Shown: piece after piece, positions 1 to 64,000 of the stretch
Numbering within the stretch: the stretch's first letter is position 1
Layout of the letters: each line of letters starts with the position of its first letter
IMG/VR virus record: IMGVR_UViG_3300017917_002374
Span: 290,960 to 354,959 of that record
DNA: 64,000 bases
Direction: 5' to 3' (one strand)
Made by a program: the position numbers and the translations under genes
Notes under the pieces: generated by a model
Databases searched by the model: none
Told to the model about the DNA's origin: nothing
What the model saw: only the letters and a program-made list of their open reading frames with translations

Positions 1-3
1 CCT

Positions 4-342
4 GTGACCGAGCAAAAAGATCTCATGATAAATGCTGCTAGAATGCATGCACAGCAGGAGTACGATCGTATCATGGAAGTGGTGCGTGTGTTGCAAAAAC
101 AAGCAGAAGACATTAAAAAACGCTTGGATCTGACCGATCAAGTGCATGCTGCTGCGTATCAAATGCAACTGTATCCTGGGCAAAAATATTGGTTATTTCA
201 TGATTCAAAAAAAGGCGGTACAGGACTAACCATAACTGGGCCCAAGGATTGGAGTACAGGAGTACCCGATCACTATGAATACATAACACAGATACAATGG
301 TTAGGTGATTATACTTGGAGAGAAGTTACAGAAAATGAGTAA
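4..342 (+). CDS. DUF2452-like hypothetical protein (may be 5'-truncated by the window edge)
   Basis: N-terminal coiled-coil, then YPGQKYWLF...GPKDW...WLGDYTW pattern resembling DUF2452; GTG start at the window edge. Confidence 0.55.
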   Translation: MTEQKDLMINAARMHAQQEYDRIMEVVRVLQKQAEDIKKRLDLTDQVHAAAYQMQLYPGQKYWLFHDSKKGGTGLTITGPKDWSTGVPDHYEYITQIQWLGDYTWREVTENE

Positions 343-958
343 TTGGTATAAACTGAAGCTACCACCAGTGCCAACAAAATCAAATGTGGATTTAAGAAAA
401 TTTAGTGGCACTGGTCTGTGGAACATTTATACTAATCCTTTATCAATTCTAAATGATGAACTGGTTAAAAACTTACAAGAACTAGGCGCAGAACCAGATA
501 TAATAGTAGTATTTGAATCCATAGAACAGCAGCGTACAAATTTTTTTGTACACAAAGATCTGACATGGAAACAAAATAGATGGAAAACTGTACCTTGTGC
601 TATAAATTGGGAGTTACAACCAGTTTCCACAACCGTCAGTTGGTTTGACACAAGCAATTGCAAGGAATATTGGCCAGAAGCGGATTTTTTAAATACCGAA
701 TGGCCTAGAAATTTTTTGAACAGCGTATCATATTCTGATAACATACTGAATTTTGGAATACCTAACGGAAGTGAGTTGATACAGCAGGCAGCAATAGATG
801 AAACAACACCAATTTTATTTAGAACTGATATTGCACATGGTGTTGAATTTAAATCTCGGACACTGGATAGATTTATGTTGAGTTTACGTTTTAAAAACAT
901 TTCAAGTTGGGAACATGCAGTTGAAATTTTTCGTAAAGTTATTGTTGACAGCAATTAA
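335..958 (+). CDS. putative 2OG-Fe(II) oxygenase/cupin-fold protein
   Basis: HxD (VHKD), distal H (IAHGV) and RFMLSLRF; ATG 335 overlaps the upstream stop. Confidence 0.45.
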   Translation: MSNWYKLKLPPVPTKSNVDLRKFSGTGLWNIYTNPLSILNDELVKNLQELGAEPDIIVVFESIEQQRTNFFVHKDLTWKQNRWKTVPCAINWELQPVSTTVSWFDTSNCKEYWPEADFLNTEWPRNFLNSVSYSDNILNFGIPNGSELIQQAAIDETTPILFRTDIAHGVEFKSRTLDRFMLSLRFKNISSWEHAVEIFRKVIVDSN

Positions 959-983
959 AAATATAAGTACAATAGAAGAATAC

Positions 984-1076
984 GGAAACGTGGCTGAGTG
1001 GCCGAAGGCAGCGGTTTGCTAAACCGTCGATCAGCTTAAAACTGGTCCGTGGGTTCGAATCCCACCGTTTCCGCCA
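984..1076 (+). tRNA. tRNA-Ser(GCT)
   Basis: Acceptor stem GGAAACG/CGTTTCC, loop TTGCTAA, long variable arm, GGTTCGAATCC T-arm, encoded CCA. Confidence 0.95.
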
Positions 1077-1082
1077 AACAAT

Positions 1083-1156
1083 TCCGGAGTAGTATAATGG
1101 CAGTGCGACGGTCTCCAAAACCGTTAGTGGGGGTTCGATTCCCTCCTCCGGAGCCA
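1083..1156 (+). tRNA. tRNA-Trp(CCA)
   Basis: Acceptor TCCGGAG/CTCCGGA, anticodon arm ACGGT-CTCCAAA-ACCGT, TTCGA loop, encoded CCA. Confidence 0.95.
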
Positions 1157-1162
1157 GATCAA

Positions 1163-1564
1163 ATGAAAAAAATATTTGTAAACGGTACATTTGATATTGT
1201 ACATCGCGGGCATGTTGAAATGCTTAACTATGCTCGTGGCCTAGGCGATTATCTATTGGTTGCAATTGACACAGACACTAGAGTACAGCAGCTCAAAGGC
1301 CCAACTCGTCCTGTTAACATGCTTGTAGATCGCATGTTTCTGTTAAACAATCTCAAGGCAGTGGATCGTGTGGTTAGTTTTGATTCTGACCAAGAGTTAT
1401 CTAGCATAATTAAACAGTATGCACCGGACGTTATGGTCAAGGGCAGCGATTATATAGGACGAGACATCATAGGTGCAGAGCATTGTGCAGCTATTGAATT
1501 TTATCAACTGGTAAATGGATACTCAACAACTCAAAAAATACAAGATATTGTTAATCGGCGATAA
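1163..1564 (+). CDS. cytidylyltransferase-family nucleotidyltransferase (RfaE domain II/HldC-like heptose-1-P adenylyltransferase)
   Basis: NGTFDIVHRGH (HxGH), KGPTRP, VKGSDY, YSTT motifs; ATG 1163. Confidence 0.85.
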   Translation: MKKIFVNGTFDIVHRGHVEMLNYARGLGDYLLVAIDTDTRVQQLKGPTRPVNMLVDRMFLLNNLKAVDRVVSFDSDQELSSIIKQYAPDVMVKGSDYIGRDIIGAEHCAAIEFYQLVNGYSTTQKIQDIVNRR

Positions 1565-2285
1565 TGGTGTTGATCAGTACCAATATGGTACTGTGAATCG
1601 TATCAGTCCCGAAGCGCCTGTGCCTGTGCTAGATCTTAGCCACACAGTAACCAAGCCGGGCATGGCTGCAAATGTTAGAGAAAATCTCCTAGCTCTGGGT
1701 TGTGATGTAATCTTTGAACATGGTCTTAAAACCTGTATCAAAACTCGTGTGATTGATCTGCGCAGCAAACAACAGTTGATACGCATAGATCAAGATCAAG
1801 AATCCAAACCAGTAAAAATAAATCATGCAACTCTGGACCGTTATGACGCCATTGTGATCAGCGACTATGCCAAAGGATCAGTTGATTATGCTACAGTGCA
1901 GAACATACGCTATCATTACACAGGCCCTATTTTTGTGGATACCAAGAAAACAGACATGGCCAAGTTCAGCGGTTGTATAATCAAGATCAATCAGTTAGAA
2001 TACGATAGACTGGTTACTCGGCCGGACTCGCTTACAGACATGATCGTCACGCAAGGCGATCGTGGTGCAGAATGGAATGGCCGTCTAATACCAGCAGTGC
2101 CGGTGGAAGTGGCAGATGTGTGCGGTGCAGGAGATACATTTTTAGCAGCTCTTGCATATGGATATCTTGAACACAAGGACATGGAGCTAGCCATCAAATT
2201 TGCCTTGCGGTCCAGTTCTGTAACTGTACAGCATGTGGGAGTGTATGCACCCACACTAGAAGAAATTAATCAGGAGAAATCATGA
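1515..2285 (+). CDS. PfkB-family sugar kinase (RfaE domain I/HldA-like heptose-7-P kinase)
   Basis: RISPEAPVPV, ISDYAKG, DVCGAGDTFLA motifs. Confidence 0.85.
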   Translation: MDTQQLKKYKILLIGDNGVDQYQYGTVNRISPEAPVPVLDLSHTVTKPGMAANVRENLLALGCDVIFEHGLKTCIKTRVIDLRSKQQLIRIDQDQESKPVKINHATLDRYDAIVISDYAKGSVDYATVQNIRYHYTGPIFVDTKKTDMAKFSGCIIKINQLEYDRLVTRPDSLTDMIVTQGDRGAEWNGRLIPAVPVEVADVCGAGDTFLAALAYGYLEHKDMELAIKFALRSSSVTVQHVGVYAPTLEEINQEKS

Positions 2286-2443
2286 GTGTGAAAAAAGACA
2301 GTAAGCGTGATCCGATGAAACACAAGAGTGGCAAACCACGTTTAGGCCCACTGAATCTAGAGCAGTTAAACAAACTGATGGAAACAGCCCGTCCTAAAGA
2401 ACGTGCTAAAATTCAGAATCGTATCCGGGCAATTTCACAATGA
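2282..2443 (+). CDS. small basic hypothetical protein, 53 aa (not in ORF track)
   Basis: MSVKKDSKRDPMKHKSGKPRLGPLNLEQLNKLMETARPKERAKIQNRIRAISQ; ATGA overlaps with both neighbours. Confidence 0.6.
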   Translation: MSVKKDSKRDPMKHKSGKPRLGPLNLEQLNKLMETARPKERAKIQNRIRAISQ

Positions 2444-2802
2444 CCAGACTATCAGGCAGAGTAGAGAAAGGCTGGGGCTCTGAAGAAATTTGGGCCACTA
2501 ACGACAAATACTGTGGCAAGCTCATGCACTTTAATCAAGGTGCAAAATTCAGCATGCACTTTCATGCTGTGAAAGAAGAAACTTGGTATGTGCTAAGTGG
2601 AAAGTTTGTTGTTCGCTGGATTACCACACAAGATGCTTCTGTAAAAGAAAGAGAACTAGATGCTGGTGACACCTGGCATAATCAACCATTAGTACCACAT
2701 CAGCTGATTTGCATAGAAGCAGGCACAATCATAGAAGTCAGCACTCCGGACAGTGTGGAAGACAACTACAGAGTATTACCAGGCGACAGTCAGATCAGCT
2801 AG
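2440..2802 (+). CDS. cupin-domain protein (sugar isomerase/mannose-6-P isomerase type II-like)
   Basis: KGWGSEEIW, SMHFHAVKEETWYV, H...EVST cupin motifs; ends in TAG. Confidence 0.75.
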   Translation: MTRLSGRVEKGWGSEEIWATNDKYCGKLMHFNQGAKFSMHFHAVKEETWYVLSGKFVVRWITTQDASVKERELDAGDTWHNQPLVPHQLICIEAGTIIEVSTPDSVEDNYRVLPGDSQIS

Positions 2803-3457
2803 CACTATAACGAACATTGCGGTCATCAAGATAACGTTTTTTTACTTGCTCGTATTCTGGATTTGACGGCAACAGTTCGTTTTCATAAAAAACGTCCTTG
2901 GCCCAGTGCGATTTGATATACTCAATTGTATCGGGATTCTGACATAGAACACCCAACCCGCCAGAATGCAGAAATCTAATTTTTGGTTGAGGTATGCTAA
3001 AAAACACCTGTTCAACTTCAGGAAAGCTCGTAACATCGTGCATGAGTAGCACGGTGTTTTCGTGAAAAAATCTACTCCAATTCACAATATCGTGTGTGAC
3101 TGCTTGTGCTGTGTGTAATCCGTCTAGATGCAAAAGATCAATCGGAGAAAACCATAAGGCACATGCAGCGTCAAAGGTGTTTTTCACTAGTTGTACATTA
3201 TCAAACTTATGCTTGATTTTAAAATCAAGTACTCTTTGATATAAGCCTTGATCACGTGCGCCTGCATGAATATCACCTTCAAAAGTATCAATTCCAAACA
3301 CTTGCCCAGGATTGTTTTCGGCTAGACAGAAACAACTGTACCCATTGTCTACTCCTAGTTCAACAGTGATTTTTGGCTGTAAATATTGCACAAGCCATTG
3401 TGCAAATCCGCGGTGCCCTTTCCAGGCGCTGTCTAATTCATCTATGTTGTGGTTCAT
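2795..3457 (-). CDS. class I SAM-dependent methyltransferase (Methyltransf_24-like)
   Basis: VELGVDNGYS motif I, GIDTF, IDLLHLDGLH, LMHD. Confidence 0.8.
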   Translation of the reverse strand: MNHNIDELDSAWKGHRGFAQWLVQYLQPKITVELGVDNGYSCFCLAENNPGQVFGIDTFEGDIHAGARDQGLYQRVLDFKIKHKFDNVQLVKNTFDAACALWFSPIDLLHLDGLHTAQAVTHDIVNWSRFFHENTVLLMHDVTSFPEVEQVFFSIPQPKIRFLHSGGLGVLCQNPDTIEYIKSHWAKDVFYENELLPSNPEYEQVKKRYLDDRNVRYSAS

Positions 3458-3461
3458 GATC

Positions 3462-3469
3462 TATTTATA
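3462..3469 (-). promoter_or_regulatory. T4-type late promoter box TATAAATA
   Basis: Exact TATAAATA on the minus strand, 4 nt before the ATG at 3457. Confidence 0.55.
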
Positions 3470-3504
3470 AGCTGTTTTTGGGACAAGATGAATACTATGT
3501 TTTC

Positions 3505-3512
3505 CATAAATA
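3505..3512 (+). promoter_or_regulatory. late promoter-like box CATAAATA
   Basis: Upstream of the tail gene block starting at 3537; the same TAAATA core recurs before other structural genes. Confidence 0.5.
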
Positions 3513-3536
3513 TAGAATAATACGGACAGCAGATCT

Positions 3537-4034
3537 ATGCAAACAATTGAAGTTTTTTGGTATAAAAATATTCTGGAAGTGCAGATTATAGATCCTGCTA
3601 TTTTTACCACAAGGAACAGGATCGTGTACAGTAGAACCATCAAAGTCTATCAGGGTATAGACAATCCCATACATGTTGTGACTAAAAATCAAGATCAAAA
3701 GCAGGTGGATTTAACTGGATATGATTTACAAGTGGACATACAGGATCCAGAAAATGAAATAACTGTGGAAACTTTCACAGTGAATTTTGTGGTACAAAAC
3801 AAAGGGCTAGGCACTTTTACTATACCTGCAGGCATAGTTAACGGACTAGATCAAAGACACTATGAACTGACAGTTAAGCTGATCAACATTAGCTCAGCAG
3901 ATGAAACTCCATTGTATATAGACGATAACTACGGACTTAGAGTACCACTACAAGTGCTCAGCGGATTTTATTCAAATACTCCGGTTGGCTCCACCAACAT
4001 TGAAGGTGTTATTGATGCAGGATTGCTAGGATGA
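3537..4034 (+). CDS. virion structural protein, BppU-like Ig-fold (baseplate/fibre attachment)
   Basis: Beta-rich, VYQGIDNPI...NQDQKQVDLTG pattern; first gene of the fibre cluster. Confidence 0.45.
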   Translation: MQTIEVFWYKNILEVQIIDPAIFTTRNRIVYSRTIKVYQGIDNPIHVVTKNQDQKQVDLTGYDLQVDIQDPENEITVETFTVNFVVQNKGLGTFTIPAGIVNGLDQRHYELTVKLINISSADETPLYIDDNYGLRVPLQVLSGFYSNTPVGSTNIEGVIDAGLLG

Positions 4035-7000
4035 CCACAGCTAATATAAAAATAACCAAGGTATTGTTGGGCAGAGGTAACACAGCAATCAGTGCCAACT
4101 ATACTGGAGTAATGGGCGAAGTGACCATGGACACTACGCTTAAAACTCTGCGAGTGCATGATGGTGTGATTGTGGGCGGAACCAGACTGGCCACCTATGC
4201 TGAATTGTCTAATGTGGCTCTTGGCAATGTTGATCTTTCAGGGTATGCCACTACATCGCAGATCACAGCAGCCAATGCTGCAATCTCAGCACTACAAAGC
4301 AATGCCGCTGCACAAGCAGTCACACTGAACACACTGTTGGGTAATGCAGTTAGTCAACAGACTACCTTGATTGATCTCATTGCCAACGCCACAACACAAG
4401 CACAACAACTGGCAAACACTGGTAGCACCTATAGCAATGCAAATGTAAAAAGTTATCTTGCAGCGTTTGATGGCAATATCTTGCCCTCGGCCAATGTCGT
4501 ATACAGTTTAGGTAGTGCAACACAGCAATGGAAAGATCTATGGGTCAGTAATGCCACAATATATTTAAACTCAGTACCATTAGGACTGGACGCCACAGGC
4601 AATTTGACCTTTGATGGCAATCCATTGGTCAGTTATATCAATGGCAATTTGAGCGTTGGCGGCAACAATGTAAACATCAACGGTATAAGTGCTGGTCAAG
4701 TGGTTGCCGGCAATTTGATTCTGACACTTACAGATACCACAACAATTGATGTTGGCACTGTGGTTGGACCCGCAGGTGCTACTGGAGCACCTGGTGCAGC
4801 CGGTGCCACTGGACCACAAGGACCACAAGGCAATGCCGGTGCCACTGGACCACAAGGCATACAGGGCAACACAGGTGCCGCTGGACCAACTGGACCACAA
4901 GGTATACAGGGCAACACAGGACCTACTGGGCCTCAAGGCATACAGGGCAACACAGGCGCACAAGGACCACAAGGCATACAAGGTCCGGCTGGTGCCACGG
5001 GCGCACAGGGTATCAGTGTTACACTGGTTGGCAATGTGGCTACCAGTGGCAACCTACCGCTAACAGGTAATGCAGGCGAAGCATACATTGTTACTAGCAG
5101 TGGTAATCTATTTTTCTGGAACAGCAATTTAAGTGTTTGGGCAGATATTGGTCCTATCGTAGGGCCACAAGGCGAAGCTGGTCCACAAGGACCCACTGGT
5201 GCCACAGGGCCACAAGGTGAAACTGGACCTGCAGGGCCAACTGGCCCACAGGGCATACAGGGCAATGTTGGGCCACAAGGCCCACAGGGTATTCAAGGCA
5301 ATACCGGACCCACTGGTGCCACAGGACCGCAAGGCGCACAAGGACCTGCAGGCAATACCATTGTGGGATGGAGTGTGGATGTAAACAACCACCTGGTTCC
5401 TAACACAGACAACCTACAAGACCTAGGCACACCTACCAGCAGAGTTAGACACATTTATGTAGGCCCAGGCTCTATCACAGTGGGCAGTTCAGTGATCACG
5501 GAATCGGCCACAGGCAAACTGGTGTTGCCTGGGGTGACCAGAGGCGTAAGCTACACCATTGATGAAGTGGAAGAAAAAGGCGATCAGAATCATGTGTTCA
5601 ACGCACCGCCTGTGATTGTTGATGGCGGGCACTTTGCTGTGCTACAGGGAGTGATTGCACCACCTGGCGGATACCAGGCACCTGAATACAGTGTGGATCA
5701 ACTGAATGATGACGGTGAGATTGATGGTATTACCATAGACAGTGCTGGTGCTGGTATTGACCAAGCTGTGGCTGCCAAGATGCGTGAATTCATGCGAGCC
5801 TATGTGGGCAATGATCCGGATCCTATCACAAACTTTAATGCTTCGGACTGGATACAGATTCCGTTCACAGTGAGTACAGAAGCTGCGGATGTCGAGTACG
5901 AAAACGCAGGTGCAGACCTAGGTGACTTCTCCATAGATGGCAGTGTACTGGAAGCAGACGAAGCCACAATCAGAACCAACGATGGCGACCTGACACTGGA
6001 ATCAGACAGTGATGTGTTTGTAAAATCTTCTGGTGGCACTCACATGTGGGAATTTAGCACCAATGGCCGGCTGTATCTTCCTGCCACTGGCACAATAGAA
6101 TTTCCAGACGGGTCCATACAAATCACTGCCAACGCAGGCGGGGGTGGTGGCGGCAACATAGCCGGGCTTACCAGCTCTGTGGGCAATCAAGAAGCATCTC
6201 ACGGATCAACTGTTTACAGCTTGACTCTTAACAGTGGCAACGATGACAATGCTATAATCCAGCTATATAAAGGCACCGGAAACGACAATCCAGCCATATC
6301 AATTGGACAGGAAATTGGCGGGTTCCACCAGGCCAATGTTGTGGCAATTGGTAACTACGATGTTGGGTACAACTCTCTACCAGGAGGCGTGTACATTGGC
6401 TATGGAGCAGGCTACAACAATGTAGAAAGCCCGCAAGGTTTACATGCCATTGCTATTGGATCCAAGGCAGCTTATACCTTTGCCACAAACAACAGTATCA
6501 CACTCAATGCAACTGGTAACGATTTAACCCCAGATGAATCAGGTTTGTTTATCAAACCAATTCGCGAAGAACAGTATGATGATGCTATCTTATATTATAA
6601 TGTACAGAGCGGAGAAGTAACCTATGCAGCTAATCCTGGCAGCGGAGCCTCAATAGGTAGCACTGCACCAACCGCAATAAATGGTCGTTTGTGGTACAAC
6701 ACTGAAGATGGCCGTACCTATGTGTATGCCTTGGACACCTGGATTGATGCCAATCCCCCAGTGGTTCCGGGCAACATGGTTGGCTATGGTCAGGATGGTA
6801 ACATCACACTCAACGAAGATGCCAGAATCAACTATGCCAATGGTGCAAGCATAATAAACAGCGTTTACGGTGATGAACAAGTAGCAGAATTCTTGAGTGC
6901 GTACACTGGTAACATTGGTAAAATAGGTTCTGATCCGCTGGCTATCACAGCCGCTAACATTAGATTGACCAGCGACAATGAAACCTGGGCCTTTAGCTCA

Positions 7001-8308
7001 ACAGGCAATATCGTATTCCCTGACGGAACCCAACAGGCCACTGCCTACACAGGCGGAGATGGCGGCAGCAGCTATGGCAATGTAGAACTAGCAGCCTTTA
7101 TGAGCGACTATCAAGGTAATATCTATATCAACAGCGAAGGCAGTGGCTTGATTATAGATGCCGCAGGTGATCGTCGTGTAGGCTTTATGAAATACTTTGG
7201 CATTGAAGCCGGCTTTGTTCATGCCAATGGCCCAACAAAATCCATTCCATTCCGTATTGGGCGAGTGGCTGCGGATGATATCACACAGGCAAACAGTTCA
7301 GTATTCACAACAGAAATCTTTATCAGCAATGTTGGCAAGATTGGTATTCACAATACCACCCCTGCATACGATTTAGATCTAACTGGAAACGCTAGAGTAA
7401 GTGGTAGCCTCCTAATAGGCACCAACTCAACAATCAGCAACGATGGTGAGTTCAGACTCTGGGCAACAGACACAGACATCACGGTGTATCGCAATGGTCA
7501 AGATGGCTACGGCGTCAAAGCCGGAAACATTGAAACCTATACTGACAATGTTCTAAGAACCGTAACCAATAGCCAGGGCTTTGAACTCAAGACTGGTAAC
7601 ATAACTATCCCCAACGACAAAGGAGTGGTGTTTGCTAACGGTGTGAACATACTCAGCACCATTGTTGGAATAACCAGCATCAACACATCAGTTACAACCA
7701 GCTCCATCAACGATGAAAGTGGAGATTTCAGCTATGGCTCATTGTCATACGACTACGCGGTAAACGGTGTCACATCTGGTGGGTTCACCATAGACTACTC
7801 TGCTCCGCTGGTACATGGCAATGTGGATGTGAATGTTGGCAATGTGATTGCCACCAATATCAGTGTCAGTGGCAACCTAACTGTTGATAACACATTGGTA
7901 AACAGAGTGTATTTGCTTGAAGCCTATGCCAGTGTGACCTACACCTTGCCAGGTAGTTTCACTGAAGATGTGTGTAGATACAGCGTTGTGAGTAATGCCG
8001 TCAATGTACCAAGTGCGTGGTTCAACACCTCAACTTATACATTCACACCTCTAAAGGCTGGCTACTGGGAAATTACCGCCGCTTATGATGTTTATAGAAA
8101 TGCTGAAGCAAGTATGGTGATTAAGAAAAATACCACGATTGTGGCTTCAGCTGGCAGTTTCAATGCAGTGGCCCAACAGGTAACAAAAATCATCTATCTA
8201 AATGGTTCAACTGATTATGTACAAATTTACAATTTTGGTGGGGCCGCACTAGAAAGATCACAATATGATGGCAGGTCTTGGTTCCAGGCACGATGGGTAG
8301 GCGCATGA
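4031..8308 (+). CDS. tail fibre protein with Mtd_N-like N-terminus, collagen repeats and a C-terminal C1q-like beta domain
   Basis: LGRGNT...[17 protein letters not shown]; G-X-Y repeats; IEFPDGS trimer-junction motifs; 1425 aa. Confidence 0.8.
4763..5359 (+). repeat. two collagen-like (Gly-X-Y)n blocks
   Basis: [12 protein letters not shown]-type triplets at about 4763-5013 and 5162-5359. Confidence 0.9.
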
Positions 8309-8339
8309 TCACGGTAAATATGAAAATAGGATACAACAA

Positions 8340-8540
8340 ATGATATATTTTCCAACAGCACCCACACTAGGACAACGATATGTAGGCATTAACGGCGTTA
8401 CATATACCTGGATGGGCACACATTGGAATGGTGCTCTGGCACTACAACAAGGCACAGCAGAACACTATGTGGACGGCGGTGACGCTGATTTTGAATACGA
8501 TCCACTGCGTGACGGATTATTAGATGGCGGAACAGCCTAA
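8340..8540 (+). CDS. small fibre-associated protein
   Basis: MIYFPTAPTLGQRY...TYTW and DGG motifs; lies between fibre genes. Confidence 0.6.
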   Translation: MIYFPTAPTLGQRYVGINGVTYTWMGTHWNGALALQQGTAEHYVDGGDADFEYDPLRDGLLDGGTA

Positions 8541-8549
8541 GGAAAAACC

Positions 8550-11500
8550 ATGACAACAAGAATCAAATTTAGAAGAGACACAGCGGCAAACTGGACAGCA
8601 GAAAATCCTGTGTTGGCCTTGGGCGAGCCAGGTTTTGAACAGGACACTAATAAATTAAAAATTGGCGATGGCGAAACTGCCTGGTCTGGTTTAGACTATG
8701 CCAGTGGCGGCAGTGACAGTCTCACAAGTGATCACAACATAGCCATCACAGTGGGCAACACAGAATACTTTGCCATTGTGAATCGTACCAATCCAGACGG
8801 TGACAATGGTGTGGATGCTTCAGCAGTGGCCTATGACAGCGAAGGCAATTTAATTACGCTGCATGTGAGTGAAACATACAACACTGTGACTGATGACAAC
8901 ATTGATCAGCTGATCATCAGCAAGTTCAGCAGTACAGGTGCAACACTGTGGCAAAAAGAAATTGACCAAGATATAGATCCAGACACTGTGCATGATGTGG
9001 CCATAGACGCAGATGACAATATCATTGTGGCTGCTAGTGTGGACAATGGCGAAGATTCTGACAGCATTGTGTTGATAAAAATGAACAGCAGCGGCACAGT
9101 GCTGTGGCAGAAAAACTATCAAGGCGGTGCTGATACCTTTTTAGAAGTGGGCGCGATTGCAATCAATGGTGACCATGTGTTTGTATCAGGCTACTACAAC
9201 GATGACACCATAGCAGGAGACGACAGTGGATATCTAATGAAAGTGTTGGTGTCAAACGGCTCAATGATCTGGGCCAAGAGCTTTGACACTGGTGCCAGCT
9301 TTACTAAAATGTTTGGCATGGATGTGGGTGCAGATGGACATCCTGTGATGGTGGGCACTGGCGGAACTGTGGGACCTAATGGTGCTGCGGTGATCAAACT
9401 CAGCGGTACCAATGGTGATGTGCTCTGGGGAGCTACACTGTTTGACAGCGAGAATCTTGACATAGAATACAACGGCGGCGATGTGGTAGTGGACAGTCAG
9501 AACAATGTGTATGTGAGTGTGAACACTTATCAAGACATTGTGCATGATGATGGTAATAACACAGGCGTGACTATTGCTTATGTGAGCAAGATCAACAGCT
9601 CAGGCACAAGACAGTGGACACGCAGAATTGGCCCAGGGCCCTGTGCCAGTGTGGCCACAGGCATAGACTGCGACGACTCGGGCAATGTGTATCTCAGTGC
9701 GTTGACTGTGGCTCAAAAGAACCCAAATCGTGAAGCGAATAACTATTATGACACCGCTATCAATGTGCTGGCCATGGCCAAGTATTCCACAGCAGGCGCA
9801 GTGCTATGGCAGCGTTACATTGAATGCGACGGTTACTGGTTCGATGCATCTTCAGACGAAACTGGCGCTCCTCCGGGTTTTTATAACAATGGCCTCAACA
9901 GAGGTCGTAATCTCAGCCTAGGACCCAATGGCAAATTGGCAGTACAGGTGAGTGTGCGTAAGAAAGACGCAGACGACAATGTTTGGGACAGTAACTACAA
10001 CGAAAGTGTGACATTCCAGATTGATCAGGATGGTCGCGAAATGACCGTGGGGTCGGGCAGTGAAAAGTTCGCTGTAAAGGCCAGCCGTATCCCTGGCAAG
10101 TTTATCGCCCCAGACTACACATTGGCCGACCTAGAAGCAAATCCGTTGCCTATCAGTTCTGTTACCAATGACATCACAGTAACCACTTCTGCGGTGACAT
10201 TTTCAGATGGCATACTTGCACAGCAGGTGGCCAAGAGTGCGCCCTATGAGTATGTGTTTGGCAACGATGGCACACTGACCATTCCCAACGACGGTGATCT
10301 AAAACTGGTTCAAACACAGTTGGGCTGGATCTCTATATTTGGTCCAATCAAGAACAATGATGACAACATAGACATTCGTGCCAGCGTAGTAGATCCTGCA
10401 GATGGTTCAGTGTATGCTGTAGGCGAAAGCGATGACTACAGTACTGGATTTCTCACTCGTTACAACAGTGCAGGACAACTGCTGTGGAGCATTCGCTTCT
10501 CAGACAATACTGATGGCTACAACAACAGAGCCAATGCTGTGCGCATACATCCAGTATCAGGCAATGTGATGGTGCTGTTGGAATACTACGGCAGCTATGA
10601 TTATACGCTGATTGTGGAAGTGGATCCAGACACTGCCAAGGTTGTGAACAGTTTTGGCATACGCGATCTAGGAGACAGCGGCGATGCTCTGGCCTATGAC
10701 TTTGCGTTTACTTCTTCTGCCAATGTGGCCATTGTGGGTCGCAAGTGGGATGAGTGGAGACAGCAGTCTGTAACGCCATTGGTGAGCAGCACCACAGACT
10801 TCTTGGTGTTTAACGCATCAGACATTCAAGGCGATGCCATAACCAACAGTTTTTATGTGAGCGGCACAGGCATTGAGGGTAGATACAATGTGGCGCAGGT
10901 GAACCGTCATGAAGGGCTCACCGGCAATACTTCAGGCTCAGGCAGCAGCTTTGTGTTTGGCATCTACAAGAACAGCAGCGACTCAACCAACTACAATCAA
11001 AGCAGTTATTTCATAACCACCGCAGGCAACAACTATCAAATCAACGACACTATCACGGTGTTGGGCACTGAGTTATATGGCAACACTCCTGCTAACGATT
11101 TGACCGTGACTGTGACCAATGTGGACGGCAGCGGTGGTGTTACTGCCATTGATCTAGCAGGCACACAGCAGAACAGCACAATCAATGTATGGACCAATGG
11201 CCTGGGTGTGAACTTTGGTGGTGTGGGTTCCTGGACCATAGACAACAATCTCAGTGGCGAAGCCTATGTGCTGTCAGCCAACACCGCGGCCAATGCCACA
11301 GTGAGCTGGAGCAAACTGTTGAGTGCGGGTAGTAACAATGACACAGAACGCTATTTCAGTGTGGTAGTAGGCGCAGACAACAGCATCTATGCCGCGGGCG
11401 AAATGATTTCAAGACATGATGCAGCTGGCGGCGATCTAAACAGCTATTGGTGTGCAGTGATCAGCAAGTTTGACAGCGCAGGCAACCATCAATGGACCAA

Positions 11501-12539
11501 GGCTCTCAACGACAATCTCAACGACTGCTATGCCAAGTGCGTGAGCATACAGGGCAATGTGCTGGCAGTGTCACACCACAACAGCGGTAATGGTGTCACA
11601 GTGATCAGCAAGCTGGACACCAGTGGCAATGTAAAATGGCAGCGCAGAACCTACAGCATTGACGACAGTTCAGTGGTGGTAGATACCAATGGCGATATCT
11701 ATGCCGTGGTTGAAGCCAACTTTGAAAATAAATTTAACGATGTGGCCAAGGTTATTCGTTTCAACAGTGTGGGCGAAGTGATCTGGCGCAAGTTCATTGG
11801 ACATCTGTCATATGAATACGGCGCAGCCAGCCTGAGATTCAAGAACGGTCGCAACCTAACTCTGGATGCAGATCACCTGTACATTTCAGGCTACACCTAT
11901 GCTCAGGCAGACAACTATCGTAACGGTGTCGTGATAAAGATTCCCAAGAGCGGAGATTTTGACGGCTACTACGGCAACTGGGCCTTGCAGCAGGAAAATT
12001 ATGATGTGGACCGTGTGTACTCCACAGAAGCTACCACATTCACTCCAGTGATTGGTACAGGTAACTTTGAAAACTGGTCACCAGATTTTGAAACACAATG
12101 GTGGGATCCTAGCAACGACGACTACTATCATACACTGTGGGAAATTGCAGATCGTGATGGCGGTGCTATTGAATTTGCCGACGGCACACGACAGACTCGT
12201 AGTGCTCAGATGATTCCGCAGAAGCGTATTGACAATGGCCTGGATCACAGACTCACACTAGAAGACATGGGCGGCCACATCTACTTTACCAATGTCAGCG
12301 GCAGTGTTGTGCATGTGCCCTATAACAATGACAATCCCTTGCCCATTGGTTTTACCGTGGTAATCGTAAACAACAGCGGCGGTACAGTAAACATTGATGC
12401 AGATGGCGGCGGGATTGACATCATTGTGCCAGGTCAAAGCACAGCACAGTATTGGGACCTTGAGAATTATGGCATGGCCACACTGTTAAAAGTAGCCAAC
12501 GATATCTGGTTTCTAACTGGCAATGTAACGGAAGATTAA
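8550..12539 (+). CDS. tail fibre/adhesin with Mtd_N/hyaluronidase-N-like head and beta-propeller repeats
   Basis: RIKFRRDTAANW...GEPGFEQDTNKLKIGDG; repeated K.DSSG...W.K/R blades; 1329 aa. Confidence 0.75.
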   Translation: MTTRIKFRRDTAANWTAENPVLALGEPGFEQDTNKLKIGDGETAWSGLDYASGGSDSLTSDHNIAITVGNTEYFAIVNRTNPDGDNGVDASAVAYDSEGNLITLHVSETYNTVTDDNIDQLIISKFSSTGATLWQKEIDQDIDPDTVHDVAIDADDNIIVAASVDNGEDSDSIVLIKMNSSGTVLWQKNYQGGADTFLEVGAIAINGDHVFVSGYYNDDTIAGDDSGYLMKVLVSNGSMIWAKSFDTGASFTKMFGMDVGADGHPVMVGTGGTVGPNGAAVIKLSGTNGDVLWGATLFDSENLDIEYNGGDVVVDSQNNVYVSVNTYQDIVHDDGNNTGVTIAYVSKINSSGTRQWTRRIGPGPCASVATGIDCDDSGNVYLSALTVAQKNPNREANNYYDTAINVLAMAKYSTAGAVLWQRYIECDGYWFDASSDETGAPPGFYNNGLNRGRNLSLGPNGKLAVQVSVRKKDADDNVWDSNYNESVTFQIDQDGREMTVGSGSEKFAVKASRIPGKFIAPDYTLADLEANPLPISSVTNDITVTTSAVTFSDGILAQQVAKSAPYEYVFGNDGTLTIPNDGDLKLVQTQLGWISIFGPIKNNDDNIDIRASVVDPADGSVYAVGESDDYSTGFLTRYNSAGQLLWSIRFSDNTDGYNNRANAVRIHPVSGNVMVLLEYYGSYDYTLIVEVDPDTAKVVNSFGIRDLGDSGDALAYDFAFTSSANVAIVGRKWDEWRQQSVTPLVSSTTDFLVFNASDIQGDAITNSFYVSGTGIEGRYNVAQVNRHEGLTGNTSGSGSSFVFGIYKNSSDSTNYNQSSYFITTAGNNYQINDTITVLGTELYGNTPANDLTVTVTNVDGSGGVTAIDLAGTQQNSTINVWTNGLGVNFGGVGSWTIDNNLSGEAYVLSANTAANATVSWSKLLSAGSNNDTERYFSVVVGADNSIYAAGEMISRHDAAGGDLNSYWCAVISKFDSAGNHQWTKALNDNLNDCYAKCVSIQGNVLAVSHHNSGNGVTVISKLDTSGNVKWQRRTYSIDDSSVVVDTNGDIYAVVEANFENKFNDVAKVIRFNSVGEVIWRKFIGHLSYEYGAASLRFKNGRNLTLDADHLYISGYTYAQADNYRNGVVIKIPKSGDFDGYYGNWALQQENYDVDRVYSTEATTFTPVIGTGNFENWSPDFETQWWDPSNDDYYHTLWEIADRDGGAIEFADGTRQTRSAQMIPQKRIDNGLDHRLTLEDMGGHIYFTNVSGSVVHVPYNNDNPLPIGFTVVIVNNSGGTVNIDADGGGIDIIVPGQSTAQYWDLENYGMATLLKVANDIWFLTGNVTED

Positions 12540-12542
12540 ACC

Positions 12543-15002
12543 ATGCCAATCACACAGGTCCTACTAACTTCAACTGTCACAGCGGCTCCACCTCCACCTC
12601 CTCCGCCCACACCTGATGGGCAGTACTACAGTGATGAAACACTGTTGACCTGGGGCAGTGTGGGAGTGGGACAAAACAAGCCCTCATACAATTCCAGTTA
12701 CAGCTATCCAGACAATACAACTGTTGCACCAATTTGGGATTTCAATGGCACCAACCAGTATATGACCACTCAGGTGACCAATGGATACACACAGATATAC
12801 ATGAACCTGTGGTTCTATCCCACTGCTGCTGGTCGTGTTATTATGACCATACAAGGGTCATTGGTAGAAGACTCAGGATATACTCACTCAGCACTGGAGA
12901 TAGCTGCCAACCAAACTGTGATTGGTGCTTTCTGGGCCGGCATGAATCTAGTGAGTGTTAACACAGCCAACTCAGTCACACTCAATGCCTGGAATCATAT
13001 CTATTTTAGACAGAATGCCAATGAGATACTGTTACAGTTAAACGGCGGCACAGCGGTCACGGCCAACAACACTTGGTCGTTGCCCACGCCTGCAATGGTA
13101 ATAGGTATTGGAACTACCTCATCAATGAACAGTGGATACAGTGCGAGATTTGAAGGCAGCCTGGCAGAGTTCCGCATGAACTCAACCAACACGCCCAGCA
13201 ACTACACTTTCACTAGAACCAAGTATGAAGCACCGCAGCAGGTTATCTATGATGACTTTACCATTGAGTGGTGGCAGAAAGCAGAATCCATTGGTGTGAA
13301 TACTCGTCCCTGGGCCATTGGCTTGTTGGGATCCGCATCTGGTCAGGTAGTATCAATCAGTTATGAAGGCAACGGTCGTGACTATTTCTGGATCAACGAC
13401 AGCTTCCCTGCTCAACTGGCAGACAGACCTGTGAAGAATCACTATGGCATTGGTTGGGAACACATGGCCATAGTGCGCAAAGACAATGTGATTAAACTGT
13501 ACAGCAATGGTACCAGTTATCTGACCTGGGCAGGCGGCGGACAAGCCATAACAGCAACCAACGCAGACCTAGTGGTAGGCACAGGTGAGATACCCAACGG
13601 CAACTTCCAAGGTTGGATCAAAGACCTGCACATCATCAAAGGCTACGCAAAATATAATGCCAACTTCTCAGTGCCAGTATTGCCCGTACAACCACAGACT
13701 GGTACTGTGTTCCTCCTGCCAGCCATGAGTTCTGGCACAGCATTTGATGATGTTGTAAGTTACAAGGCGGCTATACTGAGCAATACACCAACTTACAGTG
13801 AAGATGATCCATTTACATATCCAGGTGCTACATTCACTGCTATAGGATATGGTAATAATCTCATAACACCGGCGTCAACGCCACCTAATTTACGAGTTGG
13901 TCTCCTAGTCAGCGATGGAGCAGGGTGGAGCGACTATATCATTGATCCAAATTATTTTGGTAACCTACAGTTTTCAAGCCTACCAGCAAGCACACCGCCT
14001 GAACTTGTATACACTGTGTCTGAAGACTTAACCAGTGTCACACAAGGTACCAATACCTACGGTGGCAGTGGTCCTAATTGGAATGTAGACTACAGCAGTA
14101 CCAACTTCAATGTGGAACTGTTAAAAGTAAGAGTGGGCTGGACAGTGGCCTATGGTGAAGATATACTAGGCACAGTGACTGGCAATGCATATCTTATTAC
14201 ACCAGAAGTTATCAGAATAGGTGTAGATTTTGATCCTGGTACAGCAGGCGGTTTGACATTTACATATCTGCCTCCTACATATGGTGGTAGCATACGCTTT
14301 GACGCAGGTGACCGTATCAACTATGGCAGCAGTGTGGACTGGGCCTTTGACATAGACGCCATTACCACAGGCAACATCACACTGAATCTAGATGCCAATG
14401 ACATCAGCAGCTATACCGGCAGTGGTAGCACCTGGACTGATCTGTCAGGCAACAACAATGCCACCTTGATTGGCACTCCCTACTGGGACAACGGACCTCC
14501 GGCCTACTTTGAATTCAACGGTATCAATCAGTATGCCACTGTGCCTGGCACCAATATTGTGCCTGCTGCGGCCTATACCAAAATGGTATGGTTCCGTATC
14601 AACACATTCTCAGCAGACAACAACCTGATCAGCAGCGACAATGGTGGACACTTCATGTATTTCAATCAGACCACCACACTGTATGCTGGTCACAGCAATG
14701 TGTTCCCCTACAATGCGTTTGGTTCGGCCACAACCTTTAGCACCAACACCTGGTACTGTGCCACAGTCACATTCAGTGTGGCCAATGGTATCAAACTGTA
14801 TGTGAATGGTGTGTTAGACGCCAGCGACCCCAGCTACCAAACTCCACACAATCAAAACGGCAATACCAACATTGCCTGCTTTGGTATAGGTGGAAATCTG
14901 TTGAATGGTCGTATTGGACGCCTGATGTGCTATGGTAAAGAACTCACTGCACAGGAAGTGTTGAACAACTTCAACGCCACAAGAAATCGCTATGGTGTTT
15001 GA
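12543..15002 (+). CDS. LamG/concanavalin A-like lectin-domain virion protein
   Basis: N-terminal polyPro; repeated FNG..Y, W.H, LYVNG and G.IG...Y LamG motifs. Confidence 0.75.
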   Translation: MPITQVLLTSTVTAAPPPPPPPTPDGQYYSDETLLTWGSVGVGQNKPSYNSSYSYPDNTTVAPIWDFNGTNQYMTTQVTNGYTQIYMNLWFYPTAAGRVIMTIQGSLVEDSGYTHSALEIAANQTVIGAFWAGMNLVSVNTANSVTLNAWNHIYFRQNANEILLQLNGGTAVTANNTWSLPTPAMVIGIGTTSSMNSGYSARFEGSLAEFRMNSTNTPSNYTFTRTKYEAPQQVIYDDFTIEWWQKAESIGVNTRPWAIGLLGSASGQVVSISYEGNGRDYFWINDSFPAQLADRPVKNHYGIGWEHMAIVRKDNVIKLYSNGTSYLTWAGGGQAITATNADLVVGTGEIPNGNFQGWIKDLHIIKGYAKYNANFSVPVLPVQPQTGTVFLLPAMSSGTAFDDVVSYKAAILSNTPTYSEDDPFTYPGATFTAIGYGNNLITPASTPPNLRVGLLVSDGAGWSDYIIDPNYFGNLQFSSLPASTPPELVYTVSEDLTSVTQGTNTYGGSGPNWNVDYSSTNFNVELLKVRVGWTVAYGEDILGTVTGNAYLITPEVIRIGVDFDPGTAGGLTFTYLPPTYGGSIRFDAGDRINYGSSVDWAFDIDAITTGNITLNLDANDISSYTGSGSTWTDLSGNNNATLIGTPYWDNGPPAYFEFNGINQYATVPGTNIVPAAAYTKMVWFRINTFSADNNLISSDNGGHFMYFNQTTTLYAGHSNVFPYNAFGSATTFSTNTWYCATVTFSVANGIKLYVNGVLDASDPSYQTPHNQNGNTNIACFGIGGNLLNGRIGRLMCYGKELTAQEVLNNFNATRNRYGV

Positions 15003-15463
15003 TGTTTACACTCAGTCAAGTTGAAGTAGACCCTGGAGTGGCAGCGCAGGTTGTTGCTCTGTTTCAACAGCTGGATCGTGGACGCGGTGGTCCAATGGGC
15101 ACCTGGCACGGCCAGCGACTGCGTGACAATCCTTACCCATGGTTTCAATCCACCTTTGATCGTGTTACAGCGGCTCTGAGCCATCTGCGCATAGATGAAT
15201 GGTGGTTCAACTGTGGCCAGGCAGGCGACGAATATCGTTGGCACGAGCATGTGCCCTATCCTTGGGCTGCTGTGCTGTATGTTCAAACGCCAGAAAACTC
15301 TGGAGGCATAGAATTTCGCCGCCAGGAGGAGTATGCTGCATTTCAACCAGTAGCAGGTGATTTTCTGTTGTTTTCGGGTAATCTTGCTCACAGGGTTTTG
15401 CCCAATAAAAGTGCAGATTATAGAATAAGTGTGGCGTTCAACTTAACCTCCAGATCTAAATAA
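15002..15463 (+). CDS. 2OG-Fe(II) oxygenase (TIGR02466-like)
   Basis: WHEH, AAVLYV, GDFLLFSGNLAHRV, RISVAFN. Confidence 0.75.
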   Translation: MFTLSQVEVDPGVAAQVVALFQQLDRGRGGPMGTWHGQRLRDNPYPWFQSTFDRVTAALSHLRIDEWWFNCGQAGDEYRWHEHVPYPWAAVLYVQTPENSGGIEFRRQEEYAAFQPVAGDFLLFSGNLAHRVLPNKSADYRISVAFNLTSRSK

Positions 15464-15487
15464 ATAACATAATAATAGGTTAAAAAT

Positions 15488-18400
15488 ATGGCCAAGCAGA
15501 TACAATTACGTAGAGGAACCACACTAGAGCATAGCACATTTGTTGGTGCTGTAGGAGAAGTCACTGTAGATACCACAAAAGATGTAGTGGTAGTGCATGA
15601 TGGAATTACCAGTGGAGGCGTTCCTGGAGCAAGAGAGCAAGACATTTCAGCAGCAAATGCTGCTATTGCCACACTTACAGCAAACGTTGGGCTACTACGG
15701 GTTGACGTTAATGCTCTAGATCCGGGCGGCGCAGCAGCAGCCCAGGCACAGCTTAGAGCCAACATCACAGCAGCTAATGTAAAAATTTCCAATCTAGAAA
15801 GTAATGCTGTTGTACAAGCTGTACAAATTGCTGGATTGACAACGGACTTGGCCGGCGCCAATTCGTCTATAACCAGTTTGCAGATCTCGTTGGGCATTAC
15901 CAATAGTACTCTGGTACAATTACAAAATTCTGATACTGCGGTCAATGCAGCTATTGTGAGTCTAGAAACATTTGCATATTCAAATGCAGCCACACAGAAT
16001 TCTTTGATTAATGACCTAAGAGCCAACATCACAGCAGCCAATGCAGCCATACTGGTGAATACCGATCGTGTGACAGCAGCCAATATAGAAATTGCTGCGC
16101 TGAGAGCCAACATCACAGCAGCTAATGCTGAAATCACAAATCTTTACAGTAATGCATCTACACAATCCACACAGATTTCTAGCATCAACTCAAATGTGGC
16201 CGCAGCTAATGTTGGCATTGCACTAGGAGTCAGTAGAAGTATTGCAGCCAATGTTGAAATTGAAGCATTAAGAGGCAACATCACTGCGGCCAATGTACAG
16301 ATCGCTATTAATACCAATAGATCCATGGCAGCAAATATTGAAATTGGAAATTTAAGAGCCAATATAACTGCGGCCAATGCAGCCATAACCTCAGCTAACA
16401 CCTACAACATCAATTTAACCAACAGTACCTACACCACCTTGTTGGGTGGAGCAGATAGTAATTTTAACACCTTGAACAAACTGGCCAATGCGGTGGCTGG
16501 CGATCCTGCATACAGCAGCACAGTAAATGCTACCTTTGACAGTATTAGAGCAAACATCACTGCGGCCAATGCAGCCATACTGGTGAATACTAATCGGGTA
16601 ATAGCGGCCAACGCAGCAATTGTTCTAACGCAACAAGGTGTGGACGGTGCTAATACTCGTGTGGCAGCAGCCAATGTGCTGAACGCAGTAACCAATGCTA
16701 ATTTAACTGCGGCCAACGCACAGATAACCAATATCAGAAACGTGGTATCCAGTAATGGAAATGTCTACACCAGTAATGCAGTGATTGGTAATTTGTATCT
16801 AGACGATCACTTTTTTGCCAACGGCGCACAGTTTATTGCTAACTCAACCAATTGGCTGTATGTGGTTGAATCTCCTGATGATAGTGTAGCATACAACATA
16901 CCTTATATTGGTTCAGATCTTAACAGTACAGCAGTATCAGATTCATACAAACAGTTTTACAGTGATACAAACACACTAACATTTAACCCAGGACTGAATC
17001 TTTTATTATCTCCTAACATTAGCACTACCTCAAATGCGCAGGCCACATCAACTACCACTGGTGCTCTGAGAATCACCGGTGGAGCAAGCATTGCAATTGG
17101 TAATCTTTATATTGGTGGTAGTGCAGGAAGAAGTATCACAGCCACAGGTAATATTGTAGTAACTGGTGATGCCTCAACTGCGGCCAACACTGGTGCACTG
17201 GTAGTTGCTGGCGGTGTTGGGGTATCCGGTAATGTGAATATTGGTACATCGCTAGGATTGATCGGTGCAGGCGACCAAGCGTTCCGTATGGGACTAAACA
17301 GCCAAGGACAGTTGGAATTTGTTCCAAATCAAGTGGCCAGTGTGTCCGGCGGTGTTCCGGTACTGATCATTGATGACGATGGTGGTGCAATTTGGGCAAA
17401 CATTGCATTTGTAAGCAATTCAAATCTTTCAGTTACAGCCAGTACCGTGAGCTCTTCAAGTTCAACTGGTGCATTGCGAGTAACAGGCGGTGCTGGTATT
17501 GGCGGTTCATTGCATGCCGCAGGAAACATTGTGAGCGAAGCAACCACAGCAAGCACAGACGTTAGTACAGGTGCACTGATTGTTGCTGGTGGTGCTGGCA
17601 TTGGCGGAGCAATCAACATAGGCGGTATAGGAAAAATTACAGGCAATTTGGTAGCTGCTTCAACTACCAATAGCACCTCTACAACCACAGGTGCTCTAGT
17701 AGTAGCAGGCGGAGTAGGCATAGCCAACAGTGTGATTACCGGCGGCAATATAGTAGCCGCATCTGGAACAGAAAGCACAAACACAACCACAGGCGCCGTG
17801 GTAGTCACAGGCGGTGTGGGAATAGCAAACAGATTGAATGTTGGCGGAAACATTGTGGCATTGGCCACAACCACAAGCACAAACACAACCACAGGCGCCC
17901 TGGTAGTTGCAGGAGGTGTGGGTATTGGCGGAACAGTGGTTGCAGGCGGAAATATTGTGGCATCGGCTGCCACAGCCAGTGTGAATACTACTACAGGCGC
18001 ATTGGTAGTCACTGGGGGTGCGGGTATTGGTGGAGCCTTGCAAGTTGGTGGCAACGCAGTATTAGGCAGTGGCACTGCAACTTCTAGCACAACCACAGGA
18101 GCACTAGTAGTCACTGGTGGTATAGGACTCAGTGGTAACATTGTTGCTGGAGGCGGCATTGAAATTGCTGGAAACATTCTGTCAACTGCAGGACAAATTA
18201 GAGTTAGCACCGGAACAGAAAGTACCAGTACTAGTACAGGTGCACTGGTAGTTACGGGTGGTGCTGGTATTAGCGATAGATTAAATGTTGGCGGCAATGT
18301 GGTTATCACCAGTAGTGCAACCAGTACAGATACAACCACAGGAGCATTAGTAGTTGCTGGAGGAGTGGGTATTGGTGGCAATCTAGTGGTTGCTGGCAAT

Positions 18401-19633
18401 CTCAGTGTAGGTGGAGGCAGTTTGTCCAGCTTTGTTGCTGGCATGGACATGGTCAACTCTGCAGACAGTACCAGCGGTCATTATGTAAAACTGGCTACTA
18501 TTCCAGTTATGCAAGCAGCAGATGTTGCTGAAGTGGTAATCAGCTGTTTGGTTACTGGTAGATATCTACCAGCAATAGAAGCATATCGTGTGCTGGTACG
18601 AGCAGTTGGATCCAGTGCAACAGGTGCAGTTCCACAACTGTATGTGGAATCTTTATTAAACAATCAAACAAAGACAACTTTTAATGCTAGCGATTTTGTT
18701 TTAAGTTATAACGCCAGTACTTACGCAGCCTACGATTTATACTATCAGTTCAATGATGCAAATCAAAGATTATTTGCCAAATTTGATCTAGTCACCAGCG
18801 AGGACACAACCTATACTGGCAATTATTGGCAACTGTTAAGTGGTCAGACTACTTCTGCTTCGTTTACCAGTCTTGGAACCACATTGTCCGGTATTGAAAT
18901 GGGCAAGAGTGTAAGTAACCTCATTGTAAGTTACAGTGCCAGTGTTACTTCGGCCAACACATCAACATCTACCAGCACAGGTGCACTGGTAGTCACAGGT
19001 GGTGTAGGCATTGGTGATCGGTTGAATGTTGGCGGCAATGTGGTATTAACCAGCGGAACATCTAGTGCTAGTACTGTTACTGGTGCGCTAGTGGTGTCTG
19101 GCGGAATTGGAGCGTCTGGTAATATCATTGTTGCAGGCAATATTATCAGTCAAAGCACTTTTACCACACAGATAGCCGCAGGAGCCACTGCCACTCGTCC
19201 TGGCGCTCCAGCGGTTGGTATGATACGATACAATACCACATTGCAAAGTTACGAAGGGTATGGTGCCGGGGCAGCTTGGTCCAGTCTTGGAGGAGTTAAG
19301 TCAGTTTCTGGAAACGCTTATATCAGTGCAGAATTGTCAGCTGCCAGCGGCGACGATGTGTTAAGATTCTATTCAGGCAGTGCTGGCCCTAGTCAGCAGG
19401 TTGCTTATATGAGCGCCAGCAACGTTGGTATTATTATTAACACAGCAGCAACTAGTACCAGTACTGGAGCACTACAGGTTTCAGGTGGTATTGGTTTAGC
19501 AGGAAACTTATTTTCAGGTGGTAATGTGTATGTTCGTTCTAGAATTGGATTTACTTTTGGTGCAAACGCAACTAGTGCAGTTTATCAACAGTATAATCAG
19601 GCCACAAACAGTCTTGACACAATCTTTGGATAA
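15488..19633 (+). CDS. long tail fibre: Mtd_N-like head, LRANITAANA coiled-coil repeats, TGALVVxGGxG repeats
   Basis: QIQLRRGTT...GEVTVDTTKDVVVVHDG; internal repeats; GMIRYNT motif; 1381 aa. Confidence 0.8.
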   Translation: MAKQIQLRRGTTLEHSTFVGAVGEVTVDTTKDVVVVHDGITSGGVPGAREQDISAANAAIATLTANVGLLRVDVNALDPGGAAAAQAQLRANITAANVKISNLESNAVVQAVQIAGLTTDLAGANSSITSLQISLGITNSTLVQLQNSDTAVNAAIVSLETFAYSNAATQNSLINDLRANITAANAAILVNTDRVTAANIEIAALRANITAANAEITNLYSNASTQSTQISSINSNVAAANVGIALGVSRSIAANVEIEALRGNITAANVQIAINTNRSMAANIEIGNLRANITAANAAITSANTYNINLTNSTYTTLLGGADSNFNTLNKLANAVAGDPAYSSTVNATFDSIRANITAANAAILVNTNRVIAANAAIVLTQQGVDGANTRVAAANVLNAVTNANLTAANAQITNIRNVVSSNGNVYTSNAVIGNLYLDDHFFANGAQFIANSTNWLYVVESPDDSVAYNIPYIGSDLNSTAVSDSYKQFYSDTNTLTFNPGLNLLLSPNISTTSNAQATSTTTGALRITGGASIAIGNLYIGGSAGRSITATGNIVVTGDASTAANTGALVVAGGVGVSGNVNIGTSLGLIGAGDQAFRMGLNSQGQLEFVPNQVASVSGGVPVLIIDDDGGAIWANIAFVSNSNLSVTASTVSSSSSTGALRVTGGAGIGGSLHAAGNIVSEATTASTDVSTGALIVAGGAGIGGAINIGGIGKITGNLVAASTTNSTSTTTGALVVAGGVGIANSVITGGNIVAASGTESTNTTTGAVVVTGGVGIANRLNVGGNIVALATTTSTNTTTGALVVAGGVGIGGTVVAGGNIVASAATASVNTTTGALVVTGGAGIGGALQVGGNAVLGSGTATSSTTTGALVVTGGIGLSGNIVAGGGIEIAGNILSTAGQIRVSTGTESTSTSTGALVVTGGAGISDRLNVGGNVVITSSATSTDTTTGALVVAGGVGIGGNLVVAGNLSVGGGSLSSFVAGMDMVNSADSTSGHYVKLATIPVMQAADVAEVVISCLVTGRYLPAIEAYRVLVRAVGSSATGAVPQLYVESLLNNQTKTTFNASDFVLSYNASTYAAYDLYYQFNDANQRLFAKFDLVTSEDTTYTGNYWQLLSGQTTSASFTSLGTTLSGIEMGKSVSNLIVSYSASVTSANTSTSTSTGALVVTGGVGIGDRLNVGGNVVLTSGTSSASTVTGALVVSGGIGASGNIIVAGNIISQSTFTTQIAAGATATRPGAPAVGMIRYNTTLQSYEGYGAGAAWSSLGGVKSVSGNAYISAELSAASGDDVLRFYSGSAGPSQQVAYMSASNVGIIINTAATSTSTGALQVSGGIGLAGNLFSGGNVYVRSRIGFTFGANATSAVYQQYNQATNSLDTIFG

Positions 19634-19636
19634 TGC

Positions 19637-21250
19637 ATGAGTTACCTAGTCCATAGATTAACATCCACTGGTGATCTGATTCTTTATGAAGGAAGTTTAG
19701 ACGAAATTTCTTCTTCTAACATAAAGATCAGTGACACAGCTACTACATCGGCTGAATTTGACGAAGTTAGTCTAAACGGCGCATTAAATGGTGTTGTTAA
19801 AAAAGAATATTCTAATGGTAATTTGTCCATAGCAGGTACATTTAACGAACTTGAATACGAAAACGAGGAGGTTTACACTGTACCAGGCGTTTATTCTTGG
19901 ACATGCCCTTCTGGAATTTCGTCAGTAAGTGTGGTATGTATTGGTGCAGGTGGTGCAGGCGCAGCTCCTGGGCCTGGTGGTGCTGGTGGCGGACTACGAT
20001 ACATAAATGATCTTACAGTTACGCCAGGAACCACATATACCGTGATTGTTGGTGCCGGCGGGCTCGCTGGTAACGGTAATTCGCCTGGTGGGTACAGTGC
20101 ATTTGGATCTAATATTGTGTTTGCCACTGGAGGGGAATCTCTAACAGCAGGATCATTGCAAACTCCACTTGGCGGCACTGGAAGCACTATAGGTGGTAAT
20201 ATAGGTGGCGCCGACGGTGGTGCTGGTGGTGCTTATCGTGGTGCTCAAGGCGGCGGCGGTGGCGGAGGTGGTGCTGGTGGGTATTCCAGCAACGGAGGTG
20301 CTGGTGGTGCTGGTGGAACATTTTCCCCACTAACTAACGGAGTTTCAGGACAGAACAGCACAAACGGTGGTGCTGGCGGCTCTGGTGGTAGCGGAGAATA
20401 TGCTGGTAATCCAAATGGACGAGGCGGCGGAGCAGGTGGTGGTGTAGGCGTATTTGGATTGTCAGGTACCACAGCCACGGGTGGAAATGCAGATGCCTTT
20501 GGTAACGGTGTTGGGGGGCTTGGAGGATCAGCTGGTACTAGCGGAGCAAACTATACTGGATCACAAACTGCTGCGGGTGGATTATACGGTGGTGGCGGTG
20601 GTGGCGGTGCTATAGCAGGACATGGTGGGCCTGGAGCAAATGGTGCAGTGAGAATCATGTGGAGTTTGAGACAATTAAACAGACAATTTCCAAGCCTCAA
20701 TACCAAGCGTATTTTGACTAATGAAATAATGAATACAGCTTTAGTCTCAGGGGTGACAGGTAGTTATAGTTTAGATTGGAAAACATCACTAAGACATCGG
20801 GTGGCGGTGGAGTTTAATAGTGTTGAAGATATTAGAAATTTTTTCAAGCTAGGCGGCAGTATTCGTATTGATGCCGGAGCATCGGGCGGGGGAATTATTG
20901 GATCTAAAACCAGCGATTGGCTTACTTTTCTTTCTGCTGTGCAGCCAGTCAGTTACACTGCAAGCAGTTTTCGTAGAGGCGGAAATCTAGTTGTAAGATC
21001 CAAAACTTTTGTAGGAGGCTATTATAGTGCCAACTATATTCAAGCATGGGGCGAGTTAGTTAATGATACCACTATAGTTATGACAGCAATTTTTGATGAT
21101 GCATCCGTACAAACCGGACTTGGCGGCTCTGCATTTGACGAATTTGTAAGTGGAATCTCTGTTACAAGCACCGTGGATTATTTAAGACCAGTGGGTGGAA
21201 TTACTGGCCCGGCTCCGACTTTTACTACAATTTACAGTTTAGGACCGTAA
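19637..21250 (+). CDS. glycine-rich virion protein
   Basis: WTCPSGISSVSVVCIGAGG...GANGAVRIMW glycine-rich domain within the fibre cluster. Confidence 0.65.
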   Translation: MSYLVHRLTSTGDLILYEGSLDEISSSNIKISDTATTSAEFDEVSLNGALNGVVKKEYSNGNLSIAGTFNELEYENEEVYTVPGVYSWTCPSGISSVSVVCIGAGGAGAAPGPGGAGGGLRYINDLTVTPGTTYTVIVGAGGLAGNGNSPGGYSAFGSNIVFATGGESLTAGSLQTPLGGTGSTIGGNIGGADGGAGGAYRGAQGGGGGGGGAGGYSSNGGAGGAGGTFSPLTNGVSGQNSTNGGAGGSGGSGEYAGNPNGRGGGAGGGVGVFGLSGTTATGGNADAFGNGVGGLGGSAGTSGANYTGSQTAAGGLYGGGGGGGAIAGHGGPGANGAVRIMWSLRQLNRQFPSLNTKRILTNEIMNTALVSGVTGSYSLDWKTSLRHRVAVEFNSVEDIRNFFKLGGSIRIDAGASGGGIIGSKTSDWLTFLSAVQPVSYTASSFRRGGNLVVRSKTFVGGYYSANYIQAWGELVNDTTIVMTAIFDDASVQTGLGGSAFDEFVSGISVTSTVDYLRPVGGITGPAPTFTTIYSLGP

Positions 21251-21284
21251 ATGCAAGTTGTTTATTTTTTGAATAAGTAATATT

Positions 21285-23951
21285 ATGGCGAAATTATTAT
21301 CTGGTACCAGAATTTATGGTAATGTACAAATTGACACTAACGCAATTGTGCTAGGGTCAAATGTCAGCACTTCTTCTACTACAGGTGCGCTAGTAGTCAC
21401 AGGTGGCGCGGGCATTGGCGGAGCTCTAAACATTGGCGGGAGTAGCACTGTTGGCGGAATACTGCGGACAAGCAATACCACTCCAAGCACAAACTCTACC
21501 ACAGGTGCTCTGGTAGTAGCAGGCGGAGCAGGCGTAGCCGGAAACTTGTTTGCAACAGGCAATGTGGTACTTGGCACAGGTACCACAAGTAATGTGGTCG
21601 TAGATGCTACCACAATCTCATCTAGTATCACCACAGGAGCACTGGTAGTAAGAGGTGGCGTGGGTATAGCTGGCACGCTCACATTACAAAATGTTGGAGA
21701 CGTATCGGCAAACATTGGAAGTCTAGTTGTAGCAGTTGGTGGTGGCACAGGACTAAGCGGCAACCTGGGTGCTTTCCAAACCTATGCCAATAGTAAAATT
21801 GGCACAAACACAAACAGCAACTTGGTTGTGGTATCCACTACTCCAAGCACAAACTCTACCACAGGTGCTCTAGTAGTAGCAGGTGGCGTTGGTGTTGCTG
21901 CACAACTGAATGTAGACGGTGTTACCACAATTAATAATACCACAGCCAGTACATTCAACACCACTGGTGCATTGATAGTGGCAGGTGGTGTGGGCGTTGG
22001 ATCACAGTTAAATGTTGGTGGTCGTGTTACACTTAGTAACACACAACCGGCCACAGATATCAATCCAACTCAAGGTGCATTGTATGTTACTGGCGGAATG
22101 GGTGTTGGCTCGCAATTGTATGTGGCAGGGCAGGTAAATTTTGCCAATATCACAAATGCCACTGGTTTCAATACAGGTGGTTTAAGAGTGGCTGGTGGCG
22201 TGTCCATAGCACAAAATCTTTATTCGTTTGGCAACACTTTTCTTGGATCAGGCGTCACAAGCAATGTGGTTGTATCGGCCTCAACACCAAGTACCAGCAC
22301 CACAACAGGTGCTTTGGTAGTTCAAGGAGGCGTTGGCATACAAGGTAGACTTAATATTTCGTCTAACACTATTATATCCGGAAGTGCCACCACAGACTTC
22401 TCTAGTGGTGCTCTGGTAGTGTTTGGTGGGGTTGGTGTTTCTGGCGCAGTAATTACCAATGGTAACATTGTTGCTGGTGCAGCAACAGGAAGCAATGGCC
22501 CAACCACAGGAGGTTTGGTAGTGGTTGGTGGTATGGGTGTTGGACAACAGTTAAGCGCCAACGGTAGGGTGATTGTAAGCAACACCACTCCTAGTTCCAG
22601 TTGGTTTACAGGTGCACTAACAGTCAGCGGCGGAGTGGGTATTGCAAATCAGTTGAATGTGTTGGGCAACGCAAGCATATCTAACACTGCTGTGAGTACC
22701 AGTACTACCACAGGTGCACTAACAGTCAGTGGCGGTGTAGGTATAGCTGGCAGTCTGTTTATTGCGGGCACAGGTGATGTGGCTGCTAATATTGCTAGTC
22801 TGACTGTAGCAGTAGGAGGTGGCACTGGACTTAGTGGCAACCTTGGAGCGTTCCAGACTTATGCTAATAGCAAAATAGGCACCAATACCAACAGCAACTT
22901 GGTTGTGGTATCCAGTACAGCCAGTACCAACACTACCACAGGTGCATTAGTGGTGTCTGGTGGTGTTGGTATCAGCGGAGCATTAAATGTAGGTAGTCAG
23001 TCTGCTTTTACTGCAACTAACACATTGACTTACCCAAGCTATGCGCCAATAATACAATTAAATAGTACAAACACAACTGCACTGTTTAGTGTTAATAGCA
23101 GTGAATCTGGATCAATGGCAATAGGTGTAACTCCAGGGGGTGTTGGTAGAATTCAAACGCAACTTGGTGCAACAGCAACTCCTATCATAATTGGACCTAA
23201 TGGAGCAAATTCTAGTAATGTGGTCATCACTGCTACTACCACTAGCACTACTACCACAACAGGTGCTTTGGTAGTAGCAGGTGGTGCAGGTATCGCTGGT
23301 AGTCTGTATGCAGGAAACTTAGTTGTAGCAGGAAATTTACTACTTGGGTCAGGTACCACAAGCAATGTGGTAATCAATGCTACCACTACTTCAACATCAA
23401 GTACCACCGGAGCTTTAGTAGTTTCCGGCGGAGTAGGGGTGGTTGGTAATCTAGTCGCAGCAGGTAATGTTGTTATTGGGTCAGGTACCACAAGCAATGT
23501 GGTAATCAATGCTACCACTACTTCAACATCAAGTGCTACTGGCGCACTTGTAATAAGAGGAGGATTAGGACTAGCAGGAGCTTTTAACAGTGCAGGTACT
23601 ATAAGCATCACTTCCAACACAGCTGGTATAGGTTATGGTAATGGGGCAGGCGGCCAAGCTATACAAATCACAAGTCGAACCACAGGAGTAACCATAAACA
23701 CTCCAACTGGTGTAATTACTTTAGTATCAAATGCAGGATCGCCTAGTTGGCAGTCGTTTACAGTGACTAATAATCAAGTTGGTAATAACGATGTGGTAAT
23801 AGTAAATCAACGCTCTGGTACAGATCTTTACATGATACATGTAACCGCAGTGGCAGCAGGCAGTTTCCGCATATCCTTTGCAACCACAGGCGGAACCACA
23901 GTAGAATCTCCGTCTTTTAATTACGCTATTGTAAAAGGCGCAATTATTTAA
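21285..23951 (+). CDS. tail fibre protein built from STSTTTGALVVxGGxGI repeats
   Basis: Many copies of the repeat; 888 aa; last gene of the fibre cluster. Confidence 0.75.
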   Translation: MAKLLSGTRIYGNVQIDTNAIVLGSNVSTSSTTGALVVTGGAGIGGALNIGGSSTVGGILRTSNTTPSTNSTTGALVVAGGAGVAGNLFATGNVVLGTGTTSNVVVDATTISSSITTGALVVRGGVGIAGTLTLQNVGDVSANIGSLVVAVGGGTGLSGNLGAFQTYANSKIGTNTNSNLVVVSTTPSTNSTTGALVVAGGVGVAAQLNVDGVTTINNTTASTFNTTGALIVAGGVGVGSQLNVGGRVTLSNTQPATDINPTQGALYVTGGMGVGSQLYVAGQVNFANITNATGFNTGGLRVAGGVSIAQNLYSFGNTFLGSGVTSNVVVSASTPSTSTTTGALVVQGGVGIQGRLNISSNTIISGSATTDFSSGALVVFGGVGVSGAVITNGNIVAGAATGSNGPTTGGLVVVGGMGVGQQLSANGRVIVSNTTPSSSWFTGALTVSGGVGIANQLNVLGNASISNTAVSTSTTTGALTVSGGVGIAGSLFIAGTGDVAANIASLTVAVGGGTGLSGNLGAFQTYANSKIGTNTNSNLVVVSSTASTNTTTGALVVSGGVGISGALNVGSQSAFTATNTLTYPSYAPIIQLNSTNTTALFSVNSSESGSMAIGVTPGGVGRIQTQLGATATPIIIGPNGANSSNVVITATTTSTTTTTGALVVAGGAGIAGSLYAGNLVVAGNLLLGSGTTSNVVINATTTSTSSTTGALVVSGGVGVVGNLVAAGNVVIGSGTTSNVVINATTTSTSSATGALVIRGGLGLAGAFNSAGTISITSNTAGIGYGNGAGGQAIQITSRTTGVTINTPTGVITLVSNAGSPSWQSFTVTNNQVGNNDVVIVNQRSGTDLYMIHVTAVAAGSFRISFATTGGTTVESPSFNYAIVKGAII
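23344..23534 (+). repeat. perfect 59-bp direct repeat inside the fibre gene
   Basis: TTGGGTCAGGTACC...TCAACATCAAGT at 23344-23402 and 23476-23534. Confidence 0.9.
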
Positions 23952-23958
23952 AAACCAG

Positions 23959-23987
23959 TTGACCTTTTGGGATCTTTAGTTTATAAT
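23959..23987 (+). promoter_or_regulatory. sigma70-type promoter
   Basis: TTGACC-17 nt-TATAAT. Confidence 0.8.
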
Positions 23988-24022
23988 ACGGATTAGCTCT
24001 GTATTAACACTAAAGGCCCATT

Positions 24023-24433
24023 ATGGAATTCGCTATAAAATCTCGTAGCAAAAAAAGCAAGATGCTAGTGGAAGCCATTTTGCCTTCTATTATTAAACAG
24101 TTAAAGTTAACAAAAAGTAAAAAGTTTTTGCTGGTGGAAATCAGCAAGGACGTGGGCGACAACAATGACGGCTGTACTGTTCCGTTGCCTGGTATAGATT
24201 CCATAGTGGTCACAGTGAAACCTGCACCACTGCATCTTTTGGGCATTACACTAGCACATGAAATGGTGCACGTAAAACAGTTGGCCAAAGGAATTCTACG
24301 AGCAGAAAACGGTGTGAAATATTGGCGCGGCAAACGCTATTCCAGTAGGACCAAGTATCTAAACTGTCCTTGGGAACTTGAAGCCTTTGCCCAGCAAGAA
24401 ATTTTATTTAGACGAGCAATAGAGAGGTTATAA
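24023..24433 (+). CDS. HExxH zinc metallopeptidase-like protein
   Basis: TLAHEMVHVKQ and PWELEA motifs. Confidence 0.7.
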   Translation: MEFAIKSRSKKSKMLVEAILPSIIKQLKLTKSKKFLLVEISKDVGDNNDGCTVPLPGIDSIVVTVKPAPLHLLGITLAHEMVHVKQLAKGILRAENGVKYWRGKRYSSRTKYLNCPWELEAFAQQEILFRRAIERL

Positions 24434-25035
24434 TGCCAGCAGTATTTTTAGTTAGTGACACACACTTTGGACATATGGGCGTGTGCCGGTTCATGCGCAA
24501 CGACGGCGTAACCAAATTGCGCCCTTACACCACTCCAGAGGAGATGGATGAAGACATGATTGCCAAGTGGAACGATCGTGTGCGTCCAAACGACAAGGTG
24601 TACCATTTGGGCGACGTTGTGATCAATCGCAGAGCATTGCCTACCTTGGCTCGTTTGAACGGCGACAAAGTATTGATTCGTGGTAATCACGATATCTTTC
24701 GGGACGACGAGTACCGACAATACTTTCGTGAATTGCGAGCTTACCATGTGATGAACGGAATGATTTTGAGCCACATTCCCATTCACGAGGATTCGTTGGG
24801 ACGGTTTGGTGTAAACATTCACGGACACTTGCATGCCAACCGTGTGATGAAGCGAGCCAGCAGCCTTATGGAGTTCGTGAAGCGTGGCAAACGAGAATGG
24901 ATTGATCCTCGCTATCATTGCGTGTGCGTGGAGCAAACAGACTTTGCACCTATTTTGTTTGAAGACGTTATCAAACGCATTGAAGCAGAAGGCGGCACAG
25001 TGGGTTTCAAAAATGGCAACGGTCCAATAATGTAG
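24433..25035 (+). CDS. calcineurin-like metallophosphoesterase
   Basis: SDTHFGH, LGD, GNHD, SHIP, HGHLH motifs; ends in TAG. Confidence 0.9.
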   Translation: MPAVFLVSDTHFGHMGVCRFMRNDGVTKLRPYTTPEEMDEDMIAKWNDRVRPNDKVYHLGDVVINRRALPTLARLNGDKVLIRGNHDIFRDDEYRQYFRELRAYHVMNGMILSHIPIHEDSLGRFGVNIHGHLHANRVMKRASSLMEFVKRGKREWIDPRYHCVCVEQTDFAPILFEDVIKRIEAEGGTVGFKNGNGPIM

Positions 25036-25064
25036 TTGACAGGTCTGCAATTTGTAAATATAAT
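25036..25064 (+). promoter_or_regulatory. consensus sigma70 promoter
   Basis: TTGACA-17 nt-TATAAT; SD AAGGAG before 25085. Confidence 0.85.
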
Positions 25065-25084
25065 GTGAAAATTAAGGAGAACAC

Positions 25085-25762
25085 ATGAGCCTTTCTTTGG
25101 AAAACACCATTCAACTTTCGTCCACTGGTGTACAAAACTTTTTTAGAGACATTTTCATGCGCATGACAGCAGCACTCACAATCAGTGCTGTTACGGCTGG
25201 ACTGGCCAGTATGTTACCGTTTCTTTACACAGGCGGTATTCTGACCTGGTTGATTATTCTCAGCCCGCTGGCTTTTGTTTTGGCTATGAGTTTTGGCAGT
25301 GAACGTTTTAGTACTAATACCTTGATCATGCTGTTCTTGGGTTTTGCTGTTGCACAAGGCCTAAGCATGGGAAGTATATTTTTGGTTTATACAGGTGCTA
25401 GTATTTTCACAGCATTTTTAATGGCCGCAGTGACTTTTGGCAGCTTTGCACTAATTGGTTACACAACCAAACGAGATCTTACCAGCATGGGCACGTTCCT
25501 GTTTGTGGGGTTGATTGGAATCATCATAGCCAGTGTGGTAAATATTTGGCTTGCGCTGCCCGTGTTGGCACAAGTTATCAATGTGTTGGCAGTGATCATC
25601 TTTGTAGGACTCACTGCATATGATGTGCAGAAGTTAAAAGAAATTTATTACAGTGGAACAGATGATGGTAAAATTCGTACACTAGGTGCCTTGACATTGT
25701 ATCTGGATTTTATTAACATCTTTATGGCGCTGCTGCAATTGATTGGCGGCAAGCGAGAATAA
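25085..25762 (+). CDS. Bax inhibitor-1/YccA family membrane protein
   Basis: About 7 hydrophobic segments; GYTTKRDLT, TAYDVQKLK, LYLDFINIF motifs. Confidence 0.9.
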   Translation: MSLSLENTIQLSSTGVQNFFRDIFMRMTAALTISAVTAGLASMLPFLYTGGILTWLIILSPLAFVLAMSFGSERFSTNTLIMLFLGFAVAQGLSMGSIFLVYTGASIFTAFLMAAVTFGSFALIGYTTKRDLTSMGTFLFVGLIGIIIASVVNIWLALPVLAQVINVLAVIIFVGLTAYDVQKLKEIYYSGTDDGKIRTLGALTLYLDFINIFMALLQLIGGKRE

Positions 25763-25767
25763 ACAGA

Positions 25768-25841
25768 CGCGGGATAGAGAAACGGTAACTCAGGAGTCTC
25801 ATAAGCTCCAGGTCCAGGTTCGATTCCTGGTCCCGCAACCA
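25768..25841 (+). tRNA. tRNA-Met(CAT), initiator-like but atypical
   Basis: C1:A72 mismatch, A11-U24, loop CTCATAA; anticodon stem GGAGT/GCTCC lacks the three G-C pairs. Confidence 0.85.
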
Positions 25842-25856
25842 AACAAAAGGAATAGT

Positions 25857-26021
25857 ATGCAAAATCAAGAATATGTGCCTGGCACATGCGGCTGCGGTCG
25901 TAGCCCAACCGGTAATTGTATTGGTTGGCATGGTCTAAGTGAAGATGAATTTAGACAAGCCCTGGCAGAATATGAAGTAAAACTTTTGGAACAAAGGAAA
26001 AATGATGCAAGTAACAGCTAG
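25857..26021 (+). CDS. CDGSH-like iron-sulfur/zinc-finger small protein
   Basis: CGCGRSPTGNCIGWH resembles C-x-C-x2-S-x3-P-x-C-D-G-S-H; SD AGGA before ATG 25857; ends in TAG. Confidence 0.65.
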   Translation: MQNQEYVPGTCGCGRSPTGNCIGWHGLSEDEFRQALAEYEVKLLEQRKNDASNS

Positions 26022-26274
26022 ACATATTTTGGTTTCAGATCTAAACACTGCTCTGACTATCAAGGCCAAAATCACAGAAGGCACTCAATTTGGCGATTTA
26101 GCTAGAGCACACAGTTCATGTCCTAGTAGAGCACGTGACGGTGACCTTGGATCATTTGGTCCAGGCATGATGGTGAAACCATTTGAAGACGCTGCATTCG
26201 CTCTTGATGTTGGGCAGATTAGCGAACCTGTACAAACACAGTTTGGCTGGCATTTGATTCAAAGAACAGGTTGA
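26002..26274 (+). CDS. ppiC: parvulin-type peptidyl-prolyl cis-trans isomerase
   Basis: ARHILV, FGDLARAHSSCPS...GDLG.F..G.MV.PFE.AAF.L..GQIS.PV.TQFGWHLI. Confidence 0.92.
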   Translation: MMQVTARHILVSDLNTALTIKAKITEGTQFGDLARAHSSCPSRARDGDLGSFGPGMMVKPFEDAAFALDVGQISEPVQTQFGWHLIQRTG

Positions 26275-26278
26275 TCTT

Positions 26279-26286
26279 TATAAATA
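26279..26286 (+). promoter_or_regulatory. T4-type late promoter TATAAATA ahead of the tRNA array
   Basis: Exact match, 22 nt upstream of tRNA-Thr. Confidence 0.6.
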
Positions 26287-26308
26287 TCATGCTATAATTT
26301 GTGTATTA

Positions 26309-26383
26309 GCTGGCGTAGCACAACGGTAGTGCAACGGATTTGTAATCCGTAGGTTGAGGGTTCGATTCCTTTCGCCAGCACCA
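26309..26383 (+). tRNA. tRNA-Thr(TGT)
   Basis: GCTGGCG/CGCCAGC acceptor, ACGGA-TTTGTAA-TCCGT arm, encoded CCA. Confidence 0.93.
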
Positions 26384-26590
26384 AGAACCTCGGGGTCCCT
26401 ACTCGTTAATAATAGGGGGTAAATTGGCTTCACCATAATGCCAGGGCTCATACGATGATAGCCCCAAAGCCCGCTTACATGGGTGATAGAAAAATCGTAG
26501 GTGGGTACTACACCTTGCCACAAGTAAATGTAGCGGACAGAGTAACAGCTCAGTTAGGGGCTAGTGAGGACTAGTAGCCTAACAAGAATA
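26384..26590 (+). ncRNA. candidate structured non-coding RNA of about 205 nt
   Basis: No credible ORF; at least five local hairpins; sits between two tRNAs. Confidence 0.5.
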
Positions 26591-26593
26591 CAT

Positions 26594-26669
26594 GCGGGAG
26601 TAGCTCAGTTGGTAGAGCGCAACCTTGCCAAGGTTGAGGTCGAGAGTTCGAGACTCTTCTCCCGCTCCA
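26594..26669 (+). tRNA. tRNA-Gly(GCC)
   Basis: GCGGGAG/CTCCCGC acceptor, loop TTGCCAA, TCCA end. Confidence 0.96.
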
Positions 26670-26689
26670 AGTTTTTCAAGGAGAAAAGT

Positions 26690-26839
26690 ATGGGAGATCC
26701 ACGTTCTAAAAACAAAGCAGCAAAAACAAAAGAGAGCAAGGCACCACATCAACAGATCCAAAAAAACACAGCAATGAAAACACAAGCAGTACAAGTTCCA
26801 CAACAAAAAGTAATGCGAAACACCGGTAGAGGTAGATAA
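26690..26839 (+). CDS. small Lys/Gln-rich basic protein, 49 aa
   Basis: SD AAGGAG, ATG 26690; ends VMRNTGRGR. Confidence 0.65.
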   Translation: MGDPRSKNKAAKTKESKAPHQQIQKNTAMKTQAVQVPQQKVMRNTGRGR

Positions 26840-26846
26840 TCAATCA

Positions 26847-26921
26847 GGGCGGTTAGCTCAGTGGTAGAGCAGGGCCCTTACAAGGCCAAGGTCGGGAGTT
26901 CAACCCTCTCACCGCCCACCA
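26847..26921 (+). tRNA. tRNA-Val(TAC)
   Basis: GGGCGGT/ACCGCCC acceptor, loop CTTACAA, encoded CCA. Confidence 0.93.
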
Positions 26922-26936
26922 ATCAAAGAGGAAAAG

Positions 26937-27182
26937 ATGGAAAATCAAATTGCAGTAGAAGTTATTCAAGCAGCGAATTTTGTCACAGGTGCAATACTAA
27001 TCAGTCTTGGTATTATTATCATTGTAGGTGCTATTCTGTTGATCAACAACATGTTCACTAGATTCTGGCGCCCTATCAAGGTGTTCACATACATTGCAGC
27101 CAAGATTTCACCAGAAGACGCTGCTGCAATAGAAGCTTCAAAAGAACAACGCAAGGCCGCACAGCCCACAATTGTTAAATAG
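26937..27182 (+). CDS. small membrane protein
   Basis: One long hydrophobic segment; SD GAGG; ends in TAG. Confidence 0.65.
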   Translation: MENQIAVEVIQAANFVTGAILISLGIIIIVGAILLINNMFTRFWRPIKVFTYIAAKISPEDAAAIEASKEQRKAAQPTIVK

Positions 27183-27188
27183 TTACAT

Positions 27189-27264
27189 GCGGGCGTAGCT
27201 CAGTTGGTAGAGCATCTGCCTTCCAAGCAGAATGTCGTCAGTTCGAACCTGATCGCCCGCTCCA
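27189..27264 (+). tRNA. tRNA-Gly(TCC)
   Basis: GCGGGCG/CGCCCGC acceptor, loop CTTCCAA, TCCA end. Confidence 0.96.
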
Positions 27265-27265
27265 T

Positions 27266-27339
27266 GCACTAGAAGCTGATCGGATAGCTGAAGCCTCTAA
27301 AACTTCTGGTAGTGGGTTCGACTCCCACCTGGTGCACCA
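27266..27339 (+). tRNA. amber suppressor tRNA (anticodon CTA)
   Basis: Acceptor GCACTAG/CTGGTGC plus ACCA; D-arm GCT/AGC; anticodon stem GAAGC/ACTTC (31:39 C-A mismatch) with loop CT-CTA-AA; T-arm GTGGG-TTCGACT-CCCAC. Confidence 0.85.
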
Positions 27340-27340
27340 A

Positions 27341-27485
27341 ATTCTCCGTCGTTCCTAACTGACGTAAAACGTTTGGCGAAGTTGGTCAGCTGCGTGAAGA
27401 AATGACTCGGGGTTAACAGTGTCCGTAATGATTGTTCGGCAGGTGGAGTCGTTAGGCTTTGTTGAAGTTGAGGATAACCAAGGTC
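27341..27485 (+). ncRNA. candidate structured RNA or leader between the suppressor tRNA and the amber-containing gene
   Basis: Stems AATGACTC/GAGTCGTT, AACAGT/ATTGTT, CTGAC/GTCAG; alternative pairing CCTAAC/GTTAGG. Confidence 0.4.
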
Positions 27486-27509
27486 ATACATTTTTAAAAG
27501 GAAAAAGAA

Positions 27510-28094
27510 ATGTCATAGATTGAATTAGGCTGTAGAGATGTAGTGTTTCACTTTAATAAAAAACACTTGCAAGATCCTTCTGTTCCCATGTGGATCTTAA
27601 AGACTGGTGGTAAAACCTACTATGTTGAACATGTGGACTGTCAAAGCCCTTGGAGCACCAAGGAAACGCCTGATAATAGCCATACCAAAGGCAGTATCAA
27701 AATCAAAGATTGTTTGTTGATCATAGACGAACACAATCAGGCATCAATAAGACCCTTAACTATAGATGACAAATTCCGTCTGCACAATCAGCAGAAGGGT
27801 ATCACACGAGTGATTGTTAAAGAAGGTCGCGACGCATTTGATCTGCGCCGATACATAAGAGATCTAGAAATAAAACATGGACCTATCAAGAGTATTGGCG
27901 GAGCATGTAGCAGTACCTTTTACATCACAGACATCATGGTACCTAGCCATTTTACTGCACTAGGGTTGGCTATGGCAGGAACCACTTTCAGAGAACTCAT
28001 GCCCAACGAGCACTATTATCGTATCTATGATTCAGGAAAAGATGCACCAGCTGATCATTTATGGGAAGAACACTTTGAAGATCAAATAGATTGA
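27510..28094 (+). CDS. hypothetical protein with in-frame TAG at codon 3 (ORF track starts it at GTG 27543)
   Basis: SD AAGGA 7 nt before ATG 27510; ATG TCA TAG ATT GAA TTA GGC TGT AGA GAT GTA GTG continues in frame into the 183-aa ORF. Confidence 0.75.
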
Positions 28095-28119
28095 CAATTC
28101 CGTGAGGTTGTACTATACT
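28091..28119 (+). promoter_or_regulatory. sigma70-type promoter
   Basis: TTGACA-17 nt-TATACT. Confidence 0.8.
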
Positions 28120-28151
28120 CTAGTGGTAATTACAACCTTACGAGGATCAAA

Positions 28152-28313
28152 ATGTTTGAAACTATTGAACTAAGAAAAGTAGCCAATGGCTTTATCATGG
28201 TGCTGAATACCGAAGATGGCGATACCAGAGAATATGTTTACGATACTTCTCGTAAGCTCATGCGAGCTGTAAAACAGCATCTTGGTACCAACGAATCTGT
28301 AGCAGACGATTAA
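28152..28313 (+). CDS. small hypothetical protein, 53 aa (not in ORF track)
   Basis: SD GAGG; MFETIELRKVANGFIMVLNTEDGDTREYVYDTSRKLMRAVKQHLGTNESVADD. Confidence 0.7.
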   Translation: MFETIELRKVANGFIMVLNTEDGDTREYVYDTSRKLMRAVKQHLGTNESVADD

Positions 28314-29131
28314 TTGCCGTATTGCTTGAAACCTTCAAGCAAGCCTCTGCTGGGCAATTCAAGACTGTCCAAAAGATCACTTTGTCCGGTAAAGTTGTTT
28401 GAGCCAGTGTGATCTACAATTATTCTATTGTGTGGAATTCCGTGAACATCTGCAAACATGTGAGCATACTCACTGAGCAGATGTTTTTGTTTGTACACAA
28501 TATTAAAGTCAAAATCATTCAGTTGACGATTTATCACAGCATCTATTACAGGCACTAGATCTTCTAGATTTACAAAATCAAAATAATGATCTTGAAAAAT
28601 CCTAAAAGGAGATTTATCTGTAGCATTGAACAAACGTTTGAAAAAACGTTTTTCTGATTCAGTATGATGAAACACTCCAAACAGTCTAAGATTATAAAAG
28701 TCTGGTGTGCTAGCAATAACTCTGGCTATGAGATTTTTGGCATATCCATAACTGGCTTTGGGAAGATGCTGATATAATTCGTGTTCTGGTGCTAGATGAA
28801 TGTTTTTGCTAGTGTCAAATTCGTTGCCAGTGCCCATGTTTATCAATCTATCAAACTTGTCACGATTTCTCCATAGATTGGTAAACATCTCTAGATTTTG
28901 AACGGCTAGATTCTGATCAACCGCATTAATTCTATCACGACCCACCAAAGCACAATGGATAACAATATCAATGTGATTCGTATCAAAAAATTTGTCAACA
29001 CTTTCCCCATTGGTAAGATCTAGAACGCTGTGTCCTGGTGCGTAGATCTTGTGCGAATTTGAATAATGATTACGTAGGAAAGATCCTATGAAACCATTTG
29101 CACCTGTGATTAAAATACTTTTTCTATCCAT
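28310..29131 (-). CDS. NAD-dependent epimerase/dehydratase
   Basis: ITGANGFIG, YGYAK (YxxxK), RLFGVF. Confidence 0.85.
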   Translation of the reverse strand: MDRKSILITGANGFIGSFLRNHYSNSHKIYAPGHSVLDLTNGESVDKFFDTNHIDIVIHCALVGRDRINAVDQNLAVQNLEMFTNLWRNRDKFDRLINMGTGNEFDTSKNIHLAPEHELYQHLPKASYGYAKNLIARVIASTPDFYNLRLFGVFHHTESEKRFFKRLFNATDKSPFRIFQDHYFDFVNLEDLVPVIDAVINRQLNDFDFNIVYKQKHLLSEYAHMFADVHGIPHNRIIVDHTGSNNFTGQSDLLDSLELPSRGLLEGFKQYGN

Positions 29132-29904
29132 TCTGTTGCTAGTTTAAGTCCTTTGGCTGCACGAATTTCGTTCCATTTAAGAATTTTTTCTTTGTCTTGA
29201 TTTCTAACTGCGTCATGTTTTAGATCGCCTAGTTCATGAACAAATGGCACAAAGGCAGAAATGTTCATGTGAAACTGGCACTTGACCAGATAGGTACTGA
29301 TCAATCTTTCGCAGATAAATCCTGTGTAATCCAGTGCAGGATTTGGTTCATAGCCTGCACTTGAATATAGCATTTTCTTATGTTCAGGGTCAAGTTTATC
29401 AATTGCGGCCACGTATCGGTCTAGAAATTCTAATAGTCCGTCCCAAAACTTAGCAGTACCAACAAAGTAGTTTGCTGCACAATAAGTGGCGCGATCCATG
29501 GGTAGATAAATTAGATCTGGATTTTCGTTCATGAGCTCAAGCAGTTTTCTTCCTAGTACCACAATATATGGATGACTCCATGCTCCTTGCTCCCACACAT
29601 TGTAAGCCACCAATTCATCTGCAGGATAGGCGTTGAAAATCAAAACTTCTGCATCTGAGACCTGTTCAACCATGCCCAAAACTGCTTCCGGTTCAATGTG
29701 CTGTAGTTTTTTTCTCCATTGCCAACTGAACACGCCCCAGCGATCCACACCCTCTGCCAGCGCACGTTTGCGCACCTGATGATAGATATAGTGTTCGTAT
29801 AGATTCTTAACTGGGTTGGCCGTGTTGTCAAAGGGCTCAAATTCTGGGTCCAAGTGTGTTTTTTGATCTTCACGGTAATAGGCTTGATAAATTTTTATGT
29901 TCAT
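29110..29904 (-). CDS. glycosyltransferase-like hypothetical protein
   Basis: IYQAYY, GVFSWQW, ANYFVG, FICERL patterns; within the glycan cluster. Confidence 0.45.
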   Translation of the reverse strand: MNIKIYQAYYREDQKTHLDPEFEPFDNTANPVKNLYEHYIYHQVRKRALAEGVDRWGVFSWQWRKKLQHIEPEAVLGMVEQVSDAEVLIFNAYPADELVAYNVWEQGAWSHPYIVVLGRKLLELMNENPDLIYLPMDRATYCAANYFVGTAKFWDGLLEFLDRYVAAIDKLDPEHKKMLYSSAGYEPNPALDYTGFICERLISTYLVKCQFHMNISAFVPFVHELGDLKHDAVRNQDKEKILKWNEIRAAKGLKLATEWIEKVF

Positions 29905-29906
29905 GC

Positions 29907-29935
29907 TAGACTCCAGGAATATTTAGTAGTATAAT
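29907..29935 (+). promoter_or_regulatory. sigma70-like promoter for glf, overlapping a divergent late box
   Basis: TAGACT-17 nt-TATAAT, ATG 5 nt later; minus-strand CTAAATA at 29920-29926. Confidence 0.55.
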
Positions 29936-29940
29936 ACATC

Positions 29941-31080
29941 ATGTTTGATAACTTCAACCTTATTGTGGTAGGCAGTGGCTTGTTTGGCAGTGTGGTAGCT
30001 GAACGAGCCAGTAGAGCAGGATATCGTGTGGCTGTGATTGAAAAACGTTCACACATCGCAGGCAACTGCTACACCGAAGATGATGCTGAAACTGGCATCA
30101 ATGTGCATAGATATGGGCCTCATATATTCCATACCAGCAACAGAGAGATATGGGACTATATCAATCAGTTTACAGAATTCAATCACTATCGTCACAAGTG
30201 CCTGAGCTCGTACCAAGATAAACTGTACAGCATGCCAATCAACCTTGGTACTATAAACAGTTTCTTTAACAGCAACTACACACCTGCACAGGCTCGTGAT
30301 TTATTGGATCGCATGACAGAAAATCACAAGCACAAAGATCCTGAAAACTTTCAAGAACAGGCTATGGCCTTGATTGGCCCAGAACTGTATCATGCGTTTG
30401 TGAAAGGTTATACCAAAAAGCAATGGGAAACTGATCCAACTGAATTACCGGCCAGTTACGCAAGACGCTTGCCTGTGCGCACAGACTACAATGATCGTTA
30501 TTACAACGATCTCTATGAAGGCATACCTGTAGGCGGATACACACCTATTTTTGAACGCATGTTGGATCATGAAAACATACAGGTATTTTTAAACACAGAC
30601 TGGTTTGAAGTTCAAGATCAAGTAAAAGACCAATTGGTGGTGTACACTGGTCCGATTGATCGTTACTACAACTATCAGTTTGGCAGACTGAACTGGCGCA
30701 CCATTGACATAGACTTTCACGTGAAAAATGTCAAAGACTTTCAAGGTGTCACACAGATTAACTATCCAGATGAGCAGGTGAGACATACTCGTATCATAGA
30801 ACACAGACATTTTCATCCAGAACGCAAATATCCAGATGATAAAACTGTGGTTGGAGTGGAGTACTCACGTGCAGCACAGGGCGACGACACTGTGTACTAT
30901 CCTGTGAACACGCCTGCAGACAAGGAAAGATATGCCAAATACAGGGAGCTGGCAGACGCAGAACCCAATACAATCATAGGAGGTCGTTTAGGAGAGTACA
31001 TGTACTATGATATGCATCAAGTAATTGGTGCCGCACTCTCTTGCTATAAAAACAAAATACAGGTAAAATTGCAACAATAA
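29941..31080 (+). CDS. glf: UDP-galactopyranose mutase
   Basis: VGSGLFG FAD motif, HRYGPHIFHT, YYPVN, GRLGEYMYYDMHQ. Confidence 0.95.
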   Translation: MFDNFNLIVVGSGLFGSVVAERASRAGYRVAVIEKRSHIAGNCYTEDDAETGINVHRYGPHIFHTSNREIWDYINQFTEFNHYRHKCLSSYQDKLYSMPINLGTINSFFNSNYTPAQARDLLDRMTENHKHKDPENFQEQAMALIGPELYHAFVKGYTKKQWETDPTELPASYARRLPVRTDYNDRYYNDLYEGIPVGGYTPIFERMLDHENIQVFLNTDWFEVQDQVKDQLVVYTGPIDRYYNYQFGRLNWRTIDIDFHVKNVKDFQGVTQINYPDEQVRHTRIIEHRHFHPERKYPDDKTVVGVEYSRAAQGDDTVYYPVNTPADKERYAKYRELADAEPNTIIGGRLGEYMYYDMHQVIGAALSCYKNKIQVKLQQ

Positions 31081-31113
31081 ATACGCTATCAATTACTCAT
31101 TGGAGAATTCAAA

Positions 31114-32145
31114 TTGTCTAAGAATGTCTTAATCACCGGCAGCGCCGGATTCATTGCCCACCATGTGATTGACCGTATCCTTCGTACCACAGACTGGACC
31201 GTGGTATGTTTGGATCGGTTGGATTTCAGTGGAAACCTAAACCGTCTTGCAGACATGATGCAGGATCATGACCCAGAAGTTAGAAAACGTGTGCGAGTGG
31301 TATGGCACGACCTCAAAGCAGAAATCAGCCCGCTTACCGCAGGCATGATTGGCGAAGTACATTATGTGCTGCATCTTGCTGCTGGTTCACATGTGGATCG
31401 CTCAATTGAGTATCCTATGGAGTTTGTGATGGACAATGTGGTAGGCACAGTTAACCTACTACAGTGGAGTCGCACACTTAAAAATCTAGAACGTTTTGTA
31501 TACTTCTCAACTGACGAAGTGTTTGGTCCTGCACCACATGGTGTGAACTACAAAGAATACGATCGTTATAACAGTACCAATCCTTACAGTGCTAGTAAAG
31601 CAGCGGCAGAAGAACTGTGCGTGGCATTTGAAAACACATACAATCTTCCTATTGTGGTCACACATACCATGAACGTGTTTGGCGAGCGTCAGCATCCAGA
31701 AAAGTTCATTCCTATGTGCATTCAGAAAGTGCGTGATGGGGAAGTGGTTACTGTACACAGTGATCCTACTAAGACACAAGCAGGGTCACGTCATTACATT
31801 CATGCAAAAGATGTAGCAGATGGATTGATGTTTGTGTTAGATAATCTACAGGACTACAAACATGAAGGCGACTATGGCCATGCCAAGTGTCCTAAATTTA
31901 ACCTAGTAGGACCTGAAGAGATTGACAATCTGAGCCTGGCTAAAATGATTGCCGAAGCACAAGGCAAAGAACTCAAATACGAAATGGTAGACTTTCACAG
32001 CAGTCGCCCAGGACACGATCTGCGTTATGCACTGGATGGTGGCCTGCTCAAGAGCTTGGGCTGGGAGCCGCGTATCAAGTTCAGCGAGCGTGTGAAAGAA
32101 GTGGTTGAATGGACCTTGGCAAACGATCGGTGGTTGCGCAAATGA
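31114..32145 (+). CDS. rfbB: dTDP-glucose 4,6-dehydratase-like NAD-dependent epimerase
   Basis: TGSAGFIA, HLAAGSHVDRSI, STDEVFG, YSASKAA, RPGHDLRYALD; TTG start with SD GGAG. Confidence 0.85.
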   Translation: MSKNVLITGSAGFIAHHVIDRILRTTDWTVVCLDRLDFSGNLNRLADMMQDHDPEVRKRVRVVWHDLKAEISPLTAGMIGEVHYVLHLAAGSHVDRSIEYPMEFVMDNVVGTVNLLQWSRTLKNLERFVYFSTDEVFGPAPHGVNYKEYDRYNSTNPYSASKAAAEELCVAFENTYNLPIVVTHTMNVFGERQHPEKFIPMCIQKVRDGEVVTVHSDPTKTQAGSRHYIHAKDVADGLMFVLDNLQDYKHEGDYGHAKCPKFNLVGPEEIDNLSLAKMIAEAQGKELKYEMVDFHSSRPGHDLRYALDGGLLKSLGWEPRIKFSERVKEVVEWTLANDRWLRK

Positions 32146-32867
32146 ACGCACTGGTAATTGTCACCAGCGCCGTGGAAAGTAGATTTGGCATTTATAATGC
32201 TGATCAAAGACTTGCCATGACGCTGGATACTATAAAAAATCTAAGAGAACGCATACCAAATGTCAAAATAGTAGTGAATGAAGTTAGTGGAAACGGACTA
32301 GATGCCACTAGAGAATCAGCTCTGTTGGATGCTTGTGACATTTTTTTAGATTTCACTACCAACAAAGAAGTGAACTGGATATACAATAATCCTGCTTGGT
32401 ACGATAACTGGGACGTTGTGAAAAATCTAACCGAACTCACAACCTTTCCTTTGAGCTTGCGCAGTTTGTTAGACTCAAATGAACTAGAAGGTATTGACAG
32501 AATTTTTAAAATGTCTGGGCGGTATCTTCTGAACGAAAAGTTTGACATCAATTTTTATTCAACAGATTCAGTTAAAGATAAAATTGTCATAGGCAAACGA
32601 GTTCCTAGTCAGTTCCCGTTTCAAGTGACCAGACTTGCAGAGCAATACATGGCGCGATTGCTCAGCTGGCCAGTTAACATGCACGAAGACATGATCAACT
32701 ATTATGTTAATGCTCGCGATTACATGCGTGAGCGTATGCGAGCCGGCGGATATGCTGATATTGAACATTGTCTGTTTTATGCGTTACCAAAAGATCGTGT
32801 GTTGGAAGTTGATCAAGTGGGAGTTTATGGAACCATAGCACCAAATGGTCAGCCTATCATTAATTGA
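32142..32867 (+). CDS. glycosyltransferase-like hypothetical protein
   Basis: RIFKMSGRY motif; operon context. Confidence 0.45.
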   Translation: MNALVIVTSAVESRFGIYNADQRLAMTLDTIKNLRERIPNVKIVVNEVSGNGLDATRESALLDACDIFLDFTTNKEVNWIYNNPAWYDNWDVVKNLTELTTFPLSLRSLLDSNELEGIDRIFKMSGRYLLNEKFDINFYSTDSVKDKIVIGKRVPSQFPFQVTRLAEQYMARLLSWPVNMHEDMINYYVNARDYMRERMRAGGYADIEHCLFYALPKDRVLEVDQVGVYGTIAPNGQPIIN

Positions 32868-32868
32868 A

Positions 32869-33663
32869 ATGAAAAATTTTATAAACAAAAGAAACTGGTC
32901 AGAATTGCAAAATCAATTTCTTTCTGGCCAGCCTTTCAATCACATTGTTATAGACGATTTCTTTACAGCCGAAACTGTGGAAGCATTGGTATCAGAGTTT
33001 CCCAATTATGATAGTGCAGTCTGGAATGCACACTACAATAATCCTATAGAAAATAAAAAGGCATGTAATCATTGGGACAAGTTTCCACCTACAACCTATG
33101 CTGTGTTTCATTATTTGTGCAGTTTTGAATTTGAAGACATTATCAGCAAAGTAACTGGCAACGTAGGGGTACAAGCTGATGTAGGACTACATGGCGGTGG
33201 TTGGCATGCTCATACCACCAGCGGAAAGTTGAATGTACATCTTGACTACAGCATACATCCTAAGTTACAATTAGAACGTCACTATAATCTGATTGTGTAT
33301 ATTACTCCAGATTGGAATCCTGCATGGGGCGGTGGCTTAGAACTATGGAGCCATGATCATGAAAAAGGCACAGCCAAAGAACTTGTTACCACGGTTGAGA
33401 ATCGATTCAACCGTGCGGTGCTGTTTGATACCACCCAATATTCGTGGCACGGCTTACCCCAAGATCTCGTTTGTCCTCCGGGTGTCATGCGACAGAGTCT
33501 CGCGGTCTACTATGTCACAGAACCGGCTGCAGATGCTAGCACAAGAGGTAAAGCACTGTTTGTTCCCCGCGAAGACCAACAGAACAATCCAGAAATTCTG
33601 GAACTTATTCAAAAACGTAGTCAAGTGGCTACAGCAGAAAGTGTTTACAAAGGAATAAAATGA
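32869..33663 (+). CDS. 2OG-Fe(II) oxygenase (prolyl-4-hydroxylase-like)
   Basis: LHGGGWHAH, VHLDY (HxD), GGGLELW, WHG, RQSLAVYY. Confidence 0.85.
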   Translation: MKNFINKRNWSELQNQFLSGQPFNHIVIDDFFTAETVEALVSEFPNYDSAVWNAHYNNPIENKKACNHWDKFPPTTYAVFHYLCSFEFEDIISKVTGNVGVQADVGLHGGGWHAHTTSGKLNVHLDYSIHPKLQLERHYNLIVYITPDWNPAWGGGLELWSHDHEKGTAKELVTTVENRFNRAVLFDTTQYSWHGLPQDLVCPPGVMRQSLAVYYVTEPAADASTRGKALFVPREDQQNNPEILELIQKRSQVATAESVYKGIK

Positions 33664-34397
33664 AAATCAAAATTTATGTACATCTAAACGATCTACCAGG
33701 TGCATTTGATCTAATGAGCGAACAGATGACACTGGCCAGTGAAGTAGGACTATTGGACGCAGCAGAGCAAGTGGTATTGTGTACTAATGGTCGTGAAAGC
33801 AGTTTTGCTGCGGCTAAAGAAGTTTTAAATTCAACAGACTTTCCTAACGTGAAATTTGTACATACCAGTGACGATACCAAGCTGTGGGAATACCCTACAT
33901 TGGATCAACTTAAAAAAGATTGCGATAGTACAGATGAGGAATTTTACATCTGCTATTTTCATCTAAAAGGTCTTAGTAGACTAGGCGATACTCGTGTGAC
34001 TGACTGGCGTAACTACATGCAGTACTGGTGTATTGAACGCTGGGAAGACAATGTGACCAAACTAGACGAAGGCATGGACACCGTGGGTGCTAATTTTATT
34101 GAAGCGCCATGGCCTCACTATTCAGGTAACTTTTGGTGGGCACGAGCCAGTTACATTCGCAAGCTAGATCCAATGGTACATCCACGTGATTTACCTTGGG
34201 GTCAGCCAAGCAGATACATTGATGCAAAACTTGACGAAGGTAATTTTCGTTATGAGCACGAAGCCTGGATAGGAAGTAAAAATCCAGTTTGGGCAGAACT
34301 ACACGCCAGCCCAGGAAAACAAACACCAGGATGGCATTTTGAACACACTTACCCAAGAGAACTTTATGCAACTGAAACCAGCGAAACTGCAAATTGA
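33660..34397 (+). CDS. glycosyltransferase-like hypothetical protein
   Basis: EYPTL, YFHLKG, HYSGNFWWARASYIRKL, R...E.WIGS patterns. Confidence 0.45.
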   Translation: MKIKIYVHLNDLPGAFDLMSEQMTLASEVGLLDAAEQVVLCTNGRESSFAAAKEVLNSTDFPNVKFVHTSDDTKLWEYPTLDQLKKDCDSTDEEFYICYFHLKGLSRLGDTRVTDWRNYMQYWCIERWEDNVTKLDEGMDTVGANFIEAPWPHYSGNFWWARASYIRKLDPMVHPRDLPWGQPSRYIDAKLDEGNFRYEHEAWIGSKNPVWAELHASPGKQTPGWHFEHTYPRELYATETSETAN

Positions 34398-35322
34398 TGA
34401 CCCAACTAGAATTCTAGTTGACAGAAGAAAGGCAGTGGGCGATGTAATCATGATCACTCCGGTTCTACGCGAACTAAGACATCGCTACGGACCTGACGCA
34501 TTTATTCAAGTGGTTACTGAAGAAACCAATGTGCTTGAAAACAACACTGATGTTAGTCAGGTGGTAACTCCACAACAAATGAAAGCAACTGATGCATGGG
34601 ATTTGTATTTGAATCTCAATGATGCATATGAGCAAAATGTAAAATCTCATTATGTTGATGCTTATCTTTACAGAGCGTTTGGTACGCAGATTGACGATAT
34701 TGATAGAACATTGATTCTTAACACTACTGAAGAAGAAAAACAAGCAGTGGACGAAGCATTGGTAGACATAGGCGGTCCCTATGTTGTGCTTCATATGCGT
34801 CGTTGGGCATGGGAAAACAAAAATGTTGACCCAGCATTGTGGACCATGCTCATGGCCTGGATAGAAGCCAGTTATCCTGACATGCGTATAATTTCTGTTG
34901 GAGCACAGTATGATCTTAGAGTGCCAGGACAACTTGGATCAAGATACATTGATCTAGTAGAGCAGTTGAGTCTTGGCGAAATCAAGTATCTTATTGAAAA
35001 TGCCAAGGCTTTTATAGGAGGTGACAGTGGTCCGTATCATATTGCATGTACCACAGACACTCCTATAGTGGCACTGTTAACTCATCTTGATCCAGAACAG
35101 ATATTGCCTTGGAGAGACGGTGAGTTTGGTAAAGATGTACACGTGGTTAAAAGTCGTGTGCCATGCACCGGCTGCTATGCAAGACAAAAGCCACCAGTGC
35201 GAGCATTAGTATGCGAACAGCCTAAAGATCAAGAATGGTTATGTAATAAAAGTTTTGATTTCAATGAGATTACAGTAGCCTTAACCAATGCGATTGGAAA
35301 AACACATGCTGAACTCGCATAA
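34366..35322 (+). CDS. GT9 (heptosyltransferase-like) glycosyltransferase
   Basis: RRKAVGDVIMITP, FIGGDSGPYHIA...TPIVAL. Confidence 0.8.
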   Translation: MQLKPAKLQIDDPTRILVDRRKAVGDVIMITPVLRELRHRYGPDAFIQVVTEETNVLENNTDVSQVVTPQQMKATDAWDLYLNLNDAYEQNVKSHYVDAYLYRAFGTQIDDIDRTLILNTTEEEKQAVDEALVDIGGPYVVLHMRRWAWENKNVDPALWTMLMAWIEASYPDMRIISVGAQYDLRVPGQLGSRYIDLVEQLSLGEIKYLIENAKAFIGGDSGPYHIACTTDTPIVALLTHLDPEQILPWRDGEFGKDVHVVKSRVPCTGCYARQKPPVRALVCEQPKDQEWLCNKSFDFNEITVALTNAIGKTHAELA

Positions 35323-36082
35323 CTGGCAAGAAATACACAGCCAGTTTTCAACTGCTGAACCTTTCAATCATGTGGTCATTGACAACTTTTTTACGCCAGA
35401 GGTAGCAGACTTATTGTACAACGAATTTCCAGCGTATGACAGTGAGCAATGGATATACTATCACAATGCACTAGAAGATAAAAAAACTTGTAATCATTGG
35501 GATAAATTTCCTCTGACCACTTATAGAGCTTTTGAATTTTTAAACAGTAATGGTTTTGTAGATAAATTAAAAATTGTTACTGGCATTAATGATCTCAAAG
35601 GAGACATTGGATTGCATGGTGGGGGATGGCATGCTCATAGCAAAGGTGGCAAAAACAACATACACCTGGATTATGACATACATCCAAAGCTGGGATTACA
35701 ACGCAAGATCAATATTATTGTTTACATGACGCCAGGGTGGGATTCTACTTGGGGCGGCGGGCTTGAACTATGGAGTCATGATACAGATACTGGCAGACCA
35801 AAACAAATGGTCAAGCTGGTTGAAAATCAGTTCAATCGTGCAGTGATCTTTGATACCACACAGAACAGTTGGCATGGATTACCTAGAGAACTTGTTTGTC
35901 CACCTGGAGTTGTAAGACGCAGTCTAGCAGTGTATTATCTAACTACACCTGCCTCCACTGTGACCGATCGTAAAAAGGCCTTGTTTGCCCCTTATGGCGA
36001 TCAAGCAAACGATCCTGAAGTATTAGAACTTATTAGAAAAAGAGCAAACATAGAGCAAGCTTCAAGCGTATATAGAAAATGA
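35288..36082 (+). CDS. 2OG-Fe(II) oxygenase, paralog of 32869-33663
   Basis: Shares KKxCNHWDKFP.TTY, LHGGGWHAH, HLDY and WHGLP motifs. Confidence 0.85.
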   Translation: MRLEKHMLNSHNWQEIHSQFSTAEPFNHVVIDNFFTPEVADLLYNEFPAYDSEQWIYYHNALEDKKTCNHWDKFPLTTYRAFEFLNSNGFVDKLKIVTGINDLKGDIGLHGGGWHAHSKGGKNNIHLDYDIHPKLGLQRKINIIVYMTPGWDSTWGGGLELWSHDTDTGRPKQMVKLVENQFNRAVIFDTTQNSWHGLPRELVCPPGVVRRSLAVYYLTTPASTVTDRKKALFAPYGDQANDPEVLELIRKRANIEQASSVYRK

Positions 36083-37320
36083 AAAATAACGTTACTGAAA
36101 TTATTGAGTGTTTGGCCTGCGGTAGCAGCCATCTAGTGCCTATATTGGATTTAAATGATCAACCATTGGCCAATGCATTTAAAAAACAAGCAAATGAATC
36201 AGAGCCATTTTTTCCGTTGGCTGTGAGCATGTGTTCAGAATGTCATCATTTGCAACTCACACATGCTGTGGATCCTCGGTTGATCTATAAACACTATTTG
36301 TATGTGAGTGGCACCAGCCAGACCTATCTGCACTACATGCACTGGTATAGTAAATTTGTACAAGAAACTTTCATGACCATGTCTGGTAGACTGCCTCAAA
36401 GTGTGCTTGACATTGGTTGTAATGATGGTAGTCAACTGAATTTCTTTGCAGATGATGGATTAAAAACTCTTGGTGTGGATCCTGCAGAAAACCTATATCC
36501 TATTAGCACACGCAGTGGGCATCATGTGGTAGTGGATTTTTGGAACAAGGATGCACAAACCAGTGTACTACAAGCAGCAGGAACACAAGGCGTTGATATA
36601 ATTACCAGTCAAAATGCTTTTGCACACATACCAGATCCGTTGGGATATCTTGAGCTGGTGCGCGATACCATGCACGATAACAGCTTGATGTTTATTAGTA
36701 CCAGCCAAGCTGACATGGTGTTAAACAATGAATTTGACACCATCTACCATGAACATATCAGTTTCTTTAATGTAAACAGCATGCGAGCTCTTGCTGAACG
36801 TGCAGGACTCTATTTAATAGACACAATCAAAACGCCCATACATGGCGTGAGTTATATTTTTATATTGGGCAAGCGACCAAGATTTCAACGTGTGAAAAAT
36901 ATCATTGCCATGGAACGTATGCAAGGTTTGTACACAGATGAAACCTATGCAGCGTGGGCAGCCAACACTCTTAAACTGGTAGCAGATCTTAAGGTGTTTG
37001 TGGAACTGTATCGAAACAAAGGTTATGTGTTAGGAGGCTACGGCGCCGCAGCCAAAGGCAACACACTGTTAAACTTCAGCAAGATCAAGTTGGACTTTAT
37101 TATTGATGACAACGAACTCAAACAAGATCATTACAGTCCTGGCATGAGTATTCCTGTAGTTCCTATTGATCATCTAGATCAATATGCTGACACTGATAAA
37201 ATCCTGTTTATTCCTTTAGCATGGAACTACTTTGATGATATACAAAAGAAGATTCTTGTCAAACGCACTAACTCAAACGATAAATTTTTAAAATATTTTC
37301 CAAAGGTTGAAATACAATGA
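36079..37320 (+). CDS. NDP-hexose C-methyltransferase-like protein (Zn-binding, SAM)
   Basis: CLACG...C..CHHLQL, LDIGCNDG, FDTIYHEH, YGAAAKGNTLLN. Confidence 0.88.
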   Translation: MKNNVTEIIECLACGSSHLVPILDLNDQPLANAFKKQANESEPFFPLAVSMCSECHHLQLTHAVDPRLIYKHYLYVSGTSQTYLHYMHWYSKFVQETFMTMSGRLPQSVLDIGCNDGSQLNFFADDGLKTLGVDPAENLYPISTRSGHHVVVDFWNKDAQTSVLQAAGTQGVDIITSQNAFAHIPDPLGYLELVRDTMHDNSLMFISTSQADMVLNNEFDTIYHEHISFFNVNSMRALAERAGLYLIDTIKTPIHGVSYIFILGKRPRFQRVKNIIAMERMQGLYTDETYAAWAANTLKLVADLKVFVELYRNKGYVLGGYGAAAKGNTLLNFSKIKLDFIIDDNELKQDHYSPGMSIPVVPIDHLDQYADTDKILFIPLAWNYFDDIQKKILVKRTNSNDKFLKYFPKVEIQ

Positions 37321-38156
37321 GCACATTAAAAGACGTCACACTAGTAACAATTGAAACACACTATCACGATCTTGCTGCTCGTGCGCTAGAAGAAACTGTA
37401 AAGCGACTGCCAGTTGGTAAAGTGGTTACTTTTAGTGATCGTCCTCTGCTGGCAGGTGCAACCAACATTCCCACAGTGCCTATCAAGAGTATCACAGACT
37501 ACTGCGATATCATGCTCAAGAGTTTTTGGCCCTTTATTGACACTGAATACATTATTTTTGCACAATGGGATGCCATGGCATTTGATCCATCATTGTGGAC
37601 GGATGACTTTTTAAACTACGACTATATTGGTGCTATATGGCCCTGGGAACCGCCAGGTCAGAATGTAGGTTGTGGTGGCTTCAGTTTGCGTAGTATGAAA
37701 CTGCTTCAAGCTCTGCGGTATCCTGTGATTCAAATGAGCGAAACACACAGTCTTGGGCTCAAGCATGAAGATACCTATATAGGCGTGGTTCATAGAAAAC
37801 TACTAGAACAAAAATTCAATATTAGGTTCGCTCCACAAGAACTAGCCGGCAAGTTCAGCTATGAACTTGGACCTTACAATGGCAGCATGAGTTTTCATGG
37901 CTTTTGGAATATTATTAACTTCATGCCAGATGATGTTACGGATTTCTTTGTTACACATCGCCCTCCTGGCATGTTTGACGAACTGCATCGTGCTCATCAC
38001 ACTATTATTGCTCTAGCAGTTGCCAATCGTTTGGACCTGTTAGAACAGTGTGCAGATGAAATACGCAACGGCACCGACTATCAAAAGGTGTTTGCTTGGT
38101 TAAGCAACGAGAACTTTGATAACAAGCAGTCTGTAATAGACTTAATAAAAAGTTAA
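37317..38156 (+). CDS. DUF5672-like glycosyltransferase-related protein
   Basis: QWDA, FLNYDYIGAIW, VGCGGFSLRS.KL, ED, FHG. Confidence 0.7.
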   Translation: MSTLKDVTLVTIETHYHDLAARALEETVKRLPVGKVVTFSDRPLLAGATNIPTVPIKSITDYCDIMLKSFWPFIDTEYIIFAQWDAMAFDPSLWTDDFLNYDYIGAIWPWEPPGQNVGCGGFSLRSMKLLQALRYPVIQMSETHSLGLKHEDTYIGVVHRKLLEQKFNIRFAPQELAGKFSYELGPYNGSMSFHGFWNIINFMPDDVTDFFVTHRPPGMFDELHRAHHTIIALAVANRLDLLEQCADEIRNGTDYQKVFAWLSNENFDNKQSVIDLIKS

Positions 38157-38158
38157 TA

Positions 38159-38238
38159 GTTGCAAAAAAACAACAAAAATACCCTAGTAAACACTAGGGT
38201 TTTTAATGGTTGACCATAATGGGCCCATTTGCTATACT
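38159..38238 (+). promoter_or_regulatory. early sigma70 promoter with upstream palindromes
   Basis: GTTGC-A6-ACAAC, ACCCTAGT-AAAC-ACTAGGGT, then TTGACC-17 nt-TATACT. Confidence 0.75.
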
Positions 38239-38272
38239 CGTATCTGTTGTTAACCACTTAGGAGCAAATGCA

Positions 38273-38764
38273 ATGTCTAAACTGTTTACTTTTGCTGGCA
38301 CTTGTGTTGAAAATGGTGCCACTGTTTACAAATTTGCTAATGATGCTAAACGTGCCAAAGCACTGGAGCGTTTTGGTTGCACAGATGTTAATATGATTGA
38401 GCTGCCCAAAGCAATGGACAAAGAAGCTGCTGTTGCATTTCTTGCAACAAAAGGCATGACAGCAGGTAAAGCACCCAAGGTTGCTAAAGTAGCAAAGGCT
38501 CCTAAAGTTGCTAAAACTGCAACGGTCAAGGTGACCAAAAGCAAAAGCCAAGTCAAAATTGCTAAAAGCAAAACTACTACCGTTGATCCGGTGGGACGTG
38601 ATGAATACGATCGTGCAGTATTAAACTGGGAAGCCAACGAGTTGCCGGTGCGCTCGTTCGCAGAATGGAAACGCGATGTAGTGGCTGCTCAAAAGTTCTT
38701 TGCCAAAGCAGAAGACAAGTTGGCCAAGAAAATTGCAGCCGGCAAGTGGTTTAAGGAGGCCTAA
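38273..38764 (+). CDS. Lys/Ala-rich basic protein (histone-like repeats)
   Basis: SD AGGAG; KAPKVAKVAKAPKVAK repeats. Confidence 0.7.
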   Translation: MSKLFTFAGTCVENGATVYKFANDAKRAKALERFGCTDVNMIELPKAMDKEAAVAFLATKGMTAGKAPKVAKVAKAPKVAKTATVKVTKSKSQVKIAKSKTTTVDPVGRDEYDRAVLNWEANELPVRSFAEWKRDVVAAQKFFAKAEDKLAKKIAAGKWFKEA

Positions 38765-38767
38765 TTT

Positions 38768-38926
38768 ATGAAGACCGTAGAACAACGGCGGTTAGAACAC
38801 CGCCTGTTCTGCGTTCGTGAAGCACGAGCTCGCGGACGCAGCCCCTGGGCAAGAGATTTCTGGAGCCTGGTTGAAAAAAATCTTGTGCGACGTTATAATC
38901 TGCAACAAGGAGTAAAAAATGTCTGA
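38768..38926 (+). CDS. small Arg-rich hypothetical protein, 52 aa (not in ORF track)
   Basis: SD AAGGAGG; MKTVEQRRLEHRLFCVREARARGRSPWARDFW... Confidence 0.6.
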   Translation: MKTVEQRRLEHRLFCVREARARGRSPWARDFWSLVEKNLVRRYNLQQGVKNV

Positions 38927-39314
38927 TGTAACCCTACTAAACGCAATGCGACAGTGCGGTGCTAGAATCACAGGCGGCAGCGAGTATCAATGGCAGTGTT
39001 ATGGGCCTAATGCCAGGTATATTGATTTTGTTGATGTAGCAGGTAATGACTATGCCTGTGTGGTGCATGACACCAAGACTCATATTGTTTATGAAATGGC
39101 CGTGACAGTGCCCGGACAAGATCAGGCGTTTGGTTGGTATAATCCAGACTATCATGAACGTTATCTTGCAGAGTGTGCAGAGCGCGACTTTGATCCGTAT
39201 AAAGCATGGGACAATGTAAAATATTCTGTAGTAGACGCAGAAACCATTTTACAGTATGCCAAGGACGTGGGCGAGCTCTACTACGACGATTTACCCATAC
39301 CAGAAGATGCGTGA
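38919..39314 (+). CDS. hypothetical phage protein
   Basis: SD AAGGAG; GGSEYQWQCYGPNARY motif. Confidence 0.7.
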   Translation: MSDVTLLNAMRQCGARITGGSEYQWQCYGPNARYIDFVDVAGNDYACVVHDTKTHIVYEMAVTVPGQDQAFGWYNPDYHERYLAECAERDFDPYKAWDNVKYSVVDAETILQYAKDVGELYYDDLPIPEDA

Positions 39315-39768
39315 AACCTATTACAAAAAACGTGGACGTAGATACGTGCCTGTAGCAGAGTACGACAGCGATCTCATGGATAGTTTTCCAGCAGGCACAC
39401 ATCTAGTGCAGTGCTATCCAGGTGGTAGTTTACGCAAGTTTAATATTGATCCAGCCTACGCACCCATGATTGCAGCCGGACGTGTGGCAGAAGACGCCAT
39501 ATGCGAAGTACTCAGAAAGGCCAGTGATCTTAGACCAGCTCGCAGTCCTCTTACAGAAGGACAACGTAAAGCATGGGCTCAGCTGTCAAAAGAATTTGGT
39601 AATGATATACATGCACTACAATGGCCATCAGCTCGAGACGCTTGCGAACAAGCAGTGATGGCCATGTGCGAAGAAGCAGAAAAGCTATTAGACAATGCCA
39701 GTGTAAGAGCAGCATATGACCATTTTATATTGATGTGCGAACTCACAAAAAAACATGACAACACATGA
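39307..39768 (+). CDS. hypothetical phage protein
   Basis: MRETYYKKRGRRYVPV start; overlaps the neighbouring stop and start codons. Confidence 0.7.
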   Translation: MRETYYKKRGRRYVPVAEYDSDLMDSFPAGTHLVQCYPGGSLRKFNIDPAYAPMIAAGRVAEDAICEVLRKASDLRPARSPLTEGQRKAWAQLSKEFGNDIHALQWPSARDACEQAVMAMCEEAEKLLDNASVRAAYDHFILMCELTKKHDNT

Positions 39769-40231
39769 TGAACTTATACAACACCTTAAGGGTGTGCGTA
39801 AAATTGTAATCAATGATCAATATGGCGGATTTGGCCTGAGTCACGAAGCTGTGATTCGTTACCTTGAACTCACAGGGCAGGACGTATGGCCAGAAGAAAA
39901 TGATAAATTTGCTCGTTTGGTTGGGCCTACCTACTGGCTAGTGTCACCAGACAGCCCACGAGTAAAAGCACAACCGGACGACTGGCACAACATGAGCTTG
40001 CAAGAACGTGCTGCTCATAATGCTGCCTATGCTGTCCAAGTGTTTTCGCCTCGCGAAATCGCTCGCGATGATCCGTATCTTGTGCAAGTGGTAGAAGAGC
40101 TGGGTGGCAAAGCAGCTGGAGGTGCGCATGCTACACTCAAAGTGATTACAATACCCGCAGACGTAGATTGGACTATTGAAGAATACGACGGCAGCGAGTG
40201 GGTAGCAGAGCGCCATAGAACCTGGCGCTAG
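39755..40231 (+). CDS. hypothetical phage protein
   Basis: KIVIN..YGGFGLS...RDDPYLVQVVEELG...IEEYDG.EW...HRTW; ends in TAG. Confidence 0.75.
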   Translation: MTTHDELIQHLKGVRKIVINDQYGGFGLSHEAVIRYLELTGQDVWPEENDKFARLVGPTYWLVSPDSPRVKAQPDDWHNMSLQERAAHNAAYAVQVFSPREIARDDPYLVQVVEELGGKAAGGAHATLKVITIPADVDWTIEEYDGSEWVAERHRTWR

Positions 40232-40238
40232 ATGCAAA

Positions 40239-40328
40239 TGTTGCAAAAAAGCAACAAAAACCCTAGTGTTTATGCGGGGTTTTTGCCCCTAAAAAACGGT
40301 TGATCAAAATGGCCCAATACGCTATAAT
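40239..40328 (+). promoter_or_regulatory. early sigma70 promoter with upstream palindromes (second copy)
   Basis: TGTTGC-A6-GCAACA, ACCCTAGTGTTTA, then TTGATC-17 nt-TATAAT. Confidence 0.75.
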
Positions 40329-40358
40329 GTAGCATAAGTTAAGCAAAAGGAGCCGTTA

Positions 40359-40505
40359 ATGCAATACACTCTAATCACTAAAACAGGCAAAGTCATGCAG
40401 TTTTATATTCAAGCAACAGCAGAGATGTATCAAGCAGTACACGGCGGTGTAGTAATTTCGCAACAAATTCTCGTAGAAGAAGCAGCCCAAACGGTTGACC
40501 GTTAA
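40359..40505 (+). CDS. small hypothetical protein, 48 aa (not in ORF track)
   Basis: SD AAGGAG; MQYTLITKTGKVMQFYIQATAEMYQAVHGG... Confidence 0.65.
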   Translation: MQYTLITKTGKVMQFYIQATAEMYQAVHGGVVISQQILVEEAAQTVDR

Positions 40506-40523
40506 TTTCATTTCCTATATAAT
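40495..40523 (+). promoter_or_regulatory. sigma70-type promoter
   Basis: TTGACC-17 nt-TATAAT; SD AAGGAG before 40556. Confidence 0.75.
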
Positions 40524-40555
40524 ACGAAGTATATTAACTAATAAGGAGCTCAAAT

Positions 40556-41599
40556 ATGTCAACAGCATTTGTCCGTGTTCGCGCTGGTGCTTATCGTAAT
40601 TTTGATGCCAGCGGCAAAGTGTTCCAACTGGTGGAACAGTTCAAGCAAACAGCCAAGGGCGGCTATGTTACTGTCAAGAACGGTGGCAAGTTTCCTGGCT
40701 TTCCCGAAGACATCCGTATCAAAGTTGACAGCATGACTGCCTACGAGTTTGTAAATGCAGACGAGTTTGATGGCGACATGGTGCCTGTGGATGCAGATGT
40801 GCAAGCCGCAATCAACGATACCAAAACTGACGAAGAGCGTATTGCAGAAATTGCTGAACGCTTTGCAATATTGCACGACATGACCAAGGCTGCTGTGAAT
40901 GGCGACATTCGCGCCATGATCGTATCCGGCCCTCCTGGCGTGGGCAAGAGCTTTGGCGTTGAAGCTGAAATTGAGAAAGTGCAGATGATGCAGATGCTGG
41001 GCAGTCAGCGTCTACGTGCTGAGGTGGTTAAAGGTAGTGCTAGCCCTATCGGCTTGTATCAAACTCTGTACAAGTATTCTGATCCTAACTGTGTGGTTGT
41101 GTTTGACGACTGCGACAGCATCTTGCTTGATGACGTGAGCTTGAACTTGCTGAAAGGTGCACTAGACTCAGGCAAGAAGCGCAAGATTTCTTGGTTGAGC
41201 GAGAGCCGTGTGCTCAAAGACGAAGGCATTCCGGACAGTTTTGAGTTCAAGGGTAGTGTGATCTTTATCACCAACCTTAAGTTTGACAAGATGAAAAGCC
41301 AGAAGCTGAAAGATCACTTGGATGCACTACAGTCACGCTGCCACTACTTGGACCTGACTCTGGACACCATGCGTGACAAGATCCTGCGTATCAAGCAAAT
41401 TGCCAAGACCGGTGAACTGTTCAAGGACATGGACATTGGCGAAATTGGTTCAGACGAGATCGTTGACTTTATGGACGAGAACAAGAACTCGTTGCGTGAA
41501 GTGAGCTTGCGTATGGCAATCAAGGTAGCTCAACTGTACAAGAGCTTTCCTAACCGTTGGAAGGCAATGGCTCAGACCACTTGCATGAAGATGGCGTAA
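40556..41599 (+). CDS. P-loop AAA-type ATPase
   Basis: Walker A GPPGVGKS, Walker B VVVFDDCD. Confidence 0.85.
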   Translation: MSTAFVRVRAGAYRNFDASGKVFQLVEQFKQTAKGGYVTVKNGGKFPGFPEDIRIKVDSMTAYEFVNADEFDGDMVPVDADVQAAINDTKTDEERIAEIAERFAILHDMTKAAVNGDIRAMIVSGPPGVGKSFGVEAEIEKVQMMQMLGSQRLRAEVVKGSASPIGLYQTLYKYSDPNCVVVFDDCDSILLDDVSLNLLKGALDSGKKRKISWLSESRVLKDEGIPDSFEFKGSVIFITNLKFDKMKSQKLKDHLDALQSRCHYLDLTLDTMRDKILRIKQIAKTGELFKDMDIGEIGSDEIVDFMDENKNSLREVSLRMAIKVAQLYKSFPNRWKAMAQTTCMKMA

Positions 41600-41666
41600 G
41601 AATTAAACGGGCACCGTCCCGTTTGATGATTGTGGTTTGTTAGCTCCTTTCCACAATCTACTTCAT

Positions 41667-41695
41667 AGCCCTACCAGATTGGTAGGGCTTTTTTT
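41667..41695 (+). terminator. intrinsic terminator
   Basis: AGCCCTACC-AGATT-GGTAGGGCT followed by a T run. Confidence 0.9.
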
Positions 41696-41722
41696 GACTT
41701 TGTAAATAGTACAGTGTACAAT
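41694..41722 (+). promoter_or_regulatory. sigma70-type promoter overlapping the terminator tail
   Basis: TTGACT-17 nt-TACAAT, ATG 6 nt later. Confidence 0.65.
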
Positions 41723-41728
41723 ACAAAC

Positions 41729-42856
41729 ATGATATCCTATCCACACGTTGAAGACTATCTTGAAGTGATTGCAGGCAAAAAGAACTTGCCTGGTGTAGTG
41801 GTTGTGAATAATTTTTGGACTCCATATGCACCTATCATTAATCTAGCTAGATACGACAATTCCTTCTTGGACAATGTAACGGATCAAACCATGAATGGTG
41901 GTGCGCTTACAGACCGTCAAGCAGAGCTGGCTGTGAAACTTATTACCAAGTATCGCAGACAGTTACACGCACAGAACATAGAAGTGCCAGACATGACAGT
42001 GCCAATGTTTAGGCGTGCTCTTAGGATAGTTGATCGTAGCAAAAGCGCAGGCGTGGCCGACAATAAAATCTATCTAAAATTTCCATACGATTCTAAAACC
42101 ATTGATGTGATTCGTTCCATGAGCAAACAAAGTCAAGGCAGCATGGTGTTTGACCGTGAAACCAAGATATGGAAACTGGCGTTAACCGAATACAATGTGA
42201 ATTGGGTTTATGAGTATGCCAAGCAAAATGACTTTGCTGTTGATCAACGTTTGCAAGATTTGATGCAACAAATACTTGTGGTTGAAAATCAAGGATATGA
42301 TATTTGCTTGACCAAAAATGATCATACACTGCAAATTACTAATGCACATGAAAATCTAACAAAGTATTTAGAGCAAAAAATTGGTAACTTTGATTTGCAC
42401 AATGCCAGTCGTTTGGTAGATCATGCCAGCATACTAGGATATAAAGTAAGTCAAGATCTTATCAATCAAACAGAGGAACAGTTTGGTGGTAGTACTCTGT
42501 TGCTCATGATGAATAGAGAATACGACTTCAACCAAGGCGAAGATATAGAGCAACGTGTGATTAATTATGCAAGTGTGGTGAATAGATATCCTATAGTGGT
42601 GTTTAATCCCACTGCTGTGCAAAATCAAGAACAATGGACCAAACACTTTAACGAATCTGAAATACAGGTCATACAAAACAAGAGCACAGTTGATATAGAC
42701 CCCGATGCTAAATTGATATACACTCAAAAAGCACTTAAAAACATGAGCAGTATTCCATTGTTGGTATCCTATGTAGGCATGATGATAGGCACTGACAAAC
42801 AGTTGATGAGCGGCGCAGCAGAAAAGATATTTTTCACCGCCAAGAAATTAAAGTAA
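41729..42856 (+). CDS. hypothetical protein upstream of the helicase (possible HARP-like segment)
   Basis: IYLKFPYD..TI..IR...FDRETKIW segment; 375 aa from ATG 41729. Confidence 0.6.
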   Translation: MISYPHVEDYLEVIAGKKNLPGVVVVNNFWTPYAPIINLARYDNSFLDNVTDQTMNGGALTDRQAELAVKLITKYRRQLHAQNIEVPDMTVPMFRRALRIVDRSKSAGVADNKIYLKFPYDSKTIDVIRSMSKQSQGSMVFDRETKIWKLALTEYNVNWVYEYAKQNDFAVDQRLQDLMQQILVVENQGYDICLTKNDHTLQITNAHENLTKYLEQKIGNFDLHNASRLVDHASILGYKVSQDLINQTEEQFGGSTLLLMMNREYDFNQGEDIEQRVINYASVVNRYPIVVFNPTAVQNQEQWTKHFNESEIQVIQNKSTVDIDPDAKLIYTQKALKNMSSIPLLVSYVGMMIGTDKQLMSGAAEKIFFTAKKLK

Positions 42857-42895
42857 TGGTTGCACTTGTAGTTACAGGTGTGTTATAGTACCAAC

Positions 42896-44350
42896 ATGTT
42901 TGCAAAACTATTAATCAAAGATGAAGTCAATGTCAAAATAGAAGGACTAGAACTTCGTGATAGAAAAGCCCTGGTAGACAAATACAAATACGAAATACCA
43001 GGTGCTAGATATTTGCCCGCTGTTCGTCTTGGACGGTGGGACGGCAAGGTCAGCTACTTTCAACTGGGTGGCAGCACGTACATCAATCTCTTACCAGAAG
43101 TATTGGAGTACCTGGACAAGCAGGGATATGATATTGAACTGGTAGACACGCGAGACTATCGTACACATTTTGAATTCACGCCTGTAAACGAAAACAGTTA
43201 CAATCATATTGCCTGGCCCAAAGGACATCCCAAAGCTGGTGAGCCCATGGTGTTGAGAGATTATCAGCCCGAGATCATCAACAGATTCTTTGAGAATCCA
43301 CAGAGTGTACAAGAAGTAGCCACTGGTGCAGGTAAGACTGTGATCACTGCTGCACTGTCAGATGCAGTATCGCAATATGGTAGAAGTATTGTGATAGTGC
43401 CCAACAAGAGTCTAGTTACACAAACAGAACAAGACTTTGTTAACATGCAACTAGATGTAGGTGTGTATTTTGGAGATCGCAAGGAATTTGGACGCACACA
43501 CACCATATGCACCTGGCAAAGCCTAAACATCTTGCTCAAGAATACCAAGAACCACGAAGCAGATATTACCATAGGCGAGTTTCTTGAAGGTGTGGTATGT
43601 GTGATTGTGGATGAGGTACACATGGCCAAAGCAGATGCACTCAAGACTCTACTCACGGGTGTAATGGCCGAGATACCCATCCGCTGGGGACTCACAGGAA
43701 CCATTCCCAAAGAAGATTATGAACGTATGTCACTCAAGTGCAGCATAGGCGACGTGGTTGGTAATCTAAAAGCAGCAGAACTGCAAGAAGCCGGACATCT
43801 TGCACAGTGTCATGTGAACATTGTGCAGCTGGTTGATCATGTGGAATACAACAACTATCAAAGCGAGTTAAAATATTTGTTGGAGACTGACGGTCGCTTG
43901 GACTATATAAGTAGATTGGTAGAAACAATTAGAGCCAACGGCAACACTCTTATCTTGGTTGATCGTGTGGCTGCAGGACAAGCTCTAGTATCAAGAATTC
44001 AAGATGCAGTATTTGTAAGCGGTGCTACCAAAGCCAAGGACAGGAAATCAGAGTACGATGAAATTGCAACAAGTGATGGCAAGGTTATTGTGGCGACTTA
44101 TGGTGTGGCCGCTGTGGGCATTAATATTCCTAGGATTTTTAATCTGGTTCTTCTGGAGCCCGGAAAGAGCTTTGTCAGAGTTATACAATCTATTGGACGA
44201 GGTATTAGGAAAGCAGAAGACAAAGACTTCGTACAAATCTGGGACATAACCAGCACATGCAAATTTGCCAAACGGCATCTAACAAAAAGAAAAGCCTTCT
44301 ACAAAGAAGCCAATTACCCGTTCGCGGTAGAGAAAGCAGAGTGGCAATGA
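42896..44350 (+). CDS. uvsW: UvsW-like SF2 DNA helicase
   Basis: LRDYQ, ATGAGKT, DEVH, GLTGT, ATYGVAAVGINIP, QSIGRGIR. Confidence 0.88.
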   Translation: MFAKLLIKDEVNVKIEGLELRDRKALVDKYKYEIPGARYLPAVRLGRWDGKVSYFQLGGSTYINLLPEVLEYLDKQGYDIELVDTRDYRTHFEFTPVNENSYNHIAWPKGHPKAGEPMVLRDYQPEIINRFFENPQSVQEVATGAGKTVITAALSDAVSQYGRSIVIVPNKSLVTQTEQDFVNMQLDVGVYFGDRKEFGRTHTICTWQSLNILLKNTKNHEADITIGEFLEGVVCVIVDEVHMAKADALKTLLTGVMAEIPIRWGLTGTIPKEDYERMSLKCSIGDVVGNLKAAELQEAGHLAQCHVNIVQLVDHVEYNNYQSELKYLLETDGRLDYISRLVETIRANGNTLILVDRVAAGQALVSRIQDAVFVSGATKAKDRKSEYDEIATSDGKVIVATYGVAAVGINIPRIFNLVLLEPGKSFVRVIQSIGRGIRKAEDKDFVQIWDITSTCKFAKRHLTKRKAFYKEANYPFAVEKAEWQ

Positions 44351-44847
44351 GAATACTAACATTAGAAAATACCGCATTTGAAATGAATGAAATACCGGAC
44401 GAAGTTGACGACCTGCGCTTTTGCGTGTTTGACAACAGCGATCCAAAAGACCCTGACTACTATTTTATACCCTTGATATTTTTAGAGAGCTTTAACAGTC
44501 CTGCACTGGTGCTGCGCATAGGAGAAAATACCATACGCATGCCAGTGGACTGGCAAATACTCATAGGCGAACCTGACCTAGGAGACCTAGAAGTGGTACC
44601 ACTCACATCAATCAATGATCGTGGATTCAGTGTGTTCACTTTTAATCCACGCAGCAGCTTTCGACCAGAATTTCAACCAGTGGAAATCATAGACATCTAT
44701 CAAGATGTAAAATGGTATTTTCCCAAACTCAAGCCAGGACAAATGCTAGCAGTACCATTAAGCACAGGTGAAGATCCTGTGTGCGCATATTTTATCAAGG
44801 ATGTGAGTAGGCAAAGTGAAGTTGTGGATTATGGAAAGGTATGGTAG
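44347..44847 (+). CDS. beta-rich hypothetical protein (possibly degenerate Hint-like fold)
   Basis: ATGA overlap with uvsW; ends in TAG immediately before the in-frame ATG of the next gene. Confidence 0.65.
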   Translation: MRILTLENTAFEMNEIPDEVDDLRFCVFDNSDPKDPDYYFIPLIFLESFNSPALVLRIGENTIRMPVDWQILIGEPDLGDLEVVPLTSINDRGFSVFTFNPRSSFRPEFQPVEIIDIYQDVKWYFPKLKPGQMLAVPLSTGEDPVCAYFIKDVSRQSEVVDYGKVW

Positions 44848-45192
44848 ATGAAAATCAAATATCATAAAGCAGACATCGGTGGCGAGGTTGTTAAAGACAA
44901 TGAAACCTATGTACTCAAAGATAACAAAACACTGAACAATCTAGTGTTAAGCAGTACCAAACTGTATCGTGGACAGCAAACTCGTGGACATAGACACGCA
45001 GGACAAGAGGAAGTGTACTTCTTTATCAGTGGATACGGTCAAATGATTGTGGGCAACGAAGATGATGAACCATTTGATGTAAGAGCTGGCGACATTGTGC
45101 TGATACCTGATGGTGCTTTTCATCGTGTGATCAACACTGGCGATCTAGACATGCTGTTCAACTGCGTGTTTGATGGAAAGAGAAATCACTGA
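44848..45192 (+). CDS. cupin_2 domain protein
   Basis: GH.H..QEEVYFF..G.G, GDIVLIP.G.FH.V.N. Confidence 0.85.
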   Translation: MKIKYHKADIGGEVVKDNETYVLKDNKTLNNLVLSSTKLYRGQQTRGHRHAGQEEVYFFISGYGQMIVGNEDDEPFDVRAGDIVLIPDGAFHRVINTGDLDMLFNCVFDGKRNH

Positions 45193-45467
45193 TGGGCACA
45201 CTCACTTCGGGTGCTGCCTATGTATACGAGCGCGAAGGTGGACGCACCTATGCTCGCAAGGTAGGAGAACTAGATAGAGTGCTGATTGGCGAAGACTATT
45301 CAGTGGAACTTGTTCGTCGCAACAAAGAAATAGCAGATGAATGGATTCCAATTGTGCAAGCAGCAGAGCATAATCCGGCTTTACAAGACGCATTGGATCG
45401 TGCTAAAATACTCTATGAATTAACCAGAAAGCACAACTTGCAAACAGTAATGCACCATCCTGTATGA
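45192..45467 (+). CDS. hypothetical phage protein
   Basis: Coupled start and stop codons; YEREGG.TYAR motif. Confidence 0.7.
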   Translation: MGTLTSGAAYVYEREGGRTYARKVGELDRVLIGEDYSVELVRRNKEIADEWIPIVQAAEHNPALQDALDRAKILYELTRKHNLQTVMHHPV

Positions 45468-45928
45468 GCGACAAATTAAACATCACAAATGAAATGCAAC
45501 AACTGGATCGCAAGAACCGGTTGTTCTATGACGAGCTCACAGACGAAGAACGCAAAAAGTTCAGTACCTATCTAATGGTGCGGTGGGGTAGCAGTGTGCA
45601 AGCAGACAGTGACATACAGGCTTACTATGTGATGAGCTGTAACGAAAATCTAAACAAACATTTTTTCAACATAGCCAAGCATCCTAAACTGCAATGGTTG
45701 TGTGCCACAGCAGTGAGTCCTGGAATTGGTACGTTCCGGCATCAGTGGATAGCGCCAAAAAAGAAAGAAGGCGTTGACAACAAGGCTGCTAAATTCTTAC
45801 GCGAGATATACCCATTAGCCAAGGACGATGAAATTGAATTACTCAGACAGCTTAACACTAAAGACGATCTTAAGCAGTTGGCAAGAGAACATGGATGGGA
45901 TGACCGACGAATCAAAGCAGAGTTATAA
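45464..45928 (+). CDS. clamp-loader small subunit (gp62-like), putative
   Basis: Replication-module context; KKFSTYLMVRW, HPKLQW, HQWI..KK pattern. Confidence 0.5.
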   Translation: MSDKLNITNEMQQLDRKNRLFYDELTDEERKKFSTYLMVRWGSSVQADSDIQAYYVMSCNENLNKHFFNIAKHPKLQWLCATAVSPGIGTFRHQWIAPKKKEGVDNKAAKFLREIYPLAKDDEIELLRQLNTKDDLKQLAREHGWDDRRIKAEL

Positions 45929-46601
45929 ATGCCGCTATTGCGACAAACAGTTTCGCAAAGAAAGCACTCTGGCAGCACATGTTTGCGAACAGAAACGTCG
46001 TTGGCAGCAGGAAAAAGACACAGGCGTGCAGTTGGGCTTGCGAGCCTATTTGCAATTTTATGAAACCACTCAAGGCAGTGCAAGGTTAAAAAGCTATGAA
46101 GATTTTGTTAACAGCCCTTATTATAATGCTTTCGTTCGTTACGGCAGACATCTGGTCGCTATTCGCGCTATCAATAGCCATAGTTTTACTGCATGGCTTT
46201 TAAAGAACAACAAAAAACTAGACCATTGGTGTCGTGACAGTCTCTATGATGAATGGCTGCAGGACTATATAAAGAAAGAGGCAGTACAAGATGCACTAGA
46301 ACGTGGCCTCAAGGAGATGCAAGAATATGCAGAACATAATAGAGACCTTAGAAATGGTTTTGTTGATTATTTTCGGTATGGCAATTCTAACCGTATTTGC
46401 CATCACATCACTAGTGGTCGTATTAGTGCTTGGGTGGTTTTTAACTGTGACAGCGGCGTATCTTTTCTTGAAGGATTGGATAGCAGCCAGATTGACATGA
46501 TCATGCCTTACATAGATCCAGACTACTGGCAGCGTAAGTTTCATGATTACATGGCGGACACCGAATGGTGCAAGCATGTGCTTAAACAAGCAGGCCTATG
46601 A
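45900..46601 (+). CDS. C2H2 zinc-finger replication-associated protein
   Basis: YKCRYCDKQFRKESTLAAHVC. Confidence 0.7.
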   Translation: MTDESKQSYKCRYCDKQFRKESTLAAHVCEQKRRWQQEKDTGVQLGLRAYLQFYETTQGSARLKSYEDFVNSPYYNAFVRYGRHLVAIRAINSHSFTAWLLKNNKKLDHWCRDSLYDEWLQDYIKKEAVQDALERGLKEMQEYAEHNRDLRNGFVDYFRYGNSNRICHHITSGRISAWVVFNCDSGVSFLEGLDSSQIDMIMPYIDPDYWQRKFHDYMADTEWCKHVLKQAGL

Positions 46602-47188
46602 AATTCAACAGTGACATTGACATTGACTTTGCAGATCGTCAGCAAATACTAAAAGCAGTTCCACACACGGTGGCTAGTCAGCGCCGAGACAATCAGCTGG
46701 TAGCACACAATACTGGGGTGTATGTAACAGACATTCCACAAGATCCATTAACTGGTCGCGCTAGCCTAGACTACGAAACAGCAGAAGCTCGTGGATATAT
46801 CAAGCTAGACTTTTTAAATGTGAATCTGTATCAGCAGGTACAAGATGAACAACATCTAGAGCAGCTGATGCATGCTGTGCCTAACTGGCAACGCTTCAAT
46901 CAAGATCAAGAGTTTTTTGAACAGTTGATTCATGTGAACAATCACTGGTCGGTGCTCAAGCGCATGCCAGAACCTGTGGACAGTATTCCTAGATTGGCTA
47001 TGTTTTTAGCAATCATCCGTCCTGCCAAGAGACATTTGATTGGCGAAACTTGGAAAACAGTTGGTGAAAGTGTTTGGGAAAAAACTGAAGAAGGATATCA
47101 GTTCAAGAAGAGTCATGCTGTGGCATACGCACATCTAGTGGCAGTAAACATGAATCTTTTAACCCAGCTTGCGCACCAGGGTAATTGA
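46598..47188 (+). CDS. miniature DNA polymerase III alpha (DnaE)-like protein
   Basis: DIDID, HNTGVY, GYIKLDFLNV, FKKSHAVAYA motifs in 196 aa. Confidence 0.8.
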   Translation: MKFNSDIDIDFADRQQILKAVPHTVASQRRDNQLVAHNTGVYVTDIPQDPLTGRASLDYETAEARGYIKLDFLNVNLYQQVQDEQHLEQLMHAVPNWQRFNQDQEFFEQLIHVNNHWSVLKRMPEPVDSIPRLAMFLAIIRPAKRHLIGETWKTVGESVWEKTEEGYQFKKSHAVAYAHLVAVNMNLLTQLAHQGN

Positions 47189-47560
47189 TCTACGTTTGCT
47201 TTTTTTAGCAGCAATTTCTTTTAGACTAATGTAAGGTCCAAACTTGATGGTAACATCACGACTGTTAAGAGTTTTCAAACAGTACTTGAACGGCATCCAT
47301 TCATGTCTTAAAAACACATTAATGGGCATTAGTCTGTTGCTTTCCCACCACCACACATCTCCAAGTTGAAGAAACTGTGTTTTTTCTTCTTCGGTGCGAA
47401 GACAACCAAAGTCGTATACAGAGGTGAGATAATCATCAACGTTTTGAATGATACCAATATACTCGGAACCACCGTAGCCGATGTAGCTTATAAAAGGATA
47501 TTTTTCTAACAAAAGTTTATGATATTCTGTTAGTTCTGGGGCTATTTTTTTAGATGCCAT
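47159..47560 (-). CDS. hypothetical phage protein
   Basis: 133-aa ORF; minus-strand TATAAATA at 47567-47574 just upstream. Confidence 0.7.
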   Translation of the reverse strand: MASKKIAPELTEYHKLLLEKYPFISYIGYGGSEYIGIIQNVDDYLTSVYDFGCLRTEEEKTQFLQLGDVWWWESNRLMPINVFLRHEWMPFKYCLKTLNSRDVTIKFGPYISLKEIAAKKSKRRSITLVRKLG

Positions 47561-47585
47561 ACGGTTTATTTATAATTTGGATATC

Positions 47586-47614
47586 TAGACTTTATAAATG
47601 ATCAAGTGTATAAT
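47586..47614 (+). promoter_or_regulatory. sigma70-like promoter for the primase
   Basis: TAGACT-17 nt-TATAAT-ACATC, same ends as the glf promoter. Confidence 0.55.
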
Positions 47615-47623
47615 ACATCAAGC

Positions 47624-48724
47624 ATGAATAGTATACAGACAGAAGTTAACAGCCTATTACCAGCACAGCGTAAGACTGCAAACAAATGGATCAGTTTTAA
47701 CGCACCGTGCTGTGTGCATACTGGCGAAACACAAGATCGCAGACGACGAGGTGGTATTCTGTATGCACCTGATGGCGGTATCAGTTATCATTGTTTCAAC
47801 TGCGGATTCAAAACCAGCTATCGTCCCGGACGAGCCCTTAGCTACAAATTCAAACGCTGGTTGGAATGGATGGGCGCAGACGAAAATCGTGTGCAGCGCA
47901 TGGTAGTAGAAGCCTTACGAGAAAAGGATCAACTGCCAGCAGAGCACTTGGTAGATAAAACAAAACAAATAGCATTTGAATCTAGAAGTCTGCCGGAACA
48001 CAGTGCCACATTAAAACAGTTGGGTCTCAGTGTAGCACTTAAAGCAAATTGGACACAAGATAGTCAAATAGTATGGCTTGACAATCTGGTTCCTAAAAAC
48101 GTACTAGACATTATAGATTATGTGGGATCAAGAATACCAGCTGATGCCGATTTCAAACAGTACGACTTTTATTACACAGAAACCACAGCATACAATTTAC
48201 ATCGTAGATTGATCATACCCTTTTATTGGCAGCAGCAGATAGTTGGATATACTGCTAGAGCTATCAGTGATGATGTCAAGCCCAAGTATCATTCCAACCA
48301 TCCTGGTGATTATGTGTTTAACATGAACATGCAGACTGCAGAACGACAGTTTGTGATAGTGGTTGAAGGACCGTTTGATGCCATGGCAGTGGATGGTGTG
48401 GCTGTGCTCAGCAGTGAAGTCAGCGAACAGCAGGCAGACATCATAAACAGTTTAGGCCGTGAAGTGATTGTGGTGCCAGACTTTGATGCCAAGATTAATC
48501 CAAAGAACGGCAAGAAAGTCTGGAGCGGCCGCAGTCTTATTGACGCTGCTTTAGAGTATGAGTGGAGCGTGAGTTTTCCGGTATGGCATGAAAAGTTCAA
48601 AGACACAGCAGAAGCAGCTCGCGAACTGGGCAGACTGTTTGTGCTCAAGAGCATACTGCAAGCACGACAGAGTAATCCATTAAAGATTGAGCTGCAAGCA
48701 AAACAAATATATAATAAACTATGA
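47624..48724 (+). CDS. DNA primase (Zn finger plus TOPRIM, T4 gp61-like)
   Basis: CC.H...D.RRRGG, YHCFNCG, VVEGPFDA, VPDFD, KD. Confidence 0.85.
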   Translation: MNSIQTEVNSLLPAQRKTANKWISFNAPCCVHTGETQDRRRRGGILYAPDGGISYHCFNCGFKTSYRPGRALSYKFKRWLEWMGADENRVQRMVVEALREKDQLPAEHLVDKTKQIAFESRSLPEHSATLKQLGLSVALKANWTQDSQIVWLDNLVPKNVLDIIDYVGSRIPADADFKQYDFYYTETTAYNLHRRLIIPFYWQQQIVGYTARAISDDVKPKYHSNHPGDYVFNMNMQTAERQFVIVVEGPFDAMAVDGVAVLSSEVSEQQADIINSLGREVIVVPDFDAKINPKNGKKVWSGRSLIDAALEYEWSVSFPVWHEKFKDTAEAARELGRLFVLKSILQARQSNPLKIELQAKQIYNKL

Positions 48725-50121
48725 CTACTGAATACAACGTAGATGTACAACGACTGTTTCTTGAAATGATGCTGCACGATGCTGAATGTTATATTCGTGT
48801 ACAGAACATTTATAACGATGAAAACTTTGATAGATCATTAAGGTCTGTTGCAAAGTTTATCAAACAACATACTGATGAACACAAGAGCTTGCCCACAATG
48901 GATCAGGTGCGAGCTGTAACCGGTACAGAACTCAAAGTCATGCCAGACTTGGGCGAAGGACAAACCAGCTGGTTCATGAAAGAGTTTGAACAGTTTACCA
49001 AACAAAAAGAACTAGAACGTGCTATACTTAAAGCAGCCGATCTACTTGAGAAAGGTGATTTTAATCCTGTGGAAAAGCTGATCAAGGATGCTGTGCAGAT
49101 CAGTATTACCAAGGATCTAGGCACAGACTTCTGGGCCGATCCTGAAGGCATGTTTGCCAAATACTTTGATGCTGGAGGACAAGTAAGCACAGGTTGGCCG
49201 CAGTTGGACAAACTGCTGTATGGTGGGTTCAGTCGCGGCGAACTAAACATCTTTGCAGGTGGATCAGGTTCAGGTAAGTCCTTGGTTATGATGAACATTG
49301 CGTTGAACTGGGTACAAGCAGGCTTGCATGGTGTGTACATTACTCTAGAACTTTCAGAAGAGCTCACAGGCTTGCGTACAGCAGCCATGTTGGCTAATAT
49401 GAGTACCAAGGACATACGCAAAGACAAAGAAACAGCAGCACTCAAGGTCAAAATGGTAGGCAAACGTGCAGGCACTTATCAAGTCAAAGCACTGCCTGCG
49501 CAAAGCAACATCAACGACATTCGTGCGTTCTTAAAAGAGTATCAGATACAAACCAATCGCAAAATTGACTTTATCATGATTGACTACTTGGACTTGCTCA
49601 TGCCGGTAAGTGCCAAGGTTAGCCCCAACGACTTGTTTGTTAAAGACAAGTATGTTTCAGAAGAACTACGCAATCTCAGTAAAGAACTAGGCATACTCAT
49701 GGTCACAGCGTCGCAGCTGAATCGCAGTGCAGTGGAAGAAATTGAGTTTGACCACAGTCATATTTCCGGTGGTATCAGTAAAATTAACACAGCAGATAAT
49801 GTGTTTGGTATCTTTACCAGCAGAGCCATGCGTGAGCGTGGACGCTACCAAATACAGTGTATGAAATCTCGCTCTTCTACTGGTGTGGGCATGAAAGTGG
49901 ACCTAGAATACAACATTGAAACCATGCGTATTACTGATCCTGGTGAAGATGCTAGTCCAAGTACCAATCATCCAGAAAGCATCATGAACAAGATCAAAGC
50001 CACAGCAAGAACAGTAGATCCAGCAAGCACAACTGAGGAAGAAACAGCCCCAATACGTGCTGATGCCAACGGTAGCAAGCTCAAGAGCATGCTGGCAGGA
50101 ATCAAGGCCAAGAGCGTTTGA
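48721..50121 (+). CDS. replicative DNA helicase (DnaB/T4 gp41-like)
   Basis: GGSGSGKS, ITLEL, IDYLDL, TASQLNRS, SGGISKINTAD, KSR. Confidence 0.92.
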   Translation: MTTEYNVDVQRLFLEMMLHDAECYIRVQNIYNDENFDRSLRSVAKFIKQHTDEHKSLPTMDQVRAVTGTELKVMPDLGEGQTSWFMKEFEQFTKQKELERAILKAADLLEKGDFNPVEKLIKDAVQISITKDLGTDFWADPEGMFAKYFDAGGQVSTGWPQLDKLLYGGFSRGELNIFAGGSGSGKSLVMMNIALNWVQAGLHGVYITLELSEELTGLRTAAMLANMSTKDIRKDKETAALKVKMVGKRAGTYQVKALPAQSNINDIRAFLKEYQIQTNRKIDFIMIDYLDLLMPVSAKVSPNDLFVKDKYVSEELRNLSKELGILMVTASQLNRSAVEEIEFDHSHISGGISKINTADNVFGIFTSRAMRERGRYQIQCMKSRSSTGVGMKVDLEYNIETMRITDPGEDASPSTNHPESIMNKIKATARTVDPASTTEEETAPIRADANGSKLKSMLAGIKAKSV

Positions 50122-50176
50122 AATGGATCCACTTAGACTAGTCGGGTGCTAAATATACTAAGATCTGGAGTAAATC

Positions 50177-50440
50177 TTGCTTAAACGCACCCGCAGCATA
50201 CTGGATGAACTTGATAGTCATTTGATCAGCAAGGACCGCGAGCATCTACTGGAAAGTAGAGCCGGTCATGTGATACAAGGAGCCATCAATCTAATCAACA
50301 TGATTAGAGAAAACTACGATGCAGAAGCTGCTGCTGAATTGGAACGTAGACTGCTGAACAGCATCCGTGCGCAAGACCCCGCAAAATTTACCCGAGGCGT
50401 ACGGAGACTAAAAAGTGAAAATTCAGCACCTAACAATTAA
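50177..50440 (+). CDS. hypothetical late protein
   Basis: CTAAATA box at 50149-50155, SD GGAG, TTG start. Confidence 0.7.
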   Translation: MLKRTRSILDELDSHLISKDREHLLESRAGHVIQGAINLINMIRENYDAEAAAELERRLLNSIRAQDPAKFTRGVRRLKSENSAPNN

Positions 50441-52802
50441 CAACAACCTATACCAAAGCCCAGTATTCAAAGAGTTCTATGAGGAAGCGCAACGCTGCAA
50501 TCGTGTGATTGCAGAAGCTCGTAGATACCTGCTGGTGGAAGAACAATTAAACGCACAGCAAATTGATAAAATATTTCGCTTGGTAGCAGATGGCGCTGCT
50601 GCTGGCAAAAATACAGACAGCGGCGAAGTGGATATGGGCAGTAACAAAACTGCACTGGGTAAAGTTACCGGTGCAGTAGGAGATGCTCTTAAAGGTCTAA
50701 AAGCCAAATGGGATTCACTCAAAGATTGGGTAAGCAAAAGCGGCCCTGTGTCAGGTTTTGATGTAGCATTTGATCAACTGCAAGGCAGCTTGTTAAATGC
50801 CATGGGCGGAGAAGGCGGCAAAGTGGCCAATGCCATGCAGTCTTACAGACAGTTTGCAGTCAAGCATCCTGTGGCACAAGGTTTGATATTGGTAGGCCTA
50901 GCAGCACTATTAGGCACAGCCATGGGCGGGGGTACACTGGCTCTAGCAGGCGTTACCTTTGGTATTCGTACACTTGACGCATTGTTAAAAGGACACAAGT
51001 TTAGTAGCAGTACCTACAAAGGCGCCAAGGCAGCGGCAATCATGACAGTGGCCAGTTTAGGCATCAAAGGCATAATTGATAATTTTGATCCAGACCCAGG
51101 TCCGGGACCAGGTCCGGGACCAGGACCAGATGTTGTTCCGCCAGGACCAGATGTTGTTCCGCCAGGACCAGATGTTGTTCCGCCAGGACCAGATTTAACT
51201 CCAACAGACTATACTATAGCAAGGGGAGATACACTAAGTCAATTGGCCTCAGACAATGGCATCACTGTGCAAGACATCATGGATGCTAATCCGCAGATTA
51301 CCAATCCTAATGGCATGACTGATGCAGGTCGTTTGTTACAGCCAGGTGACGTGATCAAGATGCCACAGAGCATGGACTTTAGTCCTCCTCCGGTGTACGC
51401 AGGCGGTACAGGTACATTGGCAGACACCATTCAGAAAATGATGACTGGTCAATATAGCGGTGATGCAAACATTGCATTGAATGCTCTCAAGGCAGATCCG
51501 TCACAATTAAAGTTATTAAGTCCAGAACAAGCAGCCTGGGCCAAGTCTCAAATGGCCAAGCTGGCAGAAAGTGCAAGACGAGCACAATGGATTGACCGCG
51601 AAGCAACTGTGCGCAGTTGGGCATTGAATGAGAGTCTAGGAAGATCACGTGGCGGTGTTATGTTAACCCAAGCTGGTGTAGACGAAGTGTTCCGTAGAAT
51701 TGACGAAGGTGTTTGGGACAGTATAAAAAAAGGCGCCAGCGCAGTAGGAGGAGCAATCAGCAATGCAGCTAGCAAAGGTTGGAATGCAGCTACAAATAAA
51801 ATTACCTACGACAGTCTTGGTATGAATTGGCGTTCAATTAATCCTAACAGATTAAAAGGCAATGCCACTGGTATGACAGCCGACAGTAGAGACATTGAAG
51901 TTTTCCTACGCCGCCAAGGAGTTAAAGATCCATTAATTGCCAGTGTGTATAAAGAAATGGGAATTCCAGTAGCAACAGTGGCAACCCAAGGAGCCGATGC
52001 ACAAGATCAATCAGCAGGAGCAGACGATTATGCAAAATCACTTGCAGATATGTCTGATGAAGAATTGCAAAGTGGGTTGAATCATTTGCAAAGACAAGAT
52101 AATCCAACCCCAGAAGTAACATCAAGCATCCAAAAAGTTCAACAAGAACTGGCACGTCGCAGAGGTGATACTCAAGCAGGCACTGCTCCGGATGCTGGTG
52201 GTAAGGTTGGCGATGCAAACGATTTAATCAGAGACCTTGAAGCTGATAAAGCCAAGAAAACCACAGGTGGAGCACCAGCAGTACCAGCAGGCGGAGCAAC
52301 ACCAAGCTGGGCAGATCCTAAGAGTGCCGACTATGTTGGTCGTCGTGAAGTTGCACGTAGACAAGCCGCGGCACCAGCTGCAACAGCGGGCAAGCCTGAT
52401 TATAGCAAGACCATGCCAGGCTACGGTAAAGTCAACATGACCATGAAAACTCCAACAGGTGCAGCAGCGCCAGCAGCGCCAGCAAAAGCACCGGCGGCAC
52501 CGGTCACTGGTGCCCCAGGTGTACGTGGCACAGTGCCATCAGCTCAACCAGCAATGGCAGGCGGTCTAGATGACTTTCCAAGCGCAGAGGAGATAGCACA
52601 ATTAGAAAAAGATTCATTAGCAACATCTGCAGAACGTAATAAAGAAGCAGAAAAATATGGCAATAGACCAGAACCCTATGTTGCAAATCAACGTGGTTAT
52701 ATGAAGGAACAACGTCGTACATACGGTGGCAAATATGTTCGTGAAAGTGCAGCACAACGAACAGCACGTGAATTTGAATTTTACTTAAAAAATCTAGGCT
52801 GA
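50415..52802 (+). CDS. large LysM-containing, Ala/Pro-rich virion (probably head-internal) protein
   Basis: YTIARGDTLSQLA..NGITVQDIMDANPQITNP LysM; hydrophobic segments; many L/I-x-E sites. Confidence 0.7.
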   Translation: MKIQHLTINNNLYQSPVFKEFYEEAQRCNRVIAEARRYLLVEEQLNAQQIDKIFRLVADGAAAGKNTDSGEVDMGSNKTALGKVTGAVGDALKGLKAKWDSLKDWVSKSGPVSGFDVAFDQLQGSLLNAMGGEGGKVANAMQSYRQFAVKHPVAQGLILVGLAALLGTAMGGGTLALAGVTFGIRTLDALLKGHKFSSSTYKGAKAAAIMTVASLGIKGIIDNFDPDPGPGPGPGPGPDVVPPGPDVVPPGPDVVPPGPDLTPTDYTIARGDTLSQLASDNGITVQDIMDANPQITNPNGMTDAGRLLQPGDVIKMPQSMDFSPPPVYAGGTGTLADTIQKMMTGQYSGDANIALNALKADPSQLKLLSPEQAAWAKSQMAKLAESARRAQWIDREATVRSWALNESLGRSRGGVMLTQAGVDEVFRRIDEGVWDSIKKGASAVGGAISNAASKGWNAATNKITYDSLGMNWRSINPNRLKGNATGMTADSRDIEVFLRRQGVKDPLIASVYKEMGIPVATVATQGADAQDQSAGADDYAKSLADMSDEELQSGLNHLQRQDNPTPEVTSSIQKVQQELARRRGDTQAGTAPDAGGKVGDANDLIRDLEADKAKKTTGGAPAVPAGGATPSWADPKSADYVGRREVARRQAAAPAATAGKPDYSKTMPGYGKVNMTMKTPTGAAAPAAPAKAPAAPVTGAPGVRGTVPSAQPAMAGGLDDFPSAEEIAQLEKDSLATSAERNKEAEKYGNRPEPYVANQRGYMKEQRRTYGGKYVRESAAQRTAREFEFYLKNLG
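51096..51194 (+). repeat. tandem repeats: 12 bp x2 and 21 bp x3.6 (PGPDVVP)
   Basis: CCAGGTCCGGGA x2, then CCAGGACCAGATGTTGTTCCG x3 plus a partial copy. Confidence 0.92.
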
Positions 52803-52803
52803 A

Positions 52804-53901
52804 ATGCGAGTACGTGAAGTAATATTAGAAGGCGGAAATGTGCAGATTGGAGCTCAGTCTGCACAGCGTCTGGATTTAAAAAAACTCAAGCGAGATCAAT
52901 TGATACCAGTGTTGGATCAACTGCTACAGGCAATCAATGCAGGCTTTGCTAAAATGCACAAGCGTCCTTTATGGAGTCCAAGATTGGTAGCCAGTCGTAA
53001 GTTTCTCAGTGGCAGTGCATTTCATTTTTTCAATGTGGCAGGTATTCCCAGCGATCAATTTGTAAAATACAAACCCACAGTAGGTGACATTGACACACAG
53101 GTAGATCAAAACTTGTTAGAGCCTGCCAAGCAGTTCTTAGACGCTGCTACAGGTAAACAGTTTGGACCTGCCACACTCATAGGATACAAGAGCAGTGTGG
53201 AGCAGTTGATCACACTATGGGCGTTCAGTGATCCTCCTGTTAATGTACAGATTGATCTAGAGTTTGTGGAATACGAAGGCGACGAACCCACAGAATGGGC
53301 ACAGTTCAGTCATAGCAGTGCCTGGAATGATATTGAAGCAGGCATCAAGGGTGTGTTTCACAAGTATCTATTACGTGCCCTAAGCACTCCTAGCCTGCGT
53401 GACGTGGTAATACTCAGCGGCAAAAAAGAAACACCCAAGGTTGTAAAAACCACTGATCTTGCATTTGCAGTAACTCGTGGGTTACGATATAAATTAAGTC
53501 CTGTAATGGACGGCAACGTGCAAAGAGAAATGGACGGTCTTAAGGTGTACAAAGAGATTCCCACCAAGGAAAGCACCTACGAAACCAACCTGTATGTGAT
53601 TGCCAAGATATTTTTTGGCAATCAATTTGATGCCGGCGACATAGAAAAGTTCTGGAGCTATCTAGGCACACTGGAATTAGTTAAAAAATATTTTGATAAG
53701 AGTCAGCAGGCTGCGGTAATCACCGGCTTTGTGTACACACTGTTTGGCCCAGGTGCACAAGAACTGTACCGTGGTGATCCAGAACAAGATGCACAAGACA
53801 AAAATGCAGCACTGGAAATCATGACCAAGACGCTGGGCGTTCCTTATGATAAAAAATCTGTGGATGCCATGCGTAAAGATTACTACTCATCCAAAGCATG
53901 A
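52804..53901 (+). CDS. Pol-beta-superfamily nucleotidyltransferase-like protein
   Basis: LSGS...GDIDTQVD...VQIDL catalytic pattern; N-terminus MRVREVILEGG. Confidence 0.65.
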   Translation: MRVREVILEGGNVQIGAQSAQRLDLKKLKRDQLIPVLDQLLQAINAGFAKMHKRPLWSPRLVASRKFLSGSAFHFFNVAGIPSDQFVKYKPTVGDIDTQVDQNLLEPAKQFLDAATGKQFGPATLIGYKSSVEQLITLWAFSDPPVNVQIDLEFVEYEGDEPTEWAQFSHSSAWNDIEAGIKGVFHKYLLRALSTPSLRDVVILSGKKETPKVVKTTDLAFAVTRGLRYKLSPVMDGNVQREMDGLKVYKEIPTKESTYETNLYVIAKIFFGNQFDAGDIEKFWSYLGTLELVKKYFDKSQQAAVITGFVYTLFGPGAQELYRGDPEQDAQDKNAALEIMTKTLGVPYDKKSVDAMRKDYYSSKA

Positions 53902-55379
53902 TGTTCAATATAGACAGTTTGTTTCTTGAAAGTGAAGTTGCGGCCACAACTAGGTCAAACATGCTGCACTTGCAAAAAATGACTGACACTGCTTTTGTAC
54001 AATTTGTACAAGACGTAAAACAGAATCTTCAAGGCAAACTGCAAGGCATTCCTGTAAGTCTAAAGGTAGACGGACTGGGTGCTAGATTTGGTCGCGATAG
54101 TGCAGGAAGACCTTTCTTTGAAGGCAGTCGTACAGGCGCTATCTTTGAACCAGGTGCTTTCAGCCAATACACAGCAGCTCGTGGCGGCACGGAAGAAATG
54201 TTAGCTCGTGCCAAACACTACGATGATATTTTTGAAGTAATTACCAAATCAAACTTCATTAAGATTCTACCCAAGGACACAAAAATAGTTTGCGAAGTTT
54301 TTTACAACCCATTAGGAGAGATGGTTGAAGGTGGTATAAAATTTGTAAACATTGCATATGATCCTAGCCGCCTGGGTCGGCTGATGACTATTGTGCCATT
54401 TAAAGCTCTAGTGGCCAGCACAGGGGAAACACATCCTAGTAGCGATGCCATAATAGATGCACTGTTTCAGCAGAGCACATCTCAGATTAAATTTGTAGAC
54501 ACTAGATTAGAAATACAAGGCAGTATTGATATCAGCACAGTGGTAGATCCAGTGGCCAGTCTTGATGCAGCAGCCATTGCCACACTTAACAGTCGCAAAC
54601 GTGATGATGCAGATGCCAAGGCTTATCTCAAACAAGTTGTACAACAGACTAAAGAAGCTCTAGCAGATTTTATCTTAACCAACCCGCAAATAGTGGACCG
54701 GTTTAAACTAGGACCCAACATAGAAGGCATTGTGTTGAACATCAATGGTAGAGATATTAAAGTTACTACCAGCGAATTCAAGCAGGCAATCGCAGCTAAA
54801 AAAGCACAAGCCAACGAAAGCACAGGATTTTTACAAGAGCTTGTGGAAGCAAGAATGTTTGTGTATCCTGAAAATCTCAAAGGCAAAGATGCCATAACCA
54901 TTGCCAAACTGCTGTTTTGTAGCATGCTGGCACTGGAAATAGTGCGACATGAAAATGAATCCCGAGCTCAAGAGTATGTGAATCGTACCATGGCATTTAA
55001 TGATTTTGATCATTTGCGTCCTAGTGCCACAGACCTTGCTAATTTGATAGCAGTGGTGGCCAATCAGGATCGTTATCTAGATGAAGTGCGAACTAAGATA
55101 GGGTTATATGCTCCTGAACTACAGATCAAAGCTCACCTAAGAACCTTTACAGGAGCGAAAAATGATCCTGCAAGAATCAGACAGTTTCTGTTAAAACTTG
55201 ATGAAGCACTCATGATTGCAGGATCTGACATGCGACAAGCAAGACGCATAATAGGTGACTGGCTAAGATCTAGCAATGGCGAAAAGAAAATAGCCTGGGC
55301 TACATTAACTAGGGTTTTTTCTAGTTATGCACCAAGTCTAGATATCTATCTTCTTGCAAAGAACTATTTTTATTTTTAA
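53898..55379 (+). CDS. ATP-dependent ligase/capping-fold (KxDG) protein with a fused C-terminal helical domain
   Basis: SLKVDG (I), VCEVF (III), IVPF (IIIa), EGIVL (IV), IKVT (V). Confidence 0.6.
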   Translation: MMFNIDSLFLESEVAATTRSNMLHLQKMTDTAFVQFVQDVKQNLQGKLQGIPVSLKVDGLGARFGRDSAGRPFFEGSRTGAIFEPGAFSQYTAARGGTEEMLARAKHYDDIFEVITKSNFIKILPKDTKIVCEVFYNPLGEMVEGGIKFVNIAYDPSRLGRLMTIVPFKALVASTGETHPSSDAIIDALFQQSTSQIKFVDTRLEIQGSIDISTVVDPVASLDAAAIATLNSRKRDDADAKAYLKQVVQQTKEALADFILTNPQIVDRFKLGPNIEGIVLNINGRDIKVTTSEFKQAIAAKKAQANESTGFLQELVEARMFVYPENLKGKDAITIAKLLFCSMLALEIVRHENESRAQEYVNRTMAFNDFDHLRPSATDLANLIAVVANQDRYLDEVRTKIGLYAPELQIKAHLRTFTGAKNDPARIRQFLLKLDEALMIAGSDMRQARRIIGDWLRSSNGEKKIAWATLTRVFSSYAPSLDIYLLAKNYFYF

Positions 55380-55450
55380 AAACAATGTTTTGGATTCCAA
55401 ATCATAAATATTTACAAGCGGTAACACGCTAAACATTTAGGAGAAATATT

Positions 55451-55858
55451 ATGCCAGCAATTGGAGTAACAAGAGTCCACGGTGGTGTGGGCGTAGAAGG
55501 TCAAATCAACGGAGAAACCGGTACCCAAGCAGGTGGTAGTCTTGCGTTCTATCACATTCAACTGCGCAATGCAAGTTTAGCAGCAATTGACGTGCGTCCA
55601 GAAATGGCAGCTAACCCAGACGGCGGTCTAGGTCTAGGCGTTGAAGCAGTGTTGCGTTCAGCACCACAAGGTATCCTAGCATACCAAGTGGCTAACAATG
55701 CAACAGGTAACGTGTACATCATCGCTGATGGCGTTAACAGCCCAACAGCAGCTGAACTACAAACCACAATCCGTAACCTGGGAACCAGCGTTGGTACCAA
55801 TGGTATTGACGTAAGCGGCACCCTGGTAACCAAAGGCACCAGCTTTACAGTAGCTTAA
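55451..55858 (+). CDS. probable abundant virion structural protein
   Basis: CATAAATA box at 55403-55410, strong SD AGGAG, own terminator. Confidence 0.65.
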   Translation: MPAIGVTRVHGGVGVEGQINGETGTQAGGSLAFYHIQLRNASLAAIDVRPEMAANPDGGLGLGVEAVLRSAPQGILAYQVANNATGNVYIIADGVNSPTAAELQTTIRNLGTSVGTNGIDVSGTLVTKGTSFTVA

Positions 55859-55885
55859 TTAACGTTTGCAGTTAACAAGCACAGG

Positions 55886-55911
55886 AAAGGCACTTTTACA
55901 GTGCCTTTTTT
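55886..55911 (+). terminator. intrinsic terminator
   Basis: AAAGGCACT-TTTAC-AGTGCCTTT followed by a T run. Confidence 0.85.
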
Positions 55912-55930
55912 GTTGGCCATAAGTAATGTT

Positions 55931-56365
55931 ATGCAACCATACACTTTCTTTTCAGGACACACTCTAGTTGATATCACTGAAACAGGTGTTACTAGAGATA
56001 GAAACAATCAGGAACTGGAACGCAATCAACAGCGTAACTGGGAAACTGTGCTACAGTGTATCGGGCTTCGTGCTCAGCCCATGCACATGGTGTCCAAGAT
56101 TGACACAGTTGATCTTGACTTTTACGAGTTTGGAGAAATGTACAAAGGTCGTCATCGTGTGTGGAGTTTTGCTTTTACTGTGGAACATGAAAATGTTTTT
56201 AGACAGGATAAAGATCAACTGTACTATCTAGATCAAAGTTTTGATCAAGTGCCTATAATTACTGGATTAAACGAAACAGCTCGCTTCATACTGCCAATTT
56301 TTTACACAGCCGGCGCTATCAAAAATATATACTTTAAAATAGAACGAATTAGCTTAAATAATTAA
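55931..56365 (+). CDS. hypothetical phage protein
   Basis: ATG 5 nt after CATAAGTA; TLVDITETG...QQRNWET..Q..GLRAQP. Confidence 0.7.
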   Translation: MQPYTFFSGHTLVDITETGVTRDRNNQELERNQQRNWETVLQCIGLRAQPMHMVSKIDTVDLDFYEFGEMYKGRHRVWSFAFTVEHENVFRQDKDQLYYLDQSFDQVPIITGLNETARFILPIFYTAGAIKNIYFKIERISLNN

Positions 56366-56454
56366 CGTGATGCGTAGGCATTTCTCAGGCACCCATTATG
56401 GCTCATATCAAGGCAGTAATTTTGCATCCTCTAATATTATAGGAGTAGTCTGTA

Positions 56455-56712
56455 GTGGCAACCGCGATTGAAAGAGAAAACCTAGAAGCACACGTTGAGT
56501 TGTGCGCGGAAAGGTATGCAAAATTGGAAACCAAACTGGAAGCAGTAGAGAAAAAGGTAGAAGCTCTAGAAGACCATATCATCGGAATTAAAGAGACTTT
56601 GGCTGGTGCTGGAGAAAAGCAGAGCAAGCAGATAATTGCCATTGGCACAGCAATTATCACGGTGTTGATCACAGGCATAATCACACTGACCATTAATTTT
56701 ATTAACAAATGA
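56455..56712 (+). CDS. coiled-coil plus C-terminal TM protein (XhlA/holin-like architecture)
   Basis: Heptad stretch then one hydrophobic helix; SD AGGAG, GTG start. Confidence 0.6.
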   Translation: MATAIERENLEAHVELCAERYAKLETKLEAVEKKVEALEDHIIGIKETLAGAGEKQSKQIIAIGTAIITVLITGIITLTINFINK

Positions 56713-56918
56713 AAATTGTTGAATTAGTAAACAATTTAAGAATTCCTATCACTAACGAGGAGCATGATCTCATGCTCCTGTTTAGAAATCAAGATCAACT
56801 GAATCGCATGGATCTCAATGAAAGACAAGTACAGATCGCTAATAACCTAGTGGTCAAGGATGTACTTTATCGTAAAAATCAAGATGGCAAAATCACGTAC
56901 TTCAAAAAAACGAATTAA
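56709..56918 (+). CDS. hypothetical late protein
   Basis: MKIVEL start; ATGA coupling. Confidence 0.7.
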   Translation: MKIVELVNNLRIPITNEEHDLMLLFRNQDQLNRMDLNERQVQIANNLVVKDVLYRKNQDGKITYFKKTN

Positions 56919-57420
56919 ACACCTGGCCTATCGCATGGCCGAAGCACAAGTTGTAGAAAATCTTTTAAACTATTATCTAACCTGGTGGACCAAGCAAGAA
57001 ATACAAAATCTTGTAAAACAAGGAGACCTGGTAATTCTTCCGTTGGAAAACGACGGACTGCAAGTAGCACATTTTAAAATTTTACCAGATCATAAAATAT
57101 GGAAAGTGGTAAATGCTAAAAGCAGTCGTGAGTTGTGTTTTAATGAAAAGCTCTGCGCATTGTTCTACTGTTTGTACGAGCACAAAAAAATGTATCGTAG
57201 CAGCGCAGAACTGCTGTTGCAAGACACACTGCTGGGCAAGCTAGAAAACGACGAGCAATTTTATAGGCATAAGTATACGATAGCTCTAAAAAAGCAAGAT
57301 CGTTTCAAGCAAGATCTATGGGAAGCACGTTTGAGTTACACAACACCACACGTGAATCTAGCTAGAGAACAATTGCAGAAAATGATCAAAAGAGCTAAAT
57401 ACATTAAAATTTGGGACTAA
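56860..57420 (+). CDS. hypothetical late protein
   Basis: Fills the gap between coupled genes; exact start uncertain (possibly ATG 56887). Confidence 0.65.
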   Translation: MYFIVKIKMAKSRTSKKRIKHLAYRMAEAQVVENLLNYYLTWWTKQEIQNLVKQGDLVILPLENDGLQVAHFKILPDHKIWKVVNAKSSRELCFNEKLCALFYCLYEHKKMYRSSAELLLQDTLLGKLENDEQFYRHKYTIALKKQDRFKQDLWEARLSYTTPHVNLAREQLQKMIKRAKYIKIWD

Positions 57421-57424
57421 CACC

Positions 57425-58111
57425 ATGCGATTACAAGAATTAGGCGGCAAAATTTCAGCCAAACGTATTAACAAAATCAACGAAAGTCGTTTTGGCTTTA
57501 ATATTGATTTTGACAAACTCACTGTAGCCAAAGCCAAGGTTTTGGTACGTGCTCTAAGTGAAAACCTAGACCGACTGCGTCGTAGCTACGGACTGCACAC
57601 AGCAGAAAAAAATCCAAAGTACATGGAAATGCTCATGGTACGTGAAGGACTGTCACGCTGGGTAGAAGAGCGTCGCGCTCTTACTGAAAGCGAAATGGGC
57701 AAGAGTGAAGCTATTCTTGCTGCCAAAGACATGGTGGACAGCATCCAGGACATGATTGAAGATGTAAGTCGCATGCAGAATGAACAGATGCCTGCACTGA
57801 TTGATACCATTCGTGATCAGATTGGCAGTGAGCAAGCAGACATGTTCAAACAACAGGTTGGCGGCGTGCTGGGCACAATCCTGCAACAGCTTACCGATGC
57901 ACGTGAACAAACAGACAATGCTGCACGTGGATTGGCTGGCGAAGGCTCTCCTGACATGGGCATGGGCGGTGCAGACATGGGTGCTATGCCTGGCGCAGCA
58001 CCTGCAATGGGTCCAGACAGTGACCTTGACAGTGAAATTCCTGGCGACGAGTTTGCCGCAACAGATGCTGCCGCAGGCGGTGATTTAGGCCTAGGCAGAG
58101 AAAAGCGATAA
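57425..58111 (+). CDS. prohead core/scaffold-like protein (putative)
   Basis: CTAAATA box at 57395-57401; MRLQEL start; helical body and acidic Gly/Met-rich tail. Confidence 0.45.
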   Translation: MRLQELGGKISAKRINKINESRFGFNIDFDKLTVAKAKVLVRALSENLDRLRRSYGLHTAEKNPKYMEMLMVREGLSRWVEERRALTESEMGKSEAILAAKDMVDSIQDMIEDVSRMQNEQMPALIDTIRDQIGSEQADMFKQQVGGVLGTILQQLTDAREQTDNAARGLAGEGSPDMGMGGADMGAMPGAAPAMGPDSDLDSEIPGDEFAATDAAAGGDLGLGREKR

Positions 58112-58112
58112 A

Positions 58113-58493
58113 ATGCTAATCCGTGAGTTGCACGAAAGCACAGATGGTGATGCTAACCTCATCACCATTTTGCAATTTTTACGCAACAGAAGTCATAATA
58201 AAAAAATCACTCCAACAATCAGCACACAAAGTTTGATCAACATGGTCAAAAATCAAGGTGGTTCCGAATGGTTCACCTACGACAATCTAGTAGCAGCACA
58301 AACAGCCAACCCAGCAGTGGCTGGATTGATCAAAAGTCTAGACAATGAAAAAGTCACACTAAACGGTTTTGGTGATGAAATTGATGCTAGTGAAGTAGAC
58401 AAAGCACAGGCTAGCAAGAATCAAGCCAAAATGCCAGATCCACAAAAAACAGTCAAGGCCATGGCCAAACGAGCTGCTTCTAATCGCTCTTAA
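58113..58493 (+). CDS. hypothetical late protein
   Basis: MLIRELHES start; V..MAKRA C-terminus. Confidence 0.7.
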   Translation: MLIRELHESTDGDANLITILQFLRNRSHNKKITPTISTQSLINMVKNQGGSEWFTYDNLVAAQTANPAVAGLIKSLDNEKVTLNGFGDEIDASEVDKAQASKNQAKMPDPQKTVKAMAKRAASNRS

Positions 58494-58543
58494 TCCTTGC
58501 TCATAGCAAATAAATACAGTATAATTTTTACTGAGGAAAAATT

Positions 58544-58936
58544 ATGGCGTATTCTGGTCAAGTGTTAGATCATTATGAAAATCCAAGAAACGTAGGTAAA
58601 CTGGACAAGAGTGATCCCAGTGTGGGTACTGGTCTAGTGGGTGCACCTGCTTGTGGTGATGTACTGCAACTGCAAATCAAAGTAGAAGATGAGATAATCA
58701 CAGATGCCAAATTCAAGACATATGGTTGCGGGTCGGCGATTGCAAGTTCGTCGTTGGTCACTACGTGGCTTAAAGGAAAGAGTCTTAATGAAGCGGAAGC
58801 GATCAAGAACACGCACATTGCGGAAGAACTCGCGCTACCTCCGGTTAAAATCCATTGTAGTATTTTAGCCGAAGATGCGATCAAAGCAGCACTAGCAGAC
58901 TACAAACAAAAACAACAACAAGGAGCTCTAACATGA
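58544..58936 (+). CDS. iscU: Fe-S cluster scaffold IscU
   Basis: MAYS..V.DHYENPRNVG, PACGD, KTYGCGSAIASSS, LPPVKIHCS.LAEDA. Confidence 0.96.
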   Translation: MAYSGQVLDHYENPRNVGKLDKSDPSVGTGLVGAPACGDVLQLQIKVEDEIITDAKFKTYGCGSAIASSSLVTTWLKGKSLNEAEAIKNTHIAEELALPPVKIHCSILAEDAIKAALADYKQKQQQGALT

Positions 58937-59484
58937 AACAAATGATCGATAAAGCCACAGGAAAAACTCTTACACGCAGCGAAGCAGAAGCCAAAATCAA
59001 AGACAAGGCAGGCTGGGTAATCACTGTGATTGCGTTACTACTAGCAGTAAACACATATCTTGCCAACGGCTACAGCAGCAAGGTTCTCAACAACACCATT
59101 GCAGCCAACAATGTGTGGGCATTCTATCAGGCTAAAAGTATCAAACAAACTCTAGCTGAACAAAGTCTTGATGATGCAATTGCCAGAGGCGACAAGGCCA
59201 AGGTAGAAAAACTCAAAGCCAAGATTGAAAGATATGAAAGCGATCCGGAAAAAGGCGAAGGCAAGAAGGAACTAATGGCCAAAGCCAAAGGACACGAAGC
59301 AGATCGTGATAGAGCCAAACAACACGGACCTTGGATGACATTTGCAGGCACTAGCTATCAGTTGGCAATTGTGTTATTATCAGCAAGCATACTTGCTGTG
59401 AGCATGAGCATGTTTTGGGCCAGCATTGGTGTGGCTGGTATTGGAGCACTGCTGATGAGTCAAGGTATCTGGCTTTGGTTATAA
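58933..59484 (+). CDS. DUF4337-like membrane protein
   Basis: W.FYQAKSIKQ motif; three hydrophobic segments. Confidence 0.75.
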   Translation: MKQMIDKATGKTLTRSEAEAKIKDKAGWVITVIALLLAVNTYLANGYSSKVLNNTIAANNVWAFYQAKSIKQTLAEQSLDDAIARGDKAKVEKLKAKIERYESDPEKGEGKKELMAKAKGHEADRDRAKQHGPWMTFAGTSYQLAIVLLSASILAVSMSMFWASIGVAGIGALLMSQGIWLWL

Positions 59485-59657
59485 AAAGTCCATGTCAGAA
59501 CGTTTGCATCTTGAATCGTGATAAAGTATGCATAGGTTGTAAAAGAAACATTGATGAAATTGCCATGTGGACCAAGTTCAGCAGTATTGAAAAACAAAGT
59601 GTATTAAACAAAATCAATGATAAACCTAACCGAAAGAGCTGCAAAAAAAGTCGTTAG
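59475..59657 (+). CDS. DUF1289-like four-Cys small protein
   Basis: SPCQNVC...CIGCKR..DEI..W; probable TTG start at 59475; ends in TAG. Confidence 0.75.
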   Translation: MVIKSPCQNVCILNRDKVCIGCKRNIDEIAMWTKFSSIEKQSVLNKINDKPNRKSCKKSR

Positions 59658-59943
59658 AAGTATTGAAACACGAGGCAAAGGCGTGGGCATACGCATTGGT
59701 GTAAAAACCACTGGTTGCTCGGGCCTTGCCTATGTGTTAGAATACATGGACTCTGTTCCGGTCACACGTGATTGGTTCAAGTACGAAAGCAACGGCGCCA
59801 CGGTCTGGGTTAACGGCAAAGATCATGTGTACGTAGACGGGCTTGAAGTAGACTATGTAAGACAAGGACTCAACGAAGGCTTTGAGTTCCGTAATCCAAA
59901 AGAACGCGATCGTTGTGGTTGCGGCCAAAGTTTTCGAATCTAA
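59617..59943 (+). CDS. iscA: Fe-S carrier IscA/HesB family
   Basis: GVKTTGCSGLAY, F.NP.E..RCGCG.SF. Confidence 0.93.
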   Translation: MINLTERAAKKVVRSIETRGKGVGIRIGVKTTGCSGLAYVLEYMDSVPVTRDWFKYESNGATVWVNGKDHVYVDGLEVDYVRQGLNEGFEFRNPKERDRCGCGQSFRI

Positions 59944-59944
59944 A

Positions 59945-60655
59945 ATGATAACTCAAAAATTTAATTATGCTCCTCTAGATAGAACCACACTAGAGGGTAA
60001 AAGACACTATTGTCTTCCAGACGGTACCAAGGTGCCCAGCGTTACTACCATACTAGATCGTACCAAACCTGAAGAAGCCAAAAAGAAATTGCAAGAATGG
60101 AAGAATCGCGTGGGCGTGGAACGTGCGCAACAGATCACCACAGAAGCTGCCAATCGCGGCACCAGAATGCATGCTTATCTTGAAAGCTACATTCTACAAG
60201 ATGACATGAAACCCTTGCCCACAAATCCCTACGCACACCCCAGCTGGTTCATGGCAGCAGAAGTTATTCTCAAGGGCTTGGTGCATGTAGACGAATTTTG
60301 GGGCACAGAAGTTCCTGTGTACTACAGTGGACTATATGCGGGCACCACAGACTGTGTGGGCGTGTGGAAAGGCAAACCCGCTATCATGGATTTCAAGCAA
60401 ACCAACAAGCCTAAAAAGAGAGAGTGGATTGAAGACTACTTTTTGCAACTGGCAGCCTATGCAGAAGCACATAATGACACACATGGTACAGACATACAGC
60501 ATGGAGTTATTTTGATGTGCGCACAGCCTAAACAGGCAGAAAACGGTGACTATTTGACGCCAGAATACCAGGAATTTGAAGTCACAAGGGACGAATTTGC
60601 ACACTGGCGCGAGGAGTGGCTCAAGCGAGTAGAGCTATACTACCTGATGAGCTAA
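59945..60655 (+). CDS. PD-(D/E)xK exonuclease
   Basis: PSVTTIL, RGTRMH, E...YAGTTD...MDFKQ, YFLQLAAYA. Confidence 0.85.
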   Translation: MITQKFNYAPLDRTTLEGKRHYCLPDGTKVPSVTTILDRTKPEEAKKKLQEWKNRVGVERAQQITTEAANRGTRMHAYLESYILQDDMKPLPTNPYAHPSWFMAAEVILKGLVHVDEFWGTEVPVYYSGLYAGTTDCVGVWKGKPAIMDFKQTNKPKKREWIEDYFLQLAAYAEAHNDTHGTDIQHGVILMCAQPKQAENGDYLTPEYQEFEVTRDEFAHWREEWLKRVELYYLMS

Positions 60656-60681
60656 ATACTCTAAACGAGGATTTTTAGCAA

Positions 60682-62307
60682 ATGGCAATCGTCCAGATAT
60701 CAAGAATTCAGCACCGCAAAGGGCTACAACAAGATCTACCGCAGCTGGCTTCAGCAGAACTGGGTTGGAGCGTAGACACACGTCAGCTGTACATAGGCAA
60801 CGGTACTATCACAGAAGGCGCACCCACAGAAGGTGTGACAGAAATTCTAACAGAATTCAGCGATCTGTTGAATATTGGTAACCAGTACATATTCAAAGGC
60901 AGTCAGTCTGGATACACTTCACAAACTGGAGCAACAACACTGGCTCCGATCACACGCACTCTACAGCAAAAACTTGATGACACTGTGAGTGTAAGAGATT
61001 TTGGTGCAGTAGGCGATGGAGTTACAGATGATACTTCGGCCATACAACGAGCCATTGATGAAATTGTGTTTGGTAGTTTTGCGCTGAATCAATCGCGTCT
61101 GAGAAGAAGAATTCATTTTGCAGCAGGAACATATATCATCAGTTCCAGTTTAAAACTACCATCGTATGTGACCTTGGTTGGAGCAGGATTAGAAAAAACA
61201 ATATTACAGACTAGCTCGGCTATATCGCCTCTCATGCAATTAAAAGACAGTTCCACTCAAGTGGATGGTGCATATGGCACACTGGGAGCTCAAACAGCCA
61301 AATATATCAACATACAGGACATGACTCTAGAGCACCAAGGTTCAAAAAATATTGTGCAGTTAGATAGTGTGGACAATGTGAACTTCACACGAGTGTTGTT
61401 CAAGGGAGGGCAGTCTGCACCAAACAGCACCAGCACTGTGTTACAAAATGCGGTGTATGCTGTGCCAACTGATTCAACAAAAGACGTAAACAATATCACT
61501 TTTGTTGATTGTGTGGTCACACGCTGCACACAGGGCCTGGTGCTGTGCGCCAACAACGTGAAAATAATTGGCTGCGATATCAGCACTGTGAGCCGAGGTG
61601 TTTGGGTTGATGCTACTCTGAGTGCAGGCGCTGAATGCAAAAATATCAAAATAGCCAGTTGTGCGTTTGAAAACATAGCCAAGTCAGCGGTGTATGTGGT
61701 AGCTGCATCAGCCACTGCTAGAACCAATGTGATCAGCATTGGTAATTATTTTGGCGAAATAGGAACTGCCTATTCTGGTGCAGGATCAACTTCTGCGCCA
61801 GTGATCAGTTTCAGCGGCAGCGGCAACTACAGTATCAGTGATGCTTTTGAAAGAACTGATGCAGACTCTGCTGTGCATCCTAGAGTGTTTCATGCAGACA
61901 ACAGTATTAACACCAGCATTGATGCAAATGTGGGTGTGACCACTGGCATGATCACAAGAGGTACCGGTAGAGTACTCACTATCGCGTCAGGACAAACAGA
62001 TGCCAACACTGGTATTATTCTCAGTGGAGTCAGCAGCGGATCAGCTTCGGTGCACTACATACTGGAACGACCTGATGCCAGTGCATACCGACACGGAAAA
62101 ATAGATGTGGTGTTTACAGGTACCAATGTTCAATATATTGATGAATACATTGAATATCCTAACAACACTGTGTTTACCTATCCAGGGCCGACTGGAGTAA
62201 CGTTCAGTGTTTCCAGTGTGTCCAGCGGTGTGGCAAAAATTAATTATACCAGTGATGGTAGTGGTGCGGGCACATTAACTTACAGTATTACGAAATTTCA
62301 AATTTAA
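60682..62307 (+). CDS. tail protein with Mtd_N-like start and a pectin-lyase-like beta-helix
   Basis: CTAAATA box at 60652-60658; QISRIQHRKG...ELGWSVD...LYIGNG; VSVRDFGAVGDGVTDDT.AIQRAI. Confidence 0.75.
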   Translation: MAIVQISRIQHRKGLQQDLPQLASAELGWSVDTRQLYIGNGTITEGAPTEGVTEILTEFSDLLNIGNQYIFKGSQSGYTSQTGATTLAPITRTLQQKLDDTVSVRDFGAVGDGVTDDTSAIQRAIDEIVFGSFALNQSRLRRRIHFAAGTYIISSSLKLPSYVTLVGAGLEKTILQTSSAISPLMQLKDSSTQVDGAYGTLGAQTAKYINIQDMTLEHQGSKNIVQLDSVDNVNFTRVLFKGGQSAPNSTSTVLQNAVYAVPTDSTKDVNNITFVDCVVTRCTQGLVLCANNVKIIGCDISTVSRGVWVDATLSAGAECKNIKIASCAFENIAKSAVYVVAASATARTNVISIGNYFGEIGTAYSGAGSTSAPVISFSGSGNYSISDAFERTDADSAVHPRVFHADNSINTSIDANVGVTTGMITRGTGRVLTIASGQTDANTGIILSGVSSGSASVHYILERPDASAYRHGKIDVVFTGTNVQYIDEYIEYPNNTVFTYPGPTGVTFSVSSVSSGVAKINYTSDGSGAGTLTYSITKFQI

Positions 62308-62314
62308 CTAATGT

Positions 62315-62764
62315 ATGTGGAAGTTAAATCCTGATGGTCGGCTTGACCACTGGAAGTCTTTTAGATCTCGTATTGGATCAATGGATTTGGATCAAGCCAT
62401 TCAAGAGTGTAATGACTTTTGGCAAAGAGCTCCATTCACTCCGTTTTATCTTGATCACAAAGAAATTGATTCTTGGCCCAATCCGTGGCAACTAATTTAT
62501 GAAAACTGCTACTGCGATCTTGCAAAAGCATTGGGCATAGTGTATACTCTACATCTAAGTGCGCATAGAAGCAGCGTTGATCTAGCCATTCATATCTGTC
62601 AAGATACCGAATCCAGAGCACAGTATAATTTAGTTTGGATCAATCAGGGAAAATATGTTCTTAATTTTATTTCGGACGAAGTTGTAAATAGAACACAAGT
62701 ACCAAGCAGCATAAAAACATTATTCAAACTTTCTAGCGAAGATTTGAATCTAGATAACTATTAG
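62315..62764 (+). CDS. hypothetical phage protein
   Basis: 149-aa ORF, WPNPWQLI..N.YC motif; ends in TAG. Confidence 0.7.
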   Translation: MWKLNPDGRLDHWKSFRSRIGSMDLDQAIQECNDFWQRAPFTPFYLDHKEIDSWPNPWQLIYENCYCDLAKALGIVYTLHLSAHRSSVDLAIHICQDTESRAQYNLVWINQGKYVLNFISDEVVNRTQVPSSIKTLFKLSSEDLNLDNY

Positions 62765-62780
62765 TCAATCGGGAATATCA

Positions 62781-64000
62781 ATGAGTCAAATACAAGTCAC
62801 CAAAAGAGATGGCAATCGAGAACAATTAGATTTAGAAAAGTTACACAAGGTCGTGTTCTGGGCCACAGAAGGAATCACAGGCGTTAGTGCCAGTGAAGTA
62901 GAAATTAAAAGTCACATACAGTTTTACAATGGAATAAAAACAGCAGACATTCAAGAAACACTAATCAAAAGTGCTGCTGATCTAATCACAGAAGACACTC
63001 CTAACTATCAATACGTGGCCGGCAGGCTGATATGTTACCATCTGCGCAAACAAGTGTATGGACGCTATGAGCCATGGCCCCTGCTGGACCTCGTTCGTAA
63101 AAATGTGGAGGCTGGATTTTACGATGCAGGCCTTCTCGCCGCTTATTCAGAAGAAGAATGGAATAAACTAGATTCTTATATTCATCACGAACGTGACGAG
63201 AGCTTTACCTACGTGGCCATGGAACAATGGCGTGGCAAGTACCTGGTACAAAATCGTGTTACTAACGAAATATTTGAAACACCACAGGTAGCCTACTTAT
63301 TAATTGCAGCAACACTATTTCAAAATTATACCAAAGAAACAAGATTACAATGGGTAAAGGATTACTATGATTCTATCAGCCTTCATGATATTTCTTTGCC
63401 TACTCCTGTCATGGCTGGTGTACGCACTCCGCAAAAACAGTTCTCTAGTTGTGTCCTCATTGAGACCGACGATAGCCTGGATAGCATTAATGCTACTACC
63501 AGCAGTATTGTTAAATATGTTAGCCAAAAAGCCGGAATTGGCATTGGCGGCGGAAGAATACGTGCCCTTGGAAGTCCCATACGTAACGGTGATGCTTACC
63601 ACACCGGCGTTATACCCTTTTACAAGCTGTTTCAGAGTGCTACCAGAAGTTGTAGCCAAGGAGGTGTCCGCAATGGAGCCGCTACCTTGTATTACCCGAT
63701 ATGGCACTACGAGATTGAGGATTTGATTGTTCTCAAGAACAACAAAGGCACAGAAGACAATCGTGTGCGTCAAATGGATTATGGCGTACAATTTAACAAG
63801 TTGATGTATGAGAGACTGATCACAGGTGGCGACATTACCTGTTTTAGCCCTCACGATGTACCTGAGCTGTACTCTGCATTTTTCAATGATCAAGATCGAT
63901 TCAAAGAGCTTTATGAGCGAGCAGAGCGTAATACCAAGCTGAGAAAGAAAACTTTCAAGGCTGCTGATTTGTTTAGTAGATTCATGCAGGAACGCAAAGA
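62781..64000 (+). CDS. nrdA: class Ia ribonucleotide reductase alpha subunit, 3'-truncated by the window (absent from ORF track)
   Basis: My translation: MSQIQVTKRDG ATP cone, PNYQYVAGRL, PTPVMAGVRT..KQFSSCVLI, CSQGGVRNG. Confidence 0.96.
   Translation, partial: MSQIQVTKRDGNREQLDLEKLHKVVFWATEGITGVSASEVEIKSHIQFYNGIKTADIQETLIKSAADLITEDTPNYQYVAGRLICYHLRKQVYGRYEPWPLLDLVRKNVEAGFYDAGLLAAYSEEEWNKLDSYIHHERDESFTYVAMEQWRGKYLVQNRVTNEIFETPQVAYLLIAATLFQNYTKETRLQWVKDYYDSISLHDISLPTPVMAGVRTPQKQFSSCVLIETDDSLDSINATTSSIVKYVSQKAGIGIGGGRIRALGSPIRNGDAYHTGVIPFYKLFQSATRSCSQGGVRNGAATLYYPIWHYEIEDLIVLKNNKGTEDNRVRQMDYGVQFNKLMYERLITGGDITCFSPHDVPELYSAFFNDQDRFKELYERAERNTKLRKKTFKAADLFSRFMQERK

Follow-up and report, generated by a model that had tools for sequence, protein, structure and literature searches.

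The gap of roughly 205 bases between two tRNA genes of a 355-kb phage encodes a member of a conserved, phage-only family of very tightly folded non-coding RNAs, for which we found no published description and whose function is unknown. The family is found in at least 120 IMG/VR phage contigs, and comparative evidence shows that its members fold into 13 helices, five of which are pseudoknots. The window analyzed here is a stretch of 64,000 nucleotides corresponding to bases 290960-354959 of a 354,959-bp IMG/VR virus record with direct terminal repeats. Within this window the RNA occupies the 210-nt gap (26384-26593, + strand) between tRNA-Thr(tgt) and tRNA-Gly(gcc), in a loose array that also holds tRNA-Met, tRNA-Val, tRNA-Gly(tcc) and a tRNA with anticodon CUA. 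A preliminary description of the sequence had drawn attention to this segment as a highly structured non-coding element inside the tRNA array, and our analysis confirms that this observation is real.

To determine whether the segment is more structured than expected by chance we first compared its folding energy with that of dinucleotide-shuffled sequences. The + strand folds to -62.5 kcal/mol, which is not significant (z = -1.5, 15 of 200 shuffles folding as well), and the fold of the - strand is weaker (z = -0.86). On thermodynamics alone the segment is therefore not unusual, and the term highly structured holds only through the comparative evidence. To gather relatives we used the neighbouring gene, which encodes a 90-aa PpiC-type parvulin PPIase (26002-26274, +; Pfam E 4.7e-21), as a handle and retrieved 50 related phage loci, in about 20 of which nhmmer found the segment nearly full-length and co-oriented. 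A 19-nt core motif then hit at least 120 further IMG/VR stretches. In all, nhmmer and a covariance model gave 150 hits in 170 loci, of which 88 are unique full-length sequences, 71 of them below 88% mutual identity. The PPIase travels with the RNA in 38 related loci. Just upstream of the array the window also carries a Bax1-I (BI-1/YccA-like) membrane protein (25085-25762, +; Pfam E 2.6e-52), which like the PPIase is unusual phage cargo.

The segment is not coding. The 78 homologues examined average about 4 stops in each of the six frames, their lengths (184-222 nt) are spread evenly over the three classes mod 3, and the ATG at 26455 that opens a 39-aa ORF in the window (26455-26574) is kept in only 4 of 78. 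In contrast, the other gaps between the tRNAs are filled by short ORFs with strong Shine-Dalgarno sequences (25857-26021, 26690-26839 and 26937-27182, +; 54, 49 and 81 aa), so that the tRNA array is interleaved with tiny genes. None of these has a Pfam match and the 81-aa product looks like a membrane protein.

The absence of conservation or covariation, together with the lack of a discrete transcript, had been named in advance as an outcome that would refute a structured RNA, and we tested conservation and covariation. RNAalifold run on a plain MAFFT alignment of 18 sequences gave 27 pairs, 16 of them with compensatory double changes. A covariance model (R1, 208 positions, 40 pairs), which matches the window at 26385-26588 with 150.8 bits, was then used to align 94 sequences. 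On this alignment 88.9% of cells are standard pairs against 68.3% when partners are shuffled, 35 of the 40 nested pairs show compensatory changes on both sides, and the covariation score is 0.517 against 0.168 in shuffles (0 of 500 shuffles reach it) and at most 0.119 when partners are slid by 1-3 columns. These controls do not model phylogeny and the alignment is fitted to the nested structure, although the result obtained with MAFFT only agrees with it. One G.U pair is kept in 94 of 94 sequences and many other G.U pairs occur, which fixes the + strand as the RNA strand and, together with the weaker fold of the - strand, rejects a minus-strand RNA.

Next we asked whether the loops pair with each other. 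The best antiparallel complement between every pair of 12 unpaired segments (66 segment pairs) was taken within each of 76 sequences, and its mean was compared with 1000 permutations in which the partner segment came from another sequence. Five segment pairs clearly stand out: P9, the loop of P8 with the strand before GGAC (z = 12.9); P6.1, the loop of P6 with the strand before P8 (z = 11.7); P2, the 5' strand with the start of the P3 loop (z = 8.8); P1, the 5' end with loop L12 (z = 8.0); and P4, J3/5 with the P5 loop (z = 5.1). The next pair, at z 4.1, overlaps P2, and all the others lie between z -3.2 and 2.2. Because the pseudoknot registers vary between sequences and the pseudoknot columns of the alignment are out of register, a second covariance model including the pseudoknots was not built and no per-pair statistics are given for these helices; the permutation tests, which likewise do not model phylogeny, were used instead. 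In the window the 13 helices cover about 118 of 200 nucleotides. The features of the locus, all on the + strand, are as follows.

26271..26298 (+): sigma-70-like promoter TTGATC-16-TATAAT with a TG extension (10 of 12 consensus matches, a consensus match only, not tested), with an expected start near 26305, 4 nt before tRNA-Thr.
26309..26383 (+): tRNA-Thr(tgt) with encoded CCA (73 bits), whose 3' end abuts the RNA.
26384..26593 (+): the whole inter-tRNA segment, taken as the ncRNA gene; the folded core is 26388-26583, and 26584-26593 is the 5' leader of tRNA-Gly.
26388..26391 (+): 5' strand of P1 (CCUC), pairing with GAGG at 26566-26569 in the loop of P12, a long-range pseudoknot that closes the molecule; covarying pairs are CCUC/GAGG, AUCCC/GGGAU, UCCCA/UGGGA, CACU/AGUG and CAUU/AAUG.
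26391..26405 (+): P2, 26391-26394 (CGGG) with 26402-26405 (CUCG), forming an H-type pseudoknot with P3; covarying pairs are CGCA/UGCG, CAGA/UCUG, CGUG/CACG and CAGU/ACUG.
26397..26417 (+): P3, 26397-26401 with 26413-26417; all 5 pairs compensatory, z = 18.9.
26418..26434 (+): P4, GGU 26418-26420 with ACC 26432-26434 in the loop of P5, forming a pseudoknot with P5; GGU/ACC changes to CGU/ACG.
26425..26443 (+): P5, 26425-26428 with 26440-26443; 4 of 4 pairs compensatory.
26444..26464 (+): P6, 26444-26448 with 26460-26464, supported by covariation.
26451..26499 (+): P6.1, UACGAU 26451-26456 in the loop of P6 with AUCGUA 26494-26499, a pseudoknot that spans P7.
26469..26484 (+): P7, 26469-26472 with 26481-26484; 5 of 5 pairs compensatory.
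26500..26519 (+): P8, 26500-26505 with 26514-26519; 6 of 7 pairs compensatory, 70.8% paired.
26508..26533 (+): P9, CUACA 26508-26512 in the loop of P8 with UGUAG 26529-26533, an H-type pseudoknot with an A-rich third loop; covarying pairs are GCUUG/CAAGC, ACGUUA/UAACGU and AUAACA/UGUUAU.
26535..26552 (+): first part of the 3' module, GGAC, then P10 (26539-26540 with 26549-26550, plus A.G and G.A pairs 26541-26542 with 26547-26548, and a UAAC loop), then CA; shared by all three subtypes.
26553..26583 (+): second part of the 3' module, P11 (26553-26558 with 26578-26583), an invariant internal loop G / AG with a G.U closing pair (26559; 26576-26577), P12 (26560-26564 with 26571-26575) and loop L12 (26565-26570); 97.8% paired, 9 of 11 pairs compensatory, the G.U kept in 94 of 94.
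26594..26669 (+): tRNA-Gly(gcc).

A non-Watson-Crick covariation (A.G to G.A) inside P10 points to a structured, T-loop-like or tandem-GA hairpin, a label that is our own reading and not a tested result. With this model in hand we re-examined the pairings of the preliminary description. Four of its five hairpins are confirmed by covariation: TCCCTA/TAGGGG is P3, TGGC/GCCA is P5, GGGCT/AGCCC is P6 and GTTAGG..CTAGT/ACTAG..CCTAAC is P11/P12. The fifth, AGGTG/CACCT, has the right 5' strand but the wrong partner, the conserved helix being P8. The proposed pairing of the 5' CCTC with the 3' GAGG is real and covaries (P1), but it is a pseudoknot that can form together with the hairpins and not an alternative to them. 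The proposed pairing of TCCCTA with the 3' TAGGGG is peculiar to the window and is not conserved (z = 0.6). Finally, the best promoter match is the one at 26271-26298 and not TATAAATA at 26279. Apart from these three details (the register of one hairpin, the alternative fold and the position of the -10 box), the interpretation offered there, namely a structured ncRNA co-transcribed within the tRNA array and matching none of the known phage tRNA-array RNAs, is supported, since the structure is conserved and covaries in more than 90 homologues, the segment lies on the tRNA strand behind a sigma-70-like promoter, and no known family matches. Transcription itself was not examined.

Comparison of the members revealed three subtypes, the window sequence being of type 1. 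All share the 5' pseudoknot (P1-P3), P6 and, almost letter for letter, a 3' module of about 50 nt composed of UGGAC, the P10 hairpin AGRGUAACARCU, CAGU and the P11/P12 hairpin with its GGGC/GUAGC internal loop, whereas the middle of the molecule differs between subtypes. P1 covaries between subtypes, with ACC/GGU in type 1, UUCC/GGAA in type 2 and CACUACC/GGUGGUG in type 3. Several loci hold type 1 and type 2 within 2 kb. The window's own genome has a second, divergent copy, of type 2, outside the window at 152180-152404 (+) of the genome record (1501-1725 of the extracted locus L175; 34.6 bits, E 6e-9), which starts at the last base of tRNA-Tyr in the phage's 18-tRNA cluster.

To analyze the genomic context we examined 109 non-redundant full-length loci. 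Of these, 103 have a same-strand tRNA within 1 kb and 49 have a tRNA ending within 4 nt of the model start, drawn from 12 isoacceptors (Thr-UGU in 24). The next tRNA lies within 15 nt in 16 loci, as in the window, and 16-200 nt away (median 93) in 67 loci. In those 67 loci the interval commonly holds a second conserved element that the window lacks, a 17-20 bp AU-rich stem (CACUUUAAUnAAACACA ... UGUGUUUnAUUAAAGUG) with visible compensatory changes around an insert of about 60 nt, followed by a tRNA (for example at 3816-3905, 4796-4890 and 2207-2295 of the related loci L018, L115 and L108, respectively). This element could be an RNase III-type processing stem or another ncRNA. Type 3 in the related locus L060 fills the gap between tRNA-Val and tRNA-Asn exactly. 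In about 25 loci the RNA starts 0-3 nt after the TAA stop codon of a conserved 190-aa hypothetical protein ending in LQAEGLL/I (for example 354-929 of L091 and 4994-5566(-) of L090), which has no Pfam or PHROG assignment and only hypothetical relatives. Its homologue in the present genome, at 68499-69068 of the record, lies 249 kb from the RNA and is not followed by it. In two further loci, L016 and L012, there is no tRNA or ORF upstream but a 12/12 and an 11/12 sigma-70 promoter, respectively, each ending exactly 10 nt before the model start. The 5' end therefore falls at the same place whether it is made by transcription initiation or by processing, which is the signature of a discrete RNA gene.

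A match to a known family had been put forward beforehand as the result that would remove the novelty of the segment. No such match was obtained. Searching the segment with the 4227 covariance models of Rfam 15 gave no hit at gathering score or at E <= 10, and searching seven other members of the three subtypes gave no hit at E <= 5. Blastn searches of 50,697 GenBank phage records with the window segment and with type 1 and type 3 members returned only tRNA hits or none. The 20-nt core motif occurs once in 185,579 prokaryote species genomes, in a 10-kb MAG contig, where only 17 nt match the model. A literature search found no paper holding the core motif and no description of the family, although it may be one of the 8,495 unnamed IMG/VR candidate csRNAs of PMC10690425, with which it was not compared.

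We then compared the RNA with the closest known systems. The T4 species 1 and 2 stable RNAs (rnaC and rnaD) are likewise small RNAs of unknown function encoded inside a phage tRNA cluster, on the tRNA strand and directly next to a tRNA, a setting which the present RNA shares, and they are matured by the tRNA-processing enzymes. However, model R1 run with filters off on NC_000866 68500-74500 gave 0.8 bits over rnaC/rnaD, indicating no sequence or structure relation; the T4 RNAs are 119 and 139 nt long and we know of no comparable set of pseudoknots for them. GOLLD and ROOL are ornate phage and prophage RNAs of unknown function, often beside tRNA islands, with many pseudoknots and no known protein partner, but they are much larger (many GOLLD members exceed 800 nt) and their Rfam models do not match; their cage-forming oligomerisation was not assayed for the present RNA. 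The HDV-like theta ribozymes of gut phages are placed with one end flush against the 3' end of phage tRNAs, including suppressor tRNAs, and are described as minimal HDV-like ribozymes (PMC10879173). They are much shorter and have the HDV nested double pseudoknot, in the order P1-P2-P3-P3'-P1'-P4-P2', whereas the order found here is P1-P2-P3-P2'-P3'...P1', no HDV-type Rfam model matches, and the RNA also occurs behind promoters and stop codons and has no demonstrated cleavage. The present array also holds a tRNA with anticodon CUA (27266-27339, +; called tRNA-Pyl by ARAGORN, Rfam tRNA 50.2 bits), which starts 1 nt after tRNA-Gly(tcc), is of amber-suppressor type and is also present in the close relative L002; whether the phage reads TAG as sense was not examined, and no alternative code was used in our analysis. 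The chain of H-type pseudoknots recalls tmRNA, and the short loop pairing recalls that which closes or links molecules of phi29 pRNA, but the RNA has no tRNA-like domain, tag ORF or CCA end, and there is no packaging context. A genuine permuted (two-piece) tmRNA of betaproteobacterial type lies elsewhere in the genome, at about 50297-50741 (+) of the record (398-842 of the extracted locus L178; RF01850 at 87 bits with a cut-off of 84, RF04321 at 90.6 bits, also called by ARAGORN), which hints at a betaproteobacterial host. RNase P RNA is not supported either, as no Rfam RNase P model (types A, B, archaeal, T) matches at E <= 10, the alignment contains no CR-I motif (GAGGAAAGUCC-like), and the 5' end pairs with loop L12 and not with the 3' end; GACAGA..GCUCA resembles CR-V only loosely and pairs locally as P10, and the strand order also argues against RNase P RNA. 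A riboswitch or cis-regulatory leader was likewise not supported, because the downstream features vary (six or more tRNA species and ORFs) and no terminator-like site or expression platform was found on the + strand.

In our best reading, which we hold with moderate confidence, the segment encodes a discrete, stable, trans-acting RNA released by tRNA processing. What the data establish directly is a conserved and compact fold of eight nested and five pseudoknot helices with the 5' end tucked into the loop of the 3'-terminal hairpin, precise ends, an almost invariant 3' module, variable neighbours, and paralogues in separate tRNA clusters; the steps that follow are deduced. The RNA would be transcribed with the tRNAs from the promoter at 26271-26298 and cut out by the host's tRNA-maturation enzymes, trimming of the tRNA-Thr 3' trailer setting its 5' end and RNase P cleavage at the 5' end of tRNA-Gly, an established step of tRNA maturation, setting its 3' end. 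The long stem found downstream in relatives looks like an RNase III-type site. Tucking the 5' end into L12 and ending in a long hairpin should protect both ends and make the RNA stable. Action in trans is suggested by the variable upstream and downstream neighbours, by the absence of a terminator or expression platform and by the second copy in another tRNA cluster, and the partly unpaired 3' module is the likeliest surface to bind a conserved partner. Such a partner is probably host-encoded, since no Ro60, RtcB, CCA-adding enzyme or RNase III was found in the phage and no neighbouring protein family is found in more than 51 of 130 related loci, the count reached by a 76-aa protein with an RNA polymerase Rpb6/omega domain (PF01192, E 4.5e-9; for example 5838-6068 of L115) lying on the same strand within a few kb of the RNA. 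This inference rests on absence of evidence, and no partner, ligand or activity is known. The direct succession of the RNA to the stop codon of the 190-aa gene in about 25 loci would also suit a cis-acting 3' element, and the theta ribozymes provide a ribozyme precedent for a 5' end flush with tRNAs. The company the RNA keeps in this genome, 30 tRNAs and a tmRNA, points to translation or tRNA metabolism, and the partner is probably part of the translation or tRNA machinery.

Among the alternatives, a large self-cleaving ribozyme is possible though unlikely. It would cut at or near its own 5' end and so release the 3' end of the upstream tRNA or mRNA, as the theta ribozymes do, or it would be a trans-cleaving, RNase P-like helper for the phage's 30 tRNAs and its tmRNA. 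The starts flush with tRNA 3' ends and stop codons are in line with this, the 5' nucleotides are held in a pseudoknot as in the HDV and glmS ribozymes, and five pseudoknots with an invariant irregular core are typical of catalytic RNAs. Neither self-scission nor cleavage of pre-tRNA 5' leaders was assayed. However, some members sit 10 nt behind consensus promoters with nothing to release, the strand order is not that of HDV, no Rfam ribozyme or RNase P model matches at E <= 10, the ends do not form an RNase P-type P1, and the P1 strand begins 3-5 nt after the CCA and not at it. Slightly less likely, the RNA may be a cis-acting element of the polycistronic transcript, acting as a stabiliser, an exonuclease block or a processing spacer that insulates the folding and maturation of neighbouring tRNAs or mRNAs. 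It is always co-oriented with its neighbours and flush with the upstream gene, a covarying stem follows it in many relatives, and there is one copy in each of two tRNA clusters. In contrast, a simple hairpin would do that job, and a 13-helix fold with about 50 invariant nucleotides is far more than a block needs; moreover two of the genome's four tRNA groups lack the RNA, and some members stand alone behind their own promoter with no tRNA within 1 kb (L016).

An RNA-only assembly, a small counterpart of ROOL/GOLLD or phi29 pRNA in which P1 forms between molecules to give head-to-tail rings or cages, appears more remote. The RNA shares with ROOL and GOLLD the phage niche next to tRNA islands and a conserved 3' and variable 5' region, covariation cannot tell intramolecular from intermolecular P1, and no protein partner is evident, but it is a quarter to a third of their size, does not match their Rfam models, and intramolecular P1 is sterically plausible and simpler; no data on oligomers were available. 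A degenerate tRNA or tmRNA, a small protein gene or chance structure, which the position between tRNAs, the 39-aa ORF and the modest MFE might suggest, is ruled out by the covariation, by the lack of ORF conservation, by the absence of Rfam tRNA and tmRNA matches, and by ARAGORN, which even with introns allowed, 70-80% thresholds and mitochondrial mode found nothing credible, the single call at the 80% threshold being a minus-strand model with a 100-nt intron that overlaps tRNA-Gly.

Elsewhere in the window, a run of very large proteins (819-1425 aa; 4031-23951, +) carries Mtd_N (major tropism determinant N-terminal), collagen-repeat, laminin-G/ConA-like and glycine-rich domains and probably represents tail fibres or receptor-binding proteins.

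Phage tRNA clusters have carried unexplained stable RNAs since the T4 species 1 and 2 RNAs and, more recently, GOLLD and ROOL. The present family adds a third, unrelated RNA class in the same niche, and it is abundant, with at least 120 contigs and three subtypes, often two per genome. At about 205 nt it is small enough for probing, crystallography or cryo-EM, and its sharply defined ends and 50-nt module make clean targets for pull-downs, cleavage assays and mutagenesis. A more far-reaching reading, which we regard as tentative only, is that it is a new class of large natural ribozyme or self-assembling RNA carried by freshwater jumbo phages, either a catalytic RNA of roughly 200 nt that matures tRNA-array transcripts by self-cleavage at the tRNA 3' end or by trans cleavage, or a ring or cage built through intermolecular pairing of the 5' end with L12. 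Either way it would be among the most pseudoknot-dense natural RNAs known, with five pseudoknots in about 200 nt. If it proves to be a ribozyme or a modulator of host tRNA or translation machinery, it would show a new way for jumbo phages to take over translation, and if it is only a stable scaffold it is still a new RNA fold for structure-prediction benchmarks.

What the first reader, a model, noticed from the sequence alone, without database searches (positions are those of the whole stretch)
27266..27339. Identity of the CUA tRNA: probably charged with Lys (or Arg), not a tRNA-Pyl
It has G1-C72, discriminator A73, a D-loop with G18-G19-A20, a 5-nt variable loop and a C31:A39 mismatch. In E. 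coli amber-suppressor studies, U35 with A73 favours LysRS, U35 with G73 favours GlnRS, and A20 is an ArgRS determinant. It lacks the tRNA-Pyl hallmarks (G73, 3-nt variable loop, 6-bp anticodon stem). The TCT (Arg) register does not form a stem. The predicted product would start MSKIEL or MSRIEL.
Basis: partly seen in the sequence, partly recalled or inferred. Interest (0 to 1): 0.6.

Follow-up and report, generated by a model that had tools for sequence, protein, structure and literature searches.

The report
Phage amber tRNA gates neighbouring gene
A freshwater jumbo phage that otherwise uses the standard genetic code carries a real stop-codon-reading (UAG) tRNA whose conserved client is the UAG at codon 3 of the gene next door, an arrangement repeated in hundreds of related phages; which amino acid it inserts cannot be read from the sequence (lysine is a reasonable guess) and probably does not matter.

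Summary
The tRNA at 27266-27339 is real: ARAGORN reads anticodon CUA, Rfam tRNA scores 50 bits, and 17 of 19 stem pairs covary in 40 homologues. It is not tRNA-Pyl.

That single A aligns as A21, and position 20 varies in relatives.

The genome is a complete 355-kb jumbo phage with 30 other tRNAs. It uses the standard code and has no release factor and none of the three synthetase families I scanned for.

The main result is comparative. The gene 171 nt downstream begins SD-ATG-TCA-TAG-ATT-GAA. The same layout (ATG, 1-9 codons, TAG, never TAA or TGA) heads 85 of 97 distinct homologues. In 11 of the other 12, an inserted upstream PTH2-like peptidyl-tRNA hydrolase gene carries it instead. At least 85 of the 97 have a tRNA-CUA upstream on the same strand.

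So the tRNA and the UAG form a dedicated pair, a translational gate.

The inserted residue is unresolved. Lys is the best guess from E. coli precedent (U35, A73, C34, weak 31:39 pair). Gln comes second and Arg is unlikely. Homologues that start directly after the TAG position show the leader is dispensable, so the residue is probably immaterial.

I found no description of such a gate in the papers I searched.

The parts
27189..27264 (+). tRNA-Gly(UCC), last ordinary tRNA of the cluster; it ends 1 nt before the tRNA-CUA (tandem, presumably one precursor transcript)
   Evidence: ARAGORN; Rfam 72.2 bits
27266..27339 (+). tRNA with anticodon CUA (amber suppressor), class I. G1-C72, A73, encoded CCA, C31.A39 closing mismatch, loop CU-CUA-AA
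   Evidence: Covariation in 40 homologues
27297..27299 (+). anticodon CTA (positions 32-34 of the gene)
   Evidence: ARAGORN; sequence
27340..27497 (+). spacer between the tRNA and the gated gene. No terminator-like site on the + strand, so co-transcription is likely but inferred
27498..27502 (+). Shine-Dalgarno-like AAGGA, 7 nt upstream of the ATG
   Evidence: sequence. The same placement (AAGGAG or AAAGGA, 6-9 nt before the ATG) is seen in the relatives
27510..27518 (+). gate: ATG TCA TAG, with the in-frame amber codon at 27516-27518 as codon 3, followed by ATT GAA
   Evidence: Conserved in 85 of 97 distinct homologous genes
27510..28094 (+). gated gene: 194 codons plus stop, product M-S-x-I-E-L-G-C-R-D-V-V-F-H-F-N-K...; no Pfam, PHROG or NCBIfam family
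   Evidence: 1728 relatives in the protein collection
27519..27758 (+). N-terminal 'FHFNK' beta domain (residues 4-83), the part shared with Rhizobium phage RHph_I1_18, Atu_ph07 and Phosso. The confident model has no PDB fold match
27798..28034 (+). C-terminal ferredoxin-like (ACT/RRM-like, beta-alpha-beta-beta-alpha) domain, found only in the long form of the family
   Evidence: best Z 7.5, generic

Best explanation
The gene at 27266-27339 encodes a functional class-I amber-suppressor tRNA (anticodon CUA). The phage has none of the three synthetase families I scanned for, so a host synthetase most likely charges it.

Its conserved client is one codon: the UAG at codon 3 of the gene 171 nt downstream (27510-28094). 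Ribosomes start at the SD-served ATG, make Met-Ser, and meet UAG. Release factor 1 then ends translation after a dipeptide, or the phage tRNA-CUA inserts a residue and the 194-residue protein is made. Output of this gene therefore depends on the amount of working tRNA-CUA relative to RF1. In related phages the same holds for a PTH2-like peptidyl-tRNA hydrolase + FHFNK two-gene unit. That makes it a translational gate.

Placing the UAG at codons 2-10 keeps a failed attempt cheap and leaves no truncated protein. The purine after the UAG favours suppression in E. coli work, but it is confounded with the conserved Ile codon.

The inserted residue is most likely Lys, from E. coli precedent for generic CUA tRNAs. 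It is probably unimportant to the protein, because the leader varies in length and can be absent.

Shown: the tRNA, the conserved UAG, the SD placement and the co-occurrence.
Inferred: decoding of this UAG by this tRNA, the gate logic, and Lys.
For: tRNA is real and under selection:
- ARAGORN and Rfam both call it.
- 17 of 19 stem pairs covary in 40 homologues.

Standard code genome-wide:
- TAG ends about 33 of 370 ORFs, with no excess of TAG-split ORFs.
- Only one SD-ATG-x-TAG-ORF exists in the 355-kb genome.

The gate:
- tblastn and alignments start at residue 4-7, upstream of the first standard start, GTG at codon 12.
- Invariant Cys8 and strand 1 of a pLDDT-94 model lie there.
- A strong SD lies 6-9 nt before the ATG in all loci.
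- 85 of 97 distinct homologues have ATG + 1-9 codons + TAG.
- In 11 of the 12 others, the adjacent upstream PTH2-like gene (PF01981, 37.9 bits) carries ATG-x-TAG instead.
- An independent Logan contig behaved as predicted.
- All 102 gates use TAG, never TAA or TGA, while neighbouring codons vary freely.
- The next base is A in 93 of 102 gates, against 6 of 33 terminal TAGs (Fisher p 3e-15).

Co-occurrence with tRNA-CUA:
- ARAGORN finds one in 65 of 97.
- At least 85 of 97 have one after adding calls ARAGORN missed and tRNAs 3-12 kb upstream.
- 73 of 73 found by my own scan are upstream on the same strand, median about 0.7 kb.
- The same pair occurs in the cultured Rhizobium phage RHph_I1_18, where the gene was left unannotated.

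Leader dispensable: homologues start M-I-E directly (L022, L028, P0062).

Host charging: no PF00152, PF00749 or PF01409 in the genome.

Lys precedent: PMC1483225 reports that CUA suppressors are mis-lysylated in E. coli, that a weak 31-39 pair favours LysRS, that C31-G39 shifts acceptance towards GlnRS, and that C34 raises Lys acceptance about 30-fold. The family's 31:39 pair is non-Watson-Crick in 55 of 65, and A73 is present in 56 of 65.
Against: - There is no direct evidence of aminoacylation or readthrough. No RNA or proteome data were found (one search lists DNA runs only).
- Twelve of the 97 loci show no tRNA-CUA. Five of these have under 1 kb of upstream sequence and one has no gate.
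- XacN1 and Xoo-sp13 carry family-like tRNA-CUA genes but no FHFNK homologue and no gated PTH2, so the tRNA can exist without this client.
- Genes ending in TAG show no excess of back-up stops (p 0.97). The genome therefore shows no adaptation to strong general suppression, and how its own TAG stops cope is unexplained.
- Lys rests on E. coli rules, but the host is unknown (a phage-borne beta-type tmRNA hints at Betaproteobacteria).
- The phages' own tRNA-Lys are among the least similar tRNAs (0.64 against 0.69 for Trp, Met, Arg and Thr).
- Discriminator and acceptor stems vary across the family: G73 in 8, U73 in 1.
Confidence: 0.75

Rival explanations
1. Same gate, but the tRNA is charged with glutamine, as assumed for TAG-recoded gut phages (code 15).
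For: U35 and C34 are GlnRS anticodon determinants, and three of the misacylated E. coli CUA suppressors became Gln acceptors (own knowledge, Normanly et al. 1990). PMC1483225 shows a Lys/Gln seesaw. Eight of 65 family members have G73.
Against: The Gln identity set is largely missing. G1-C72, a strong pair, is present in 61 of 65 instead of U1-A72. A73 is present in 56 of 65. C2-G71 replaces G2-C71. C31-G39, which favours GlnRS, occurs in 1 of 65. Similarity to the phages' own tRNA-Gln is low (0.655). The 'Q' at this position in 117 of 120 database proteins comes from the gene caller reading TAG as Q, not from data.
Confidence: 0.2
2. The UAG is a true stop. ATG-x-TAG is a two-codon leader ORF (start-stop or minigene), and the main ORF is made by re-initiation at the next codon (AUU or AUC). 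The nearby tRNA-CUA is unrelated or vestigial.
For: The codon after the TAG is ATT or ATC in 71 of 87 FHFNK gates and ATT or ATA in 11 of 15 PTH2 gates. AUU is a known rare bacterial start. Short SD-driven minigenes are known regulators (lambda bar; own knowledge).
Against: A leader ORF could end in any stop, yet 102 of 102 use TAG. Post-TAG codons also include ACT, AAA, AAC, AGA and GTA, which are not start codons. The SD is spaced for the ATG, not for the codon 9 nt later. A rare tRNA-CUA lies upstream on the same strand in at least 85 of 97 loci. When PTH2 is inserted, the TAG moves with the first gene and the tRNA stays.
Confidence: 0.07
3. The tRNA's main job is general amber readthrough of host or phage TAG stops, for host takeover or C-terminal extensions. 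The gated gene is a feedback sensor or compensator: in relatives it is PTH2, and this phage also encodes a tmRNA, which would clear ribosomes that run past stops.
For: Family-like tRNA-CUA genes exist in XacN1 and Xoo-sp13 without the gated gene. The gated unit contains a peptidyl-tRNA hydrolase in relatives. G000 encodes a two-piece tmRNA (RF04321, 90.6 bits). One TAG|ATG in-frame junction could yield a fusion (44845).
Against: There are no extra back-up stops after TAG-terminated genes, and no enrichment of in-frame TAG junctions (3 for TAG, 21 for TAA, 4 for TGA). The XacN1 authors found nothing beyond 18 amber stops (PMC5852040). This rival is compatible with the gate reading and differs only on which role is primary.
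Confidence: 0.25
4. The tRNA is an arginine acceptor (A20), or actually reads AGA through a UCU register.
For: The closest tRNAs in the same genome are Arg(UCU) and Arg(GCG), at 69% identity. ARAGORN assigns 'Arg(tct)' to some homologues whose loop reads AUUCUAAC (L056, L058, L073).
Against: C35, the major ArgRS determinant, is absent. 'A20' is a lone A that Infernal aligns as A21, and it is not conserved. In the window's tRNA the UCU register has no stem and would put C at position 33. The conserved codon in the client genes is TAG, not AGA.
Confidence: 0.03
5. It carries pyrrolysine or another non-standard residue through a dedicated system.
For: ARAGORN's label 'tRNA-Pyl', which is given to any CUA anticodon. 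One codon in one gene resembles Sec/Pyl-style dedicated recoding.
Against: All Pyl structural hallmarks are absent. No class-IIc synthetase core, and no other synthetase family tested, is in the complete genome. The position of the UAG drifts between codons 2 and 10 in a dispensable leader.
Confidence: 0.02

Closest known systems
Suppressor tRNA-CUA of TAG-recoded phages (Lak megaphages, crAss-like phages; code 15, TAG=Gln)
   Same: A phage-encoded tRNA with a CUA anticodon inside a tRNA cluster, in a phage infecting a standard-code host. Translation of phage genes depends on it, and it is proposed to time expression.
   Different: Those phages have tens to hundreds of in-frame TAGs, mostly in late genes, and often change release factors. 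Here the genome is standard code with one UAG, always within the first 10 codons of one conserved gene or operon. The tRNA also lacks Gln identity features.
Orphan tRNA-Sup(CUA) of standard-code jumbo phages XacN1, Xoo-sp13 and RsoM2USA
   Same: For XacN1 and Xoo-sp13, the anticodon arm is nearly identical to many family members (GAGCC-UCUAAAA-CUC with C31.A39), with an encoded CCA, G1-C72, and A or G at 73. The host phages are tRNA-rich and standard-code. RsoM2USA is known only from its paper, which reports a CUA suppressor; I did not examine its sequence.
   Different: The XacN1 paper states that no target gene could be identified (PMC5852040). I found no FHFNK homologue there and no TAG on its PTH2 genes. 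The window's phage has an identifiable, conserved client.
E. coli synthetic amber suppressors that insert lysine (tRNA bodies Arg, Asp, Ile2, Thr2, Met(m), Val with CUA; Normanly et al. 1990, own knowledge) and the LysRS/GlnRS 31-39 'seesaw' (PMC1483225)
   Same: A generic class-I body with C34-U35-A36, A73 and a weak 31-39 pair. This is the basis for predicting Lys.
   Different: Those are engineered tRNAs in E. coli. This is a natural, diversified family in unknown (possibly betaproteobacterial) hosts, and no charging data exist.
prfB (RF2) autoregulation and lambda bar minigenes: early in-frame stop codons used as sensors
   Same: An early stop codon after a strong SD, where competition at the A-site (release factor against an alternative event) sets the output. 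Di- or tripeptidyl-tRNA at such sites is prone to drop-off, which is the substrate of peptidyl-tRNA hydrolases (own knowledge). PTH2 is the gated gene in relatives.
   Different: In prfB the alternative event is a +1 frameshift at codon 26, and no tRNA is dedicated to it. Here the frame is unchanged and a dedicated suppressor tRNA is encoded beside the gene.
tRNA-Pyl / tRNA-Sec dedicated recoding
   Same: A stop codon is read as sense in very few genes by a special tRNA.
   Different: There is no dedicated synthetase, elongation factor or mRNA element here. The tRNA has an ordinary cloverleaf, and the recoded position is not structurally fixed.

Membership tests
tRNA (Rfam RF00005), elongator class I | Cloverleaf scoring above the family threshold | tested here: met
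   50.2 bits against a gathering score of 29, full-length model match 1-71. ARAGORN agrees.
tRNA (Rfam RF00005), elongator class I | Stems maintained by compensatory changes among homologues | tested here: met
   17 of 19 consensus pairs have double compensatory changes in 40 sequences.
tRNA (Rfam RF00005), elongator class I | Short variable loop, G18-G19 and T-loop UUCRA | tested here: met
   5-nt variable loop; 3-6 nt in 65 homologues.
tRNA-Pyl | G73 discriminator | tested here: not met
   A73.
tRNA-Pyl | 3-nt variable loop, 6-bp anticodon stem, one base between the acceptor and D stems, small D-loop without G18-G19 | tested here: not met
   5-nt variable loop. Five-position anticodon stem with a mismatched closing pair. 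Two bases (A8, A9) between the stems. G18-G19 present.
tRNA-Pyl | A PylS-type synthetase available | tested here: not met
   No PF01409 core in the complete phage genome. The host genome is unknown.
Lys identity (E. coli LysRS rules) | U35 and A73 | tested here: met
   U35 from the CUA anticodon. A73 here and in 56 of 65 relatives.
Lys identity (E. coli LysRS rules) | U34/C34 and U36 | tested here: inconclusive
   C34 is accepted by LysRS (PMC1483225), but A36 replaces U36.
Lys identity (E. coli LysRS rules) | Weak 31-39 pair preferred, C31-G39 disfavoured | tested here: met
   C31.A39 here. Non-Watson-Crick in 55 of 65, C-G in 1 of 65. A C.A mismatch itself was not assayed in the paper.
Lys identity (E. 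coli LysRS rules) | Actual lysylation | not testable with these tools
   Needs a charging assay or MS.
Gln identity (E. coli GlnRS rules) | G73, weak U1-A72, G2-C71, G3-C70 | tested here: not met
   A73, G1-C72, C2-G71 and A3-U70.
Arg identity (E. coli ArgRS rules) | C35 | tested here: not met
   U35.
Arg identity (E. coli ArgRS rules) | A20 | tested here: inconclusive
   The single A after G19 is aligned as A21 by Infernal. Position 20 is variable in the family.
Genome-wide TAG reassignment (code 15 phages) | Many essential genes interrupted by in-frame TAG; coding density restored by reading TAG as sense | tested here: not met
   Long ORFs are intact under table 11. There are 3 TAG-joined ORF pairs against 21 for TAA. 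One gate exists in 355 kb.
PTH2 peptidyl-tRNA hydrolase (PF01981), for the gated gene | Match to the Pfam model | tested here: not met
   The window's gated protein has no Pfam hit, and G000 has no PF01981 match. The gated upstream gene in the L129/L138/L142/L150-type relatives does match (31-38 bits, cutoff 23).

The most novel reading that the evidence does not exclude
The tRNA-CUA plus UAG-at-codon-3 pair is a purpose-built translational switch, widespread in freshwater jumbo phages (at least 1700 database proteins). It couples synthesis of a translation-rescue module to the working state of the phage's own tRNA supply relative to host RF1. The module is the novel-fold FHFNK protein and, in relatives, a PTH2 peptidyl-tRNA hydrolase. 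This would give a target and a rationale to at least one family of 'orphan' suppressor tRNAs in standard-code phages. It would also be a natural single-codon amber-gated gene circuit, the kind synthetic biologists build by hand.
Probability: 0.35. Interest if true: 0.85.

Novelty: new variant of a known kind. Interest (0 to 1): 0.75.

Why it matters
Suppressor tRNAs have been noted in standard-code jumbo phages without any known target. The XacN1 authors say so explicitly (PMC5852040). Here a conserved client appears: a UAG within the first ten codons of one gene or operon, always TAG, and nearly always with a tRNA-CUA upstream.

Four consequences follow.
1. Annotation. Gene callers miss the gene (RHph_I1_18), truncate it, or print a conventional 'Q' that looks like data.
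2. Biology. It points to a minimal natural form of stop-codon recoding: one codon acting as a gate. That could be an evolutionary stepping stone towards the genome-wide TAG recoding seen in gut phages.
3. Function. It links an uncharacterised domain of apparently new fold to peptidyl-tRNA hydrolase and to the ribosome-rescue genes of tRNA-rich phages.
4. Testability. Rhizobium phage RHph_I1_18 and its host give a cultured system in which to test it.

Tried and rejected
- **Isotype by similarity.** I aligned 39 tRNA-CUA globally against 119 other tRNAs from the same phages. No isotype stands out: Trp, Met, Arg and Thr about 0.69, Gln 0.655, Lys 0.637. Not informative.
- **Residue from homologues without the TAG.** None keeps the leader with a sense codon. 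They start at M-I-E or are fusions.
- **The 'Q' in 117 of 120 database proteins.** All three I looked up translate only 'with_TAG=Q'. I rejected this as evidence for Gln.
- **A second gate candidate at G000:168949.** It is the overlap of two glycosyltransferase-like genes with a normal internal start. Rejected.
- **Genome-wide recoding.** Rejected.
- **Back-up stops after TAG-terminated genes.** No signal.
- **Families in G000.** Release factor, Pth1, PTH2 and the LysRS/AspRS, GlnRS/GluRS and PheRS/PylS families are all absent. Other synthetase families, including ArgRS, were not scanned.
- **Function of the gated protein.**
  - Pfam, PHROGs and NCBIfam gave nothing. A PDB sequence profile search also gave nothing.
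  - Foldseek and VIA-align on the whole model found only a generic ACT/RRM-like match for the C-domain (Z 7.5).
  - The N-domain modelled alone reached best Z 3.3.
  - The ESM Atlas by features gave no usable hit. By shape it gave only viral hypothetical clusters.
- **XacN1, Xoo-sp13 and RHph PTH2 genes.** None has a TAG gate.
- **First structure job on alignment A2.** I re-ran it without that row.
- **Complex prediction (PTH2 with FHFNK).** Not run, because I make no binding claim.
- **The search of protein representatives.** Not used: the word search already gave 1728 relatives.
- **Domain search with the search for homologous proteins.** It was run on the full-length alignment only, so proteins outside roughly 105-334 aa were not candidates. 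The N-domain was instead searched at DNA level.
- **Genetic code.** TAG was read as X for one codon only. One call used TAG=K on a mis-set frame and was discarded. The genome itself uses table 11.
Full report
**1. What is at the coordinates**

ARAGORN finds eight tRNA genes in the window, the last at exactly 27266-27339 (+) with anticodon CTA. It labels this 'tRNA-Pyl', as it does any CUA anticodon. Rfam's tRNA model scores it 50.2 bits against a gathering score of 29, matching the full model.

The sequence and ARAGORN's bracket string give these features:
- acceptor stem G1-C72, C2-G71, A3-U70, C4-G69, U5.G68, A6-U67, G7-C66;
- A8 (not U8) and A9;
- a D-stem with a G13.U22 wobble and a six-base D-loop, A-U-C-G-G-A;
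- anticodon stem G-C, A-U, A-U, G-C, closed by a C31.A39 mismatch;
- loop C-U-CUA-A-A;
- a five-base variable loop;
- a standard T-arm, A73 and an encoded CCA.

Only one A follows G19, and Infernal aligns it to the near-universal A21 with position 20 deleted. In homologues the base after G19 is A, U, C or G. The UCU register cannot be folded in this tRNA.

**2. Genomic setting**

The window is the last 64 kb of a single 354,959-bp virus record with terminal repeats, rated 100% complete. GC is 0.427. The genome carries 30 other tRNAs covering all 20 amino acids. It is a jumbo phage found in freshwater and pond metagenomes from several studies.

It uses the standard code. Very long ORFs are intact under table 11. 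TAG terminates about 33 of 370 scored ORFs. ORF pairs joined in frame across a stop number 3 for TAG, against 21 for TAA and 4 for TGA, so TAG shows no excess.

The genome has no RF-1 domain, no Pth1 and no PTH2. It also lacks the class-IIb (Lys/Asp/Asn), class-Ic (Glu/Gln) and class-IIc (Phe/Pyl) synthetase cores. Other synthetase families were not scanned. A host enzyme most likely charges the tRNA, and pyrrolysine is excluded as far as the phage genome goes.

**3. The downstream gene**

An AAGGA Shine-Dalgarno lies 171 nt after the tRNA. Seven nt further on comes ATG TCA TAG ATT GAA TTA..., open to 28094. The first standard start after the TAG is GTG at codon 12.

tblastn matches to Rhizobium phage RHph_I1_18, Sinorhizobium phage Phosso and Agrobacterium phage Atu_ph07 begin at residue 7. 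Matches to IMG/VR contigs begin at residue 4, the codon right after the TAG.

In a 46-sequence alignment, Cys8, Val12, Phe13, His14, Phe15, Asn16 and Lys17 are invariant. In the AlphaFold models (pLDDT 85 for the whole protein, 94 for the N-domain), residues directly after the TAG form the first beta-strand. The coding region must therefore begin before the first standard start.

**4. The comparative result**

In RHph_I1_18 the homologue was left unannotated. It reads M-S-E-F-M-TAG-N-E-S-C-R-E-V-I-F-H-F-N-K..., and a tRNA-CUA lies 12 nt after its stop.

- **Gate frequency.** Two scans of IMG/VR gave 148 loci holding 97 distinct homologous genes. Of these, 85 begin ATG + 1-9 sense codons + TAG, with TAG at codon 3 in 65 of 87 gates. 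In every case AAGGAG or AAAGGA lies 6-9 nt before the ATG.
- **Selection on TAG.** The codon before the TAG varies freely (GCA, TCA, TCG, AAA, CAA and others), while the TAG is fixed.
- **The exceptions.** In 11 of the 12 genes without the TAG, a PTH2-like peptidyl-tRNA hydrolase gene sits immediately upstream. That gene carries the ATG-x-TAG leader instead. I confirmed the PF01981 match (31-38 bits, cutoff 23) on three of them. One locus has the gate on both genes. The twelfth is an Atu_ph07-type fusion.
- **Independent check.** A database protein that starts M-I-E under table 11 lies on a Logan contig. The gene upstream of it begins ATG TCA TAG ATT GAA and matches the other PTH2-like genes, and a tRNA-CUA lies about 900 nt further up.
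- **Stop codon and context.** All 102 gates use TAG, none TAA or TGA. The following base is A in 93 of 102, against 6 of 33 for the genome's terminal TAGs (Fisher p 3e-15). This context is confounded with a conserved Ile codon.
- **Uniqueness in this genome.** A scan for SD-ATG-(1-5 codons)-stop-long ORF finds only this gene, after discarding an overlap artefact.

**5. Co-occurrence with tRNA-CUA**

ARAGORN finds a tRNA-CUA in 65 of the 97 loci, 64 of them upstream on the same strand. ARAGORN also mis-registers some homologues as 'Arg(tct)' where the loop reads AUUCUAAC (L056, L058, L073). It misses others entirely: for example G001:325756-325830, about 90 nt before the gate in a 93%-complete genome.

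My own scan finds 73 of 97, all upstream on the same strand, median about 0.7 kb. That scan requires the loop motif, a T-stem, an acceptor stem and CCA. Adding ARAGORN's CCA-less calls, and tRNAs found 3-12 kb upstream in three further contigs, gives at least 85 of 97. Of the 12 without one, five have under 1 kb of upstream sequence and one has no gate.

Contigs of related strains laid on the window show many substitutions in the gene, but none is listed at 27516-27518. This is weak evidence, because 112 further differences were not shown.

**6. The tRNA family and the amino acid**

Sixty-five unique tRNA-CUA share the following:
- G1-C72 in 61 of 65;
- A73 in 56, G73 in 8, U73 in 1;
- a class-I variable loop of 3-6 nt;
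- an encoded CCA in 56;
- a loop reading mostly CUCUAAA;
- a non-Watson-Crick 31:39 pair in 55 of 65 (C.A 28, A.C 12, U.G 11).

RNAalifold accordingly draws a 3-bp anticodon stem and a 9-nt loop. Acceptor pairs 3-7, the D-arm, position 8 and position 20 all vary. What is conserved is therefore the anticodon loop, a weak closing pair, the discriminator and the first pair.

No isotype stands out by overall similarity. By E. coli precedent, generic class-I bodies given CUA are charged mostly with Lys, and some with Gln (Normanly et al. 1990, my own knowledge). PMC1483225 shows that LysRS mis-lysylates CUA suppressors. It also shows that a weak 31-39 pair favours Lys, that C31-G39 shifts acceptance to Gln, and that C34 raises Lys acceptance about 30-fold.

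Lys is thus the best guess. I put it near 0.4, Gln near 0.2-0.25, and Arg as unlikely because there is no C35. The host is unknown, and the assignment cannot be made from sequence.

The 'Q' printed at this position in 117 of 120 database relatives comes from the gene caller reading TAG as Q. It is not evidence.

The leader's length varies, with TAG at codons 2-10, and some homologues dispense with it. The residue is therefore probably irrelevant to the protein. What is under selection is the stop codon itself.

**7. Mechanism proposed**

The pair works as a translational gate. At codon 3 the ribosome holds Met-Ser-tRNA and a UAG in the A-site. RF1 releases a dipeptide, or the phage tRNA-CUA reads through. 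Output then follows the level of processed, charged tRNA-CUA relative to RF1. No terminator separates the tRNA cluster from the gene, so they are probably co-transcribed, which is an inference.

Why these particular genes are gated is not shown. The leads are as follows:
- In relatives the gated unit contains PTH2, and PTH2 lies two genes upstream of the FHFNK homologue in Phosso and Atu_ph07.
- PTH2 in jumbo phages has been discussed as part of tRNA repair and ribosome rescue (PMC7824862).
- This phage also encodes a two-piece tmRNA (RF04321 90.6 bits, RF01850 87 bits).
- Early stop codons after strong SDs are classic sites of peptidyl-tRNA drop-off (my own knowledge).

A feedback or feed-forward link between suppression, drop-off and rescue is plausible but untested.

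The N-terminal FHFNK domain has no PDB fold match (best Z 3.3 on a pLDDT-94 model) and no family assignment. The C-terminal domain is a generic ferredoxin-like fold.

**8. Against, and limits**

- There are no expression, charging or proteomic data.
- XacN1 and Xoo-sp13 carry family-like tRNA-CUA genes but no gated gene that I could find. The tRNA may therefore have another or a broader role.
- TAG-terminated genes show no extra back-up stops.
- The re-initiation rival (AUU after a two-codon leader ORF) is not excluded. It fails to explain the exclusive use of TAG, the non-start codons after the TAG, and the linked tRNA.

**9. Novelty**

Phage suppressor tRNAs and TAG recoding are known. Orphan tRNA-CUA genes in standard-code jumbo phages have been reported with no target found (PMC5852040; PMC8504454). 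A 2026 survey links suppressor tRNAs only to alternative codes (PMC13037316).

Six full-text searches turned up no description of a conserved single-codon amber gate beside its tRNA. I rate this a new variant of a known kind.

The object is an environmental bacteriophage.

Noticed in passing
G000:C1:50297-50741 (outside the window; locus L168:298-742): The phage encodes a two-piece (permuted) tmRNA: Rfam tmRNA_permuted 90.6 bits (GA 47) and beta_tmRNA 87 bits (GA 84). ARAGORN also calls it. This hints at a betaproteobacterial host and fits a ribosome-rescue theme.
   Followed up: partly
window 44257-45192: ORF 44257-44847 ends in TAG, and the very next codon is the in-frame ATG of a Cupin_2 ORF (44848-45192). 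Amber readthrough by the phage tRNA would fuse the two. I did not test whether homologues are fused.
   Followed up: partly
L129, L137, L138, L142-144, L147, L148, L150, L151, L022, L028, L156 (upstream of the FHFNK gene): PTH2-like peptidyl-tRNA hydrolase genes that begin ATG-x-TAG. Gene callers start them late or miss them. Two sequence types exist: KLRVVTRRDL... and Y-x-Y-x-F-IRTDLP...
   Followed up: yes
65 unique tRNA-CUA genes in loci L003-L154: The 31:39 closing pair of the anticodon stem is non-Watson-Crick in 55 of 65 (C.A 28, A.C 12, U.G 11), so the loop is effectively 9 nt. Position 8 is A or G in 16 of 42. Both are unusual for tRNAs, and their role in charging or UAG decoding is unexplained.
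   Followed up: partly
L056:87-161, L058:2625-2699, L073:2884-2958; G001:C1:325756-325830: ARAGORN labels some tRNA-CUA homologues 'Arg(tct)', because of a register ambiguity in a loop reading AUUCUAAC (possibly an 8-nt loop). It misses one altogether. Counts of suppressor tRNAs from standard tools are therefore underestimates.
   Followed up: partly
protein collection, P0004-P0123: 117 of 120 listed relatives are stored with 'Q' at the TAG position, because the gene caller applied TAG=Q to short contigs. This looks like evidence for glutamine but is a convention.
   Followed up: yes
window 4031-19633: Three giant paralogous ORFs (1425, 1329 and 1381 aa) with Mtd_N (major tropism determinant N-terminal) domains. 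One has collagen repeats. A Laminin_G_3 protein lies among them. These are presumably tail fibres.
   Followed up: no
window 24433-26274: The tRNA cluster is interleaved with a metallophosphatase, a Bax1-I/YccA-like membrane protein and a parvulin-type PPIase. A metallophosphatase also flanks the FHFNK homologue in Atu_ph07 and Phosso.
   Followed up: no
G000:C1:288268-288357 (outside the window): A 90-nt tRNA-Ile(UAU) call, longer than a class-I tRNA, so it may contain an intron or an insertion.
   Followed up: no
L002 (Atu_ph07) and L001 (Phosso): In these rhizobial jumbo phages the FHFNK domain is the C-terminal third of a roughly 175-aa protein with a helical N-terminal part and no TAG. 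PTH2 lies two genes upstream. According to its paper, Atu_ph07 carries an opal (UCA) suppressor tRNA rather than an amber one.
   Followed up: partly
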